Source: Candidatus Tectimicrobiota bacterium
GTDB taxonomy: Bacteria; JACPUC01
Length of the DNA stretch: 58,844 nucleotides
Direction: 5' to 3'
Assembly (NCBI GenBank): GCA_016192455.1
Contig: JACPUC010000014.1
Coordinates: 62,001-120,844, forward strand
The position numbers and the translations under genes are program-made. This document shows, piece by piece, positions 1 to 58,844 of this stretch; positions within the stretch are counted from its first letter, which is position 1; every line of letters starts with the position of its first letter. The notes under the pieces are model-generated. The model had not been told where the DNA came from. It worked only from the letters and a program-made list of their open reading frames with translations, and did not search any database.

Positions 1-2884
<2,884 letters not shown>

Positions 2885-3004
2885 GCACGAGCCGGGCTGC
2901 CGGGCGCGTTCGCTCGCTGCGCCGGCCCGCCACGGCCCGGCATCTTCAAGCCGAAGCCATCCCTCGCGGCCGCAGGGGAGCGGCACCTGCCGGCGTCAGG
3001 CGGC

Positions 3005-3553
3005 TCACGGGCGAGGGGCGTGGCCGGTGCGAAGCTGCGTCAGGTAGCCACGACGAACCGCCGCGAAGAACTCGCGCACGTGGGGCTGGCGGTAGTCAGG
3101 GTAGGTCCAGCTCAGGGGATCGAAGGCTCCGGAGCGGTAGACGTAGGTGAGCTCGGCATAGATGCCCAGGCCGAGGTAAGGCCGGTGCGCGGCCCCCTTC
3201 GTGGTGGCCAGGACCACCTTGTCGACGGCGAGGTAGCCGGGATCGAGGTTGATCCGGCGCCCGCCGCTGGCGGCGAGGAGGCGCAGCGCCTCGAGGTCAT
3301 TCGTGGTTCGCTTGATGCGCGGCAGCTCCGCCGCATCGATGAGGCAGGCGAAACTGCAGAAGAGGCGGACCAGCGGCCCCCCCATCTCAGCCTCATAGTA
3401 GCGGCTGTGACTGAACGGTTCGGGCGCGCTGCAGCGTTCGAGCGCCCCGAAACGCTCCGCCAGAAGACGGCAGCCCGCCTCGAGGGCCGGCACTTCGCGA
3501 GCCAGCAGCCCCGCGATGAGCTTCACCGGCGCCGGGCAGCGAGCACGCCCCAC
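3005..3553 (-). CDS. DUF4416-family protein
   Basis: PVKLIAG...YYEAEMG...RRINLDPGY...HRPYLGLGIYAELT...WTYPDYR pattern typical of this family; GTG start inferred. Confidence 0.8.
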   Translation of the reverse strand: MGRARCPAPVKLIAGLLAREVPALEAGCRLLAERFGALERCSAPEPFSHSRYYEAEMGGPLVRLFCSFACLIDAAELPRIKRTTNDLEALRLLAASGGRRINLDPGYLAVDKVVLATTKGAAHRPYLGLGIYAELTYVYRSGAFDPLSWTYPDYRQPHVREFFAAVRRGYLTQLRTGHAPRP

Positions 3554-3819
3554 ACCTTGCGCCCCCTCTTCCCCGTGCCGCGGCGCCGGCGCCGCAACCC
3601 TGCGGCTTGAGCCACCCCGGCTGATCCCCAATGTCTCGGTTGGCGCACGACAGCCGCGCTCCCCGGCCGGAGCCTGCCGCATCCCCCCTTGGCGGTCGCG
3701 TCTCCGTGGAACCGCCGGCTGGCCCAGGAAGCTCCCCTGCCCGCCACCCCGGGCGGCGCAGGCAGGTCGGCACCCACTCCGTCCCGAGGCTGCCGCTCGC
3801 CCTTCGGGCCAGCGGCGTG

Positions 3820-4098
3820 CTAGCGCGCGATGCGGAACTCCTCGAAGGTCCCGGTGAAGCTCTCCTCGCGTTGGTCCACATGGCTCACCTGGGCGGACGG
3901 CGGCCCAACGCGGCACCAGCGAATGAGCTCCTCCACTTGCTCCGCAAGCCCTTCCACACAGAGTTCCACCGTGCCGCTGGGTGTGTTCCGCACCCAACCC
4001 TTCACGCCGAGCTTGCGCGCCTCCGCGAGGGCGGACTGGCGGAAAAACACCCCCTGCACTCTGCCATAAACCTCGAGCTTGACGTGACGGCCAGCCAT
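3820..4098 (-). CDS. acyP: Acylphosphatase
   Basis: GRVQGVFFR and GWVRN motifs; ATG preceded by GAGGGAG. Confidence 0.95.
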   Translation of the reverse strand: MAGRHVKLEVYGRVQGVFFRQSALAEARKLGVKGWVRNTPSGTVELCVEGLAEQVEELIRWCRVGPPSAQVSHVDQREESFTGTFEEFRIAR

Positions 4099-4465
4099 CG
4101 CGTCTCCCTCTTCCTGCGTCGATCGTTCTCCGCCTTTGCGCCGCGAGACGCGCCAGGCAAGGAGCATGATCTCATGACGGCCTCGCCCTCCGCCAGGAAG
4201 TCGGCGGAGCAACGTCACACCTTCCTTCGGTTGCGGGGGTCACGCCATGGCAGAGACGCGGCCGGTGCCCATCCCGAGGCAGCGCGCGCCCTCGCGGGGC
4301 CAACCGCGTTTTGGGACTCCTTGCGACCCCGGGGCGCGCCCCGATCCGGCAGCGCGGAGAAGTGCTTGGTGTGCTGGACGGACATGGCGGGAGCTCGGCA
4401 CGGGCCAGCCGCCCTCCCCGGCCGCGGCCCACGCCTCACGCCGCAGGCGGCCTCCGCGCCGGGGG

Positions 4466-5227
4466 CTAAGCTTTCCCCGACGCCTCCTCCTGCTCATCCG
4501 CAGAGGCAGCCTCTTCGCTTGCCTTCTTGCGCCGTTCGACGAAGCGGGAGGCGAAGATGCTCAGTTCGTAGAGTCCCAGCATGGGAACGCCGAGCAGAAT
4601 CTGCGAGGCGACGTCCGGTCCTGGCGTCGCGATTGCCGCAACGATAAAGGTCATGAGAATAGCGTACTTGCGGTTGCGGGCCAGGAAGGCCGGGGTCACC
4701 ACACCCAGCAGCGTCAGGAAGACCATCACGAGGGGCACTTCAAAGACGGCCCCAAAGGCGAGCATGAAGCGGGTGGCGAAGCTGACGTAGTTGCCCACCG
4801 AGATCATCGGGCGCAGGTCCGGGGTGGCGTAGCTCAGCAGGTACTGAATGCCGAAGGGGAGGACGATGACGTAGCAGAAGGCGGCGCCCAAGAGAAAGAG
4901 AAAGGTGGCGGAGACCACGAACGGCAGGGTGAGCTGCTTCTCTCGTTCCAGGAGCCCCGGGGCAACAAACCGCCAGCACTCCAGGAGGATGACGGGGATG
5001 GCGAGGATGATGCCGGCGAAGAAACCCAACTTCACATTGACAAAGAAAGCCTCCGCCGGCGCCAGGAAGACGAGCTCGGTGGCCAGGGGCCGCTTGATGA
5101 AGCGCAGCAGGTACTCGGAGAACCAGAAGGAGATGAGAAAGCCGATCACCACCGCCACGACCATGCGCATGAGGCGTGTGCGCAGCTCGACAAGATGCTC
5201 CATGAAGGGCATCTTCAAGTCAGCCAT
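4466..5227 (-). CDS. tatC: Twin-arginine translocase subunit TatC
   Basis: MPFMEHLVELRTRL, FVAPGL and ATPGPD motifs; about six hydrophobic segments. Confidence 0.97.
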   Translation of the reverse strand: MADLKMPFMEHLVELRTRLMRMVVAVVIGFLISFWFSEYLLRFIKRPLATELVFLAPAEAFFVNVKLGFFAGIILAIPVILLECWRFVAPGLLEREKQLTLPFVVSATFLFLLGAAFCYVIVLPFGIQYLLSYATPDLRPMISVGNYVSFATRFMLAFGAVFEVPLVMVFLTLLGVVTPAFLARNRKYAILMTFIVAAIATPGPDVASQILLGVPMLGLYELSIFASRFVERRKKASEEAASADEQEEASGKA

Positions 5228-5682
5228 TAGTGGGACCTCGGCGCGGCATCATCCTTGCTCGGGGAGGAGGAAGCGGAGGGTTGCTCAGGGGCACTGCCTG
5301 ATTGCGGCGCCGGCGCGACGTGGCCCCCGGTCGCCTCCTTGGCTGCCGCGGTCGCCGCTGCCTCGGCGGCGAGGGTTACGTCCGGCCGCGGCGCGGGCGA
5401 CGCCTCGGGTGCTGGTTCGCTGGCAGCCTGGCTCGCAGCACCAGATTCCGACTCGGCCGTCTCGTCCTTCTTCGTCTCCTCTTGCTGCGTCTCCTCTGTA
5501 AGAGCCTGCTCTGTGGAGTTGATCTCGCCGCGGATGCTCTGCTGGAAATCATCGGTAGCGCGGCGAAACTCCGCCAAGCCGCGACCCAGGTGGCGCGCCA
5601 GCTCCGGCAGCTTCTTCGGGCCCACCACAAGGAGGGCAATGATGAAGATGACGATCATCTCCGGCAAGCCGATGCCAAACAT
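5227..5682 (-). CDS. tatB: Twin-arginine translocase TatB (TatA/B family)
   Basis: [30 protein letters not shown]; long acidic/Ala-Pro tail; stop overlaps the tatC start. Confidence 0.88.
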
Positions 5683-5799
5683 GCTGCGCCTCGATCAAAA
5701 CAGAGAGGACCGGCGGCGGAACGGGCGGCTACCTTGCGACCGCGGGTTTGCCGCCAGCCCGGCGTGCAACACCTGTTCCGAACCGTGATGTAAGCTGCC

Positions 5800-5829
5800 A
5801 TTATAGGCATGCGCTCTTGTCGCTCGCAA
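5800..5829 (-). promoter_or_regulatory. Candidate sigma70 promoter for tatBC
   Basis: TTGCGA-N18-TATAAT on the minus strand, about 120 nt upstream of tatB. Confidence 0.5.
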
Positions 5830-6100
5830 TAATATTCTCCCTGCGCCTGGCGCGCGCCACTCGTGATGAGGCGGAAGGGTGCCGATGAGAGGACTGAGCA
5901 GCGACGCCCGGGGGCAGGGCAAGGAGGATGCTGCCCCAAGAATCCGCTTGACACACGGCCAAATCATTGCAAATAATTACCCATAAGGCAGGGAGCGAAC
6001 GCCCCCAGTCCCCTTCCGGGGACAGGGATGCAAGAGGCTGATTTGCAAGGCCGCAGTGAAGAGCGGTCACCTCCTCCTTGCTTGAGAAAGGGGATGTCCT

Positions 6101-7360
6101 GTGATAGCCGCAGCCGCTCGGAGACGCCTGCTGCGTGCCCACCGTGCGCTGGTGGGAGCCGCCTGGGTCGGGCTCCTCTTGGGCTGGGCGCAGCTCGCAC
6201 CGGCTCAGATCATCACGACCGTCTTCCCGGCCTCGGCCGAAGTGGGGACGGCGATCACGCTCTTCATCGCCGGCGGTCAGACCTCCTGGGAGGACCCCGG
6301 TGGTGCGTTCGTCATCTTCAGTGGTGACGGCATCACCGTGCGGGAGACGGTGCCCTTGAGCGACAACAGCCTGCAGACCTCGATCGTCATCGCCGGCACG
6401 GCCACTCCGGGCGAGCGCTCGGTGTCAGTCGCCGCCTCCGGGCTGCGCACCGACCCGCGCCAAGATTTCCCCCTGGAGATCGCCACCGGCGGCGCCTTTA
6501 CCGTGGTGGCGGCGCCGGCGCCGAGCGAGCGGCGGGCCACGGGGGCGCGCTTGCTGGCGGTCTTGCCGGCGCGGATCGAGCGCGGCACGACCTTCATCAC
6601 CGAGAGCCGGGATAACGTCACCCTGTCGAGCGAGTTCCAGCAGATGGTGATCACCGGCGCCAATACAAACTTCGAGCTGACCAACTCGATCGTCACCTTC
6701 AGCGGCACGGGAATCTCCTATGATTTCCGCACCGACACCTTGGCGGTCACGCCCACCTCGATCATCATCCGCTACGCCATCGAAGCCGGCGCTCCCCTGG
6801 GCAACCGCGACGTGACCGTGGTGACGGGACGCGCCGATGCCGCGGAAACGCTCACCCTGCAAAATGCCTTCACCGTCGTCGAAAACGACAACTTTGATCT
6901 GAGCCGTTTGGGGCCCCTCGGGTTCCCGCTGCAGAACTTCGCCATCACGGAGTCCTTACGGGCCGTGGGGCTGAAGTCGGAGCCCCTCACCAATCGCCAG
7001 AGCGTCCGAACGGGGGAGGAGATCACGCTCTCGACGCGCGTCTTCAACACCGGTCCGGCGACCACGGTTGATTTCTACGTCGCCGTGGAGCTGCCGGACG
7101 GACGCGTGATGTTCCTGGCGCCGGACGGGCAGGCTTTCGTGCCGCGGCTCTCCCCGATGGCCCAGGGGATCAACCTGCCTGGGAGCTTCCCTCCCACAAC
7201 CCTGGCGTTGTTCTCCACCGTCGTTGACCACCTCGATCCGGGAGTCTTTACCATCTATACCGCCTTCACGCAGCCGGGCACCCTCGAACCGCTTGGCGAG
7301 ATCGGCATGAAGCGTTTCCTCGTTCTGGGCGATCTCGATCTCTCCGGCGATGCCGGATAG
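6101..7360 (+). CDS. Secreted protein with two IPT/TIG-like beta-sandwich repeats and an uncharacterised C-terminal domain
   Basis: Signal peptide ending LAPA/Q; two ~100-aa repeats (I/L..V.P....G ... F.G.GI ... G.R.V.V ... AFTVV); C-terminal VDFYVAVELPDGRVMFL domain. Confidence 0.75.
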   Translation: MIAAAARRRLLRAHRALVGAAWVGLLLGWAQLAPAQIITTVFPASAEVGTAITLFIAGGQTSWEDPGGAFVIFSGDGITVRETVPLSDNSLQTSIVIAGTATPGERSVSVAASGLRTDPRQDFPLEIATGGAFTVVAAPAPSERRATGARLLAVLPARIERGTTFITESRDNVTLSSEFQQMVITGANTNFELTNSIVTFSGTGISYDFRTDTLAVTPTSIIIRYAIEAGAPLGNRDVTVVTGRADAAETLTLQNAFTVVENDNFDLSRLGPLGFPLQNFAITESLRAVGLKSEPLTNRQSVRTGEEITLSTRVFNTGPATTVDFYVAVELPDGRVMFLAPDGQAFVPRLSPMAQGINLPGSFPPTTLALFSTVVDHLDPGVFTIYTAFTQPGTLEPLGEIGMKRFLVLGDLDLSGDAG

Positions 7361-7697
7361 CGGCGAGGCAAGGAGAGTCCGCCTCTGCTGCCAGCCTGTG
7401 GGGAGGAGCCTGGCGTCCTACGTGGCGGCACGCGGGGCGCCGAGGGCGACGGCGTCACCAAGGTACGGGCCTCGACCCTAAGAACGAGGCGAGTGCTCCG
7501 CTCCTGGGGCTGACGGGACAGCGGCGAGGGGACGGCTCCAACGGTGGCGGGCGGCACGGGGCCCCCAGGACGCCGCTTCTCAGTGGCGCCCTCCGCTGGC
7601 TTCGGGATAGGCTGCCGCCGTTCCGGCGAGACCGGGGCGGGATGGCGGCTGGGGCATGCGTCGTACCCCAGTTCCGAAACGGTGGGACAGGTTCAGC

Positions 7698-9692
7698 ATG
7701 GTTATCTGGCAGACGTCGAGCTCGCAGCGTTTACGACAGACCTGGAGACGGGCGTGGTTCGCAACGCTTCCCACGCTCGCGGCACTCCTGGTTGGCGTTG
7801 GTCTCCTCGTGGCCACGGCGCCATGGCAGCCCGCCGCCGCCCAGGGGAGCACGAATCAGCCCGCCCTCACACGCGTCGTCACGAGTGGCCCGCCCGTCCA
7901 GGGAAGCCAGGGTCTCACCCTCGTCGTCATTGGCTCATTCACGAACTTTGACACGGAGGCGCCCTCGGGCACCATCCCGTTCTTTGGCTGCGAAGGTGTC
8001 TTCCCTGCCATCGATGACACGCTCCAGATTCTTGGCCGCTCAAGTCTCCGCGTGGAGATCAACATCGCCGCCAATGCCGAAGTTGGTCCGTGCGATGTCT
8101 TCGTCTTCACCGGCACCTCCGAAGGGACGGAGATCGCCGTCGGGCGCGGCTTGTTCAACATCCTGCCGCTCACCCCTGTCGGCGGCTCGACGCTGCCGCT
8201 GGCCAACATCGTCTCCGTGACGCCCTCCCGCATCACGCAGGGGAAGAGCGACATTCTCGTCACCATCGAGTTGACGAACATCCCTGGCCTGGAGCGGTTT
8301 GCCATCACCGATCTCTCCTTGGGGCAGGGGGTCAGCGTGGAGGGGATCGATACCCCCGTGGCGCCGGACAACCCCGAAAGCTTTGCGCCGACGGCGACAA
8401 GCTCGAACAGCGTCACGGCCCGCATCGACGTTAGCGCCACCGCCGTGGCCGGCCCGCGTGACGTGAGTGTCACCCTCGACCCCGACCCAAGCCTCGACAA
8501 CGACGAAATTCAGGTACGCGGCTCGAACCTCTTCCTCGTCAGCACGCCGTCCCCGCCATCGAACAAGGACATCAACGAGATCGCTCCGAACCGAGCCTTC
8601 CCCGGCAACACCCTGAACGTGAATATCCTTGGGGTTGCAACACAGTTCGTGGAAGGGTTGACGGCGGTAATCTTCCAGGGCGGCGGCATTACGGTGAACA
8701 GCTTCCAGGTGGTCAACCGTAGCGTGGTGGGCGCGAATATCACCGTTGACATAAACGCCGAGGCTGGTGCCCGCACCGTCCTCGTGGTGACGAACGGCAA
8801 CGAGATCATCCCCCTCGGCGGCGGCCAAAACCGGGTCAATGAGATCAACGAGACCGCCTCGCTCACCAACGGCTTCACGGTGCTGAGTCTCACCCCGCCG
8901 GCACCTGCCGCGCCCGGCGAAGAGCCGACTGTCCCCCTGCCCGAGCCTGAGCCGCCCTCCATCACGATCAAAGCGGCGCGAGGGCCTGCCTTCAACCCCA
9001 CCGACACCATGGAGGTGCAGATCAGCATTCGCAACGCCGGCCCGCGCACCAGCGTTGATGCCTTCTTGGCGCTGCGCACGCCGGCGGGCCGCGTCTACCT
9101 GTTGAACTCGGATCTCCGCTCCTTCTCGCTGCTGGACGTCGCCAACTCGGCCTCGTTCATTCCGGTTGCGTCCGGGTTGGATCTCACCCCCGGCTTCGAG
9201 ATCAGCCAAGCCCCACTGGTGACGAATCGTATTTCCGATCTCCTGGGCGATATCGTCTCCTCCGCGCAGGAGATCTTCGGCGTCTACACCTTGGTCGCCG
9301 CACTCGCGCGCCCGAACAGCAACCCTATCCAGTTCCTCGGCAACCCCTCAACCGACTCGTTCATCGTCCTCCGTCCGGCTGATGTACCCAGGGTGAATGT
9401 CTTTGTCGACATCACGCCGAAAGAGATTCCCGCCGGCGGCACCGCCACCATCACCGTCCTCGTCACCGATCAACTGACGGGCCAGCCGGTTGCGGGGGAG
9501 ACGGTGGAGTTCTTCGCGGAAGGCACCGAACCACTCGACGAGTTCCCCGTGACAGCGCGGGATGGCTTGGCGCGGTTCTCCTTCACCGATCGCAGCTCCG
9601 GAGCAGACCCCGGGTTGCGGCAGATCACGGTGCGCGTGCGCGACGTGGTGGTGCGCGATCGTCTCACCGTCGGCTTCCTCACGCTTCCCTGA
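7698..9692 (+). CDS. Secreted protein with three IPT/TIG-like repeats, Pro-rich linker, shared uncharacterised domain and terminal Big-1-like Ig domain
   Basis: Signal peptide ending PAAA/Q; repeats ending GPCDVFV, GPRDVSV and GARTVLV; VDAFLALRTPAGRVYLL domain; ATITVLVTD..GQPVAGETVEF resembles Big-1. Start may be 7656 or 7698. Confidence 0.75.
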   Translation: MVIWQTSSSQRLRQTWRRAWFATLPTLAALLVGVGLLVATAPWQPAAAQGSTNQPALTRVVTSGPPVQGSQGLTLVVIGSFTNFDTEAPSGTIPFFGCEGVFPAIDDTLQILGRSSLRVEINIAANAEVGPCDVFVFTGTSEGTEIAVGRGLFNILPLTPVGGSTLPLANIVSVTPSRITQGKSDILVTIELTNIPGLERFAITDLSLGQGVSVEGIDTPVAPDNPESFAPTATSSNSVTARIDVSATAVAGPRDVSVTLDPDPSLDNDEIQVRGSNLFLVSTPSPPSNKDINEIAPNRAFPGNTLNVNILGVATQFVEGLTAVIFQGGGITVNSFQVVNRSVVGANITVDINAEAGARTVLVVTNGNEIIPLGGGQNRVNEINETASLTNGFTVLSLTPPAPAAPGEEPTVPLPEPEPPSITIKAARGPAFNPTDTMEVQISIRNAGPRTSVDAFLALRTPAGRVYLLNSDLRSFSLLDVANSASFIPVASGLDLTPGFEISQAPLVTNRISDLLGDIVSSAQEIFGVYTLVAALARPNSNPIQFLGNPSTDSFIVLRPADVPRVNVFVDITPKEIPAGGTATITVLVTDQLTGQPVAGETVEFFAEGTEPLDEFPVTARDGLARFSFTDRSSGADPGLRQITVRVRDVVVRDRLTVGFLTLP

Positions 9693-9959
9693 CCCCGGCT
9701 CGACAGCAGACAGGCGGGGACGCCTTCCTTCCCCCTCTTTCCGCCGCGCCGCCCCCAGCGGCGGGAGCCCCCCCGCGCCGCTCTCCGGCACGCTGAGGAC
9801 CGGCGTTGCGGCTGGCTGGCGCCGCGTTGCCGCAACCCGAATTGCCATCGTGAGTGATTGAATCGGCAGGGTTCTTGCTCGGCACGGCAGGGCGTGCTCG
9901 CCTGAGTCGACGAGAAGAAACTCAGAGAGACGATGGGGAGCGCAGAACTCCACCCAGGC

Positions 9960-12167
9960 TCAGTGCAGCCATTCCAAGGCAGGAGGACGCTCGACGATCT
10001 TCCCTTTGCGGACGTGCAGCAGGGTCGGACTCTTGTGGAAGACGCCATCGGAACCGATGCTGAAGCGTCCGGTAACCCCCTGGTGCTCCACAACCGTGGC
10101 CAGTGCCTTGTGCAAGGCGGCGCGATCATCGATGCCTTTCACAAGGAGGTCCAACAGCACGCGGGCGATGTCATAGGTTCGCGCCGCCAGCAACGTCGGT
10201 TCACTGCGGAACATGGAGCGATATTCGCGCACGAACTGCTGCACTTCGGGCCGCTCGGAGCCGGGGAAGAACTCAGAGCTGAAGATGCTCCCTTCGAGGT
10301 ACTCCTTGCCGCCGCGCAGGAGGCCCGGCTCATTCCATCCCTGCGTTCCCAGGAGCTGCACGCGGCGGATGTTGAAAAAGGCGAGCTGGGGGGCGATGAG
10401 GCTCACTTGGGGCGCCCGACCGGCAATGAAGAGAAGCTGGTAGGGGAGCCGGAACTGCTCCTCGCGCTCGCTGGGCGAGCCGCCGAGGGCCTGCAGCTCG
10501 TCATCCTCTCGACCACCCAGGTTGCGGATGGCGCGCGAGAAGTCGTTCGCCTGCGGATCGTAGGGCTCCGTGTCGATGACCACCCCGCCATAGGAATTGA
10601 AGGCCGTGGCGAAGAGGTCGCGCAGGCGCCGCCCTTCCTGCGTGGCGGGGTGGAGCACGGCTGCCGTTTTGGCGAAATTCTGAACGGCGAGGCGGGCGAG
10701 GGCGTTAACCTCATCTTCGACCGTCAGCACAGCGCGGTAGAAAACCGGCGTGGCGAGCGGCAGTTCCGCGGCGCTCGACCCTGGAGTGATCAGGGGCAGC
10801 CCGGCGCGCTCGGCCACGGGGACCGCCGCGGCCGCCGTTTGCGGCAGCAACGGCCCGATGCCGGCGAGGACCCGCGCATTGCTTGCGAGCTCGCCGACGA
10901 GCACGGCGGTGCGCTGCGCGTCCCCCTCGCTATCTTGCACCACCAGCAGCACGCGATCGGCCCCCGGGGTTAAGGCGAAGGCGAGCTGCACGCCTCGCAG
11001 CCCGCTCGCTCCTACCTCGGCGAGGGCGCCGCTGAGGGGAAGGAGCACCGCCAGCCGCGCCAACTGCTGGGCCCTCCACTCCTGCAGCCTGTGCCGCAAG
11101 GCGCGAGCCCGCTCAGCTTCGGGGGACTCCGGAAAGCGCGCCTGCCATTCCGCCAGGGTGACTTCCGCGTCGCCGCCCTTCCCTCCGGCGAAGAGGAGCT
11201 CGGCCGCCCGCAGCAGCGCCAGGGAAGCTGGGAAGGGTGGTGCGCCGCCGGCTTCTGGGGGCGTGGCCTGTCGTGCCAGCGCGCGCAGGGTTGAGACGCT
11301 CAGGCGCTCTTCAATGAGACGTTGCAGGGCGGCGCGCGCCGCCTCCCGCCCTGGATGCGCCGCGGCGGCGAGGAGAAACTCGTGGTAGGCAAGGGCAGCG
11401 TCGTCGAGGCGTTGCAAGCGCTCCAGCACCTCGGCCCGCAGCAGCGCGGCGTCGCCGTACTCGGGAGCCTGGGGCGACGCGGCGGCGAGAGAGGCGGCAA
11501 GCGCCTGGAGGGCGTTCTCGCCCTGGCCGAGGCGGAGGTACGCCTGGGCCTCCTTGAAGTGGGAGAGCGTCACAAGTCGTTGCAACGCCACCGCCTGCCC
11601 AGCGCCCTGCGCCACCTGTCCCGGCGGGGCCGCGGCGACGCCGCGCGCCAGCTCCCGGACCAGGCGCAGGTGCCCGAGGCTGCGCTGCGCGCGCCCGGCG
11701 GCAAGCAGGCTCTCGGCGATGTCCATCAGTGCGCTTACGGCGCGCGGATCATTCGGGGCGCTGGCGATGAATTCCAGGCGGGAGGCTGCGCCGCGGTCGC
11801 CGGCCAGGCTGGAGGCCAGCCGCCAGAGGTCGTCCGGCCTTGGCATCGGGCGGGATTCCGCCCCAGCGGCGCCAGCGGGCGCTGGGGAAGCTGCGGCGGC
11901 TTGACCGGCGGCTGCCTGGGTCGGAGCCGAGCTCGGCGCTGGCCGCGGCGTCTCACGGGGTTCGCCGCGCCCGGCTGGAGCTCGAGAACCAAAGATTGAG
12001 ATCGCGGCTCGGGGTGAGCAGCCGATCGCCACCAGCACCACGAGGCTCAGGGCAAACCCGATGACGAACGGGCGCCAGTGGGGCCAAGCTCGCTCGGCTC
12101 CGCGCCGGCTCGCAGACCTCCGGCACCGCCATGGCGTCCACGCACCCGAGGCGCCGCCGAATCGCAG
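9960..12167 (-). CDS. LpoA/LppC-like lipoprotein (TPR-like helical region plus type-I periplasmic-binding-fold domain; penicillin-binding protein activator family)
   Basis: Lipobox VAIG/C; helical repeats; LAVLLPLSG, GIGPLL, QLAFFNI and GVTGRFSI motifs. Start uncertain. Confidence 0.8.
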   Translation of the reverse strand: MRFGGASGAWTPWRCRRSASRRGAERAWPHWRPFVIGFALSLVVLVAIGCSPRAAISIFGSRAPAGRGEPRETPRPAPSSAPTQAAAGQAAAASPAPAGAAGAESRPMPRPDDLWRLASSLAGDRGAASRLEFIASAPNDPRAVSALMDIAESLLAAGRAQRSLGHLRLVRELARGVAAAPPGQVAQGAGQAVALQRLVTLSHFKEAQAYLRLGQGENALQALAASLAAASPQAPEYGDAALLRAEVLERLQRLDDAALAYHEFLLAAAAHPGREAARAALQRLIEERLSVSTLRALARQATPPEAGGAPPFPASLALLRAAELLFAGGKGGDAEVTLAEWQARFPESPEAERARALRHRLQEWRAQQLARLAVLLPLSGALAEVGASGLRGVQLAFALTPGADRVLLVVQDSEGDAQRTAVLVGELASNARVLAGIGPLLPQTAAAAVPVAERAGLPLITPGSSAAELPLATPVFYRAVLTVEDEVNALARLAVQNFAKTAAVLHPATQEGRRLRDLFATAFNSYGGVVIDTEPYDPQANDFSRAIRNLGGREDDELQALGGSPSEREEQFRLPYQLLFIAGRAPQVSLIAPQLAFFNIRRVQLLGTQGWNEPGLLRGGKEYLEGSIFSSEFFPGSERPEVQQFVREYRSMFRSEPTLLAARTYDIARVLLDLLVKGIDDRAALHKALATVVEHQGVTGRFSIGSDGVFHKSPTLLHVRKGKIVERPPALEWLH

Positions 12168-12192
12168 GCGCCCCTCCTCCGGGGGGGTGGTG

Positions 12193-12660
12193 TCACGGTC
12201 TTCGCAAGCTGCCCGAAGGGTGTAGTGAAAAGAACCACCAATCATTTGCAGCCAGGGGATCCTGCCCCACCCAGGTGCCATCACGGTAGGTGACCCTCGA
12301 TCTGGCTTGCAGAAGAGGAAACTCATCGAACTCGTGGAGTAGGCGGTCGAAGGTGAGGAGAAGCCCCACTATCGTACCATGTTCGGCAATGGCCTGCAAA
12401 CTGTAGGTGGAGCAGGTGGGGGTAAGGGTGCAGCGCGGTCCGTCAAGCGGCGACAGATAGCGCTGAAAGGCTCCCAGCGACCAGGTGAGGAGCTCGCCGG
12501 GCCAGGAGAGCGGCGAGCGAGGCGGGCGCCGCGGCGCGACGGCGCTGGGAACCGCAAAACCGTCCCACGGAGCCGCGAACAACTCCGCCCCCGCCGCCGA
12601 CACCATCAGAGTGACCAGCATCACAACCATCAACAGCTCGAGGAGGAGTCGTCGGGGCAT
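12193..12660 (-). CDS. YidD-like (membrane protein insertion efficiency factor) protein with N-terminal signal-like segment
   Basis: FQRYLSPLDGPRCTLTPTCSTYSLQAIAEHG...DRLL motif. Confidence 0.8.
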   Translation of the reverse strand: MPRRLLLELLMVVMLVTLMVSAAGAELFAAPWDGFAVPSAVAPRRPPRSPLSWPGELLTWSLGAFQRYLSPLDGPRCTLTPTCSTYSLQAIAEHGTIVGLLLTFDRLLHEFDEFPLLQARSRVTYRDGTWVGQDPLAANDWWFFSLHPSGSLRRP

Positions 12661-12799
12661 TGCTCTCCTGATCCGAGGCGGGACGATTGTTGCCAGGCAG
12701 CCTGCCTCGGAAGAATCAGCTCACGGGAGAGAGAGGCAGTCCTTGGTTTCGGCGCAGGGAGACCATCGAGGGGCGATGCTCACTCAACGCCGGCGGACA

Positions 12800-13030
12800 T
12801 CACTCGAGAATTTCCAGCACGTGGCGCTTATCCTTCTGCACCCGGCTGGCATTGAGGATGGTGCGGATGGCAGCGATGGTGCGGCCCTTCTTGCCGATGA
12901 CCTTACCAATATCGTTCTTCGCCACACGCAGCTCGATAACTGTGGAGCTTTCACCCTCAACGCTCTTTACTTCTACGGCTTCGGGATCATCGACAATCGA
13001 CTTGGCGATGTAACTGATCAAATTGATCAT
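12800..13030 (-). CDS. khpA: KH-domain RNA-binding protein KhpA
   Basis: IAKSIVDDPEAVEV and DIGKVIGKKGRTIAAIRTIL (GxxG loop); AGGAGAGG RBS. Confidence 0.93.
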   Translation of the reverse strand: MINLISYIAKSIVDDPEAVEVKSVEGESSTVIELRVAKNDIGKVIGKKGRTIAAIRTILNASRVQKDKRHVLEILE

Positions 13031-13303
13031 GAGCCTCTCCTAAGCTGCCGCACTCTCGGCATCGTCTCTGGCTCAGCGTAAGCTGCCTGAAGCGCACCCT
13101 ACACCCGCAGCCCGCCCCCACAGGAAGCCTCGCAACCACGGCTGCGCACCTCCACTGTCACGCCATCATCGTCGCTACGGTACTCCTGGCGCGATGAGGA
13201 TGTGGATCACCCACCAGTCATGCATCCACGGACCTCAGCGGGTCGGCAGGTTGCGGCTCACCCCCCCATCCGTGCGCGTGATTCTGGCAAGGGATAAAAG
13301 GGT

Positions 13304-13332
13304 ATGCTAGGAAGCTCCCCTTTTTTTGTCAA
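13304..13332 (-). promoter_or_regulatory. Candidate sigma70 promoter upstream of khpA
   Basis: TTGACA-N17-TAGCAT in a local AT-rich patch. Confidence 0.65.
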
Positions 13333-13840
13333 TAAGCATTTTTCTTCTCGCTGTTCCCGCGGGGTCGAGGAAAGCTCTGCATTTGTTCGCGCCCCCGCCG
13401 CCGGGCTGTAACGCCCTGCCGAGGCCAGCCCTTCAAGCGCGGTGCTGACCCTAAGATGGCGAAAGCGGCCGGAGCGGCGCCGAAAAAGAGGTTTCGCTTG
13501 ACTTTTTCTCCGCAAGTACTAAAGCTACAGGAGACGAGCATTGAGGCGGGGAGAGTAGGCCAGCAGAGCTGCGCCTGCGGCGTTGCTACGCCGGGTCGGG
13601 CGAGAAGCGGTAGTGATCGACCTGCACATCTCGCGGATGTCGTGCCGCGGGTGAACAGGCGAGGCAGGCCCGCTGCCTTTCTGAGCGAGTGTCGCGCAGA
13701 ACGAACCGGCCAATGTGTCGCCGCCTGGTGGGGCTGCAGCCTGCGCAGGGATGGCTTTCGTTCGCCGTTCCTCGGGAGAGGGATTTCGCTGCAGTGGAGC
13801 TGGCGCCGCAGCGCCGCGGCACTGCGTGTCAGGAGGGGGT

Positions 13841-14470
13841 ATGGACGCTCACACGCATATCTTGCAGTACCTACGCTGGATCCACTTCATGGCCGGCATC
13901 ACGTGGATCGGCCTTCTCTATTTCTTTAACGTCGTGAACGGGCATTTCCAGGCCGCTCTTGACGCGGATACGCGCACGAAGGTGGTGCCCGAACTGATGC
14001 CGAGGGCTCTCTGGTGGTTTCGCTGGGGGGCGATGGTGACATTGATTTCGGGCCTGCTGTACATCTTCTGGTCCAAGTGGATCACCACCTGGGGGCAGCC
14101 GGGAATGGGTGGATTCTTCGGCTCCCAGGGACTCTGGAGCTCATCCTGGGGGGGCTGGATCACCCTGGGCAGCTCGTTTGGCATCATCATGTGGTTCAAT
14201 GTCTGGTTCATCATCTGGCCGGCGCAAAAGAAGATCATCACCTGGACGAAGGCTGGCCAATCGCCACCGGAGCGGGCCAAGCTGGCGTCGCGCGCCACGA
14301 AGACGTCTCGGGTCAATACCTATCTCTCGGTTCCCCTCCTCTTCGCCATGGGGGGGGCGAGTCACTTCGCCACGTTCGGCTGGCTGAGCGCGATTCTGGT
14401 CGTGCTGGTGGGATTCATTATCGTCTGGGTCTTCGTTTCGGTGGCGAAGAACGTGGGCACCAAGGTGTAA
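13841..14470 (+). CDS. Urate hydroxylase PuuD-like (Urate_ox_N) membrane protein without cytochrome c domain
   Basis: LRWIHFMAGITWIGLLYFFN, ALWWFRWGA, MWFNVWFIIWPAQKK and SRVNTYLSVP; AGGAGG RBS; no CxxCH. Confidence 0.8.
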   Translation: MDAHTHILQYLRWIHFMAGITWIGLLYFFNVVNGHFQAALDADTRTKVVPELMPRALWWFRWGAMVTLISGLLYIFWSKWITTWGQPGMGGFFGSQGLWSSSWGGWITLGSSFGIIMWFNVWFIIWPAQKKIITWTKAGQSPPERAKLASRATKTSRVNTYLSVPLLFAMGGASHFATFGWLSAILVVLVGFIIVWVFVSVAKNVGTKV

Positions 14471-14765
14471 CGCCTGTGCCTCCGCGTCTCTCCCGCGCCG
14501 TTTCCTGCGCGGCAGCATGACGTGCTTGCGCCTGGTTGCCACGGGCCGCGTGGCGGCCAGGCACAACGCTTCACGAACTCCTCCTCCACCTCCTGAAGCT
14601 CGGCCTTCCCTAATTTCCGCCACCAGCTCGGCAGACCCACGGCGGCTGATCTCGCCGCCTTCACCGCCGCGCCGGCACACGGCTCGCGGCAGCCGCAAGG
14701 ATTTCCGCCCCTCCCCTGCGCGGCGGGACAGGTCTTGCGGACGCGGCAACGCCGTACACAGGAGG

Positions 14766-14903
14766 ATGGCTTCTCTTTCCTTCATCATGGAGAGGTGGAA
14801 GCACACCTACACGGTTGCTTGCAAACCGACGGAACGCAAGAGCTACCTCGAGGCGTTTCTTGCCAACATCAATTGGGAGGTCGTCGCAGAGCGCCTAAGA
14901 TAA
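14766..14903 (+). pseudogene. Degenerate C-terminal fragment of an Fe/Mn superoxide dismutase
   Basis: IMERWKHTY...ERKSYLEAFLANINWEVVAERL matches the SOD ending (MDVWEHAY...R..Y..AF..NI.W..V..R), but the DxWEH motif is corrupted and there is no N-terminal half. Confidence 0.7.
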
Positions 14904-15086
14904 ACGGACGGCCGACGGCGCTGGAACACCGTCTGGGGATTGGCTCGCCGCCAGAGGAGGAGGGTACGCGTCCTTTGGCGGCGAGTCATTTGGGCGGGTT
15001 GGCAGCAGGCATGCGCAACGGCGTAAGTCGGAACGAACTGCACTGGCAGCGTACCGCGAGCGTTGGCGACCCCCCAGCCATGAACC

Positions 15087-15365
15087 TTAGAGGGACTTCT
15101 TGAAACCCGGAGCTGGCTTGAAGCCGACCGTCTTCGAGGCCCTGATCTTGATCTCGGCCCCGGTCTGGGGGTTGCGGCCCTTGCGTGCGGCGCGTTTCCG
15201 CACGTTCCAGGTGCCAAAGTTGGGGAAGGAGAAGCGACCGTCCTTCTTGATCGACTTCGCAATCACCAAGAAGGAGCTGTCAACAATCTCTTCAACTGTC
15301 TTCTTGCTGAGATTCAGCCCCTTCTTCTCCTTCGTGATGGCCTCCACCAATTCTGCCTTAGTCAT
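15087..15365 (-). CDS. hup: HU family DNA-binding protein
   Basis: MTKAELVEAI...FGTW...RAARKGRNPQTG...VGFKP; GGAGG 8 nt before ATG 15365. Confidence 0.95.
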   Translation of the reverse strand: MTKAELVEAITKEKKGLNLSKKTVEEIVDSSFLVIAKSIKKDGRFSFPNFGTWNVRKRAARKGRNPQTGAEIKIRASKTVGFKPAPGFKKSL

Positions 15366-15562
15366 CTGCGTCACCTCCCTTCACCTACTGTAAACTCGTG
15401 GCGGCTGACCCACCACAACCTTCCGCGACCCCTCCCGTGGCTCCAACTGGGGAAACCAACCACTTCCGCAGGCGACTGACCCCAGTGCTAGACAGGACGC
15501 CACTCCGCTCGCGCTCCCACTCCGGAATACGCTCTACTACAGGGCTTGCGGTATGTCAATAG

Positions 15563-16024
15563 CTAATTTGCGTTGTCCTGACGCTTCGTTCCGGGGACTT
15601 GTCCACCCGCGCCATTCAGCCGCAGCTCGGAGTGCACCGCTTTCACTTCCGCCATCGCCTGCACGGCGCTGAGAAGCTGCCGCAAAACTCGGCGGTTCGG
15701 CACCTTTCCCGTAAACGTCACCACACCGCGGTTGACCGTGAAATCCAGCTCCTCGAAGGAAAGCTCGCGCGTCTCGTTGATCACGGTGTTAATCTTCGCC
15801 GTCAATATTGTATCGTCGATAAATTCGCCAAACGTCTTGTTTTTGACTTGGGAATCCTTCGCCACCGCGACTTCCCCGGCGCCACCGGCAGCCACCAGCG
15901 GTGCACAGCCCCACAACAAGCCGAGGCAGAGAAGCCCGCCCAACTGCAGGAAGCGAGCCGCCCCACGAGCTCGCCTGCCTTGCCAACAGCGCGACCCCCC
16001 GAAATGACGCCGCCAAGTTCTCAC
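15563..16024 (-). CDS. BON-domain lipoprotein
   Basis: Lipobox LLWG/C; IDDTILTAKI...VNRGVVTFTGKV...VKAVHSEL. Start uncertain (16024 or 16102). Confidence 0.8.
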   Translation of the reverse strand: MRTWRRHFGGSRCWQGRRARGAARFLQLGGLLCLGLLWGCAPLVAAGGAGEVAVAKDSQVKNKTFGEFIDDTILTAKINTVINETRELSFEELDFTVNRGVVTFTGKVPNRRVLRQLLSAVQAMAEVKAVHSELRLNGAGGQVPGTKRQDNAN

Positions 16025-16121
16025 GCAGTGCCGTGCAGCCAACCCCTTCCAAGCCCCCGGAAAAATGCTTGCGCTACGGCAAAAAGGCTCCTTCGACACC
16101 ATATGTCGTGTCCGATTTTGA

Positions 16122-16150
16122 AAATTACCCCATCATATGGTAGTAGTCAA
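16122..16150 (-). promoter_or_regulatory. Candidate sigma70 promoter for the BON lipoprotein
   Basis: TTGACT-N17-TAATTT in an AT-rich patch. Confidence 0.5.
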
Positions 16151-16403
16151 GCGGAATCTTACATCAAGGTTTCAGTCTGAATTGTCTCTTCCCAGCTCCG
16201 CTGCCTCTGCAGCCGTGCAGACGAGCCGGCGTGATCCACTCTTTGCCGACGGCGGCAGATTGCGTTCACCCCTGGTTGTGGCTACGCCGCGTCCCATGGC
16301 AGGCCGCTCGGGTGCAGGCCGCCTTTTCGCTTGCGCGTCAGGGACCGCCACACTAGTATGAGGGACGCGCGCCGCCAGAGCTTCGGCACTCAGCCCAGCA
16401 TGG

Positions 16404-17603
16404 GTGGTACGCGGTCAGTACAAGGAGCTGCCGTTGAACTGGGTCGCCGTGATGGGCATCTTGCTCGGTCATATGTTCGTCGATATGTCGCAGAATATCC
16501 TGCCGATCGTCCTGCCGCGCCTGCGCGAGCTTTTCAGCCTCAGCTACACGCAAATCGCCTTGGTGGTGACGGTGATGAATGTCACCTCCTCGATCATTCA
16601 ACCGATCTTCGGGTTTCTCTATGATCGCTGGCAGAGCACCTGGTTGATTGCGGTTGGGATTATCTGGACGGGTCTCTTCCTTGGCCTGGTGGGGTTGGCC
16701 CCGAACTATGGTTGGTTGCTTGCCTGCACGGCGGCCGCGGGAATCGGCACGGCGGCGTTTCATCCCGCCGCCACCATGGCCACCAGCGCGGCCAGCGGCA
16801 GCCGCAAAGCCTTCGGCATGTCCTTCTTCGGCATCGGCGGCAACCTCGGTTTCGCCATTGGTCCCATGGTTGGGGCGCTGCTCGTCTTCCTGCTGGGGAT
16901 GCCCGGCCTCCTCTTCCTCTTGCTGCCCGGAATTGCCGCTGCTCTCTTCGTCTATCGGCACCGCGCCATGTACACCGTCCCCACCTTGCGGCCCGTCGCG
17001 CGGCGGCAACTCCAGGGACCGACCCCGGCGCAGCTCTTCAGCCTGGGGGCGCTCTGCGTCGTCATTATCGTGCGCTCCTGGGCCTACATGAGCTTCATCG
17101 TCTTCCTGCCGCACTACTTCACCAACCAGGGCATCTCCACCGGCGCCACCAGCGTGCTGGTCTTTGTTTTCCTGGCGGCGGGCGCCGTGGGCGGCTTCTT
17201 CGGCGGCCACTACTCGGATCGCTTCGGACGGCGCAAGTTCATCATCTTCCCCATGATGAGCTACACGCCGATGATGCTCCTCTACCTGTCGAGCGCGGGC
17301 GGCTGGAACATCGTCCTCCTGGCGCTCGCCGGCGCATTTCTCCTCTCCTCCTTCTCTGTCACCGTGGTCCTGGCGCAGGAGATTCTGCCTCAAAGTCCCG
17401 GCTTGGCCTCTGGGCTTTCCCTTGGTCTCTCCTTTGGGATCGGCGGCCTGGGCGTGAGTCTCACCGGGGTGATCGCCGATGCCTTCAGCATCCAGGCAGC
17501 GCTCTGGCTGCTGGCCGTGGTCCCCTTCTTCGCGGCCCTGCTTACCCTGCTCATCCGCACGGGGGAGCGGCAGGTGCTGGTGCCGCGCGAGGCGGGCGCG
17601 TAG
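16404..17603 (+). CDS. MFS transporter (Fsr/fosmidomycin-resistance-like)
   Basis: About 12 hydrophobic segments; SSIIQPIFGFLYDR, GTAAFHP, GGNLGFAIGP and SDRFGRRK. Confidence 0.9.
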   Translation: MVRGQYKELPLNWVAVMGILLGHMFVDMSQNILPIVLPRLRELFSLSYTQIALVVTVMNVTSSIIQPIFGFLYDRWQSTWLIAVGIIWTGLFLGLVGLAPNYGWLLACTAAAGIGTAAFHPAATMATSAASGSRKAFGMSFFGIGGNLGFAIGPMVGALLVFLLGMPGLLFLLLPGIAAALFVYRHRAMYTVPTLRPVARRQLQGPTPAQLFSLGALCVVIIVRSWAYMSFIVFLPHYFTNQGISTGATSVLVFVFLAAGAVGGFFGGHYSDRFGRRKFIIFPMMSYTPMMLLYLSSAGGWNIVLLALAGAFLLSSFSVTVVLAQEILPQSPGLASGLSLGLSFGIGGLGVSLTGVIADAFSIQAALWLLAVVPFFAALLTLLIRTGERQVLVPREAGA

Positions 17604-17715
17604 GTCAGGCAGGCGCGGGGGATTGGTCCTACGCTCGCCATGGAGGAGACGGAGGAGAAGGAGGTTCGGCGCAGCGGCGGGGATGAGACCGTGCAGCGGG
17701 GCAAGGAGCTGAGAA

Positions 17716-18432
17716 ATGTCGGCGGAGCGGCTTGATGTGCAGCATCTACGCTTGGCGGGGGAGGACGCGGGCGAGCACCTCTGCTGGTCCTGCCAGCGCC
17801 AAACGCCCCCCCAGCCGTTCTGCGTGAACTGCTCGAAGCTCCAACCCTTCCCTGCCGAGACTGATTACTTCAGCCTCTTCGGGCTGGAGCGCAAGCTGTC
17901 CTTGGACCAAAGCGAACTTGAGGCGCGGTTCTACGAGCTGAGCCGCGCCTTCCATCCCGATTTCTTTCAGCAGCGCAGCCGGAACGAGCAGCGCCTGAGC
18001 CTGGAATACGCCGCCATGGTCAATCGCGCCTACCGCACCCTGCGCGACCCCTGGGCCAGGGCGGAGTATCTCATCCACCTCGAGCAAGGGGTCGCCGCGG
18101 ACATCCGCGCCGAAGCCCCCGGCGCCCTCCTCGAAGAGGTGCTCGAAGCCCAGGATCTCATCGAGAGCGCCCGGCGGGGGAGCGCGGACGCGGGCCGGCG
18201 CGACGAGCTGCGGGCGGTGCGGGAGCGCTTTGCCGCAGCTCAGGAGGAGCTGGTCAGGCAGCTCGAGGCGCTCTTCCAGCACTGGGATGAAACCCTGGGC
18301 GCCGCGGCGCTGAGCGATCAGGAGCGCCGGCAGAAGCGGCAGGCAGTCATCCAGGGGTTGCACCACGGGCTGTCGCAGCGCAAGTACCTCGCCAATGTCG
18401 TGCGCGACATCGACGCCGTCCTGGAGGCGTGA
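17716..18432 (+). CDS. hscB: Fe-S cluster co-chaperone HscB with N-terminal tetracysteine motif
   Basis: CWSC...FCVNC..LQP, DYFSLFGL, HPD J-domain motif and NRAYRTLRDP..RAEY. Confidence 0.92.
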   Translation: MSAERLDVQHLRLAGEDAGEHLCWSCQRQTPPQPFCVNCSKLQPFPAETDYFSLFGLERKLSLDQSELEARFYELSRAFHPDFFQQRSRNEQRLSLEYAAMVNRAYRTLRDPWARAEYLIHLEQGVAADIRAEAPGALLEEVLEAQDLIESARRGSADAGRRDELRAVRERFAAAQEELVRQLEALFQHWDETLGAAALSDQERRQKRQAVIQGLHHGLSQRKYLANVVRDIDAVLEA

Positions 18433-18444
18433 GGTCGCTCGACG

Positions 18445-18909
18445 CTAAGCCCTCTTCTTGGCGACGCGCTTCCCAGCAGGCGGTTTCTCCGCGGGCTGGT
18501 AGTACGATTCGAGCAAGGCCCGCAGGCGATCGGGAATCGGCACGGTCTGCTGCGTCTCGAGCGACAGGACGCAGATCGACACCGAGCCTTCGGCGATGGC
18601 CGCATTGCCGGCCTTCTGCGCCACGCGAAAGCCGAAGGTGAAGCTGCGCACGTTGAGCTCGCGCACCCACAGGTCGATGCGCAGCTCGTCATCAAGCCGC
18701 GCCGGCCCGCGGTACTCGCAGGAGACGGAGACGCGCGGGATGCGCACCTTCAACTCCCGGTACATCTGAGATTGCGGCAACCCCTTCTGGCGGTAGAACT
18801 CGTTCTCGGCGATCTCAAAGAAGTCGAAGTAGCGCGCGAAGTACGCCACTCCTGCCATATCGGTGTCCGGCCAACGCACGATGTAATCCAGGGAGAACGT
18901 CTTCCCCAT
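18445..18909 (-). CDS. Acyl-CoA thioesterase (4HBT/YbgC hot-dog fold)
   Basis: VRWPDTDMAGVAYFARYFDFFE and EYRGPARLDD. Confidence 0.9.
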   Translation of the reverse strand: MGKTFSLDYIVRWPDTDMAGVAYFARYFDFFEIAENEFYRQKGLPQSQMYRELKVRIPRVSVSCEYRGPARLDDELRIDLWVRELNVRSFTFGFRVAQKAGNAAIAEGSVSICVLSLETQQTVPIPDRLRALLESYYQPAEKPPAGKRVAKKRA

Positions 18910-19186
18910 GTCCGCCCCTCTCCGTCATGAGCAGCTCTGCCTCTCCTCACCTGCCCAGCAGAGCCATCTTCCGCCTCTCCCCCGCCGCTGCCGGCACGTG
19001 TCGAGGTGTCTCGCCTCGGCCCGGCGGCAGCCTGTCGGGATTCCCTCGGTTGGGCGCTGGAGCTGATTCGCGGGGCCGTCCAGGTGGCTAGCGCACCCGC
19101 CGCTGCGCCTCGCGCCAGCCGGGCGTTCAGCTCCGCAGCAGGCCCGCCATGGCCGGTCCGCGCAACCGCCGCATTCCAAACGCGGC

Positions 19187-19215
19187 ATTCTAACAACCGA
19201 CTCGGCGGCGGTCAA
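19187..19215 (-). promoter_or_regulatory. Candidate sigma70 promoter (extended -10) upstream of the thioesterase
   Basis: TTGACC-N17-TAGAAT with TGn before the -10 box. Confidence 0.55.
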
Positions 19216-19308
19216 ACGCTCCGCGCCCTGATGGAGTGCGCCCAGCTCCTGAGCGGCGGGCGCACCGCTCCCCCGCAGCAGACCTCTCCACTGATCCGGT
19301 GCTTGTGT

Positions 19309-19461
19309 GCTGTTTCACAAATTCTATCGCCAGAATTTGCGAGGGAGCCTCGCCCCCTCGCGCACCCCGACTACGCGAGCTGCTGCGCAGCTCGCGGGGA
19401 TTGGGGATGTGGGGAAGCAAAGGTCTTGCGCAAAAACTCCCCCACCACATGGCCCGCAGAA
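19309..19461. repeat. Hairpin-rich segment (possible MITE-like remnant) fused to the ftsK 3' end
   Basis: Consecutive inverted repeats: CAAATTCT/AGAATTTG (19318-19339), GCGAGGG/CCCTCGC (19339-19361), perfect 10-bp CGCGAGCTGC/GCAGCTCGCG (19374-19396) and imperfect ATGTGGGGA...CCACAT (19407-19450). Confidence 0.5.
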
Positions 19462-21951
19462 CATCTCGATCATGCGGGCGGCGCGGTTGTAACCGACGCG
19501 CAAGCGGCGCTGCAGCATGGAGATCGAGGCCTGCCCGGTGCGCGCGACGAGGGCCACTGCTTCGTCGTACTTCTCGTCGTAGCCCTCCTCATCGGTGGCA
19601 TCCCCTTCCTGCGCCGCGCTCACCACGAGGTCGCGGTACTCCGGCTGTTGCTGCTCCCGCCAGAAGCTGACGAGGCGTTTGATCTCCTCCTCGGAGACAT
19701 AGGCCCCGTGGATGCGCTTCAGCGAGGAGGTGCCGGGGGGGAGGAAGAGCATATCACCCTGGCCCAATAGGCGTTCGGCCCCGTTGCCGTCCAGGATGGT
19801 GCGCGAGTCGGTGCGCGACGACACCTGGAAGGAGATGCGGGCGGGGAAATTGGCCTTGATGAGGCCGGTGAGCACATCGACCGACGGGCGCTGCGTGGCG
19901 ACCAGGAGGTGCACCCCCGAGGCCCGCGCCATCTGGGCCAGCCGCGCCAGCGACTCCTCGACCTCGCGGGAAGAGACGATCATCAGGTCCGCCAGCTCGT
20001 CGATGAGCACGACAATGTACGGCAGCTTGCCGGCCGGCGTGGTCGTTACCAGTTCCTCGGCGTCGGCGGCAAGGAGGTTCGGCGCGTCGGCCGCCGCGGC
20101 CTCGCGCTCGCCGGCGGGCGCCCGCGGATCATGGTGCTCACGCTCCACCAGGAGGTTGTACCGGGCGATGTTGCGCACCCCCCGCTCGGAGAGGAGCCGG
20201 TAGCGGCGCTCCATCTCCTCCACCACCCACTTCAACGCCACCGCCGCCTTCTTGGGATGCGTGACGACCGGCGCCAGGAGGTGGGGCAGGCCATCGTAGA
20301 GCGTGAACTCGAGCATCTTCGGATCGATGAGAAGGAGTTTCACGTCCTGCGGCGTAGCCCGGAACAAGATGCTGCAGATGATGCTGTTCATGGCTACGCT
20401 CTTGCCCGAGCCCGTGGCCCCCGCGATGAGGAGGTGCGGGATGCGCGCCAGATCGGTCCACGCCGGATGACCAAGCATGTCCTTGCCAAGGGCGATGTTC
20501 AAGAGCCCCTCGGCGTCGCGGTACTGACGGTCGGCGATGATGTCCTTCAGCACCACCGCCTCGCGCCGGCGATTAGGAATCTCGATGCCGACGACGGCCT
20601 TGCCCGGCACCGGCGCCACAATGCGCACGCTGTAGGCCTTCATGGCCAGGGCCAGGTCGTCGCTGAGGCTGGCGATGCGGTTCACCTTGACGCCGGAGGC
20701 CGGCTCGTACTCGTACATTGTCACCACGGGACCCGGCAGCACCTGCACCACCCTCCCCTCGATGCCGTAATCGCGCAGCTTCTCTTCCAGGCGTTGCGAG
20801 TTGGCGATCAGCTCCTCGCGCTTCGCGGCACTCTCCGGGGGAGGAGGATCATCCAGGAGGCTCAGCGGCGGGAGCTGGTACCCCTGCAGGTGGTGGGGAG
20901 GGGTCGGTTGCACCTCAAAGACCTCGCCAGGCGCCGGCCGCCTCTCCGCCACAATGCGCGGCGGCGCGGCCGCCTGCCCGCCCTGGAGCGCTGGATATGC
21001 GGGCGTGGGCGCGGCATCTTCGCGCGGCTCTTGCTCTTCTGGAAGCAGCAACGCGGTATCGTCCGGCCGCGGCAGGAGAGCGGCGGGCGATCGTGGGGGA
21101 TCACGGACCGCAAGCTCGTCCACCTCGTCCCACGGCTCGCAGGCGGGGCGAGGAGCATCGAGCGTCGCGGCAAGCGGTTCCGGACGGAGGAGCGGCTGGT
21201 ACTCGAAGAAGTGGTCGACCTTCGGCAGGCGCAAACCGCGCAGCCCCCGCGCCATCTCCAGGCCCAGGAGTTTCAGCCCCTTGCCAATTCCCCAGGCTGC
21301 CCACAGCAGCAGTCGCGCGGCGGCCGCAACGAGCCGCAGCGCGCCCAGGCCGCCGCAGCGCGCCGCGCTGACCAACAGCCGGGCAACCTTCGGGATGAGG
21401 AGGGTGAGTGACAGGCCCGTCCCTCTCACGCCCGAGGCGGTGAGCAGGAAGCCGAGCACCACCGCGCTGCCGAGCTCGCCAAAGTACCGCCCTACCAGGT
21501 GCTTGATGAGGTGGCCGAGCTGGCCGCCGGCGTGCACCTCCGCCGGTCTGGCGAGGGCCAGAGCAGCCGCCGCGCCGAGCAGGAAGACGACCTGGGCCGC
21601 CAGCACTCCCCAGCCCAGGCCACGCGGCGGCGGGCGCAGCATCCAGGCGAGGTTGTACAGGAGGAAGCAGGGCAGGAGGAAGGCGGCCCTTCCCAGGACC
21701 ATGACGAGCCAGCGCGCCGTTGCCGCTCCGGCGATGCCGGCGGCGTTGCCCGAGGTCGAAACCTCGAGGCTGACCAGGCTCACCCCCAGGAAGCCGACGA
21801 GGCCAAGCCCGGCGATGAACAGGAGCTCCTTGCCGAATCTTGAGCCGCGGCCCGGGTCCGCAGCAAGACGCGCGCCTTCGGTCGTCCGCCAGTCGGTCCG
21901 CTGGAGGACGTTCGGAGAGATTCGTGGGCGGGGAGAGTGTCTCGATCTCAC
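19324..21951 (-). CDS. ftsK: DNA translocase FtsK with aberrant C-terminus
   Basis: N-terminal TM region; PHLLIAGATGSGKS (Walker A), IDELADLM (Walker B), ATQRPSVD and SISMLQRRLRVGYNRAAR. Homology stops at 19462. Start is GTG 21951 or 21987. Confidence 0.95.
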   Translation of the reverse strand: MRSRHSPRPRISPNVLQRTDWRTTEGARLAADPGRGSRFGKELLFIAGLGLVGFLGVSLVSLEVSTSGNAAGIAGAATARWLVMVLGRAAFLLPCFLLYNLAWMLRPPPRGLGWGVLAAQVVFLLGAAAALALARPAEVHAGGQLGHLIKHLVGRYFGELGSAVVLGFLLTASGVRGTGLSLTLLIPKVARLLVSAARCGGLGALRLVAAAARLLLWAAWGIGKGLKLLGLEMARGLRGLRLPKVDHFFEYQPLLRPEPLAATLDAPRPACEPWDEVDELAVRDPPRSPAALLPRPDDTALLLPEEQEPREDAAPTPAYPALQGGQAAAPPRIVAERRPAPGEVFEVQPTPPHHLQGYQLPPLSLLDDPPPPESAAKREELIANSQRLEEKLRDYGIEGRVVQVLPGPVVTMYEYEPASGVKVNRIASLSDDLALAMKAYSVRIVAPVPGKAVVGIEIPNRRREAVVLKDIIADRQYRDAEGLLNIALGKDMLGHPAWTDLARIPHLLIAGATGSGKSVAMNSIICSILFRATPQDVKLLLIDPKMLEFTLYDGLPHLLAPVVTHPKKAAVALKWVVEEMERRYRLLSERGVRNIARYNLLVEREHHDPRAPAGEREAAAADAPNLLAADAEELVTTTPAGKLPYIVVLIDELADLMIVSSREVEESLARLAQMARASGVHLLVATQRPSVDVLTGLIKANFPARISFQVSSRTDSRTILDGNGAERLLGQGDMLFLPPGTSSLKRIHGAYVSEEEIKRLVSFWREQQQPEYRDLVVSAAQEGDATDEEGYDEKYDEAVALVARTGQASISMLQRRLRVGYNRAARMIEMFCGPCGGGVFAQDLCFPTSPIPASCAAARVVGVREGARLPRKFWR

Positions 21952-22025
21952 GCCGTTCGCATGGCCTCCCTCAGTAACTTCGAGCACTTTATAGAAAATT
22001 GCATCTAAGTTATCGGATCAAAAAG

Positions 22026-22054
22026 AATTTACTACAACTTGGGCGAGTTGACAA
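22026..22054 (-). promoter_or_regulatory. Candidate sigma70 promoter for ftsK
   Basis: TTGTCA-N17-TAAATT in an AT-rich patch. Confidence 0.5.
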
Positions 22055-22166
22055 GGGGAAGCTGCGGAGAATGTGGCGCGAAGCTTAGGAGACGCACCTG
22101 GACTGGCGGGTGGGGGCGCTATGCTGAGCGGCCCGCGCGAAGCCACGCCGCGGCAGGAAGCCCGCC

Positions 22167-23438
22167 TCAGCCAGGCGCGTCGTCGCGTTCCGGCACGCCC
22201 TGGACCAGGATCAGGCCGGCGACAAAGAAGGCCAGGACGCTGAGGATCGCCAGGCGCTGGCTCCCTGTCCAGGAGGAGACGAGACCGAAGACGAGCGGTC
22301 CGACAGCCGCCGAGAGTCTCCCGCTCACCCCATAGAAGCCGAAGAATTCCGCGCCTTGCGGTGCGGGAAGAAGGGAGGCCATCATGGCGCGGCTGGTCGA
22401 CTGGCTTGAACCTATGGCCAGACCGGCCAGGAGGCCCACCACCGAGAAGAGGGCGCGCGAACGCGCCGCAAACGCTCCCAGAATCACCACCACCCAGAGC
22501 ACGAGGGTGAGCGTGAGGGTGCGCTTGCTGCCCAGCCAATCACCCACCCAGCCGAAGAGGATAGCGCCAACGATGCCGCTCGTCTGCACGGAGAGATAGA
22601 AGAGGATAAGCTGGTCCATGCTCATGCCCAGGGTGTGGCTGGCGTAGATGCTGCTGAAGTAAATGACCGTGGTGATCCCCTCGTTGTAGCAGCAGTAGGC
22701 AACGAGGAAGCGGGCGGCGCGGCGGTGGCGGCGCACCTCGCGCAGGGTCTGGCGCCAACGGCGGTAGCCGACCTTGAAGGCGCGAAACAGCGGCAGGGGG
22801 TTCGCATCGACGCGCTCGCGACGCTCCCGTAGCCAGAGCGCCGCTGGCAAGGTGAAGAGGGCGAAGAAGAGGGCGGTCAGGAAGAAGCTCAGGCGCACAT
22901 TGGCCAGGTTTTCAGGGGCAAGGCCGCCGGCCAGGAGGGGCCGAGCGAGAAGGATCACACCCACCGCGCCGGCATATCCGAGGGCCCATCCATAGCCGGA
23001 AAGCGTATGCAGGAGGTGCGGCGGAGCGATCTGCGGCAGGAACGCATTGTAGAAGACGCTGCCCATCTCGAAGGCGATATTCGCGCTGATAAAGAGGACC
23101 ATGCCCGCAAACACCATGCCCGGACCGATGCGGGCGAGCAAGGCCGTGCCGGCGATGCAGAGCGCCGAGAACGCCAGGAGGCCCCGCTTGCGCGCCGCGG
23201 CGGCGTCGCTCCAGGCTCCCAGGAGCGGCGCCAGGCAGGCCACCAGCAGCATGGAGATGGCGCCGTTCACCCCCCAGAGGAGATCGCCGAAGTTCGTCGC
23301 TCCCCCCACCACGATCTGGCGGAAGTAGACGGCGTAGACGAAGGTGACGATGATGACGGAGAAGGAGGTGTTAGCGAAGTCGTAGAGCATCCAGGCCCAC
23401 TGCTCAGCACTCAGGCGGAAGATCAGCCAGCGGCGCAT
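22167..23438 (-). CDS. MFS transporter (Atg22/UMF1-like)
   Basis: WAWMLYDFANTSF, FYNAFLP, SGYGWALGY, SRAMM and EFFGFY motifs. Confidence 0.9.
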   Translation of the reverse strand: MRRWLIFRLSAEQWAWMLYDFANTSFSVIIVTFVYAVYFRQIVVGGATNFGDLLWGVNGAISMLLVACLAPLLGAWSDAAAARKRGLLAFSALCIAGTALLARIGPGMVFAGMVLFISANIAFEMGSVFYNAFLPQIAPPHLLHTLSGYGWALGYAGAVGVILLARPLLAGGLAPENLANVRLSFFLTALFFALFTLPAALWLRERRERVDANPLPLFRAFKVGYRRWRQTLREVRRHRRAARFLVAYCCYNEGITTVIYFSSIYASHTLGMSMDQLILFYLSVQTSGIVGAILFGWVGDWLGSKRTLTLTLVLWVVVILGAFAARSRALFSVVGLLAGLAIGSSQSTSRAMMASLLPAPQGAEFFGFYGVSGRLSAAVGPLVFGLVSSWTGSQRLAILSVLAFFVAGLILVQGVPERDDAPG

Positions 23439-23668
23439 GGACCAGCCCCCGGACGATCACCCGCTCTGCCAGCCGGGGTTGCCGAGGCGGGCAGCGGCGT
23501 TGGCAAGGAGGCGCACGACACGGCAGGGTACGAAGCTGGAGGGACGAGTACTGGGGAGCCTGCGGCGTTGCGGCGAGGGCGGCTCCACCCCGCCATGAGG
23601 AACTCCGCCGGCGAATCGATCGGGGGGAGAGGCTCGAGCCTTACTGGGAACGCAAGGATCGCTCCCGG

Positions 23669-24433
23669 CTACTCCTCCTCGCCGAGGTAGGCTTCGATGA
23701 CCTGGCGATTCTCGCGAATCTCGCTCGGCTTCCCCTCGGCGATCTTCTCGCCGAAGTTCAGCACGGTGACGATATCGGAGATTTCCATCACCAGGCTCAT
23801 GTGGTGCTCAATGAGGACGACGGTGATGCCGCGGTCGCAGACCTCTTTGATGTGGCGGTCGAGGTCGATGATCTCGTTCTGGTTCATGCCGGCGGCGGGC
23901 TCATCCAGGAGGAGGAGCTTCGGCTTCGTCGCCAGGGCCCGCGCGATCTCAAGCCGCCGCTGCTGCCCGTAGGGCAAGGCGGAGGCTCGCAGGTGCAGTT
24001 TTTCCGCCAGCTCCATGAACTCGAGGAGCTCGAGGGCCGCCTCGCGGGTAGCGCGCTCCTCGGCGAGCTCGCAGAAGGGGGGCCGCAAGAAGCTCTTCAG
24101 GATGCCGGCATTGGTGCGGCAATGGCGCCCCAGCATGACGTTCTCCAGAACCGTCATCGAGCCGAAGAGGCGGATATTCTGGAACGTCCGCCCAATGCCG
24201 AGCTCCGTGCGCTTGTGCGGTTTCATGCCGTTGAGCACATGGCCTTCAAACTTGATCGTGCCGCCTTCGTTGTCCAGCATGCCGGTGACGCAGTTGAAGA
24301 GGGTGGTCTTGCCGGCGCCGTTCGGCCCAATCACGGCATGGATTCTCCTCTCCTCGACCGCGAAGGAAACCCGGTAGAGCGCATTGAATCCACCGAAGGA
24401 TTTGGTAACCTCGTTGATCTCCAACAGGGCCAT
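23669..24433 (-). CDS. livG: LIV-type ABC transporter ATP-binding protein (LivG-like)
   Basis: GPNGAGKTT, RTFQNIRLF, LPYGQQRRLEIARAL, LLLDEPAAG and EHHM. Confidence 0.93.
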   Translation of the reverse strand: MALLEINEVTKSFGGFNALYRVSFAVEERRIHAVIGPNGAGKTTLFNCVTGMLDNEGGTIKFEGHVLNGMKPHKRTELGIGRTFQNIRLFGSMTVLENVMLGRHCRTNAGILKSFLRPPFCELAEERATREAALELLEFMELAEKLHLRASALPYGQQRRLEIARALATKPKLLLLDEPAAGMNQNEIIDLDRHIKEVCDRGITVVLIEHHMSLVMEISDIVTVLNFGEKIAEGKPSEIRENRQVIEAYLGEEE

Positions 24434-24465
24434 ACTCGCCTTTCACTCCCCACAGGCTGGGGCAC

Positions 24466-25179
24466 CTAAGCCTTCCGGCCCCCCAGGTATGCCTCTTGCA
24501 CTTCCGAGTTTCCCAGTAGGGCCTCGCAACTATCTTCCAGGATGATGTTCCCGGTGACGATGACGTACCCGCGGTCCGAGACCTGCAGGGCCTTGCGGGC
24601 GTTCTGCTCGACGAGCAGGATCGTCCTCCCCTCCTTCTTCATCTCCGCGATGATGCGGAAGATCTCGCTGACGATGAGGGGGGCCAGTCCCAGGGAGGGC
24701 TCATCCATCATGATGAGGCGGGGCTTCGCCATGAGGCCGCGCGCAATGGCGAGCATCTGCTGCTCGCCGCCGCTGAGGCTCCCCGCCAGTTGTTGCTTGC
24801 GCTGGTCAAGAATGGGGAAGCGCTCGAAGATGCGCTGCAGGTCCTCACGGTACTCCGTATCGCGCGGTCGCAGGTAGCCCCCCATCTCGAGGTTCTCGAG
24901 CACGGTGAGCCGTTTCAGGATCGCACGCCCTTCCTGAACCTGGACGATCCCCTGGCGCACGATCTCGTGCGGCTTCATGCGATTGAGGTGATGACCATCG
25001 AAGACAATGTCTCCCCCCCTGGGACGCATCACCCCCGAGATCGTCTTTAGCAACGTCGATTTTCCGGCTCCGTTGGAGCCAATCAGGGTGACGGTCTCAC
25101 CCTCTCGCACCTCAAGCGAGACGCCTTTGAGGGCCAGGATTTCACCGTAGGCTGCGTAGAGGTTGGATACCTTCAGCAT
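24466..25179 (-). CDS. livF: LIV-type ABC transporter ATP-binding protein (LivF-like)
   Basis: GSNGAGKST, LSGGEQQMLAIARGL, DEPSLGLAP and VEQNA. Confidence 0.93.
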   Translation of the reverse strand: MLKVSNLYAAYGEILALKGVSLEVREGETVTLIGSNGAGKSTLLKTISGVMRPRGGDIVFDGHHLNRMKPHEIVRQGIVQVQEGRAILKRLTVLENLEMGGYLRPRDTEYREDLQRIFERFPILDQRKQQLAGSLSGGEQQMLAIARGLMAKPRLIMMDEPSLGLAPLIVSEIFRIIAEMKKEGRTILLVEQNARKALQVSDRGYVIVTGNIILEDSCEALLGNSEVQEAYLGGRKA

Positions 25180-25416
25180 ACGTTCACTTTCCTAAAACGA
25201 GAGGAGCGCCAACGAGCCGCCGCCCCATCGCGGGGAGATCCTTCCTGCAGAGGTGGCCGCTGCAACGCTGGCCTGAACGTGCGGCGGGGCTTCGTCCGTT
25301 CCCGCGTCTCTCTACCACACCCTGATGCCCATGCAGAGCGCAGGGTCCTGCCGCCAGCCCCCAGCGCCAGCCTCCACATCCGGCATCCGCCTGCGGCGCC
25401 CCCGCGCCGCCTCTCC

Positions 25417-26400
25417 CTAGGCTTCCACCCTTGGTTTCCAGAGGTTCGCCAAGGTGCTCCGCCAGTAGCGCAGGCTCATCATCTCCTTGCTGATCAAGCC
25501 GGCAGGCCGCAGAATCATCATGACGATGAGAAGCCCGCCGAAGATGATGATGCGCCAATCCTGAATAATCCGCAGCCACTCCGGCAGAAATGTCAGGTAG
25601 AAACCTCCATAGATCGGTCCCGCATAGATTTCATAGCCGCCGAGCAGCGTGAAGATGAGGATCTCGATGGATCGGAAGACGCCGAAGTTTGTCGAGTCGA
25701 TGTAGAGCGCATAGTGCGCGTAAAGCCCGCCGCTGATGCCGGCGAGGAAAGCGCCAATGGCGAAGGCGACCACCTTGTGGCGGGTGAGGTCCACCCCCAT
25801 CACCTCCGCGGCGTCCTGGTCCTCTTTCATGGACTCAAACGCCCGCCCCATGCGTGATTTCGTCACGCGCACGAAAAAAAGCACCACGAGGACCAGGGCG
25901 ACGTAGACGTTCCAAATGGTGGTGAGAGGTGGAATGCCGCCGAGTCCGCTCGCCCCCCCGGTATACTCGAAGTTGAGGAAGAAAACACGGATAATCTCAC
26001 TGATCGCCAGCGTCATGAGGAGGAGGTAGACACCCCGAATCCGCAGCGCCGGAAAGGCGGTCAACACGCCGACGATGGCGGCGAGGATACCCCCCGCCAG
26101 CAGGGCGATGAAAAAGGTGAGGTCGAGGGGGCCGACGGTGAAGTGAAATTTCCACAGCGTCGTGATGCTTGCCGACATGTAGGCGCCCACACCCATGAAG
26201 CCTGCCTGCGCCAGGGAGAGCAGCCCCGCCGAGAATGGCAAGTAGAAGCTCAGCGAGACGATGATATTGATGGCGGCGAAGATGAGAATCGACTCGATGT
26301 AGGCATCCGTCCGAAAGAACAAGTTGGCGATCAGGTAGTAGGCGCCGAAGACCACGGTCACGGCGATGAACAGCGACAGCATTCGCATTGACGTACTCAT
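25417..26400 (-). CDS. livM: LIV-type ABC transporter permease (LivM-like)
   Basis: GLLSLAQAGFMGVGAY, LRIRGVYL, TGGASGLGGI and SRMGRAF. Confidence 0.9.
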   Translation of the reverse strand: MSTSMRMLSLFIAVTVVFGAYYLIANLFFRTDAYIESILIFAAINIIVSLSFYLPFSAGLLSLAQAGFMGVGAYMSASITTLWKFHFTVGPLDLTFFIALLAGGILAAIVGVLTAFPALRIRGVYLLLMTLAISEIIRVFFLNFEYTGGASGLGGIPPLTTIWNVYVALVLVVLFFVRVTKSRMGRAFESMKEDQDAAEVMGVDLTRHKVVAFAIGAFLAGISGGLYAHYALYIDSTNFGVFRSIEILIFTLLGGYEIYAGPIYGGFYLTFLPEWLRIIQDWRIIIFGGLLIVMMILRPAGLISKEMMSLRYWRSTLANLWKPRVEA

Positions 26401-26564
26401 CCCTTACCTCTTCCACAGCGCCGGCCTGCTGCCGCGCGGTCAACCCTCCTGATCTGCTCCACCCACGCTCCGCTCTACCTGCGCCGGCGGGGGAAAACCG
26501 GCCCTGCCCTCGCCCCAACCCCTCCCACGGCCCTCGTCCACAGAGCAGGCGGCGCCTTAGCGCC

Positions 26565-27434
26565 TTAGTCGCCGTGGAGCTTGGCGCCGAACAAGCCACT
26601 TGGACGAAAGATCAGGATCATCACCATAACGCCGAAGGCGAAGGCATCGCGGTACGAAGAGGCGAGGTAGGCGACGCTGAGCACCTCCACGATGCCGAGG
26701 ATCAACCCGCCTACCATGGCGCCGGTGATATTGCCCAAGCCGCCGAGGAGCATGATGGCGAAGCTCTTCAGGGCCATCTCCACGCCCATGAAGGGGGAGA
26801 TAGCATTGAACGCCAGCCCCACGAGCACGCCCGCGGCTCCCGCCAATGCGGACGCCACGCCGAAGGTCAGGATGACCACGCCATTGATGTTCACCCCCAG
26901 CAGGCTGGCCGTCCGCCCGCTCTCGGCGGCGGCGCGCATGGCCGTGCCGAGGCGGGTGCGGTTGACGAAGAGGTGCAGCACCAACATCAGGAAGAGCGAG
27001 GTCGCGAGGATGAGCATCTGCACCGAGGTGACCGTGACGTTCCCAATGGGGTAGTTGACGATCTTGATGGTCTCGGGGAAGCCGACCTGCTCGCCCCCGA
27101 AGATCTTCGTGGCCGCGTCCTGCAGGATGATGGTGACGCCGACGGTGCTGAGGAGGGGGGCGAGGTGGAACTCTTTGCTGATGGGCCGCACCGCCACGCG
27201 CTCGACCAGGATGCCGAGGATAGCGGTGATCACCATGCTGCCGAACAGCGCCACGTAAACGTTCACCTTGAAGAGGAGCACAAGGTAGAGCCCGAAGAAC
27301 GCTCCCATCATGAAGACTTCGCCGTGCGCGAAGTGCAGCAGGCTAAGGACGCCGAAGATCAGGGTGTAGCCGATGGCGATGAGGGAGTACGCGCTCCCCA
27401 GCATCAGGCCGTTAATCATCTGTTGCAGGAACAT
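26565..27434 (-). CDS. livH: LIV-type ABC transporter permease (LivH-like)
   Basis: QQMINGLMLGSAYSLIAIGYTLIFG..FAHGE, TRLGTAMRA and LGGLG. Confidence 0.92.
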   Translation of the reverse strand: MFLQQMINGLMLGSAYSLIAIGYTLIFGVLSLLHFAHGEVFMMGAFFGLYLVLLFKVNVYVALFGSMVITAILGILVERVAVRPISKEFHLAPLLSTVGVTIILQDAATKIFGGEQVGFPETIKIVNYPIGNVTVTSVQMLILATSLFLMLVLHLFVNRTRLGTAMRAAAESGRTASLLGVNINGVVILTFGVASALAGAAGVLVGLAFNAISPFMGVEMALKSFAIMLLGGLGNITGAMVGGLILGIVEVLSVAYLASSYRDAFAFGVMVMILIFRPSGLFGAKLHGD

Positions 27435-27518
27435 ACGTGGTGGTCCTCCGCCCGCCTCTCTGCTACCCCTGCAGCCCGGGACGCCCTCCGGCCAGGCGCG
27501 CCGGGCCGTCCCGGCTTG

Positions 27519-29084
27519 TTATGCGGAACTGAGCTGACGCAGCTTGTAGCGTTGGATCTTCCCCGTCGCCGTCTTCGGCAGCTCCGGCACAAACTCGTAC
27601 CAGCGCGGATACTTGTAGTGCGCCAGACGGGCGCGGATGTGCTCGGTGTACGCCTGCTCCAGCGTCGGGCCGGGCTGCACGCCCTCTTTCAGAACAATGA
27701 AGGCCTTCGGCTTGATGAGGTTCGCATCATCCTCCTCCCCGATGACCGCGCACTCCAACACGGAGGGATGCTCCATGAGGCAGTTCTCGATCTCAATCGG
27801 TGAGACCCAGATGCCTCCCACCTTCAGCATGTCATCGGAACGCCCACAGTAAACGTAGTAGTCCTCCTCGTCGATGTAGTACTTGTCGCCGGTGATCACC
27901 CACTCGCCGATCATGGTGGTCTTCGTCTTCTGGTGCTTGTTCCAGTAGTACGGCGCCGTGCTGTCGCCACTGACCCAGAGGTTGCCGACCTCTCCCTTGG
28001 GCACGTCGTTGCCTTGGTCATCCGCCACCCGCGCCTCATAGCCGGGGATGATCTTGCCGCTCGTGCCGGCCTTGGCGCTCCCTAGCTTGTTGGAGATGAA
28101 GAGGTGGATGACCTCGGTGGAGCCGATGCCATCGATGAGCTCGTGGCCGAAGCGCTCCTTCCACTGCCGGAACAGCTCCGGCGGCAAGGATTCCCCCGCC
28201 GAGAAGAGGATGCGCAGCGAGCTCAGGTCGTACTTCTCGGCACCCTTCACCTGCAACATCTGCCCGTACATCGTCGGCACGTTGAAGAGGACGGTGGGCT
28301 TGAATTTGTCGATGATTTTGAACATATCTTCAGGAAGCGGGCGAGCCGGCCAGAGGATCGACGACGCCCCGACGCTGAAGGGGAAGTAGAGCGAGTTGCC
28401 CAGTCCGTAGGCGAAGAAGAGCTTGGCAACCGAGAAGACGAGATCGCTCTCCTTCGTCTCCACGATGTACTTCCCGAAGGTGTTGTAAGAGTGGTACATG
28501 TCGTGCTGCAGGTGGACGACGCCCTTGGGGAAGCCGGTGCTCCCCGAGCTGTACTGCCAGAGGGCCATGTCGTCACGGTGCGTCGGGGCCGCCTCGAGCG
28601 ACTCCGACTCCGGCTCGACGAGCTTCTCGTAGGAATGATACTTGCCCGTTGTGTCGCCGATGACGATGACGTGCTTCAGGAAGGGGCAGTTGGCGAGGAC
28701 CGGCTCCACTTCCGGCAGGAGCTGCTGGTCGATGATGAGGGCCATGGCGCGGCTGTCGTTGAGAAAGTACTGGTAATCCCGCGAGCGCATGATGGTGTTC
28801 GTCGGGATCGGCACGGCGCCGATCTTGATCGCCCCCAGAAAGCTGGCGATGAACTCGGGGCAATCGAGGACGATCATGAGGACGCGGTTCTCCATCTCGA
28901 TACCAAGATGGCGCAGCGCGTTCCCCGTCTTGTTGATCATCACCTGGAGCTGGCGATAGGTGAAGGTCCCGCCCTGATAGTGGATGGCGACCTTCTCGCC
29001 CCGCCCTTGCGCGACGTTGCCATCAACCAAGGGGACGGCGGCGTTGAACTGTTCCGGGAGTTCCAAGGACGAATGGGTATCCAT
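27519..29084 (-). CDS. Benzoate-CoA ligase family acyl-CoA synthetase
   Basis: YSSGSTGFPKGVVH, AKLFFAYGLGN, DGIGSTE, GRSDDMLKVGG and LPKTATGKIQR. Confidence 0.92.
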   Translation of the reverse strand: MDTHSSLELPEQFNAAVPLVDGNVAQGRGEKVAIHYQGGTFTYRQLQVMINKTGNALRHLGIEMENRVLMIVLDCPEFIASFLGAIKIGAVPIPTNTIMRSRDYQYFLNDSRAMALIIDQQLLPEVEPVLANCPFLKHVIVIGDTTGKYHSYEKLVEPESESLEAAPTHRDDMALWQYSSGSTGFPKGVVHLQHDMYHSYNTFGKYIVETKESDLVFSVAKLFFAYGLGNSLYFPFSVGASSILWPARPLPEDMFKIIDKFKPTVLFNVPTMYGQMLQVKGAEKYDLSSLRILFSAGESLPPELFRQWKERFGHELIDGIGSTEVIHLFISNKLGSAKAGTSGKIIPGYEARVADDQGNDVPKGEVGNLWVSGDSTAPYYWNKHQKTKTTMIGEWVITGDKYYIDEEDYYVYCGRSDDMLKVGGIWVSPIEIENCLMEHPSVLECAVIGEEDDANLIKPKAFIVLKEGVQPGPTLEQAYTEHIRARLAHYKYPRWYEFVPELPKTATGKIQRYKLRQLSSA

Positions 29085-29702
29085 GCTGAACCTCGTCCAC
29101 GTCCACCAACCGCTTCCGGGCGCGCCACAGGCTCCCGGCCCCCGTGCACCGGCTGGATTGTTGTTTCAGAGGGGCTGGACGGCATGCATCCGGGCACGGG
29201 TCTCCCGCTCGGCTCCCAGCCCATGACGGAACTTGGCACGCGGATTCAATGCTGCGCTCGGCGCCTTCCCCGCACTACGAAGGGAGAGAGCGACCTCGTG
29301 GTTAAACATCTTCACCTGGCCTAGGCAGCGCTTGGACAACCAACCTCGCCTAGCGTTGCGTGCAACTGGTACCACATCCCCCTGCTTTCGTCAAGGACCG
29401 CCGCGAGCTCGCCTCCTTCCGAGGCCGCGCACGCCACACTTTGCAAGACGTCCCCTCTTGACGGAGCAGAGATTCCCCCGCCTCCGTGACTTCGCTGGAC
29501 GCCGAGGTGAGGGAACGCCGGCGGCTTCTCAGCCTCGGCTTCGGCGCGCGGAACCCAGCGCCGCGTTGGGACCCCATGCCCGGGGGACGCGCAGCACGCA
29601 CCCCGACGCCCCTGCGCACCTGGCACGCGGGGCACTCTCCTCCCGCCGATGTCCAGTACAGGGCAAGGCAGGCGACGCAAAGGCCGGCAGCGCAGCGCGC
29701 AC

Positions 29703-31379
29703 CTAGAACCCCTGCGGCGGCTGGTAGGCGCCGAAGACGTCGCGCAGCACGGCGCAGATTTCGCCGAGCGTGGCGTACGCCTTGACGGCATCGATGAGCG
29801 GCGGCAGCAGGTTGGCGTCGCCCTGCGCGGCCGTCCGCAGCTCGGCAAGGATCCGCTCCACTTTGGCGGCGTCGCGCCGGGACTTCACCGCCTTCAGACG
29901 CTGCACCTGCTCCAGCTCGATGGCCGGATCGGTCTGGTGCAGCACGATCTCCGGCTCGTCGTCGATCTTGAACTGGTTGACGCCGACAATGACGCGCTCG
30001 CCCGTCTCCACCTCGCGCTGGTAGCGATAGGCGCTCTCGATGATCTCACTCTGGTAGTAGCCCTTCTCGATCGCCGCCACGGCGCCGCCCAGTTTGTCGA
30101 TCTTGGCGATGAGATCCCAGGCCCGTTCCTCGAGCTCGTTCGTGAGGGTCTCGACGTAGAAGGACCCCGCCAGCGGATCAATCGTATCGGCGATCCCCGA
30201 TTCATAGGCGACAATCTGCTGCGTGCGCATGGCGACGCGCACCGCCTCTTCCGTGGGCAGGGCCAGGGCCTCGTCGAACGAGCAGACGTGCAGCGCCTGG
30301 CAGCCGCCGAGCACCGCCGCCATGGTCTCGATGGTGCCGCGGATGACGTTGTTGAAGGGCTGGTGCGCGGTGAACGACGAGCCCGCCGTGCCGGTGAAAA
30401 CGCGGAAGGTGCAGGAGCGCGGGTCCTTGGCCCCGAAGCGCTCCTTCATGATCTTCGCCCACATGCGCCGCGCCGCCCGGAACTTGGCGATCTCCTCGAA
30501 GAAGTCGATCATCGTGTTGGGAAGCCAGGAGAGCCGCGGCCCGAAGCGGTCCACCTCGAGCCCCGCCTTGATCGCCGCCTCCACGTAAGCGATGCCGTCC
30601 GCCAGCATGAAGGCCAGCTCCTGCATGGCATTGCACCCCGCCTCGCGCAGGTGGTAGCCGCAGATGCTGATGGTGTTCCAGCGGGGCACCTGCTTGGAGC
30701 AGTACGCGAAGATGTCGGTGATGATGCGCATGCTCGGCTTCGGCGGGAAGATGTAGGTGCCGCGAGCCACGTACTCCTTCAGGATGTCGTTCTGGATCGT
30801 GCCCGTCAGCTTGGTGGGCGGAATGCCCTGCTGCTCGGCCACGGTCACGTACATGGCCAGCATCATCGCGGCGTGCGCGTTGCACGTCATGGAGGTGCTG
30901 ATCTTGTCGAGCGGGATGCCGTCGAAGAGCCGCTCCATGTCCTCCAGCGTGTCGATCGCCACGCCGACCTTGCCCACCTCCCCGCGGGCGATGGGGTGGT
31001 CGCTGTCGTAGCCAAGCTGCGTGGGCAGGTCGAAGGCCACGCTCAAGCCGGTGTTGCCGGTCTCCAGGAGGTACTTGTAGCGCTGGTTCGACTCATCCGC
31101 CGTACCGTAGCCGGCATATTGCCGGAAGGTCCAGAACTTGCCGCGGTAGGCGGTATGCTGCACGGCGCGCGTGAAGGGATACTGACCGGGCCAACCGATA
31201 TCCTGGCTATAGTCTCTCCCCGCCAGATCGAGCGGCGAGTAGGCGCGTTTGATCGGGATGCCCGAGGCCGTCTCGAAGCGCTTCTTGCGATCGGGGAAGC
31301 TGAGGGCTTGCTCCTCGGCTTCCTTCTCGTAGCGTTCCGCTTCCTGACGCAAGCCGGCAAGAAATCGCTCGTCAAACAT
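29703..31379 (-). CDS. B12-dependent acyl-CoA mutase, large (substrate-binding) subunit, methylmalonyl-CoA mutase family
   Basis: PGQYPFTR, RQYAG, GLSVAFDLPTQ, GTIQNDILKEY, GYHLREAG, EIAKFRAARR and DEALALP; no C-terminal DxHxxG B12-binding domain. Confidence 0.93.
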   Translation of the reverse strand: MFDERFLAGLRQEAERYEKEAEEQALSFPDRKKRFETASGIPIKRAYSPLDLAGRDYSQDIGWPGQYPFTRAVQHTAYRGKFWTFRQYAGYGTADESNQRYKYLLETGNTGLSVAFDLPTQLGYDSDHPIARGEVGKVGVAIDTLEDMERLFDGIPLDKISTSMTCNAHAAMMLAMYVTVAEQQGIPPTKLTGTIQNDILKEYVARGTYIFPPKPSMRIITDIFAYCSKQVPRWNTISICGYHLREAGCNAMQELAFMLADGIAYVEAAIKAGLEVDRFGPRLSWLPNTMIDFFEEIAKFRAARRMWAKIMKERFGAKDPRSCTFRVFTGTAGSSFTAHQPFNNVIRGTIETMAAVLGGCQALHVCSFDEALALPTEEAVRVAMRTQQIVAYESGIADTIDPLAGSFYVETLTNELEERAWDLIAKIDKLGGAVAAIEKGYYQSEIIESAYRYQREVETGERVIVGVNQFKIDDEPEIVLHQTDPAIELEQVQRLKAVKSRRDAAKVERILAELRTAAQGDANLLPPLIDAVKAYATLGEICAVLRDVFGAYQPPQGF

Positions 31380-31465
31380 TCTGGATCACCCTCTCGTTGA
31401 CCCTCGAAGCTGGGGAGCCTGTTCCGGCGTAACCCCCAGCGACACCCCAGTATCAACGGCAACCC

Positions 31466-31523
31466 ATTATAAACCCTTAAGTTATTTTTTTCCAGACTAC
31501 GCCGCCTGGGGACTCGAAGTCAA
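31466..31523 (-). promoter_or_regulatory. AT-rich promoter region upstream of the mutase
   Basis: TTGACT-N18-TAGTCT plus a downstream perfect TATAAT on the minus strand. Confidence 0.45.
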
Positions 31524-31605
31524 GGAGGAATGAACACCACCGCAAGGCCACGCGGTCACCAGCGGCCCTTCCCCCCGGGGCAGCCGGCGCGGGGCTGCCT
31601 GGGCG

Positions 31606-32313
31606 TTACCCCAAGATGATGCGGCCATCCGCCACCTTCACGCCGCGCTCGCTGACGAAGACGGGATTGAGGTCCATCTCCTTGATGTCAGGGAAGTCGT
31701 TGAGGAAGCGGGAGATATTCAGCAGCGTCTGCTGCAGGCTGGGGAGGTCGACCGGCGCCCGGCCGCGCGCTCCCGTGAGCAGTGGATAGCCCTTGATCTC
31801 CTCGATCATCTCGCGAGCATCTATGGGCTCGAGGGGGACCAGGCGGTAGGCCACATCTTTATAAATTTCCACAAAGATGCCGCCGATGCCGAACATCATC
31901 ACCTGGCCGAACTGCTCGTCGTTGATCGAGCCGACGATGATCTCTTCGCCCTTGCTCATCTCACCGACGAGGACGCCGCGCACCTCCGCCTTGGGATCGG
32001 CGGCGCGAACGTTCTTCAGGATGGCGTGGTACGCAGCCTCCATTTCCGCCGCGGAGGAGATGCCGATCACCACGCCGCCCGCGTCCGACTTGTGCACCAC
32101 CTGCGGCGAGACGATCTTCGCCACCACCGGGTAGCCGATCTCCGCCGCGGCCTGCTTCGCCTCCTCAACGCTTGTGCAGACGCGCTCCTTCGTCACCGGC
32201 ACGCCGTACGAGGCCATGATCTCCTTCACCTCAGGCTCCAGAACGTAGGAGCGTCCCTCCTTCTGCGCCCGCTTCAGGATGGCAGTGGTTGCCTCTTTGC
32301 TCATGCGTCCCAT
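31606..32313 (-). CDS. ADP-forming acyl-CoA synthetase, stand-alone beta (ATP-grasp) subunit
   Basis: IGYPVVAKIVSPQVVHKSDAGGV, FGIGGIFVE, LLTGARGR and EMDLNP. Confidence 0.9.
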   Translation of the reverse strand: MGRMSKEATTAILKRAQKEGRSYVLEPEVKEIMASYGVPVTKERVCTSVEEAKQAAAEIGYPVVAKIVSPQVVHKSDAGGVVIGISSAAEMEAAYHAILKNVRAADPKAEVRGVLVGEMSKGEEIIVGSINDEQFGQVMMFGIGGIFVEIYKDVAYRLVPLEPIDAREMIEEIKGYPLLTGARGRAPVDLPSLQQTLLNISRFLNDFPDIKEMDLNPVFVSERGVKVADGRIILG

Positions 32314-32434
32314 ACTCCCGTTCCAGATGCAGGGAGAGGATCCCTGCCCGCTCGTTGAGCTCCGCGCTCGACCACGCCGGGAGGAGCTGCCGGCGGCCGC
32401 GCCCTGTCCCCTCCGCCAACCACCGCCAGCAGCC

Positions 32435-33196
32435 TCAGACCAGCGTCAGCAGCCCGCCATCGACGAAGAGGGTCTCGCCCGTGACGTAGGAGGCGTCGTC
32501 GGAGGCCAGGAAGAGAGCCACCCGCGCAATCTCCTCTGGCTTGCCCCAACGCTTCATCGGCACGCGCGCGCGCAAGGGGGTCATGACCGCCTCGTTGCGG
32601 CGCGTCTCCTCGGTCATGGGCGTCTCGATCAGGCCCGGGCCGATGGCATTGACGCGGATGCCATGGGGAGCCAGCTCCTGGGCCATGTAGCGCGTGAGCT
32701 GGATGACGCCGGCCTTCGAGGTGTGGTAGTACGGCCCCAGGTTCGGGTACACCACCTCGCCGGCCGACGAGGCAATGCTCACGATCCGCCCGTCCTTCTG
32801 CTTGATCATGTGCGGCGCCACCGCCTGGGAGAGGAACATGTAGCTCTTCAGGTTGATATCGTGGGTACGGTCCCAGAGGGCCTCCGTGCAGGTCAGGAAC
32901 GTCTCCTTGGGCGAGATGCCGGCGACGTTCATGAGGACGTGGATCTTCCCGAACCTGTCGATGGCCGCCTGCACCAGTTTGCCAAGCTGCGCAAACTGGG
33001 CCACATCCACCTCGTAGGGCAACGCCTTGCGGCCCATCTTCTCGATGTCGCGGCAGGTTGCCTGCACGCCGGCGGCGTTCTTGTCCGCGGCCACCACATC
33101 CGCGCCTTCCTGGGCCAGGTTCAGGGCGATCGCTTTCCCAATCCCCGAGGCGGCTCCCGTCACCAGCGCCACTCGATCGACAAACCGTTGCACCAT
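32435..33196 (-). CDS. Short-chain dehydrogenase/reductase
   Basis: TGAASGIG, NVAG, YHTSK (YxxxK) and IRVNAIGPG. Confidence 0.93.
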   Translation of the reverse strand: MVQRFVDRVALVTGAASGIGKAIALNLAQEGADVVAADKNAAGVQATCRDIEKMGRKALPYEVDVAQFAQLGKLVQAAIDRFGKIHVLMNVAGISPKETFLTCTEALWDRTHDINLKSYMFLSQAVAPHMIKQKDGRIVSIASSAGEVVYPNLGPYYHTSKAGVIQLTRYMAQELAPHGIRVNAIGPGLIETPMTEETRRNEAVMTPLRARVPMKRWGKPEEIARVALFLASDDASYVTGETLFVDGGLLTLV

Positions 33197-33459
33197 TCGC
33201 CCTCCTCATCACGCGCAACCGCCGGAAGACCGCATCCTGCGCGGCCTCGGAACCCGCGCACCTGCCGTTGCACCGCAGCCGAGGCCGCGGCGGAACTGGA
33301 GCGCCCCTCGGACGACTCCTCGCCTCCGCCCCGGCCCGCCGCACGCCAAGACCCGTGCCGCAGACCTTGCCCACCACCTCTCGTGGAGTGGGCGACGCGG
33401 GCGCTCCGCCGCTGGGCTTGCCCGCGCAGCTCCGCCCCGCCGCAAGACGCCATGGTGGC

Positions 33460-33488
33460 ACTCTAGGGCACGGCCGACGTACTGTCAA
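33460..33488 (-). promoter_or_regulatory. Candidate sigma70 promoter for SDR / acyl-CoA synthetase beta
   Basis: TTGACA-N17-TAGAGT. Confidence 0.55.
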
Positions 33489-33642
33489 GCGACCGCCCGC
33501 GCTCCCTCGGTTCGGCGGGGACCTGCCGGCACGCCGCCGCTCCGGCGCCCGCGAGAGCCGGCGCAAGCTCGCCCCCGCGTCTCGGCCTGGCGCGGCTCTC
33601 ACTCAGGCCGCGCGGAGCTCACCTCCCAGCGCCTCACAATCG

Positions 33643-33671
33643 TTGCATTTCCATCCGGCGCCGCCTACAAT
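33643..33671 (+). promoter_or_regulatory. Candidate sigma70 promoter for the small basic ORF
   Basis: TTGCAT-N17-TACAAT. Confidence 0.6.
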
Positions 33672-33758
33672 GTGATGGTGGCAGAGCGACGAGGTCGTCT
33701 CCTCCTCCTAACCTTGCAGAATTGACCGGGAACCACGAGTCAGACGAGAAAGAATGCC

Positions 33759-33890
33759 ATGGCCTCCAATTCGAAACGGACCGTACGACGCCGGCGAAAC
33801 AAGCTGAAGAAGCAAGGCAAAGCGCGCCTGCGCGAGCTTCGCAAACGTCCCCCACGCACGCTCCCCCTCGACGAAGCGGAGAAGCAGTAG
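33759..33890 (+). CDS. Small highly basic protein, 43 aa (MASNSKRTVRRRRNKLKKQGKARLRELRKRPPRTLPLDEAEKQ), absent from the ORF track
   Basis: ATG..TAG in frame; purine-rich GAGAAAGA upstream; own promoter; Lys/Asn content unlike GC-rich shadow ORFs. Confidence 0.7.
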   Translation: MASNSKRTVRRRRNKLKKQGKARLRELRKRPPRTLPLDEAEKQ

Positions 33891-33938
33891 CCCCTTCCCA
33901 CCCGTTGCTCCGCTGGCAGACGGCTCGGCGACTGCGCC

Positions 33939-34697
33939 ATGAAGGTAGTGCGCCTCCTCCTCTTCATCACCATGGGGCTGCTGCTCGTGATGGTGAGCTA
34001 CCTCCTCCAGCGCGGCCTGGGGCCGACCTTCGACATCCTGCGCACGAGCCGTCAGCGCACTTTCCAGGCAACCCGGCTGAGCACGCTCGTGGCTCGTCAC
34101 TACGCTGGGAAGCGACTCCTCTCCGTCCTCCGCGCCGAGCACGCGCAGCTTGCGTCGAGCCCGGGATCGGCATTGCCCGACGCCCCGGAACGCGGCGACG
34201 AGGCCCCGCCGCGGCGGGGCCTCCTGCGGGGCGTGAGCATTGAGCTGCAGGCGACGCCACGGGCGCCCCACAACTCGGCGCAGGGTGAGGCGGTCGCAGG
34301 TTCGCCCGCCGCCCTCCAACTCTGGGATGTGCGCGACGCGAGCATGGGGCGCTGGAGCGCGCTGGACTTCCTGGACCTCCTTGAGGTGGAGGTGCGCGTG
34401 CTCGACGGCAAGGAGGAGCGCGCCCACCTCACGAGCTCGCAAGGCATCCTCGCCGTCGGCGCTTCCCGCCTCACCTTGCGCAGCAACGTCGAGCTGCGCT
34501 CCGGCGCCAGGGTGCTGCGCGCCGCGGAAGCCGTGTGGGACGGCTTGACCGGCAGCCTGCACATTCCCGGAGCCTTTACCTTGGAAGGCGCCCATGGCAT
34601 GATTCGCGGTCGCAACTTGAAGTCCGATCTCACCCTCTCACGCCTGCAGTTCCTGCCTGCCGCGGCGGCGCCCGACGCCGCGCCGGCGCCACAGTGA
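33939..34697 (+). CDS. Membrane-anchored LptC/OstA-like beta-jellyroll protein
   Basis: Single N-terminal TM helix; C-terminal LTSSQGIL..LTLRSNVEL..LRAAEAVWD..IRGRNLKSDL resembles LptC. Confidence 0.55.
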   Translation: MKVVRLLLFITMGLLLVMVSYLLQRGLGPTFDILRTSRQRTFQATRLSTLVARHYAGKRLLSVLRAEHAQLASSPGSALPDAPERGDEAPPRRGLLRGVSIELQATPRAPHNSAQGEAVAGSPAALQLWDVRDASMGRWSALDFLDLLEVEVRVLDGKEERAHLTSSQGILAVGASRLTLRSNVELRSGARVLRAAEAVWDGLTGSLHIPGAFTLEGAHGMIRGRNLKSDLTLSRLQFLPAAAAPDAAPAPQ

Positions 34698-34938
34698 GCG
34701 CGCCACCCACGAGGTGAGGCGCCGCTCGCGCGCGAACCGCGGCGCGCCATGCCTGAGCGCCATCCGAGTACGCGCCGCGCCGGGCACGTCCGCGGGCGAG
34801 GGGGAGGCGCCGGCAGAGGGTGGGGGCGGGCCAGGCGGCGGCTCGCCGCCCGCCTCGCTCATCCTGGCGCCGCGCTCCGCCCCCGTGGCAAGGCCTCGAA
34901 CCAGCCGCTCATCGACCGGCAACCTGGGAGCCTCTCGG

Positions 34939-35439
34939 ATGTGGACCTCAACGCTCATCATCAGCGCGCTTGCCGCCATTGCCGCCGCCCTGGCCTACCT
35001 GCGGAACCCCCAGCTCTGCGCCGAGGGGCTGCGCAACGGCGGGACGGTTCTGGCCCAGGCGGCGCCCCGCATGGTGCCGGCATTCATCCTGGCGGGGATG
35101 ATCCAGGTGCTCCTGCCGCGGGACTTCATCTCCAAGTGGGTGGGGAGTGAATCGGGCTTCATGGGTATCCTGATCGGCACCGCCGCGGGGGCCATGACGC
35201 CAGGCGGACCATACACGCACTTCCCGATCGTGGCCTCGCTCTATGGAGCCGGCGCGGATGTCGCCCCCCTCGTCGCCTATCTCACCTCCTGGTCCGTCCT
35301 CGGCATCAATCGGATCATCACCTGGGAGGTGCCGATCCTGGGGCCGCGGATTGCCCTCATCCGCATTGTCGCCAGCGTGCTGCTGCCTTTCATTGCGGGC
35401 GGTCTGGCGAAGCTCCTCATGCGGCTTCCCAGCCTCTAG
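34939..35439 (+). CDS. Predicted permease (ArsP/DUF318-like half-size membrane protein)
   Basis: AFILAGMIQVLLP..ISKWVG.ESG and GAMTPGGPY..FP; GGGAG before ATG 34939. Confidence 0.75.
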   Translation: MWTSTLIISALAAIAAALAYLRNPQLCAEGLRNGGTVLAQAAPRMVPAFILAGMIQVLLPRDFISKWVGSESGFMGILIGTAAGAMTPGGPYTHFPIVASLYGAGADVAPLVAYLTSWSVLGINRIITWEVPILGPRIALIRIVASVLLPFIAGGLAKLLMRLPSL

Positions 35440-35477
35440 GTCGTAGCTGGCCCTTCCTCCGCCGCGGAGGCTTTCGT

Positions 35478-37235
35478 ATGAAGCGGTTCCTTCGGCGCCT
35501 CGCCATCGCTGCTGTTTCCTGGCTGGTGGTGCTGGCCATCGGCTACCTCGTTCTCTACGTTCTCTTCCTCGCGCCACCGCGCATTGCTGATCACTCCATC
35601 CTGCACGTCGCGCTGGCGGGCGACTTGCCCGAGGAGCCGACCTCCAGCATGGTCGCGCGCCTGCTGCGGCCGGAGGAGCTGAGCCTGGCGGACGTGCTCG
35701 ACAGCCTGCGCCTGGCGCAGCGCGACCCGCGCATCGAGGCGGTTTTCCTGGAGATCGGCGACCTGCAAACGGGATGGGCCAAGGTGGAAGAGGTCTCTGA
35801 GGCCCTCGACTCCCTGCGCCGGGCAGGGAAGTTCATCGCCGCGTTCCTGCCAACCGCCGAGGAGAAGGAGTATCTCCTCGCCAGCGCCGCCGACCACGTC
35901 TCCCTGGCTCCCGCGGGGCACCTCCTGCTGAACGGACTCACCGCCTCGGTGACCTTCCTGCGCGACCTGCTGGCCAAGGTGGGGATTCAACCGACCATTG
36001 TCAGGATCGGGCAGTACAAGACCGCGGCAGACCCCCTCGTGCGCAGCAGCATGTCGCCGGCGGAGCGTGAGCAGCTCGGGGCGAACCTCGATGATGTCTT
36101 CGAGCGCTTCCTCGAGCGCGTTGCCGAGCGTCGCGGCCTCAGCTCGCGGGATGTCCTGCAATTCGTGAACGCCGGCAGCTACCGCCCCGAGCCGGCTCTC
36201 GGGGCGCGCCTCATCGATGCCGTGGAGTACCACGACCAGGTGCTGGCACGCCTCGGACAGCGTCTGGGACGCGCCGATCCGCGCGCCGCGCTGGTGCCGC
36301 TCGCCGTCTACCGGCGCGCCCCCCCCGCTGTTCCCGGCCCTGCGCCCCGCCGCACCGTGGCGATCGTCTACGGCTCCGGCATCATCGTCAGCGGCAAGCG
36401 ATCGTTCGCCCCGGGTGTGGGTAAGCTGCTGGGAGCCGACAGCTTTGCGGAGACGCTCCAGCGGGCGGCGAGGGATGAGACGGTGGCGGCGATCATCGTT
36501 CGGCTTGACAGCCCCGGCGGCTCGGCTCTGGCCTCCGATCTCCTCTGGCGGGACATCCACCGGGCGCGGCAGCGCAAACCGGTCGTCGCCTCGATGTCCG
36601 ACGTGGCGGCGTCGGGTGGCTACTACCTGGCCATGGCAGCGGAGCGGATCGTCGCCCAGCCGTCAACCCTGACCGGCTCCATCGGCATCCTGGCGGCGAA
36701 GCTGAACAACCAGGATCTCTACCAACGCCTGGGCATCTCTCGAGAGGTCCTGGCGCGCGGCACGTACGCCGCCGCGGAGGATGAGAGCCGCCCGTTCACC
36801 AAGGAGGAGCTGGAGCAGTTCCGCCGCGATATCGAACGCGGCTACGCGATCTTCGCCCAGAAAGCGGCGCAGGACCGCGGCATGAGCCTCGAAGCGCTCG
36901 ATGCCGTGGCGCAGGGGCGCGTTTGGACCGGGAAGCTTGCCTACGCGGTGGGGCTGGTGGACGTGCTCGGGGGGCTGCAGGAGGCCGTGGCGGAAGCCAA
37001 GCGGCTGGCGAAAATCCCGCCGGACGAGACGGTTCGGCTGGTGACGTTCGCCCCGCCCGAACCGCTCCTCCAGTCGCTTCTGCTGGAGAACCTGACAGTG
37101 AGCCGCCTTGCTGGGGCGCTGCTGCCCATTGTGTCAGAGGGCGCGTGGCGGGCGCTTGGAAGCGTGCCGCGCCTGCTGGCAAACCTGCTCCGGGAGCCGC
37201 TGGCGCTCATGCCGGTGTGGGTGGAGATTGACTGA
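35478..37235 (+). CDS. sppA: Signal peptide peptidase SppA (67K type)
   Basis: GQYKTA, RLDSPGGS, DVAASGGYY, TLTGSIGI and AQGRVWTG. Confidence 0.95.
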   Translation: MKRFLRRLAIAAVSWLVVLAIGYLVLYVLFLAPPRIADHSILHVALAGDLPEEPTSSMVARLLRPEELSLADVLDSLRLAQRDPRIEAVFLEIGDLQTGWAKVEEVSEALDSLRRAGKFIAAFLPTAEEKEYLLASAADHVSLAPAGHLLLNGLTASVTFLRDLLAKVGIQPTIVRIGQYKTAADPLVRSSMSPAEREQLGANLDDVFERFLERVAERRGLSSRDVLQFVNAGSYRPEPALGARLIDAVEYHDQVLARLGQRLGRADPRAALVPLAVYRRAPPAVPGPAPRRTVAIVYGSGIIVSGKRSFAPGVGKLLGADSFAETLQRAARDETVAAIIVRLDSPGGSALASDLLWRDIHRARQRKPVVASMSDVAASGGYYLAMAAERIVAQPSTLTGSIGILAAKLNNQDLYQRLGISREVLARGTYAAAEDESRPFTKEELEQFRRDIERGYAIFAQKAAQDRGMSLEALDAVAQGRVWTGKLAYAVGLVDVLGGLQEAVAEAKRLAKIPPDETVRLVTFAPPEPLLQSLLLENLTVSRLAGALLPIVSEGAWRALGSVPRLLANLLREPLALMPVWVEID

Positions 37236-37385
37236 GGCGGCAAGGGGGTGGTTTGCGGGTCTTCCTTGAATGGAGATGAATGTGCGCCCCTATCACTGGC
37301 TCGAAAAAAGGCGCTTACGTGGTTGATTGCACTACATTGCAGGTTTGGCAGTGTGCGTGTCACAACGGACGGGATGTGCAGAGCC

Positions 37386-37450
37386 GTAGGGGCGGGGCTT
37401 GCCCCGCCCGCTGAGCCGCCACGCTGGGGCGCGGCAAGCGGCGCCCCTAC
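37386..37450. repeat. GTAG-type REP doublet in inverted orientation
   Basis: GTAGGGGCGGGGCTTGCCCCGCCC ... GGGCGCGGCAAGCGGCGCCCCTAC. Confidence 0.75.
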
Positions 37451-37503
37451 ACCCAGGATGCCGGATGCTCGACATGTAAAGATGGTCGCTCCCTGTACCC
37501 CGC

Positions 37504-37548
37504 ATTTTCATCTCTTCGCGGGTGGGCCGAAGGCCCATGGGGAACTGC
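37504..37548. repeat. 45-bp direct repeat, copy 1 (GGGCCGAAGGCCC hairpin core)
   Basis: 39/45 identical to 37847-37891 by manual alignment. Confidence 0.85.
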
Positions 37549-37623
37549 ATAGAAAAAAGAACCCCCAAGTGATTGATTTCACGCGATGGTGAGGCTGACG
37601 GTCGCGCGGCCGGTGTTCTTCAC

Positions 37624-37762
37624 CTCCGCGCCCTCTGCACCTCTGCGGTTCAATGGAGTGCACCGCAGAGGCGCAGAGAACGCGGAGAAGGAAGGAGAAG
37701 GAACCACAGATGGACGCGGGTTCACAAAGATATCAGTGTCCATCCGTCTTCATCAGTGGTTC
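37624..37762. repeat. Two adjacent inverted-repeat pairs
   Basis: 37624-37649 vs 37662-37687 (ACCGCAGAGGCGCAGAGAACGCGGAG, 23/26 complementary); 37701-37712 vs 37751-37762 (GAACCACAGATG, 11/12). Confidence 0.75.
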
Positions 37763-37776
37763 TTTGCATCCCGCTG

Positions 37777-37804
37777 GTAGGGGCGGTTCGCGAACCGCCC
37801 CTAC
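37777..37804. repeat. Perfect 28-bp GTAG-type REP palindrome
   Basis: GTAGGGGCGGTTCG|CGAACCGCCCCTAC. Confidence 0.85.
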
Positions 37805-37846
37805 GGTCGAGAGCATGGATGCCTGCCGAGAAAGAAGTGTCCTCTT

Positions 37847-37891
37847 ATTTTCATGACCTTGCGGGCGGGCCGAAGGCCCATGTGGAACTGC
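37847..37891. repeat. 45-bp direct repeat, copy 2
   Basis: ATTTTCATGACCTTGCGGGCGGGCCGAAGGCCCATGTGGAACTGC matches 37504-37548. Confidence 0.85.
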
Positions 37892-37921
37892 CGCAGAATT
37901 TTCCGCAACGCTCCCGTAGAA

Positions 37922-38680
37922 TCAGAAGACGAAGAGGTCCATCCCCCCCATGAGTGGGATGCAGGCGCCGGTGATGTAGCGGGCCTTCTCCGAGCAGAGG
38001 AAGGCCGTCAGGTGCGCCACGTCGATCGGCTCGCCGGGCTTCTGCATGGCGATGCGCCGGGTGATGCGCTCGCGCATCTTGTCGGGAATCTTGAAGAACG
38101 GCGGGGTGGTGACGACGCCGATGGCGATGCAGTTGCAGGTCACCCCGGCGCGCGCCCCTTCCAGGGCGGTGGTCTTCGTCAGCCCGATGACGCCGGCCTT
38201 GGTGGCGGAGTAGCTCACCTGCCCGAAGCCGCCCAGCGTTCCCGCCACGGAGGAGATGTTGATGATGCGGCCCCACTGGTTCCTCACCATCTCGGGCAGG
38301 ACGGCGCGGGTGGTGTAGAAGCTGCCCCAGAGGTTGATCTTCTGGTCGATCTCCCACATCTCGTCACTAAAACCTGCGAGCTGCCCCATGGTGTCGAGCT
38401 TTGCCGCGTTGTTGACGAGGATATCGGCGCAGCGGCCCCAGTCTTTCTTCACCTTCTCGAAGCAGGCGTTCACCTCCGCCGAGTTGCTGACGTCGAGCTT
38501 CACGACCTGCACCTTGCGGCCCGCGCCCTTCACCTTGTCGGCCACCTCCTGAGCCTTGTCGAGCCGGACATCGGCCAGGATGAGATCGGCCCCTTCCGCC
38601 GTGAAGACCATGGCATCGGCCTCGCTGATGCCGCCCCCGCCCCCGGTGATGAATGCCAGCTTCCCGTCGAGTAGTCCCAT
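37922..38680 (-). CDS. Short-chain dehydrogenase/reductase (FabG-like)
   Basis: TGGGGGI, LVNNA, INISSVAG and YSATKAG. Confidence 0.93.
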   Translation of the reverse strand: MGLLDGKLAFITGGGGGISEADAMVFTAEGADLILADVRLDKAQEVADKVKGAGRKVQVVKLDVSNSAEVNACFEKVKKDWGRCADILVNNAAKLDTMGQLAGFSDEMWEIDQKINLWGSFYTTRAVLPEMVRNQWGRIINISSVAGTLGGFGQVSYSATKAGVIGLTKTTALEGARAGVTCNCIAIGVVTTPPFFKIPDKMRERITRRIAMQKPGEPIDVAHLTAFLCSEKARYITGACIPLMGGMDLFVF

Positions 38681-38695
38681 GGTGGTTCCTCCGCT

Positions 38696-39943
38696 TCAGT
38701 CGGTGTAATCGAGCAGGAAACGTCGCAGGCGTTCCAACGCCTGGAGGGCAACGCGGTGCTTGATGAAGGGGATCGGCCCCCCATAAGTGTCGTCACGGCA
38801 GGAGGCGCCGTGGGCCGCGGCGATGGCGGTGTAGGTGCGGGCCAGGTAGCGGTCGCGCGGCGAGCCGTCATCCTCGAGGCTGCCGAGCACGCAGAGGGCG
38901 AGGTCCGCGCCGCTGCGCCGGCGCAGGGCCGCGGCGAGGGCTTCGGCAACCTCGCGGCTAGAGTCGCCGAACTCGGCGTAAAGCTGCTCCGGCACCTCGA
39001 GGGCGCGCCGTTGCGCGGCGGGTCGCGCCGCGATGATCGTCTCATGGAGGAACGGTTCGGCCTGCCGGGCGCTGTGCAGGCGCTGACTGAGGCCGCCGGC
39101 GCTGAGCGTCTCGAGGAGCGCCAGGCTCAGCTTGCGCTCCGCCAAGAGCCCCGCCACGACCTCCTCGATGGTTTCCGCATCGGCGCCGTAGACCTTCTCC
39201 CCCAGGCGCCGGCGCACCTCCCCCTCGACCGGGGCGATGAGCTGCCGGGCCTCGAGCTCATCCTCGCCGCGGGCGGTGATGCGCACTTCAATGCCGTCCT
39301 GCTTGGCCAGGATGCCGACCGTCGGGTTCGGCCCCATGCTGAGGAGGTCGTGAATCTGCGCGTCGACGTGGCTCTCGCCGATGCCGACGAGCTTGAGGGT
39401 GCGCGTCACCAAGGTGGCCCGGATGCCGCAGTGCTCCTGCAGGAAGGGCAGCACGACGTGGTGCATGAGGTGCTTCATCTCGTGCGGCACGCCGGGCAGG
39501 GCCACGACGTAGGCGTCGCCAACCTTCACGATGAAGCCCGGCGCCGTGCCGACGGGGTTGTGGATGGCCTCGCTGCCGCGTGGGATGAAGGCCTGCTTGC
39601 GGTTGTTCGGCGTGAGCTTGAAGTTGCGCTTGCGGAACATCGCCTCGATCTCGTCGAGGAGGTCCTGACGGAACTCCAGCTTCACGCCCGCGGCCTCGGC
39701 CGCGGCGGCGCGGGTGACGTCGTCCACCGTCGGCCCGATGCCGCCCGTGGTGATGACGAGGTCGGAGCGTGACGCCGCCGCCCGCAGGACGTCACGCAGA
39801 CGGACCTGGTTGTCCCCCACCGAGGTCTTCTGGTAGACGTTGATGCCGAGCTGCTTGAGCTGCTGCGCCAGGTAGGCGGAATTCGTATCGACGAGGTCGC
39901 CGAGCAAAATTTCCGAGCCGACCGAGACGATTTCAGCGCGCAT
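38696..39943 (-). CDS. cinA: CinA-family protein (MocF-like N-domain plus degenerate PncC-like C-domain)
   Basis: MRAEIVSVGSEILLG..DTNS, TTGGIGPTVDDVT, NPVGTAPG, LPGVPHEM and GIGES. Confidence 0.9.
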   Translation of the reverse strand: MRAEIVSVGSEILLGDLVDTNSAYLAQQLKQLGINVYQKTSVGDNQVRLRDVLRAAASRSDLVITTGGIGPTVDDVTRAAAAEAAGVKLEFRQDLLDEIEAMFRKRNFKLTPNNRKQAFIPRGSEAIHNPVGTAPGFIVKVGDAYVVALPGVPHEMKHLMHHVVLPFLQEHCGIRATLVTRTLKLVGIGESHVDAQIHDLLSMGPNPTVGILAKQDGIEVRITARGEDELEARQLIAPVEGEVRRRLGEKVYGADAETIEEVVAGLLAERKLSLALLETLSAGGLSQRLHSARQAEPFLHETIIAARPAAQRRALEVPEQLYAEFGDSSREVAEALAAALRRRSGADLALCVLGSLEDDGSPRDRYLARTYTAIAAAHGASCRDDTYGGPIPFIKHRVALQALERLRRFLLDYTD

Positions 39944-40026
39944 CGTTCTCACATACTCGAGGGGCGCGGCATCGCCGCCCCTTCACAGGTCTCGCGGCCG
40001 CACCCACTGCCGCCGCGGGCACAGGG

Positions 40027-40794
40027 TTAGGGGCCGAGGCGCAGGCGCAGACCGTCGTATGCCGCCAGCACCTCCGCATCGCAGAGCTTGCGGCATTGCT
40101 CGACACATGCCTGCCCATCGGTCCCAGGGTAGAAGTGCGTGAGGAGGAGTGTACGACATTCGGCCCGATTTGCAATGGCGCCGGCTTCGGCGGGGGTGAG
40201 GTGCCCCTCCACCTTCTCGTCATCGTGGAAGGAGCACTCGAGGATCAGCACGTCGGCGCGCCGCGCCAGCTTGACGATGTTCTCGCACACGTCGGTATCG
40301 CCGGAGTAAACGAGGGAGGCGCCCTCCGCTTCGATGCGATAGCCGATGCAGGTGGGATGGTTCATCGGCAGGCAACGCAGGCTCCACGGTGTGTCGCCAG
40401 CGGTGATGGCGAGACGATCCTCCCAGAGCTCCTGGATGGTGAGCTCGTACTCCGGGGTCTCCACCCACGGGCCGTAGGCCTGCGCCAGGGTGGCCAGGAA
40501 GCGGCGGAAGCCGCGCGGCGCGTAGATGCGCAGCGGCTGCCGGCGGCTGAAGCCGGGGGTGATGCGCTGCGCCATGAGCAGGGGGACAAGATCGCCCACA
40601 TGATCGGCATGGAGATGGGTGTAGAGGAGGCTGGCCAGGAGGCGGTAGTCGAAGCCGAGGCGGACGAGGGCGCGGCTGGCGCCTGCGCCGCTGTCAAGCT
40701 GCACGAGGCTGCCGCCGATCTGCAGGAGATAGCCGGCCGGGCCGCGCTCAGCCGTGGGAACCCCGGTGCCCGAGCCGAGGACAGTGAGATCCAT
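40027..40794 (-). CDS. Metallo-beta-lactamase fold hydrolase, RNase Z-like
   Basis: LGSGTGVP, THLHADH, YSGDT, GHLT and LTHFYP. Confidence 0.9.
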   Translation of the reverse strand: MDLTVLGSGTGVPTAERGPAGYLLQIGGSLVQLDSGAGASRALVRLGFDYRLLASLLYTHLHADHVGDLVPLLMAQRITPGFSRRQPLRIYAPRGFRRFLATLAQAYGPWVETPEYELTIQELWEDRLAITAGDTPWSLRCLPMNHPTCIGYRIEAEGASLVYSGDTDVCENIVKLARRADVLILECSFHDDEKVEGHLTPAEAGAIANRAECRTLLLTHFYPGTDGQACVEQCRKLCDAEVLAAYDGLRLRLGP

Positions 40795-40808
40795 ATCGCA
40801 CCCAGCTT

Positions 40809-41924
40809 CTAGGCGCCGGCGGCCAGGGTCTTGCCGGCAGGCAGGCCGAGCGCTTCGGCCACCGCCGGATGGGCGACCTCGCCATGGAAGATGTTGAGGC
40901 CGGCGCGCAAGGCGGCATCCCGCCGCACCGCCTCCTCAACGCCGTAGTTCGCCAGGGCCAGGAGGTAGGGGGTGGTGACGTTGGCGAGGGCGAACGTCGA
41001 GGTGCGCGCCACGGCGCCGGGGATATTCGCCACGCAGTAGTGCAGGATACCGTCTTCCTCGTAGACGGGATCCTGGTGCGAGGTGGGGCGGGAAGTCTCG
41101 AAGCAGCCGCCCTGGTCGATGGCGACGTCCACCACCACCGCATGGGGCCGCATCAGGCGCAGCATGCCGCGGCTGACAAGCCGGGGCGCCCGGGCGCCGG
41201 GGATGAGCACCGCGCCAACCACCAAGTCCGCCTGGGCGATCGCCTCCTCGATCACGTCCGGGTTGGAGGCGAGGGTTTGCACCCTGCCGGCGAAGAGGTT
41301 GTCGAGCCAGCGCAGGCGCTCGATGTTGATATCGAGGATGGTGACATCGGCGCCGAGGCCGAGGGCGACGCGCGAGGCGTTCATGCCGACGATGCCGGCT
41401 CCCAACACGACAACTCGTCCGGGCGCCACGCCGGGCACGCCGCCCAGGAGGACGCCGGGCCCCCCGGCGCTGTTCATGAGGAAGGTGCCGCCCGCCTGCA
41501 CGCAAAGCCGCCCGGCAATCTCGCTCATCGGGGTAAGCAGGGGCAGCCGGCCATCCGCAAGCTGCACCGTCTCATAGGCGATGCCGGTGACGCCAGCCTT
41601 CAGCAACCCCCTCGCCACCTCGAGGTAGCCCGCCAGGTGCAGGAACGCGAAGAGGGTCTGGCCCGCCCGCATGTGGGCCAGTTCAACGACCTGGGGCTCC
41701 TTCACCTTGACGATCAGATCGCTCTCGGCATAGACCGCGGCGGCTGCCGGGACGATCACCGCCCCGGCGGCGCGGTAGGCCTCATCGCTCAAGCCGCAGC
41801 CGTGCCCGGCGCTCTGCTCGACCAGAACGCTGTGGCCGGACCGAACCAGTTCCCGCACCCCCGCCGGGACGAGGCCGACGCGGTACTCCTGCTCCTTGAT
41901 TTCCTTTGGAACCCCGATGCGCAT
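40809..41924 (-). CDS. ald: Alanine dehydrogenase
   Basis: MRIGVPKEIK.QEYRV, VKVKEP, LPLLTPMSEIAGR, DVAIDQGGC and HYCVANIPGAVARTST. Confidence 0.97.
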   Translation of the reverse strand: MRIGVPKEIKEQEYRVGLVPAGVRELVRSGHSVLVEQSAGHGCGLSDEAYRAAGAVIVPAAAAVYAESDLIVKVKEPQVVELAHMRAGQTLFAFLHLAGYLEVARGLLKAGVTGIAYETVQLADGRLPLLTPMSEIAGRLCVQAGGTFLMNSAGGPGVLLGGVPGVAPGRVVVLGAGIVGMNASRVALGLGADVTILDINIERLRWLDNLFAGRVQTLASNPDVIEEAIAQADLVVGAVLIPGARAPRLVSRGMLRLMRPHAVVVDVAIDQGGCFETSRPTSHQDPVYEEDGILHYCVANIPGAVARTSTFALANVTTPYLLALANYGVEEAVRRDAALRAGLNIFHGEVAHPAVAEALGLPAGKTLAAGA

Positions 41925-41931
41925 GGCGACC

Positions 41932-42459
41932 TCACCTTACTCTCGGCGCATCGGCTGTCGAGGCCGCCGGCGCGCGGATGAGGGTTGATTCCGCTTCCAC
42001 CACCAGGGCGCCGTCAGACGTCGTCGCCCAGGCGCGGGCCGTGGCGAACGCGGCGCGCTCCTCCACGAGCTCGCCGTAGACCTCCAGCCGCGCGCCAATG
42101 ACGACGGGGCGGCGGAAACGAACCGCAATGCGTCCGGTGTAGGCGTTGATGCCGCGCTGATAGAGACACTGGACCATGGCATCGTCGAGCACCGCCGTCA
42201 GCACCCCCCCATGTGCGAGGCCGTCGTACCCCTGCACGCCCGGCCCAGGAACGAAGGTGGCCCGCACCTGTGACCCCTCGAGGCGAAACGCCACCCGCAG
42301 GCCGTGCTCGTTCTCTCGGCCGCAGACGAAGCAGTGCCGGTCTGGCTGCATCTCCTCGCTTGACGGCGGTTGGTGAGGCGGCGGTGGTGGGGCTTGATGG
42401 GGGGATGGAACTGAGGGTTCGTTTGGAGGTTGACCAGGAGGCTGGGTTTGGGAAACCAC
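41932..42459 (-). CDS. PaaI-family thioesterase with Pro/Gln-rich N-terminus
   Basis: CFVCG.EN..GL and QGYDGLAHGGVLTAVLDD; GTG 42459 preceded by GGAGG (alternative ATG 42351). Confidence 0.85.
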   Translation of the reverse strand: MVSQTQPPGQPPNEPSVPSPHQAPPPPPHQPPSSEEMQPDRHCFVCGRENEHGLRVAFRLEGSQVRATFVPGPGVQGYDGLAHGGVLTAVLDDAMVQCLYQRGINAYTGRIAVRFRRPVVIGARLEVYGELVEERAAFATARAWATTSDGALVVEAESTLIRAPAASTADAPRVR

Positions 42460-42811
42460 AACGCCCTCCACGGAGGAGAGTGGCAGCGCCACGAGCCGCG
42501 GGCATCGGCGCGACGATGAGGCGCCGGCTGCGGGAGGTCTGCAAGGAGGTGCCCCGCGACGCGGTCGGCGCTTCCAGGAGCCTAGCGACGCGATGCGCCC
42601 TGCGCTGCGGGGTGGAAGGTTCCTCCGCGAGGCGTGGCCGCAAACGTGAAAGGAGCGGACCACCCGCTCCCCGCCTTGGCACTCGGCTCTTTGAGACTCG
42701 CCGCGCCTGGCGAGCAGCAAGCCCACCGCGGAGGACCAGCCGCCGGGCCGGCGAGCCCCGCGCAGCCGCATCCCGCGACGAGCTTCCCGGCACCGCGCGG
42801 CGTCTGCGGTG

Positions 42812-43207
42812 CTAGCTCTTGGCCTCCTTCACCTTACGACCGGCCGTGTAGTCGCCATCAACCAGCTCGATGATCGCCTGCGGCGCGTTGTCCCCCGGCC
42901 TGGATTCCAGCTTGTAGATGCGGGTGTACCCCCCCGGTCGCTGGGCGTAGCGCGGCCCCACCACGTCGAAGAGTTTCTTCAGGCACGCCTTGTCGCGCAC
43001 CACGCAGAGGGCGCGGCGGCGGTCGTGGAGGGTGCCGCGCTTGGCGAGGGTGATGGTGCGCTCCGCGATGGAGCGCATCTCCTTGGCCTTCGCCTCCGTT
43101 GTGGTGATGCGCTCATACCGGATGAGGCTGGTGACGAGGTTGCGCATGAGCGCTTTGCGGTGCGCCGCGTTGCGGCTGAGTTTTCGCCCTGCTTTCAAAT
43201 GGCGCAT
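42812..43207 (-). CDS. rplQ: 50S ribosomal protein L17
   Basis: MRHLKAGRKLSR, ITTTEAKAKE and RPGGYTRI. Confidence 0.98.
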   Translation of the reverse strand: MRHLKAGRKLSRNAAHRKALMRNLVTSLIRYERITTTEAKAKEMRSIAERTITLAKRGTLHDRRRALCVVRDKACLKKLFDVVGPRYAQRPGGYTRIYKLESRPGDNAPQAIIELVDGDYTAGRKVKEAKS

Positions 43208-43491
43208 GATTCGCCTCTTTGCCGGGAACCCCAAGTTGGTGGGGCGCTGTCAAGGTACCGACCAATGAATCCCGCACGGAGGTGGCGGCGGCCCCGATCA
43301 TCGCGCACGCTTAGCGCCGGGGTGCCTCGCTCCCACTTTTGCCGGCGCTGGGCGCACCCTCCTGCGCGTGGCGCCGCGCTGCCCGGAGGGAATGAGGAAG
43401 TAGGGATCGCGCCCCCCCCTCAACGAACCCCTCCGCGCCAGATTCGGCTTCCAGGGCGGCGAATTCTTCCGCCTGATTCCTGGGCGGAGCC

Positions 43492-44487
43492 CTACGACGC
43501 GGACTTCGCCCCGCGGCTCACCTGCGCCTCGGCCTCCACCAGGTTCATGCCGAGGTGAAGGTTCATCTCCGTCAGGATGTCCTTGATCTCATTCAGCGAC
43601 TTGCGCCCGAAGTTGCGCGTCTTCAGCATCTCGGCTTCGCTCTTCTGCACGAGGTCGCGGATGGTCCTGAGGTTCGCGTTCTTCAAGCAGTTGTAAGAGC
43701 GCACGGAGAGCTCCAGCTCCTCGACGCTGCGGTCGAGGTTGGCCATCAGCTCCTGCTTGGCCCGATCGAGGACGGGAGCTTCCAGCTCGGGCTCTTCCTC
43801 GAAGTTGATGAAGATCTGCAGGTGGTCCTTCACCAGCTTGGCGGCCCTGGCCACCGCATCCTCGGGACTGATGCTGCCGTTTGTCCAGACCTGCAGGATG
43901 AGCTTGTCGTAGTCTGTCTCCTGGCCGACACGGGTGTTCTCCACCTTGAAGTTCACCCGCCGCACCGGCGAGAAGACGGAATCGATCGGGATAAGCTGCG
44001 CCGGCTGGCCGTCTTCGCGGTTCCGCTCCGCCGGCACGTAGCCGCGGCCGACCTTCGCCACGAGCTGGGCATGGAGCTTCCCCTCCTTGCTGAGCGTGGC
44101 GATATGTTGCTCGGGATTGAGGATCTCCACATCCGCGTCGTGCTCGATGGTGGCGCCGGTGATCACCTGCTCCCCTTCGCCATGAATCTCCAGGGTCTTC
44201 GGGTGATCAACATGCATCTTGAGGTTCAGCTCCTTGAGGTTCAAGAGGATATCGACAACATCCTCGGCCACGCCCGGGAGCGTGGAGAACTCATGGTAGA
44301 CCCCCTCAATCTGCACGTTGGCGATCGCCGCCCCGGGCAGGGAGGAGAGGAGGGCGCGGCGCAAGGCCGTCCCCAGCGTGGTGCCCCAGCCCCGCTCAAA
44401 GGGCTCGGCGACGAACATGCCATAGGTCTTCGTGAGGGTTGAGCGATCACACTCTAAGCGTTTCGGCCGTTGAAAGGGTCTACTCAT
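43492..44487 (-). CDS. rpoA: RNA polymerase alpha subunit
   Basis: [38 protein letters not shown] and NFGRKSL. Confidence 0.99.
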
Positions 44488-44584
44488 GCTGACCTGTGCC
44501 CTGCACGGCGGGGGGTTCGCTCCTGCCGCCTGCTGACGTTATGATTCGGCAACTCGCGCGCTCCAGCGCCGTTGCGAGCAGCGC

Positions 44585-45214
44585 CTACTTCGAGTACAGC
44601 TCGACGATGAGTTGCTCGTCGATGAGATCGCTGCACTCCTGACGCGTCGGAAGCTGCACGATCCGACTTTGCACCGCCCCACGATCGAGCTCCAGCCACT
44701 GCGGCACGCCGCGCCGCTCGGCTCGTTCCAGGGCCAGCCGGATGATGTCGAGGCCGCGGCTCTGCTGCCGCACGGCTACCACCTCCCCCTGTTTCACCTG
44801 GTAAGAGGGGATATCGACGGCTTTGCCGCCGACCTGAATATGCCGGTGGCGCACGAGCTGCCGCGCCTGCTGGAGGGAAGTGGCAAACCCCGAGCGGTGG
44901 ACGACGCTATCGAGGCGCCGCTCCAGCATGGTGAGGAAGACCTCACCCGTCACCCCGCGCTTGCGCTCGGCGCGCTGGAACGTCAGGCGGAACTGCTTCT
45001 CCAGCAACCCATACATGCGCTTCGCCTTCTGCTTGGCGCGCAGTTGGATGCCGTACGGGGTGATCTTCTGACGCCGCCGTTGACCATGCTGCCCTGGGAC
45101 GTAGTTGCGGCGCTCGATGGCACACTTGTCCGAGAAGCAGCGCTCTCCCTTCAGGAAGAGCTTCTCGCCTTCGCGCCGACACAACCGGCAAACTGGACCG
45201 ATGTACCTAGCCAC
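44585..45214 (-). CDS. rpsD: 30S ribosomal protein S4
   Basis: MARYIGPVCRLCRREG, LERRLD and IVELYSK. Confidence 0.99.
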   Translation of the reverse strand: MARYIGPVCRLCRREGEKLFLKGERCFSDKCAIERRNYVPGQHGQRRRQKITPYGIQLRAKQKAKRMYGLLEKQFRLTFQRAERKRGVTGEVFLTMLERRLDSVVHRSGFATSLQQARQLVRHRHIQVGGKAVDIPSYQVKQGEVVAVRQQSRGLDIIRLALERAERRGVPQWLELDRGAVQSRIVQLPTRQECSDLIDEQLIVELYSK

Positions 45215-45313
45215 GCTTCTTTGCTCTCCTCAACCGCTCTGCTGTTCGAATCAGGGCCTCCTCAGGACGCCCACGAACGGAACCAGGCGCGCCTGACGGG
45301 CGGGACGCCGGGC

Positions 45314-45706
45314 TTAAACGCGGCGCCGTTTCGGCGGCCGACAGCCATTGTGCGGGATGGGCGTGACGTCGCGGATCATCTCGATTTCGAGTCCCGCCGC
45401 CTGCATGGCGCGAATGGCCGCCTCACGGCCGGAACCCGGCCCCTTCACCAACACCTGCACCTTCCGCACCCCGAGCTCCATCGCCTTGCGGGCCGCCGCC
45501 TCACCGGCGATCTGGGCGGCGAAGGGGGTGCTTTTGCGGGAGCCCTTGAACCCTTGCGCGCCGGCCGAGGACCAGGCGACGACGTTGCCGGCCGCATCGG
45601 TGATGGTGACGATGGTGTTGTTGAAGGTGGAGAGCACATGCGTGATCCCCTCGCCGATCACCCTGCGCTCCTTGCGCCTGCCGCCCCGTTTCTTTCCGTC
45701 GGACAT
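45314..45706 (-). CDS. rpsK: 30S ribosomal protein S11
   Basis: [18 protein letters not shown] and [18 protein letters not shown]. Confidence 0.99.
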
Positions 45707-45731
45707 GGGTCGTTCTGCTCCTTACCTGACA

Positions 45732-46106
45732 CTATTTCTTCTTGCCGCGGGCGCCGACCGTCCGCCGCGGGCCTTTGCGCGTGCGCGAGTTGGTCCGCGT
45801 GCGCTGGCCGTGCACGGGGAGACCACGCCGGTGCCGCAGCCCGCAGTAGGTGCCGATGTCCATCAAGCGCTTGATGTTCATCGTCACTTCGCGCCGCAGG
45901 TCGCCCTCGACCGTGTAGCGCTGCTCGATGATCGTCCGGACCTTGGCGATCTCCTGGTCGGTGAAGTCCTTGATGCGCTTCTGTGGGTTAATGTCGGCTT
46001 CGGCAAGAATGCGCTTCGCGATCGAGCGGCCGACGCCGAAAATGTAGGTGAGCGCCGTTTCCGCCTGCTTGTCGTTGGGAACATCGACGCCAGCAATACG
46101 TGCCAC
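45732..46106 (-). CDS. rpsM: 30S ribosomal protein S13
   Basis: GTG start, ARIAGVD, EGDLRR and [16 protein letters not shown]. Confidence 0.98.
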
Positions 46107-46239
46107 CCTCGCACCTCCTCTTACGGCTGCGGCCCCGCGCCGCGCTGTCGGCGGGCCGACGCAGAGTGGCCTCACCGCCCCCTCGCATCGGCCCCACCAC
46201 GCACGGCGCCGGCCGCGCGCCCGAGCGCTCGCCGCGTCA

Positions 46240-46353
46240 CTACCCTTGCCGCTGCTTGTGGCGGGGATTCTCGCAGATCACCCGCACCACGCCCTTGCGG
46301 CGAATGACTTTACACTTGGCGCAGATCGGCTTCACCGAGGCTTGCACTTTCAT
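46240..46353 (-). CDS. rpmJ: 50S ribosomal protein L36 (zinc-binding type)
   Basis: [21 protein letters not shown]...HKQRQG. Confidence 0.98.
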
Positions 46354-46499
46354 GGTTCCCATCCTCCGCGGCGACGCGCCGGGACCTGTCGCCGCTGGGG
46401 GCATCCTCTGAAATCCCCGCTCTGGGGAACTCCCAGCAAGAGTCTTCCGGGAAGAGCCTCCCCCCAACAGCGTCCGGAGGAGGAAGCATCCCGGCCCCG

Positions 46500-46718
46500 C
46501 TACTTGTACCGGAACGTGATGCGTCCGCGGCTCAGATCATAGGGCGAGAGCTCGAGGCGCACCCTGTCCCCCGGCAGAATTCTGATGAAGTGCATGCGCA
46601 TCTTGCCGGAGATGTGCGCCAGAACCTTGTGACCATTATCGAGCCGGACACGGAACATCGCATTCGGCAACGGCTCCTCAATGGTCCCCTCGACTTCGAT
46701 GGCATCCTCTTTAGCCAT
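46500..46718 (-). CDS. infA: Translation initiation factor IF-1
   Basis: [18 protein letters not shown] and SPYDL.RGRI. Confidence 0.99.
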
Positions 46719-46758
46719 GGAGCCCCGTCCTCAGGCCGCTCTTCCTGCGCTCCGGTGC

Positions 46759-47526
46759 TTACGCTGATGCCGAGAACCCGTCGCGCAAGGTGAGGATCTC
46801 GGTCCCCTGATCGGTAATCGCCACGGTATGCTCAAAATGGGCCGAGCGCTTGCCATCGGCGGTCACGACCGTCCACTGATCGCTGAGGATGCGCACGTCG
46901 TGGGTGCCGGCGTTCACCATCGGCTCGAGGGCCAACACGAAACCCCGGCGCAGCCTGGGGCCGCTCCCCGCCGTACCGAAGTTCGGCACTTGCGGGTCCT
47001 CATGCAGCGCCTGCCCGATGCCGTGCCCCACGAAGACGCGCACCACGCCGTAGCCATGCCCCTCGGCATAGCTCTGGATCGCATGCGACACATCCCCCAG
47101 GTGGTTCCCCTCCTTCATCTGGGCGATGCCCATGAAAAGCGCTTTCTCGGTCACGTCCAGGAGGCGCCACGATTCCTGGGAGACCTCGCCCACCGGCACG
47201 GTGACGGCGGAGTCGCCGTAGTACCCGTCCACGCGGGCGCCCAGGTCAAGCCCAACAATGTCACCACTGCGCAGCTTGCGCTTCGACGGGATGCCGTGCA
47301 CCACCTCTTCGTTGATTGAGGTGCAGAGTGTGCAGGGGAAGCCGCGGTAGCCTTTGAAGGCGGGGATGCCGCCGCGCTCGCGGATGCAGGCTTCCGCCAT
47401 GGCGTCGAGCTCGCGGGTGGTGATGCCCTCCTCTACGTGGGCGATGAGGCAGTGCAAGGTTTCGGCAACGATGCGGTTCGGTCGCCGCATCTTCTCTATC
47501 TCTTCCGGCGTCTTGATGTGGATCAT
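46759..47526 (-). CDS. map: Methionine aminopeptidase type I
   Basis: SINEEVVHGIP, GYYGDSA, GHGIG..LHEDP, EPM and SAHFEHT; TGATG overlap with adk. Confidence 0.98.
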   Translation of the reverse strand: MIHIKTPEEIEKMRRPNRIVAETLHCLIAHVEEGITTRELDAMAEACIRERGGIPAFKGYRGFPCTLCTSINEEVVHGIPSKRKLRSGDIVGLDLGARVDGYYGDSAVTVPVGEVSQESWRLLDVTEKALFMGIAQMKEGNHLGDVSHAIQSYAEGHGYGVVRVFVGHGIGQALHEDPQVPNFGTAGSGPRLRRGFVLALEPMVNAGTHDVRILSDQWTVVTADGKRSAHFEHTVAITDQGTEILTLRDGFSASA

Positions 47527-48176
47527 CACGCACGCCTTTCCAGCACGCGACAAATCTCCTCAAAAATAGTGTCAATCTTGCCCATGCCGTGGATGGTGAG
47601 CAGGAGCCCCCCATGGTTGTAAAAAGCCGCCAGCGGGGCGGTCTGCTCCGTGTAGACCTTCAAGCGCTCCCTGATCGTGGCTTCCTGATCATCGGAGCGC
47701 TGGTAGAGTTCACCGCCACAGGCGTCGCACTTCCCCGCCACCTTGGAGGGGTTGAACACCGTGTGGAACATGGCGCCGCAAGCGCGGCAGGTGCGCCGAC
47801 CCGTGAGCCGGCGCAGCAGTTCCCCCTGCTCGACCTCGACGTTGATCACGGCGTCGAGCCGGCTGTTGAGCGCCTCCAGGGCGTCCCGCAACGCTTCGGC
47901 CTGGGCAAGCGTGCGCGGGAACCCATCGAGGATGTAGCCCTCTCGGCAATCGGCAACCCGCAGCCGTTCCTCGATGAGGGCGATGACCAGCGGATCGGGA
48001 ACGAGCTCGCCCTGATCCATGTATCCCTTGGCGCGCTTTCCCAGGCTGGTCCTCTCTCGCACCGCGGCGCGCAGGATGTCGCCGGTGGAGACCTGGGGAA
48101 TGCCGTACTTCTCCGCCAGAAGCTTCGCTTGGGTCCCCTTGCCGGAGCCTGGAGGGCCAAGAAAGATCAGCCGCAC
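47526..48176 (-). CDS. adk: Adenylate kinase (zinc-lid type)
   Basis: GPPGSGKGTQ, LDGFPRT and CRAC...CDAC. Confidence 0.99.
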   Translation of the reverse strand: MRLIFLGPPGSGKGTQAKLLAEKYGIPQVSTGDILRAAVRERTSLGKRAKGYMDQGELVPDPLVIALIEERLRVADCREGYILDGFPRTLAQAEALRDALEALNSRLDAVINVEVEQGELLRRLTGRRTCRACGAMFHTVFNPSKVAGKCDACGGELYQRSDDQEATIRERLKVYTEQTAPLAAFYNHGGLLLTIHGMGKIDTIFEEICRVLERRA

Positions 48177-48247
48177 AACGTCCTCCCGAACGTCACGGGT
48201 TGCTCGAGGGCGAACGCCGCCGGCGCGGCGCCGTCCGCCGCCCCGCC

Positions 48248-49558
48248 TCAGCGACGGCTGCGCACCCGTCCCTTCTTCATGAATCCTTCGTAGTGGCGCA
48301 TGACGAGGTGCGACTCCACCTGCGCCATCGTATCCATGGCCACGCCGACGACGATGAGCAGCGCCGTGCCGCCGAAGAAGAAGGGCGTATTGAAGTAACT
48401 GATCAGGTAGGTCGGCAAGACGACGATCACCGACAGGTAGATGGCTCCCGCGAAGGTGAGGCGGGTAAGCGCCCGGTCAATGAACTCCGCCGTGGGACGC
48501 CCGGCGCGGATGCCGGGGATAAACCCGCCATAGTTCTTCACGTTGTCGGCCACATCCACGGGGTTGAAGATGATCGCCGTGTAGAAGTAGCAGAAGAAGA
48601 AGATGAGGATGACGGTCGACAAGGTGTAGAGCCAGCGGCCCGGCGAGATGAGGCCGGCGATATCCTGCACCCACGGCACCGCCATGAAGCTGGCGATCGT
48701 GGCGGGGAACATGATGAGCGACGAGGCGAAGATGGGCGGGATGACGCCGGAGGTGTTGACCTTCAGCGGCAAGTGGGTGCTCTGCCCGCCGTACATGCGC
48801 CGCCCCACCACGCGCTTGGCGTACTGGATGGGGATGCGGCGCTGGCCGCTCTCGACGAAGACAATCACGGCCACCACGAAGAGCATGAAGACGATGAGGG
48901 CGAGCACGAAGAAGATGGAGAACTCACCGGTGCGCAGGAGCTCAAAGGTGCCGCCCACGGCCGACGGCATGCCGGCAACGATGCCGGCGTAGATGATGAG
49001 CGAGATGCCATTGCCGATGCCGCGCTCGGTAATTTGCTCTCCCACCCACATGATGAAGGCGGTACCGGCGGTAAAGCTCATGATGGCGATGAAACGGAAA
49101 GGCCATCCCGGGAACGGCACGACCGCGGCTCCCCCGGGGCTCTGCATCTGTTCCAGCCCCAGGGCGATACCGAACCCCTGGATGGCGCTGAGTACCACCG
49201 TGCCGTAACGGGCGTACTGGTTGATCTTCTTGCGCCCCTGCTCCCCTTCCTTCTTCAGCTTATCGAGGGAGGGCACGACGACGGTGAGGAGCTCCAGGAT
49301 GATCGTGGCGCTGATGTAAGGCATGATGCCGAGGGCGAAGATCGTCATGCGCTCGAGGGCGCCGCCGGCGAAGAGATCGAAGAACCCCAGGAGTGTCCCC
49401 TGCTGGCGGGCGAAGAACTGGGCAAGGGCCTGACTGTCGATGCCGGGCGTGGGGATGTGCGCCCCGATGCGATAGACCGCCAGCATGAGCAGCGTAAAGA
49501 GGATGCGCTTGCGCAGCTCGGGAATCTTAAAGACGTTCTGGAAACTGTCGACTGCCAC
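48248..49558 (-). CDS. secY: Preprotein translocase SecY
   Basis: IFALGIMPYISA, GIGNGISL, GVIPPIFASS and FIPGIR. Confidence 0.99.
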   Translation of the reverse strand: MAVDSFQNVFKIPELRKRILFTLLMLAVYRIGAHIPTPGIDSQALAQFFARQQGTLLGFFDLFAGGALERMTIFALGIMPYISATIILELLTVVVPSLDKLKKEGEQGRKKINQYARYGTVVLSAIQGFGIALGLEQMQSPGGAAVVPFPGWPFRFIAIMSFTAGTAFIMWVGEQITERGIGNGISLIIYAGIVAGMPSAVGGTFELLRTGEFSIFFVLALIVFMLFVVAVIVFVESGQRRIPIQYAKRVVGRRMYGGQSTHLPLKVNTSGVIPPIFASSLIMFPATIASFMAVPWVQDIAGLISPGRWLYTLSTVILIFFFCYFYTAIIFNPVDVADNVKNYGGFIPGIRAGRPTAEFIDRALTRLTFAGAIYLSVIVVLPTYLISYFNTPFFFGGTALLIVVGVAMDTMAQVESHLVMRHYEGFMKKGRVRSRR

Positions 49559-49560
49559 GC

Positions 49561-50001
49561 CTACGCTTCCTGAACTTGGCCGCCAGCGGCGCGAATCTTT
49601 TCCACCGCGGTCTTGCTGAAACGGTGGGCCTGCACGATGAGGGCCTTGCTGAGCTCTCCGTCACCGAGGATCTTGACCGCCAGACCTCTGCCGCGGATGA
49701 GCCGGCGTTCGCCGAGGAGCTCCGGGGTCACCGCGGTGTTCGCCGCAAAGACGTCGAGGTCGCCGACGTTCACGATCTCGTAGCGTTTCGTAAAGATGTT
49801 CGTAAACCCCCGCTTTGGCAAGCGCCGTTGCAGGGGCATCTGCCCACCCTCGAACCAGGGCGGCAGGGAGCCTCCCGAACGTGCTTTCTGCCCCTTGTGA
49901 CCGCGACCTGAGGTTTTGCCCAGGCCACTCCCCGGTCCGCGTCCGACCCGCTTGATGCTCTGCCGGGACCCCGGGGCGGGGCGCAGTTCATGCAGCTTCA
50001 T
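49561..50001 (-). CDS. rplO: 50S ribosomal protein L15
   Basis: [19 protein letters not shown] and [16 protein letters not shown]. Confidence 0.99.
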
Positions 50002-50216
50002 GGATGCCGCTCTCCTTGCTCAGCCGCGTTCTCGGTCACCAGGGTGCAGCGCACCAGGTGGGGGACCTTGTTGATCATGCCACGCACCGCCCGGCTGTCT
50101 TCCCGACGCACGGTGTGGTGCAGCCGGCGCAGCCCCAAGCCCCGCAGCACGAGCTTCAGCTTCGTTGGCGAGCCGATGCCGCTCTTCACGAGGGTGATGT
50201 CGATGTAGCGCGCCAT
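49998..50216 (-). CDS. rpmD: 50S ribosomal protein L30
   Basis: ITLVKS.IG, LRGLGL and RGMINKV.HLV; short C-terminal extension overlapping rplO. Confidence 0.95.
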
Positions 50217-50249
50217 GCTCCTCTCCCGTCCCGCCCAGGCGCTGCTGGG

Positions 50250-50747
50250 CTACGCGAACAGCTCCTCCACCCGCTTGCCGCGCAGGGAGGCTACGTCGGC
50301 GGCATCGCGGAGCTGCTCAAGCCCGTTCATGGTGGCCCGCACCACGTTGTGGGGGTTCTTCGAGCCGAGCGACTTGGTGAGGATATCGCGCACCCCCACG
50401 GCCTCCAGCACCGCCCGCACGGCGCTGCCGGCGATCACCCCGGTGCCTTCCGAGGCCGGACGCAAGAACACCCGGCCGGCTCCATAGACGCCGACCACCT
50501 GGTGGGTGATGGTGCTTCCCTTCAGGGTGATGTGGCGGAGATCTTTCTTGGCTTTCTCGATAGCCTTGCGGATCGCCTCGGGCACCTCGTTGGCCTTCCC
50601 CTTGCCGATGCCGACGGTGCCGTTGCGGTTGCCCACCACCACGAGGGCGCTGAAGCTGAAACGCCGCCCACCTTTGACCACTTTCGCCACGCGGTTGACG
50701 TTGATGATCTTGTCAACGAACTCGGCTGGCTGTCCCCGCTCTTCCAC
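50250..50747 (-). CDS. rpsE: 30S ribosomal protein S5
   Basis: [15 protein letters not shown] and GTGVIAG; GTG 50747 after GAGGAG. Confidence 0.97.
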
Positions 50748-50807
50748 ACTCTGCTCCTCTGCCCGTCTCGTCTCGTGCGGGCGACCTCCTGCCACGGGGC
50801 GCCGCGG

Positions 50808-51170
50808 TTAGAACCGCAGCCCCTTCTCGCGTGCGGCATCAGCCAGCGCCGCGATCTTGCCGTGATACCGGTAGCCGTTGCGATCGAAGACCACGCTGGT
50901 GATACCCTGCGCCAGCGCCGCCTCGGCGATCTTCTCCCCGATCACCTTCGCCATGGCCACAGTGGCCGTCTTGCCGTCGGTCGGCTTGAGGGCCTTCGCC
51001 GTGCTGGTGCACGCCGCCAGGGTCACGCCGCGGTGATCATCGATGAGCTGCGCATAGATGTGCTTGTTGCTCTTGAAGACGCTGAGGCGCGGCCGTGCAG
51101 GCGTGCCGGAAACCTTCCGACGCACGCGCTGCTTCCGAAACTGGCGTCCTCGTGCTCGCAGCGACAGCAT
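50808..51170 (-). CDS. rplR: 50S ribosomal protein L18
   Basis: [16 protein letters not shown] and VVFDR.GY.YHG. Confidence 0.98.
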
Positions 51171-51256
51171 CGCCTCACCTCACTCCCGCTCCGCGCCCCG
51201 CGCGGCGCTGCCGTGGGCCGCCGGCGGCCTCTCCGGCATCGCCGGGGCGGTGCCTG

Positions 51257-51790
51257 TTACTTGCCGGCCTTGCCCGCCTTGCGGCGCACAACCTCATCGC
51301 TGTAGCGGATGCCTTTTCCCTTGTAAGGCTCGGGGGGCCGCTTGGCCCGGATATCGGCCGCCACCTGGCCCACGCGCTGCTTGTCGATGCCGCGCACGAC
51401 GATGGTGGTGCGCTCGACCGCCAGCTCGATCCCTTGCGGGGGGAGGTAGGCGACCGGGTGCGAGAATCCCAAGCTGAGGTTGAGGGTGGCGCCGCTGAGG
51501 GAGACGCGGTAGCCCAACCCCTGCACCTCGAGCCGTTTCTCGAACCCTTGCGTGACGCCCCGCACCATGTTCGCCAGGAGCGCCCGCATCAGACCATGGC
51601 GCGCCCGCAGGCGGCTGCCGTCGCCGCTGCGCTCGCAGTGGATGTGGTCGCCGTCCCGCCGCAGAGTCACCCCCTCAACGACGGGCTGCGTCAGCATTCC
51701 TTTCGGCCCGCTGACCGTGATCACGCCGTCGCTGATGTCGCAGCGGACCTCTTTCGGCAGGAGGATCGGCAGCCTGCCAATGCGGGACAT
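51257..51790 (-). CDS. rplF: 50S ribosomal protein L6
   Basis: MSRIG..PI, LGFSHP and PEPYKGKGIRY. Confidence 0.99.
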   Translation of the reverse strand: MSRIGRLPILLPKEVRCDISDGVITVSGPKGMLTQPVVEGVTLRRDGDHIHCERSGDGSRLRARHGLMRALLANMVRGVTQGFEKRLEVQGLGYRVSLSGATLNLSLGFSHPVAYLPPQGIELAVERTTIVVRGIDKQRVGQVAADIRAKRPPEPYKGKGIRYSDEVVRRKAGKAGK

Positions 51791-51815
51791 GATGGTTCCT
51801 CCTTACCGCCGACGG

Positions 51816-52211
51816 CTACCAGATGCCGCAGAGCACTTCACCGCCAAGGTGCAACCGGCGGCAGGCGCGATCGACCAGGAGACCGCGCGAGGTGGAGACG
51901 ATGGTGATGCCCATGCCGCCAAGCACTTCGGGCACCTCATCGTAGCCAGCGTAGATGCGGCAGCCCGGCTTGCTGATGCGTCGCAACCCCTGGATGGCGT
52001 TGCGCTCGCCGAGGTACTTCAGCGTGATCCGCAGCATCCCCTGCTTGGTGTCCTCGGTGAGCGTGAAGTTCGTGATGTACCCCTCCTCCCGCAGCAGCTC
52101 GGCGATGCGCACCTTCAGGCGCGAGGCCGGCAGCTCGACGGCGGCGTGCTTGGCCTGAATGGCGTTGCGGATGCGGGTCAGCATGTCGGCGATGGGGTCC
52201 GTCATACTCAT
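51816..52211 (-). CDS. rpsH: 30S ribosomal protein S8
   Basis: [22 protein letters not shown] and STSRG. Confidence 0.98.
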
Positions 52212-52277
52212 TCCGTGGGCTCCTGTTGCAGCGCGCACGCGGCGGCGACACCCCTCCCGCCCGTACGCCCGGCTTGC

Positions 52278-52463
52278 TTACCAACTCGCCTTGATGACCC
52301 CTTGGATCTCGCCGTTGAGGGCAAGGTTCCGAAAGCAGATGCGGCACATCTCGAAGCGCCGCAAAAAGCCGCGCGGCCGGCCGCAGAGGCGGCAGCGGTG
52401 GTAGGCCCGCACGGCGAACTTTGGGGTGCGCTGCTGCTTGGCGATGAGTGATTTCTTAGCCAT
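52278..52463 (-). CDS. rpsN: 30S ribosomal protein S14, zinc-binding type Z
   Basis: 61 aa; RC..CGR.R and CRICFR..KASW. Confidence 0.98.
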
Positions 52464-52514
52464 CCAATCGGTCCTCGAGGAAATGCGCCAGCGAACCGGC
52501 CGGGGTTTCCCCGC

Positions 52515-53057
52515 CTACTTGCGGAAGGGGACCCCCATGAGCGCCAGGAGGGCGCGGGCCTCTTCATCAGTCGCCGCGGTCGTCGCGATGACGATGCCGA
52601 GCCCCTTGATCTTCTCGATACGGTCGAAGTCGACCTCGGGGAAGATGAGCTGCTCGCGGATGCCGAGGGCGTAGTTGCCGCGTCCGTCAAACGCCTTCGG
52701 GGAGACGCCCTTGAAGTCGCGCACGCGCGGCAGCGCAACGTTGACGAGGCGGTCAAAGAACTCGTACATGCGCTGGCCGCGCAGGGTCACCATGCAGCCG
52801 ATGGCCATGCCCGTGCGCAGCTTGAAGTTGGCGATGGACTTGCGGGCGCGGGTGACGACCGGGCGCTGCCCGGTGATCGACGCCACTTGTTCCACCGCCG
52901 AGTCGAGCAGCTTCGAGTTCTGGATCGCCTCCCCCAGGCCGACGTTGACGACGATCTTCTCGAGCCGCGGCACCTCCATGAGGTTGGCGTAGCCGAACTG
53001 CCGCCGCAGAGCCGGCATCACTTCAGCCTCGTACTTCTGGCGCAGCCGAGGTTTCAT
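52515..53057 (-). CDS. rplE: 50S ribosomal protein L5
   Basis: [25 protein letters not shown] and FDGRGNY. Confidence 0.98.
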
Positions 53058-53196
53058 GCGTGCACCTGTGCGGCCGCCGTGTGCTGCACGCGCGGCCACC
53101 CTAGAGATTGTCGGGGGAGCCGTCAGCGCCACCCGCCACGCCGCGGGGACCCCCGCGGCCGCCGCCATCGCGGCCGGCGGCGCGCCGACGCCACCC

Positions 53197-53457
53197 TTAA
53201 CCGCTCTTGCGAACGTTGGAGATGTGGATCTTCCCTTCGCGCTCGACGATGCCGCCCTGCCGGCTCAAGCGACCGGGTCGCGTATGCCGCTTGATGAAGT
53301 TGACCTTCTCCACCAGCACGCGCTGCTCATCGGGGAAGACCCGCAGGACCTTGCCGCTCTTCCCCTTCTCCTTGCCGGCAATGATGGTGACGAAATCATC
53401 CCGCCGCACGTGGAGCTTCGGCCGCTTCCCCGCCGTCTGCTTCTGCCGCCTGCTCAT
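53197..53457 (-). CDS. rplX: 50S ribosomal protein L24 (short form)
   Basis: KOW motif [23 protein letters not shown] followed by a stop four codons later. Confidence 0.95.
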
Positions 53458-53507
53458 GGCCGTTCTCCTCTCGCCGCGCCGGGCCCGTGACCGCCGCCGC
53501 GGCGACC

Positions 53508-53876
53508 CTACAGCACCTCGGGCGCCAGGGAGATGATCTTCATGAAGTTCTTGCGTCGCAGCTCGCGCGCCACCGGGCCGAAGATGCGCGTGCCGATCGG
53601 CTCGCGCGCCTCGTTGATGAGGACGGCGGCGTTGTCATCGAAGCGGATGTACGAGCCGTCGGGCCGGTTCATCTCCTTGCGCGTCCGCACGACGACGGCC
53701 TTCTGCACGGTCCCCTTGCCGATATTGCTGTTCGGCGCCGCTTCCTTCACTGCCACGACGATGATGTCACCGAGGCGCGCGTAGCGCCGGCGGGTGCCGC
53801 CGAGGACCTTGATGCACTGCACCCGGCGCGCTCCGGTGTTGTCCGCCACCTGCAGCATGGTCTTGACCTGGATCAT
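53508..53876 (-). CDS. rplN: 50S ribosomal protein L14
   Basis: VADNTGA, FDDNAAV and [13 protein letters not shown]. Confidence 0.99.
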
Positions 53877-53921
53877 CGTTCCCACTCTCTGGCTGGGTCG
53901 ATCTCGTGCGCGCCGGCGGGC

Positions 53922-54179
53922 TTACTGAGCCTTGGCGACGATCGCGAGGAGGCGCCAGCGCTTGCGGCGGCTGAGGGGGCGGCTCTCGATGATGCGCACG
54001 GTATCCCCCACGGCACAGCGATTGTGCTCGTCGTGCGCCATGAACTTCTTGGAGGAGCGGATCGTCCGACGATACATCGGATGCTGGACGAGCCGCGATA
54101 CTTCCACGGTGATAGACTTGTCGGCCTTCGTGCTCACCACGCGACCGAGTTGAACCCGTCGACGCCGTTCTTCACTCAT
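53922..54179 (-). CDS. rpsQ: 30S ribosomal protein S17
   Basis: G.VVS.K.DK, AHDE.N and ESRPLS..KRW. Confidence 0.98.
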   Translation of the reverse strand: MSEERRRRVQLGRVVSTKADKSITVEVSRLVQHPMYRRTIRSSKKFMAHDEHNRCAVGDTVRIIESRPLSRRKRWRLLAIVAKAQ

Positions 54180-54235
54180 CGTCGCCTCTTCTCAGGGTGC
54201 GCCGCGTCACCCCTGCCACCGCTGGTTGCGCCGCC

Positions 54236-54463
54236 TCACGCGCCTGAGGCGGCCGACGCCTCCCCCGCCGCGGGGGAGCGCCGGCGTTCGTGCCGGACCG
54301 TCTTCAGGCGCGCCAGGTCGCGCCGCACGGCGGGCAGGCGCATGGGGTTATCGAGCTGGCTCGTGGCATGCTGGAAGCGCAGGTTGAAGAGCTCCGTCTG
54401 CAGCTCTCGCTCCTTCTCCTCCAGCTCGCGCTCGCTGAGGTCGCGGAGTTCACGCGCGCGCAT
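54236..54463 (-). CDS. rpmC: 50S ribosomal protein L29
   Basis: ELFNLRFQ and VRRDLARLKT. Confidence 0.97.
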   Translation of the reverse strand: MRARELRDLSERELEEKERELQTELFNLRFQHATSQLDNPMRLPAVRRDLARLKTVRHERRRSPAAGEASAASGA

Positions 54464-54483
54464 GGCAGCGGCCTCCCTCCTGG

Positions 54484-54897
54484 TTAGAGCTCCTCGCTGT
54501 CAACAAAGACGGTGGCCAGACTGAGCTTGCGCCCGGCGAGGCGCATGGCCTCACGCGCGACGGGCGCCGGCACGCCATCCATTTCGTAGAGGATGCGTCC
54601 GGGCTTCACCACCGCCACCCAGAACTCGGGCGCGCCTTTCCCCTTCCCCATGCGCGTCTCGTTCGGTTTCCGCGTCACCGGCTTGTCGGGGAAGATGCGA
54701 ATCCAGATCTTGCCGCCGCGCTTGACGTGGCGCGTCATCGCAATACGCGCCGCCTCGATCTGCCGGTTCGTGAGGCGCCCCGGCTCGAGCACCCGCAGGC
54801 CGAAGCGCCCGAAGGCCACGCTGCCGCCGCGGTCCGCCGTGCCCCTGGTGCGTCCCTTCTGCTGTTTCCGGTACTTCACTTTCCGCGGCATCAACAT
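54484..54897 (-). CDS. rplP: 50S ribosomal protein L16
   Basis: [18 protein letters not shown] and RMGKGKG. Confidence 0.99.
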
Positions 54898-54903
54898 GGC
54901 CGG

Positions 54904-55572
54904 CTACCTCGAAGCTCGCGGCTCGGCGCTCTCTTCCGCCTGCTGCCCGGGCAGCACCTCGCCGTTGAAAATCCACACCTTGACGCCGATGACGCCGTAC
55001 GTCGTCTTGGCCTCCGCGAAGCCATAGTCGATGTCGGCCCGCAGCGTGTGGAGGGGGACCCGCCCCTCGCGGTACCACTCGCGCCGGGCGATCTCGGCGC
55101 CGCCGAGGCGGCCGGCGACCATGATCTTCACCCCCTCGGCCCCGAAGCGCATGGCCGAGCCCACGGCTTTCTTCAGGGCGGTGCGGAAGTTGACCCGCCG
55201 CTCAAGCTGCAAGGCGACGTTCTCGGCCACGAGCTGGGAGTTCGTTTCGGCCCGCCGGATTTCGCGGATGTTGATCGCCACCGGGTTGCCGATGGCGGTC
55301 TGGATGTCGGCTTTCAGGCGGTCGACATCTTGACCGCGCTTGCCGATGACGAGGCCGGGCCGCGAGGTCCAGATGTTGATCCGGGCGCGGTTCGCCGCCC
55401 GCTCGATGCCGATGCGCGCCACGCCGTGGTGCTTCAGCCGCTGCTTCAGGAAGCGGCGGATGAAGAGGTCCTGGTGGAGAACGTCGGCGTAGTCCTTGCC
55501 GGCAAACCAGCTCGACTGCCAGGTCTTGATGTAGCCAAGGCGAAACCCGGTTGGGTGCACCTTCTGTCCCAC
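54904..55572 (-). CDS. rpsC: 30S ribosomal protein S3
   Basis: [22 protein letters not shown] and [11 protein letters not shown]. Confidence 0.99.
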
Positions 55573-55599
55573 AATCGTCTCCTTGCCGGCCCCGGGGGC

Positions 55600-55947
55600 C
55601 TAGGCGGACGCCTCGTCGTCGCTCAGCAGCACGCGGAGGTGGCTGGTGCGCTTGCGGATCATGGTGGCCCGCCCGCGCGCCCGCGGCCGCCAGCGCTTCG
55701 CCATCGGGCCGCCATCGACGCAGACCTCGGCCACCAGCAGCGCGTCGACGTCTTCCACCGCATGGTTGGCGCCGGCGTTGGCCACCGCCGAGCGCATGAG
55801 CTTCTCGAGCACGCGCGCCGCCTCGCGCTCCGTTGCCGCCAGGATGCTGAGCGCCTGCGGCACCTTCTTGCCGCGGATGAGGTCGGCGACCTGGCGTGCC
55901 TTGCGCGGCGACAGATGGCGATAGCGCAGCCTTGCTGACACTTTCAT
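55600..55947 (-). CDS. rplV: 50S ribosomal protein L22
   Basis: SPRKAR.VADLIRG and PRARGRA..I.KRTSH. Confidence 0.98.
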   Translation of the reverse strand: MKVSARLRYRHLSPRKARQVADLIRGKKVPQALSILAATEREAARVLEKLMRSAVANAGANHAVEDVDALLVAEVCVDGGPMAKRWRPRARGRATMIRKRTSHLRVLLSDDEASA

Positions 55948-55965
55948 GGCGCGTCCCTCTCCGCC

Positions 55966-56250
55966 TTACGTCTTCGTGATCATGCGCCTCGTCATGCCGC
56001 TGTGGCCGCGGAAGGTGCGCGTGGGGGCGAACTCGCCGAGCTTGTGCCCCACCATGTTCTCGGTGATGAAGACGGGCACGAACTTGCGGCCGTTGTGCAC
56101 CGCGACGGTGTGGCTGATGAACTCCGGGGTGATCGTCGAACGCCGCGACCAGGTGCGCACGACGCTCTTCTCGCCGCCGCGGTTCATCACCTCGATCTTC
56201 TTCAGGAGGTGATCATCGATGAAGGGTCCCTTCTTGATGGACCGTGACAT
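55966..56250 (-). CDS. rpsS: 30S ribosomal protein S19
   Basis: [14 protein letters not shown] and MVGHKLGEF. Confidence 0.99.
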
Positions 56251-56301
56251 GCGCTTCTCCCGCCCGCCGCCAGGGACCGCCGCCCTGCGCGGCTGCCTCG
56301 C

Positions 56302-57126
56302 CTAGACCTTGCGGCGCCGAATGATAAGCCGATCCGAGAGCTTGGCGCGGCGCGTCTTGTACCCCTTCGTCGGCACGCCCCACGGGGTCACCGGGTGGCG
56401 CCCGCCGGAGGTCTTCCCCTCGCCGCCGCCGTGCGGATGATCGACGGGATTCATGGCCACCCCGCGCACCCGCGGCATGCGGCCCATCCAGCGGCTGCGT
56501 CCCGCCTTGCCGATGGTGATGTTCTCGTGGTCGGCGTTCCCCACCTTGCCGATGGTGGCCCGACAGCTCACCGGCACCTGCCGCACTTCGCCCGACTGCA
56601 GTTTCAGCACGGCGTACTTGCCCTCTTTCGCCATGAGCTGGGCGCTCGTGCCGGCGCTGCGCATCAACTGGCCGCCGCGCCCCTTGGAGAGTTCGATGTT
56701 GTGGACGAGCTCGCCGAGAGGAATCTCCGCCAGGTCAAGGGCATTGCCGCTGCGAATCTCCGACCCCGTGCCGGAGGTGAGGATGGTCCCCACCGCCAGG
56801 CCCTCCGGCCAGAGGATGTAGCGCTTCTCTCCATCCGCGTAGTGGAGGAGCGCCAAGTAGGCGGAGCGGTTCGGGTCGTACTCGATGGCCGCCACCTTGG
56901 CCGGCACGCCGTCCTTGTTGCGCTTGAAATCCACCACGCGGTAGCGCCGCTTGTGCCCGCCGCCGCGCCAACGGCTGGTGATGCGGCCAGCGTTGTTGCG
57001 CCCCCCGGTCTTATGGTACGGACGCAGGAGGGATTTCTCCGGGGTGCGTTTCGTCAGCTCCTCGAAGGTCGCCGCCGTCTGGAAGCGGCGCCCTGGCGAG
57101 GTTGGACGGTAGTGCTTGAGTGCCAT
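56302..57126 (-). CDS. rplB: 50S ribosomal protein L2
   Basis: [18 protein letters not shown] and [17 protein letters not shown]. Confidence 0.99.
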
Positions 57127-57189
57127 GGTGCATCCTGTCCCGTCAAAACCTGCAGGGTGGACGCCCGGCGCGGGCCGCGCGGCGTTACG

Positions 57190-57480
57190 CTACACCCCTT
57201 GGAAGAACTCGATGCGGTCGCCCGGCTTCAGTTTCACGATGGCTTTCTTCCAATCCGGCCGGCGCCCCTGCCGCCGCCCCTGCCGCTTCATCTTGCCGCG
57301 CAGGTTCATGGTGGCCACCTCGAGCACCGACACCTTGAAGAGTGTCTGCACGGCCTGGCGGATTTCCGGCTTGGTGGCGCGGCGATCGACGACGAAGGCC
57401 ACGGTGTTGCTCGCCTCCGTGCCGGCGGAGGTCTTCTCGGTCACCACGGGGCGCTTCAACACGTCGTAGAGACTGATCAT
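57190..57480 (-). CDS. rplW: 50S ribosomal protein L23
   Basis: P.VTEK, ATK.EI..AV and WKKAIV.L. Confidence 0.98.
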
Positions 57481-58100
57481 GGCTTCAGCACCTCGTGGAC
57501 GCGCGCCAGGGCCGCGCGGCTGCAGATCACGGTCTCGTAATCCATCAGGTCGTAGGCGTTCAAGCCTTGCACCGGCAGCGTCTTGACGTGCTGGAGGTTG
57601 CGCACTCCGAGGCGCAGGTTCGGTTGCTCCTCGGCAACGAGGAAGAGGGCCTTGGCGGCGGCGCCGAGCCGCTGCAGCAGTTCCACCGCCAAGCGTGTCT
57701 TCGGCGCGCTGATCTCCACCTCATCGAGAACGACGAGGTTGCCGCTCCGGGCCTTCAGCGTCAGGGCCTGCCGCAGGGCGGCGCGGCGCACCTTGCGCGG
57801 CACGCGGTAGGCGTAGCTGCGGGGCTTCGGCCCGAAGACGATGCCGCCGCCGCGCCAGAGCGGCGAGCTGCGTCGGCCGGCGCGGGCGCGGCCGGTGCCT
57901 TTCTGGCGCCACGGCTTGCGCCGGCTGGCCCGCACCTCGGAACGCCCCAGGGTGCTGGAGGTGCCGCGCCGGCGGTTCGCAAGCTGCATGACGACCACGT
58001 CGTGGAGGACGTGCGGCCGCACCTCCACGTTGAAGATCTCGTCATGAAGCTCGGCGCTCCCGACCTCTTCGTTCTGTTGATTCCGGACGCTGAGCTGCAT
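57477..58100 (-). CDS. rplD: 50S ribosomal protein L4
   Basis: [14 protein letters not shown] and WRGGG..FGPKPR. Confidence 0.99.
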
Positions 58101-58275
58101 CGTCGACTCTCGCCACTTCGGGCGGCGCCGAGGAACTCCCTCTCGGCCCCCGCGCTCCTACGTTCCGCTTCGTCCCAGAGCCTCCGGCGCGCGGGGGACT
58201 CCGCCTGCCCGCCTCCCGGGCGGAACCCTCGGCCATCCCCAACGCCGCCATCTCCCGGCGCGGCTCTTCCCAGCG

Positions 58276-58587
<312 letters not shown>

Positions 58588-58684
58588 GGTCTGGCGCGTC
58601 CCCACCTGGCTGCAAACTACTTGGGAGAGCTGGATGCGATGCGGCGCGGCGCGGTCCTGGGCGGCGGCAGCGGCCCTGCCTCGC

Positions 58685-58844
58685 CTAGGCGAGGATGTCA
58701 CTTATCACCCCGGCCCCCACCGTCCGCCCCCCCTCGCGGATCGCAAACCGCAGCTCCTTCTCCATGGCGATCGGCATGATCAGCTCCACCTCCACCCGCA
58801 CGTTGTCCCCCGGCATCACCATCTCCGTCCCCTCCGGCAGCTTC
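58685..58844 (-). CDS. tuf: Elongation factor Tu, 3' end (runs off the window)
   Basis: Manual translation of the minus strand: [52 protein letters not shown]. Confidence 0.97.

Follow-up and report, generated by a model that had tools for sequence, protein, structure and literature searches.

A candidate B12-dependent acyl-CoA mutase with a diverged substrate pocket from an uncultured groundwater bacterium

The characterised B12 acyl-CoA mutases are few, namely methylmalonyl-CoA mutase (MCM), ICM/IcmF, ethylmalonyl-CoA mutase (ECM), HCM/RCM and PCM, with hexylmalonyl- and benzylmalonyl-CoA mutases proposed in addition, and enzymes of this type are in demand for pathway engineering. A 58,844-nucleotide stretch of DNA from an uncultured bacterium from groundwater (hereafter the window) carries a gene whose product keeps the first-shell residues of MCM and departs from it around them, and the question that this locus raises is whether the encoded protein is still a methylmalonyl-CoA mutase. 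The gene is placed as follows:

29703..31379, minus strand: acyl-CoA mutase large (catalytic) subunit, P0001 (open reading frame and translation, profiles, PDB matches, AF2 model)

Translation of this frame from its ATG start yielded a protein of 558 aa free of internal stops, of the split type, with the fused B12 domain absent. An earlier note on this DNA had read it as a B12 acyl-CoA mutase, and the protein indeed scored 778.9 bits against TIGR00641 over residues 35-555 (cut-off 303.8) and 741.2 bits against PF01642; the strings quoted in that note are all in the translation, which reads FRQYAGY, GTIQND, KEYVAR, GYHLRE, DEA, RLSWLP, RVFTGTAG, QALHVCS and MTCNAH. By HMMER, the best PDB match was 4r3u_A (E 8.9e-165), and 1req_A, MutB of P. 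shermanii, was matched at E 1.4e-145. The score against the MCM equivalog NF006944 (661.9 bits) fell under the cut-off of 876, a weak test here since the model covers the fused form of 721 aa. The architecture, a large subunit of ~560 aa with a separate small subunit, is shared with HcmAB (Aquincola tertiaricarbonis, 4R3U, and its homolog on a plasmid of Methylibium petroleiphilum PM1). The AF2 model (mean pLDDT 88.8, pTM 0.91) predicts a (beta/alpha)8 barrel that is superposable on solved mutases, with a Foldseek TMq of 0.96 to 4r3u and of 0.88-0.93 to MCM chains; identity to the solved MCMs (P. shermanii MutB 1REQ/4REQ and human MMUT 2XIQ) is 44-47%.

The gene has a GC3 of 0.91, similar to that of adjoining genes. 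Four runs from what is probably the source study, which are not independent of the assembly, gave Logan contigs that contained 0.98-1.00 of the sampled words, and the sequence is therefore reproducible; positions 29400-29476, being without cover in the runs, were left out as evidence. In two other groundwater studies, the gene is covered by contigs that are ~94-98% identical to it. These related-strain contigs are fragmentary, and 40 of their 249 differences were listed; of the 37 listed within the gene, 25 are synonymous, where 23.5% would be expected at random, and the pocket codons have none. The gene is thus under purifying selection. The related-strain difference at 30399 (codon 327) is synonymous, and the codons of F328-T329-G330 have none among the differences listed. 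Contigs from other organisms with the canonical FFF diverge from the window at 30507. No ortholog over 68% identity was found in protein databases, so that the fragmentary contigs are the basis for judging how old and how conserved the pocket is.

Alignment by HMMER to 1req_A, the chain index of which is the published MutB numbering minus 1, showed that the mutase retains Y89, Q197, R207, Y243, H244, R283, S285 and E370, all of them shared with split-type MCMs of the archaeal/Firmicutes-like kind. It differs from canonical MCM at F286W, F287L, W288P (F or W in MCMs), H328F, Q330G, T365V and N366C, and further at S241C, S362A, I/M167C and P/A170H. The replacement of Phe287, His328, Gln330 and Asn366 by Leu, Phe, Gly and Cys had been noticed earlier and agrees with this alignment, whereas the last four changes had gone unmentioned. 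We take F287, H328, Q330 and N366 of MCM to line the substrate channel, R283 and S285 to be CoA-channel residues, and E370 to be the Glu of the DEA motif that binds the adenosyl ribose; E370 occurs in every pocket pattern printed from our 135-row family set. Tyr110, His265 and Arg228 of human MUT, which correspond to Y89, H244 and R207, touch the substrate according to PMC11988910, which cites Froese et al. A literature search by residue name found no roles for H328, Q330 and N366. The codons of the changed residues are located as follows:

30873..30884, minus strand: C166 and H169 (MCM 167 and 170), just past strand beta3; I and P in canonical relatives
30660..30662, minus strand: C240 (MCM S241), end of strand beta5, two residues ahead of Y243-H244
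30519..30527, minus strand: W285-L286-P287 (MCM F286-F287-W/F288), end of strand beta6
30390..30398, minus strand: F328-T329-G330 (MCM H328-S-Q330), strand beta7
30282..30296, minus strand: A362-L-H-V365-C366 (MCM S362-L-H364-T365-N366), strand beta8 and its end

In the AF2 model, the changed residues lie at or just past the C-terminal ends of strands 161-165, 237-240, 283-286, 327-330 and 362-364. Among 237 columns at least 98% conserved in the 119 closest database relatives, 27 depart in the mutase; when each of the 119 relatives was given the same treatment, the number departing had a median of 0 and was 5 at most. The non-conservative departures fall at columns 166, 169, 240, 285-287, 327-330, 336, 339 and 360-366; the remaining ones are of the E>D, I>L and V>I kinds, and 210 of the near-invariant columns are retained. 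Columns 166, 169, 240, 285-287, 328, 330, 362, 365 and 366 are 100% conserved across the 119 relatives, none of which shares any pocket change with the mutase. Judged from these aligned proteins, the divergence of the pocket exceeds chance, and the remodelling of the second shell is strong and specific.

The first shell narrows the choice of enzyme class. The ICM (Phe/Gln) and HCM (Ile/Asp/Gln) signatures at positions 89/(116)/207 are absent from the mutase, which has Y, A and R at these positions; retention of Y89, R207 and H244 therefore excludes both, and the carboxylate-type first shell seen in the alignment upholds the argument against ICM and HCM made in the earlier note. HCM also retains H328, Q330 and N366, all three of which the mutase has lost. 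H328 and Q330 are retained in all MCM-, ICM- (F/Q) and HCM-type (I/Q) rows examined and in the solved HCM, and their double loss could therefore impair rather than retune catalysis. Elsewhere in the family, the individual changes recur: among the 134 other rows, F328 was found in 10, G330 in 14, C366 in 12, W286 in 5, L287 in 11, C241 in 24, V365 in 18 and A362 in 9, and one protein of a distant clade, P0133, combines C241, WLP, F328 and C366.

The mutase fell inside the canonical split-type MCM group with 97% SH-like support in one tree, and within the canonical split-type MCM radiation, at no settled position, in two further trees. Its branch is long (0.33 versus 0.16-0.19 in one tree; 0.47 versus a median of 0.15 in the careful tree), and its identity to MCM-annotated split large subunits is 63-68%. 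Grouping with verified MCMs in which these substitutions are also present had been named as a finding that would speak against a new mutase, and it was seen in part: the mutase sits among canonical sequences of MCM type, but the changes occur in none of these.

The genome contains a canonical paralog (RLSFFF, RFHAQTAG, QSLHTNS) on contig C25, where it adjoins sucC, sucD and the genes for biotin carboxylase and BCCP, and MCM function is therefore covered in the genome; a third, divergent mutase paralog is also present. At the DNA level, the mutase gene is ~75% identical to both paralogs, the sole long common word lying in the GTIQND region. Unlike canonical MCM, the mutase is without an adjoining small subunit and without propionate-pathway neighbours, the latter being found at the C25 paralog; in the window, a propionate/succinate pathway context was not found, with genes for an SDR, an ATP-grasp protein and an aryl-CoA ligase there instead. 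The absence of a B12-binding small subunit from the window, pointed out earlier, holds for the entire 120,844-bp contig that carries the mutase gene (C10), on which none of the ten PF02310 matches in the genome lies. A search for the partners elsewhere in the genome returned one of each, the sole mutase-type small B12 subunit (145 aa, positions 23143-23580 of its contig, PF02310 97.7 bits) and the sole MeaB (311.5 bits), both on contig C5 and unlinked to the mutase gene.

A complex model of the mutase with this small subunit scored 0.72 (best of three controls, 0.00), passing a mark that was reached in 58 of 80 cases among solved complexes and in 2 of 110 among mismatched pairs, a benchmark that is only rough here because our own alignments were used. 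At least 81% of contacts agreed between runs, and the partner had a pLDDT of at least 82. The modelled interface would lie on the changed face of the barrel (chain-1 residues 206-208, 246-248, 334, 337-339 and 371-373). Since a like complex (HcmAB, 4r3u) is already solved, the model may have passed because of this resemblance and not because the two proteins bind.

The genes around the mutase are arranged as follows:

23669..27434, minus strand: LivH/LivM/LivF/LivG-type ABC transporter genes (profile match)
26565-27434 and 25417-26400, minus strand: ABC transporter permeases
24466-25179 and 23669-24433, minus strand: ABC transporter ATPases
27519..29084, minus strand: benzoate-CoA ligase family protein, 521 aa (TIGR02262, 635.9 bits, cut-off 375.25)
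29085..29702, no strand: non-coding gap of 618 bp, single-copy in the genome (self-hit only)
31466..31556, minus strand: terminator-like hairpin (31556-31539) and promoter-like site (31494-31466), weak consensus matches only
31606..32313, minus strand: stand-alone ATP-grasp_5 protein, 235 aa (PF13549, 270.5 bits)
32435..33196, minus strand: SDR-family oxidoreductase, 253 aa (profile match)

The small subunit begins 400 bp or less downstream of the mutase in 126 of 147 loci of relatives, unlike here, where the gap of 618 bp follows. The stop-to-stop open reading frames of this gap contained no B12-like frame or remnant of a B12 domain, and with no Rfam match at gathering score in the full window, a B12 riboswitch was not detected in it. 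Related strains do not share the gap, the matching contigs (5053 and 5686 nt) following the window up to 29690 and then diverging. The ligase gene and the ABC transporter on its far side probably form a unit apart from the mutase. On the other side, the ATP-grasp protein resembles ADP-forming acyl-CoA synthetases in their beta part (best NCBIfam score 237 bits, cut-off 1300), and its adjacency to the mutase persists in related strains, whose contigs span the mutase to beyond 31700 with indels in the spacer only. The terminator-like hairpin lies 3' of the ATP-grasp gene and the promoter-like site ~90 bp upstream of the mutase start; the mutase gene may thus be its own transcription unit, promoter-like sites numbering 2 versus 0.5 expected and terminator-like ones 4 versus 2.3 expected. 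Beside the mutases of 179 loci of relatives, an ATP-grasp gene was found once, an SDR gene five times, a gene of the aryl-CoA ligase family four times and LivH once; the neighbours of this mutase are not conserved. No ortholog at the level of genus or family was obtained, the 40 relatives available sharing only their domain with the source.

With about a dozen residues changed around the active-site barrel, the mutase probably acts on a different acid. The reading that we favour, with a probability of roughly 45%, is that of a functional AdoCbl-dependent acyl-CoA mutase that descends from a split MCM, has changed its specificity and borrows its partners in trans; within it, we infer the catalytic activity and the sharing of subunits as well as the changed specificity, which is likely. 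The ancestor would have been a canonical split-type methylmalonyl-CoA mutase, of which Y89, R207, H244, Y243 and Q197 would have been kept for binding of the free carboxylate and the thioester, together with the presumed ribose-binding Glu of the DEA motif. The polar barrel residues H328, Q330 and N366 and their neighbours would have given way to hydrophobic or small ones (F, G, C, L, A, V, C), so that a 2-substituted malonyl-CoA or substituted succinyl-CoA, more hydrophobic or somewhat bulkier than methylmalonyl-CoA, would be rearranged. The canonical paralog on C25 would take care of housekeeping MCM activity, and the mutase, having no B12 subunit of its own, would borrow the small subunit and the MeaB encoded on C5. 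Going further, the barrel changes might have turned an MCM scaffold into a mutase for an undescribed rearrangement of a hydrophobically substituted succinyl- or malonyl-CoA, partly convergent with P0133, although we regard this extension as doubtful.

Precedents for such substrates exist. Erb et al. (2008) are said to have described ethylmalonyl-CoA mutase together with subclade signature sequences. According to PMC5719088, MatB/ActD is the hexylmalonyl-CoA mutase of matlystatin/actinonin biosynthesis, and the gene for the small subunit of ActD lies elsewhere in the genome, as it does here. Together with ECM, MatB/ActD offers an MCM-family enzyme for a carboxylated substrate with a larger alkyl group; a context of CCR, epimerase or biosynthetic cluster was not found around our gene. 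Plasmid hits from Streptomyces canus and Sphingobium were discarded as references for ECM or bulky-substrate enzymes, their clusters not being ECM-type, and the NCBIfam and PDB matches of the mutase included no ECM entry. An aryl-substituted succinyl/malonyl-CoA is the substrate of IaaGH, given in PMC8360864 as the benzylmalonyl-CoA/phenylsuccinyl-CoA mutase of anaerobic indoleacetate degradation. Near the mutase, the window encodes a CoA ligase of the aromatic-acid type as well as an ABC transporter, the ligase standing beyond a gap that related strains do not share, whereas iaa-type genes (family-III CoA-transferase, decarboxylating acyl-CoA dehydrogenase) were not found in the neighbourhood. 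The specific proposal of an alkyl- or aryl-malonyl/succinyl-CoA substrate thus gained no support, ligase and transporter lying beyond the unshared 618-bp gap and the neighbours recurring in 1-5 of 179 loci.

The conserved first shell would also suit a second methylmalonyl-CoA mutase isozyme, in which the altered second shell leaves the substrate as it was and adjusts kinetics, regulation or the handling of the cofactor. All first-shell residues known to contact methylmalonyl/succinyl-CoA are retained, the protein branches within the canonical split-MCM radiation and is 63-68% identical to proteins annotated as MCM, and the adjoining gene for a protein like ADP-forming acyl-CoA synthetases fits general acid/CoA-ester metabolism. 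We consider this unlikely, however, as H328, Q330, N366, S241, S362, T365 and F286-288, invariant in the 119 relatives, are all altered, as a canonical paralog, set among succinate/propionate genes, is already present in the genome, and as the NF006944 score is below cut-off, though for a fused-form model.

That the mutase is catalytically impaired, serving as a structural or regulatory partner as MutA is to MutB of heterodimeric MCMs, or representing a paralog in early decay, appears distinctly unlikely. The intact frame, full-length alignment and confident AF2 fold argue against it, as do the 210 of 237 near-invariant columns retained with conservative changes outside the pocket, the 25 synonymous changes among the 37 listed strain differences, the GC3 of 0.91, and a B12-subunit interface that is predicted with confidence, if perhaps by likeness to solved HcmAB; MutA-type subunits are, moreover, far more diverged (1e1c_B, E 5e-31 versus 1e-145 for MutB). 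What speaks for impairment is the loss of H328 and Q330, retained in every characterised class compared, along with the long branch and the lack of an adjoining small-subunit gene.

A third alternative, which we hold to be very improbable, makes the mutase a diverged offshoot of an uncharacterised metagenomic subfamily of split, MCM-like proteins in the same radiation, a group named (WIF/AVC) only after inspection of the tree, with the same function in a pathway of dicarboxylate uptake and CoA transfer. W286, N289, T290, V365 and C366 are common to the mutase and 40 of 110 segment hits, and with the pocket columns removed, a tree joining the mutase to WIF/AVC was not rejected (p-AU 0.73), its lnL being 13 above that of the quick free tree; the careful free search (lnL -16306.76), in contrast, joined the mutase to another canonical group with 92/91 support. 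The WIF/AVC pocket reads SVGAYH / RxSWIFNTH / RFHTQTGG / QSLA(V/S)CS, with G241-A242, I287, F288 and A364 and with H328 and Q330 retained, a pattern that the mutase follows only in part, having kept G242 and H364 and altered H328 and Q330. The five WIF/AVC loci have a family-III CoA-transferase gene (5 of 5), a small subunit between (3 of 5) and a dicarboxylate-type transporter upstream (2 of 5), and the window lacks an operon of this kind, in which a mutase is joined by a small subunit and a family-III CoA-transferase. We dismissed the idea that the pocket arose by recombination or gene conversion, the canonical protein P0029 being most identical to the mutase in all but one of 26 forty-residue windows (the exception, window 341, giving 0.65 for the C31 paralog and 0.62 for P0029).

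Should the mutase indeed catalyse an undescribed rearrangement, P0133, P0001 and the intermediate WIF/AVC subfamily would form a natural series mapping the specificity-determining positions of B12 acyl-CoA mutases. F328, G330, C366 and WLP turn up in unrelated clades as well, which suggests that, in addition to the textbook pair Y89/R207, positions 286-288, 328, 330 and 366 form a hot spot of specificity. The scaffold is near well-behaved thermophilic MCMs, and since nearly all radical changes lie within four barrel strands, specificity could be tested by a few residue swaps in either direction. The same reading would have three catalytic subunits share one B12 subunit and one chaperone, and sharing of the small subunit and MeaB by three large subunits would bear on how cofactor loading is organised.

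Mutases with rebuilt pockets are common in metagenomes; ten divergent representatives all belong to clusters bearing the generic name 'MCM N-terminal domain'. In named genomes, all 71 loci that were parsed (of 80) have the canonical FFF/HTN.

The open reading frame of the mutase large subunit P0001 is intact and begins with ATG:

29703-31379, minus strand: acyl-CoA mutase large subunit P0001, 558 aa

In a profile search, the product scored 778.9 bits against TIGR00641 over residues 35-555 (cut-off, 303.8), and all of the motifs cited in the earlier note were found in its translation; by sequence, P0001 is assigned as the large subunit of a B12-dependent acyl-CoA mutase of the split type. Its best solved relatives were HcmA (4r3u_A, E 8.9e-165), human MMUT (2xij_A, E 6.9e-153) and Propionibacterium shermanii MutB (1req_A, E 1.4e-145), and an AF2 model built from a 38-row alignment (mean pLDDT 88.8, pTM 0.91) superposed on 4r3u with a TMq of 0.96 and on methylmalonyl-CoA mutase (MCM) chains with values of 0.88-0.93. 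We take F287, H328, Q330 and N366 of the MCM structures to line the cavity above the corrin. Residue equivalences were derived from the alignment with 1req_A, whose chain index equals the published numbering minus one. Y89, Q197, R207, Y243, H244, R283, S285 and E370 are retained in P0001, while F286W, F287L, W288P, H328F, Q330G, T365V and N366C are altered, which upholds the earlier note's view that Y89, R207 and H244 are kept and positions 287, 328, 330 and 366 are not; S241C, S362A, I/M167C and P/A170H come in addition to the changes it listed. In the accessible part of PMC11988910, Tyr110, His265 and Arg228 of human MUT are said to touch the substrate (citing Froese et al.), and a strand is listed, Ala349-Thr353, within which the equivalents of H328 and Q330 lie.

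The 119 closest proteins listed among 5.8 billion were 63-68% identical to P0001, and every one of them carried FFF, H..Q and HTN at the pocket sites. These relatives define 237 near-invariant columns (at least 98% conserved), and P0001 departed from 27 of them; in the same test, the median relative among the 119 showed 0 departures and none showed more than 5. Non-conservative departures fell at positions 166, 169, 240 and 285-287 of P0001 (MCM 167, 170, 241 and 286-288) and at 327, 328, 330, 336, 339, 360, 362, 365 and 366, the others being of the E>D, I>L, V>I type. In the AF2 model, the non-conservative positions are found where strands 161-165, 237-240, 283-286, 327-330 and 362-364 end C-terminally, or just past these ends, on the barrel face that is set against the B12-binding subunit in a model of the complex. 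The sampling of the lineage was gauged from SecY, searched from the following operon:

43492-58701, minus strand: ribosomal-protein/SecY/adenylate kinase-type operon, read from ORF sizes

No database protein exceeded 76% identity to this SecY; two organism names, Nitrospinota and Entotheonellia, occurred among the 119 SecY matches listed. The source lineage is poorly sampled, which is sufficient by itself to account for the lack of close P0001 orthologs.

Tentatively, and with a probability of about 0.45, we favor the reading that P0001 has been neofunctionalized and is an active mutase whose substrate, a carboxylated acyl-CoA, would exceed methylmalonyl-CoA in hydrophobicity or, somewhat, in bulk. 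Its first shell, fold and B12-subunit interface are intact, its radical changes are restricted to one barrel face, each of its pocket states recurs in other family members, and its gene is probably under purifying selection, with MCM function presumably covered by a canonical paralog. The loss of H328 and Q330, considered below, speaks against this reading. Bulkier-substrate precedents are the hexylmalonyl-CoA mutase MatB/ActD, with a small subunit for ActD that is encoded elsewhere in the genome (accessible part of PMC5719088), and the benzylmalonyl-CoA mutase IaaGH (accessible part of PMC8360864).

A phylogeny, a check proposed in the earlier note, was computed with FastTree from 135 rows, which comprised representatives at 50% identity, the two paralogs and four close hits: P0001 joined canonical split-type sequences in a five-member group (97% local SH-like support), on an end branch of 0.33 as against 0.16-0.19 for the rest of that group. 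Upon removal of the pocket columns, a quick IQ-TREE run yielded a polytomy around P0001 within the canonical split-type radiation, and a careful run paired it with another long-stemmed canonical group (92/91 support), a pairing that is not robust. The source genome (assembly of 4.46 Mb in 31 contigs, 88% complete) encodes three large subunits, namely P0001 (contig C10) and two paralogs, listed here with the cluster that holds the small subunit:

C25: canonical paralog (RLSFFF, RFHAQTAG, QSLHTNS), adjoining sucC, sucD, ndk, biotin carboxylase and biotin carrier genes
G000:C31:249234-250919 (L013 1390-3075; L037): paralog of 561 aa, divergent in a manner of its own, with GQY for RQY, VLLQND for GTIQND, RFLTFTAG and QTLHACS
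G000:C5:20083-24410 (L035 6083-10410): small subunit/MeaB cluster, with ETF alpha/beta nearby

That P0001 is a second MCM isozyme is unlikely: its place among canonical sequences would suit such a role, but the canonical C25 paralog would already fill it. Genes for a family-III CoA-transferase, a thiolase and a D-2-hydroxyacid dehydrogenase adjoin the C31 paralog, and this neighborhood resembles a module, here a candidate, for dicarboxylic acid catabolism.

The small subunit and MeaB, expected outside the window, were located on contig C5, one of each. Among ten PF02310 matches in the genome, a single protein, of 145 aa, represents the small subunit of mutases; three others (214-227 aa) read, by their sequences alone, as methyltransferase-type corrinoid proteins. 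The sole MeaB gene and the C5 small-subunit gene are 2 kb apart; an SCP-x-type thiolase and a DUF35/ChsH2-type OB-fold protein are encoded between them, and a PaaA/PaaC-like protein on the other flank of the small subunit. None of the three large-subunit genes is linked to this cluster in the genome, which implies that they share one small subunit; in contrast, 126 of the 147 relatives' loci with room for such a gene have the start of a small-subunit ORF no more than 400 bp downstream of the large subunit. When P0001 was modeled together with the C5 small subunit, the complex scored 0.72 (best of three controls, 0.00; at least 81% contact agreement between runs; partner pLDDT at least 82). Of the solved complexes, 58 of 80 attained the mark for this score, as did 2 of 110 mismatched pairs; these counts hold only roughly here as our own alignments were used, and the pass may reflect likeness to the solved HcmAB rather than binding.

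The fraction of sampled words present was 0.98-1.00 in four runs from what is probably the source study and 0.21-0.27 in six runs from two further studies of groundwater. Contigs from three of these six runs, matched at 85% likeness, tile the mutase gene at ~94-98% identity, as exemplified by one of 799 nt with 22 differences and one of 221 nt, over the WLP and C241 codons, with 5. Among the in-gene differences listed, 25 of 37 were synonymous (random expectation, 23.5%) and none of the 37 fell in a pocket codon; codon 327, adjoining F328, showed one synonymous change. Since the listing covers only 40 of the 249 differences, and numerous contigs from other organisms stack on the conserved mid-gene, this evidence is suggestive, not complete, as regards purifying selection on the gene. 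It bears on whether P0001 is an impaired or regulatory paralog, which we hold to be rather improbable: H328 and Q330 were retained in every MCM-, isobutyryl-CoA mutase- and 2-hydroxyisobutyryl-CoA mutase-type sequence compared, so that their loss could be damaging, and the apparent constraint on the gene points to an active enzyme.

Across the family, Y and R occurred together with H, Q and N in only 33 of 135 rows, and at least 16 listed residue combinations retained Y/R but differed at 328, 330 and 366; judged from these rows, the pocket positions are highly variable. Among the 134 other rows, F328 was found in 10, G330 in 14, C366 in 12, L287 in 11 and C241 in 24. Names looked up for ten divergent clusters were generic. 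Uncharacterized pocket variants are common in this family, and P0001 is an unusually tractable case because its scaffold is so close to that of ordinary MCMs. A search with residues 276-375 alone returned 110 hits, 40 of which carried the pocket SVGAYH / RxSWIFNTH / RFHTQTGG / QSLA(V/S)CS (WIF/AVC), and a WIF/AVC clade of 37 rows received 100% local (SH-like) support. P0001 has W286, N289, T290, V365 and C366 in common with this subfamily, which, in contrast, retains H328 and Q330. A tree constraining P0001 to the WIF/AVC clade was not rejected (p-AU 0.73) and stood 13 lnL units above the quick free tree, yet the careful free tree outscored it; the common states may therefore be inherited or convergent, and that P0001 is a diverged WIF member with the same role is doubtful. 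In five metagenome loci (L118-L122, e.g. L121 7962-11461), the WIF/AVC mutase belongs to a conserved operon with a B12 subunit of 132-138 aa and a family-III CoA-transferase of 394 aa; the transferase is present in all five, the small subunit lies between in three, and a transporter lies upstream in two (TRAP DctPM in L119, CitMHS_2 in L122); none of the 71 parsed named-genome loci held a WIF/AVC member. The metagenome protein P0133 (554 aa, 48% identical, from a distant clade and a contig of 4.2 kb) combines C241, WLP at 286-288, F328 and C366. Sliding-window identities and DNA comparison gave no sign of recombination, and on that ground this likeness to P0001 is convergent, independently acquired.

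The mutase gene is surrounded as follows:

32435-33196, minus strand: SDR, upstream of the mutase
31606-32313, minus strand: stand-alone ATP-grasp_5 protein (beta-like), upstream of the mutase
29085-29702: non-coding gap of 618 bp, directly downstream of the mutase
Downstream of the gap: benzoate-CoA ligase family gene, then LivHMGF-type transporter genes
22167-23438, minus strand: ATG22-like MFS transporter (PF11700, 177.6 bits), closing the ligase/ABC row

Beside the mutases of 179 relatives' loci, ATP-grasp recurred once, the SDR five times, the aryl-CoA ligase family four times and LivH once, so that these neighbors tell little about function and the window context is uninformative. The changed specificity proposed in the earlier note is likely, but the alkyl- or aryl-malonyl/succinyl-CoA class of substrate it had put forward is unsupported. 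The match of two related contigs (5.0 and 5.7 kb) ends 13 bp beyond the stop codon, the sequences being unlike thereafter, and upstream the related contigs run into the ATP-grasp gene with indels in the spacer only; thus, close strains keep the ATP-grasp and mutase genes adjacent but do not share the gap and ligase downstream. The 618-bp spacer, or its junction with the ligase/ABC unit, is strain-specific among these ~95%-identical strains; the gap contained neither a plausible frame nor an Rfam match, and the genome has no second copy of it. Terminator-like and promoter-like sites, both weak consensus matches, are present in the spacer that separates the ATP-grasp gene from the mutase. Candidate alpha-type partners of ATP-grasp_5 are four Succ_CoA_lig frames of 473-596 aa on C30, C9, C1 and C15 (L201-L204), and the set resembles an ADP-forming acyl-CoA synthetase that is split, its several alpha subunits being encoded at unlinked sites. 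The PF11700 family, to which the transporter ending the ligase/ABC row belongs, is named for vacuolar effluxers.
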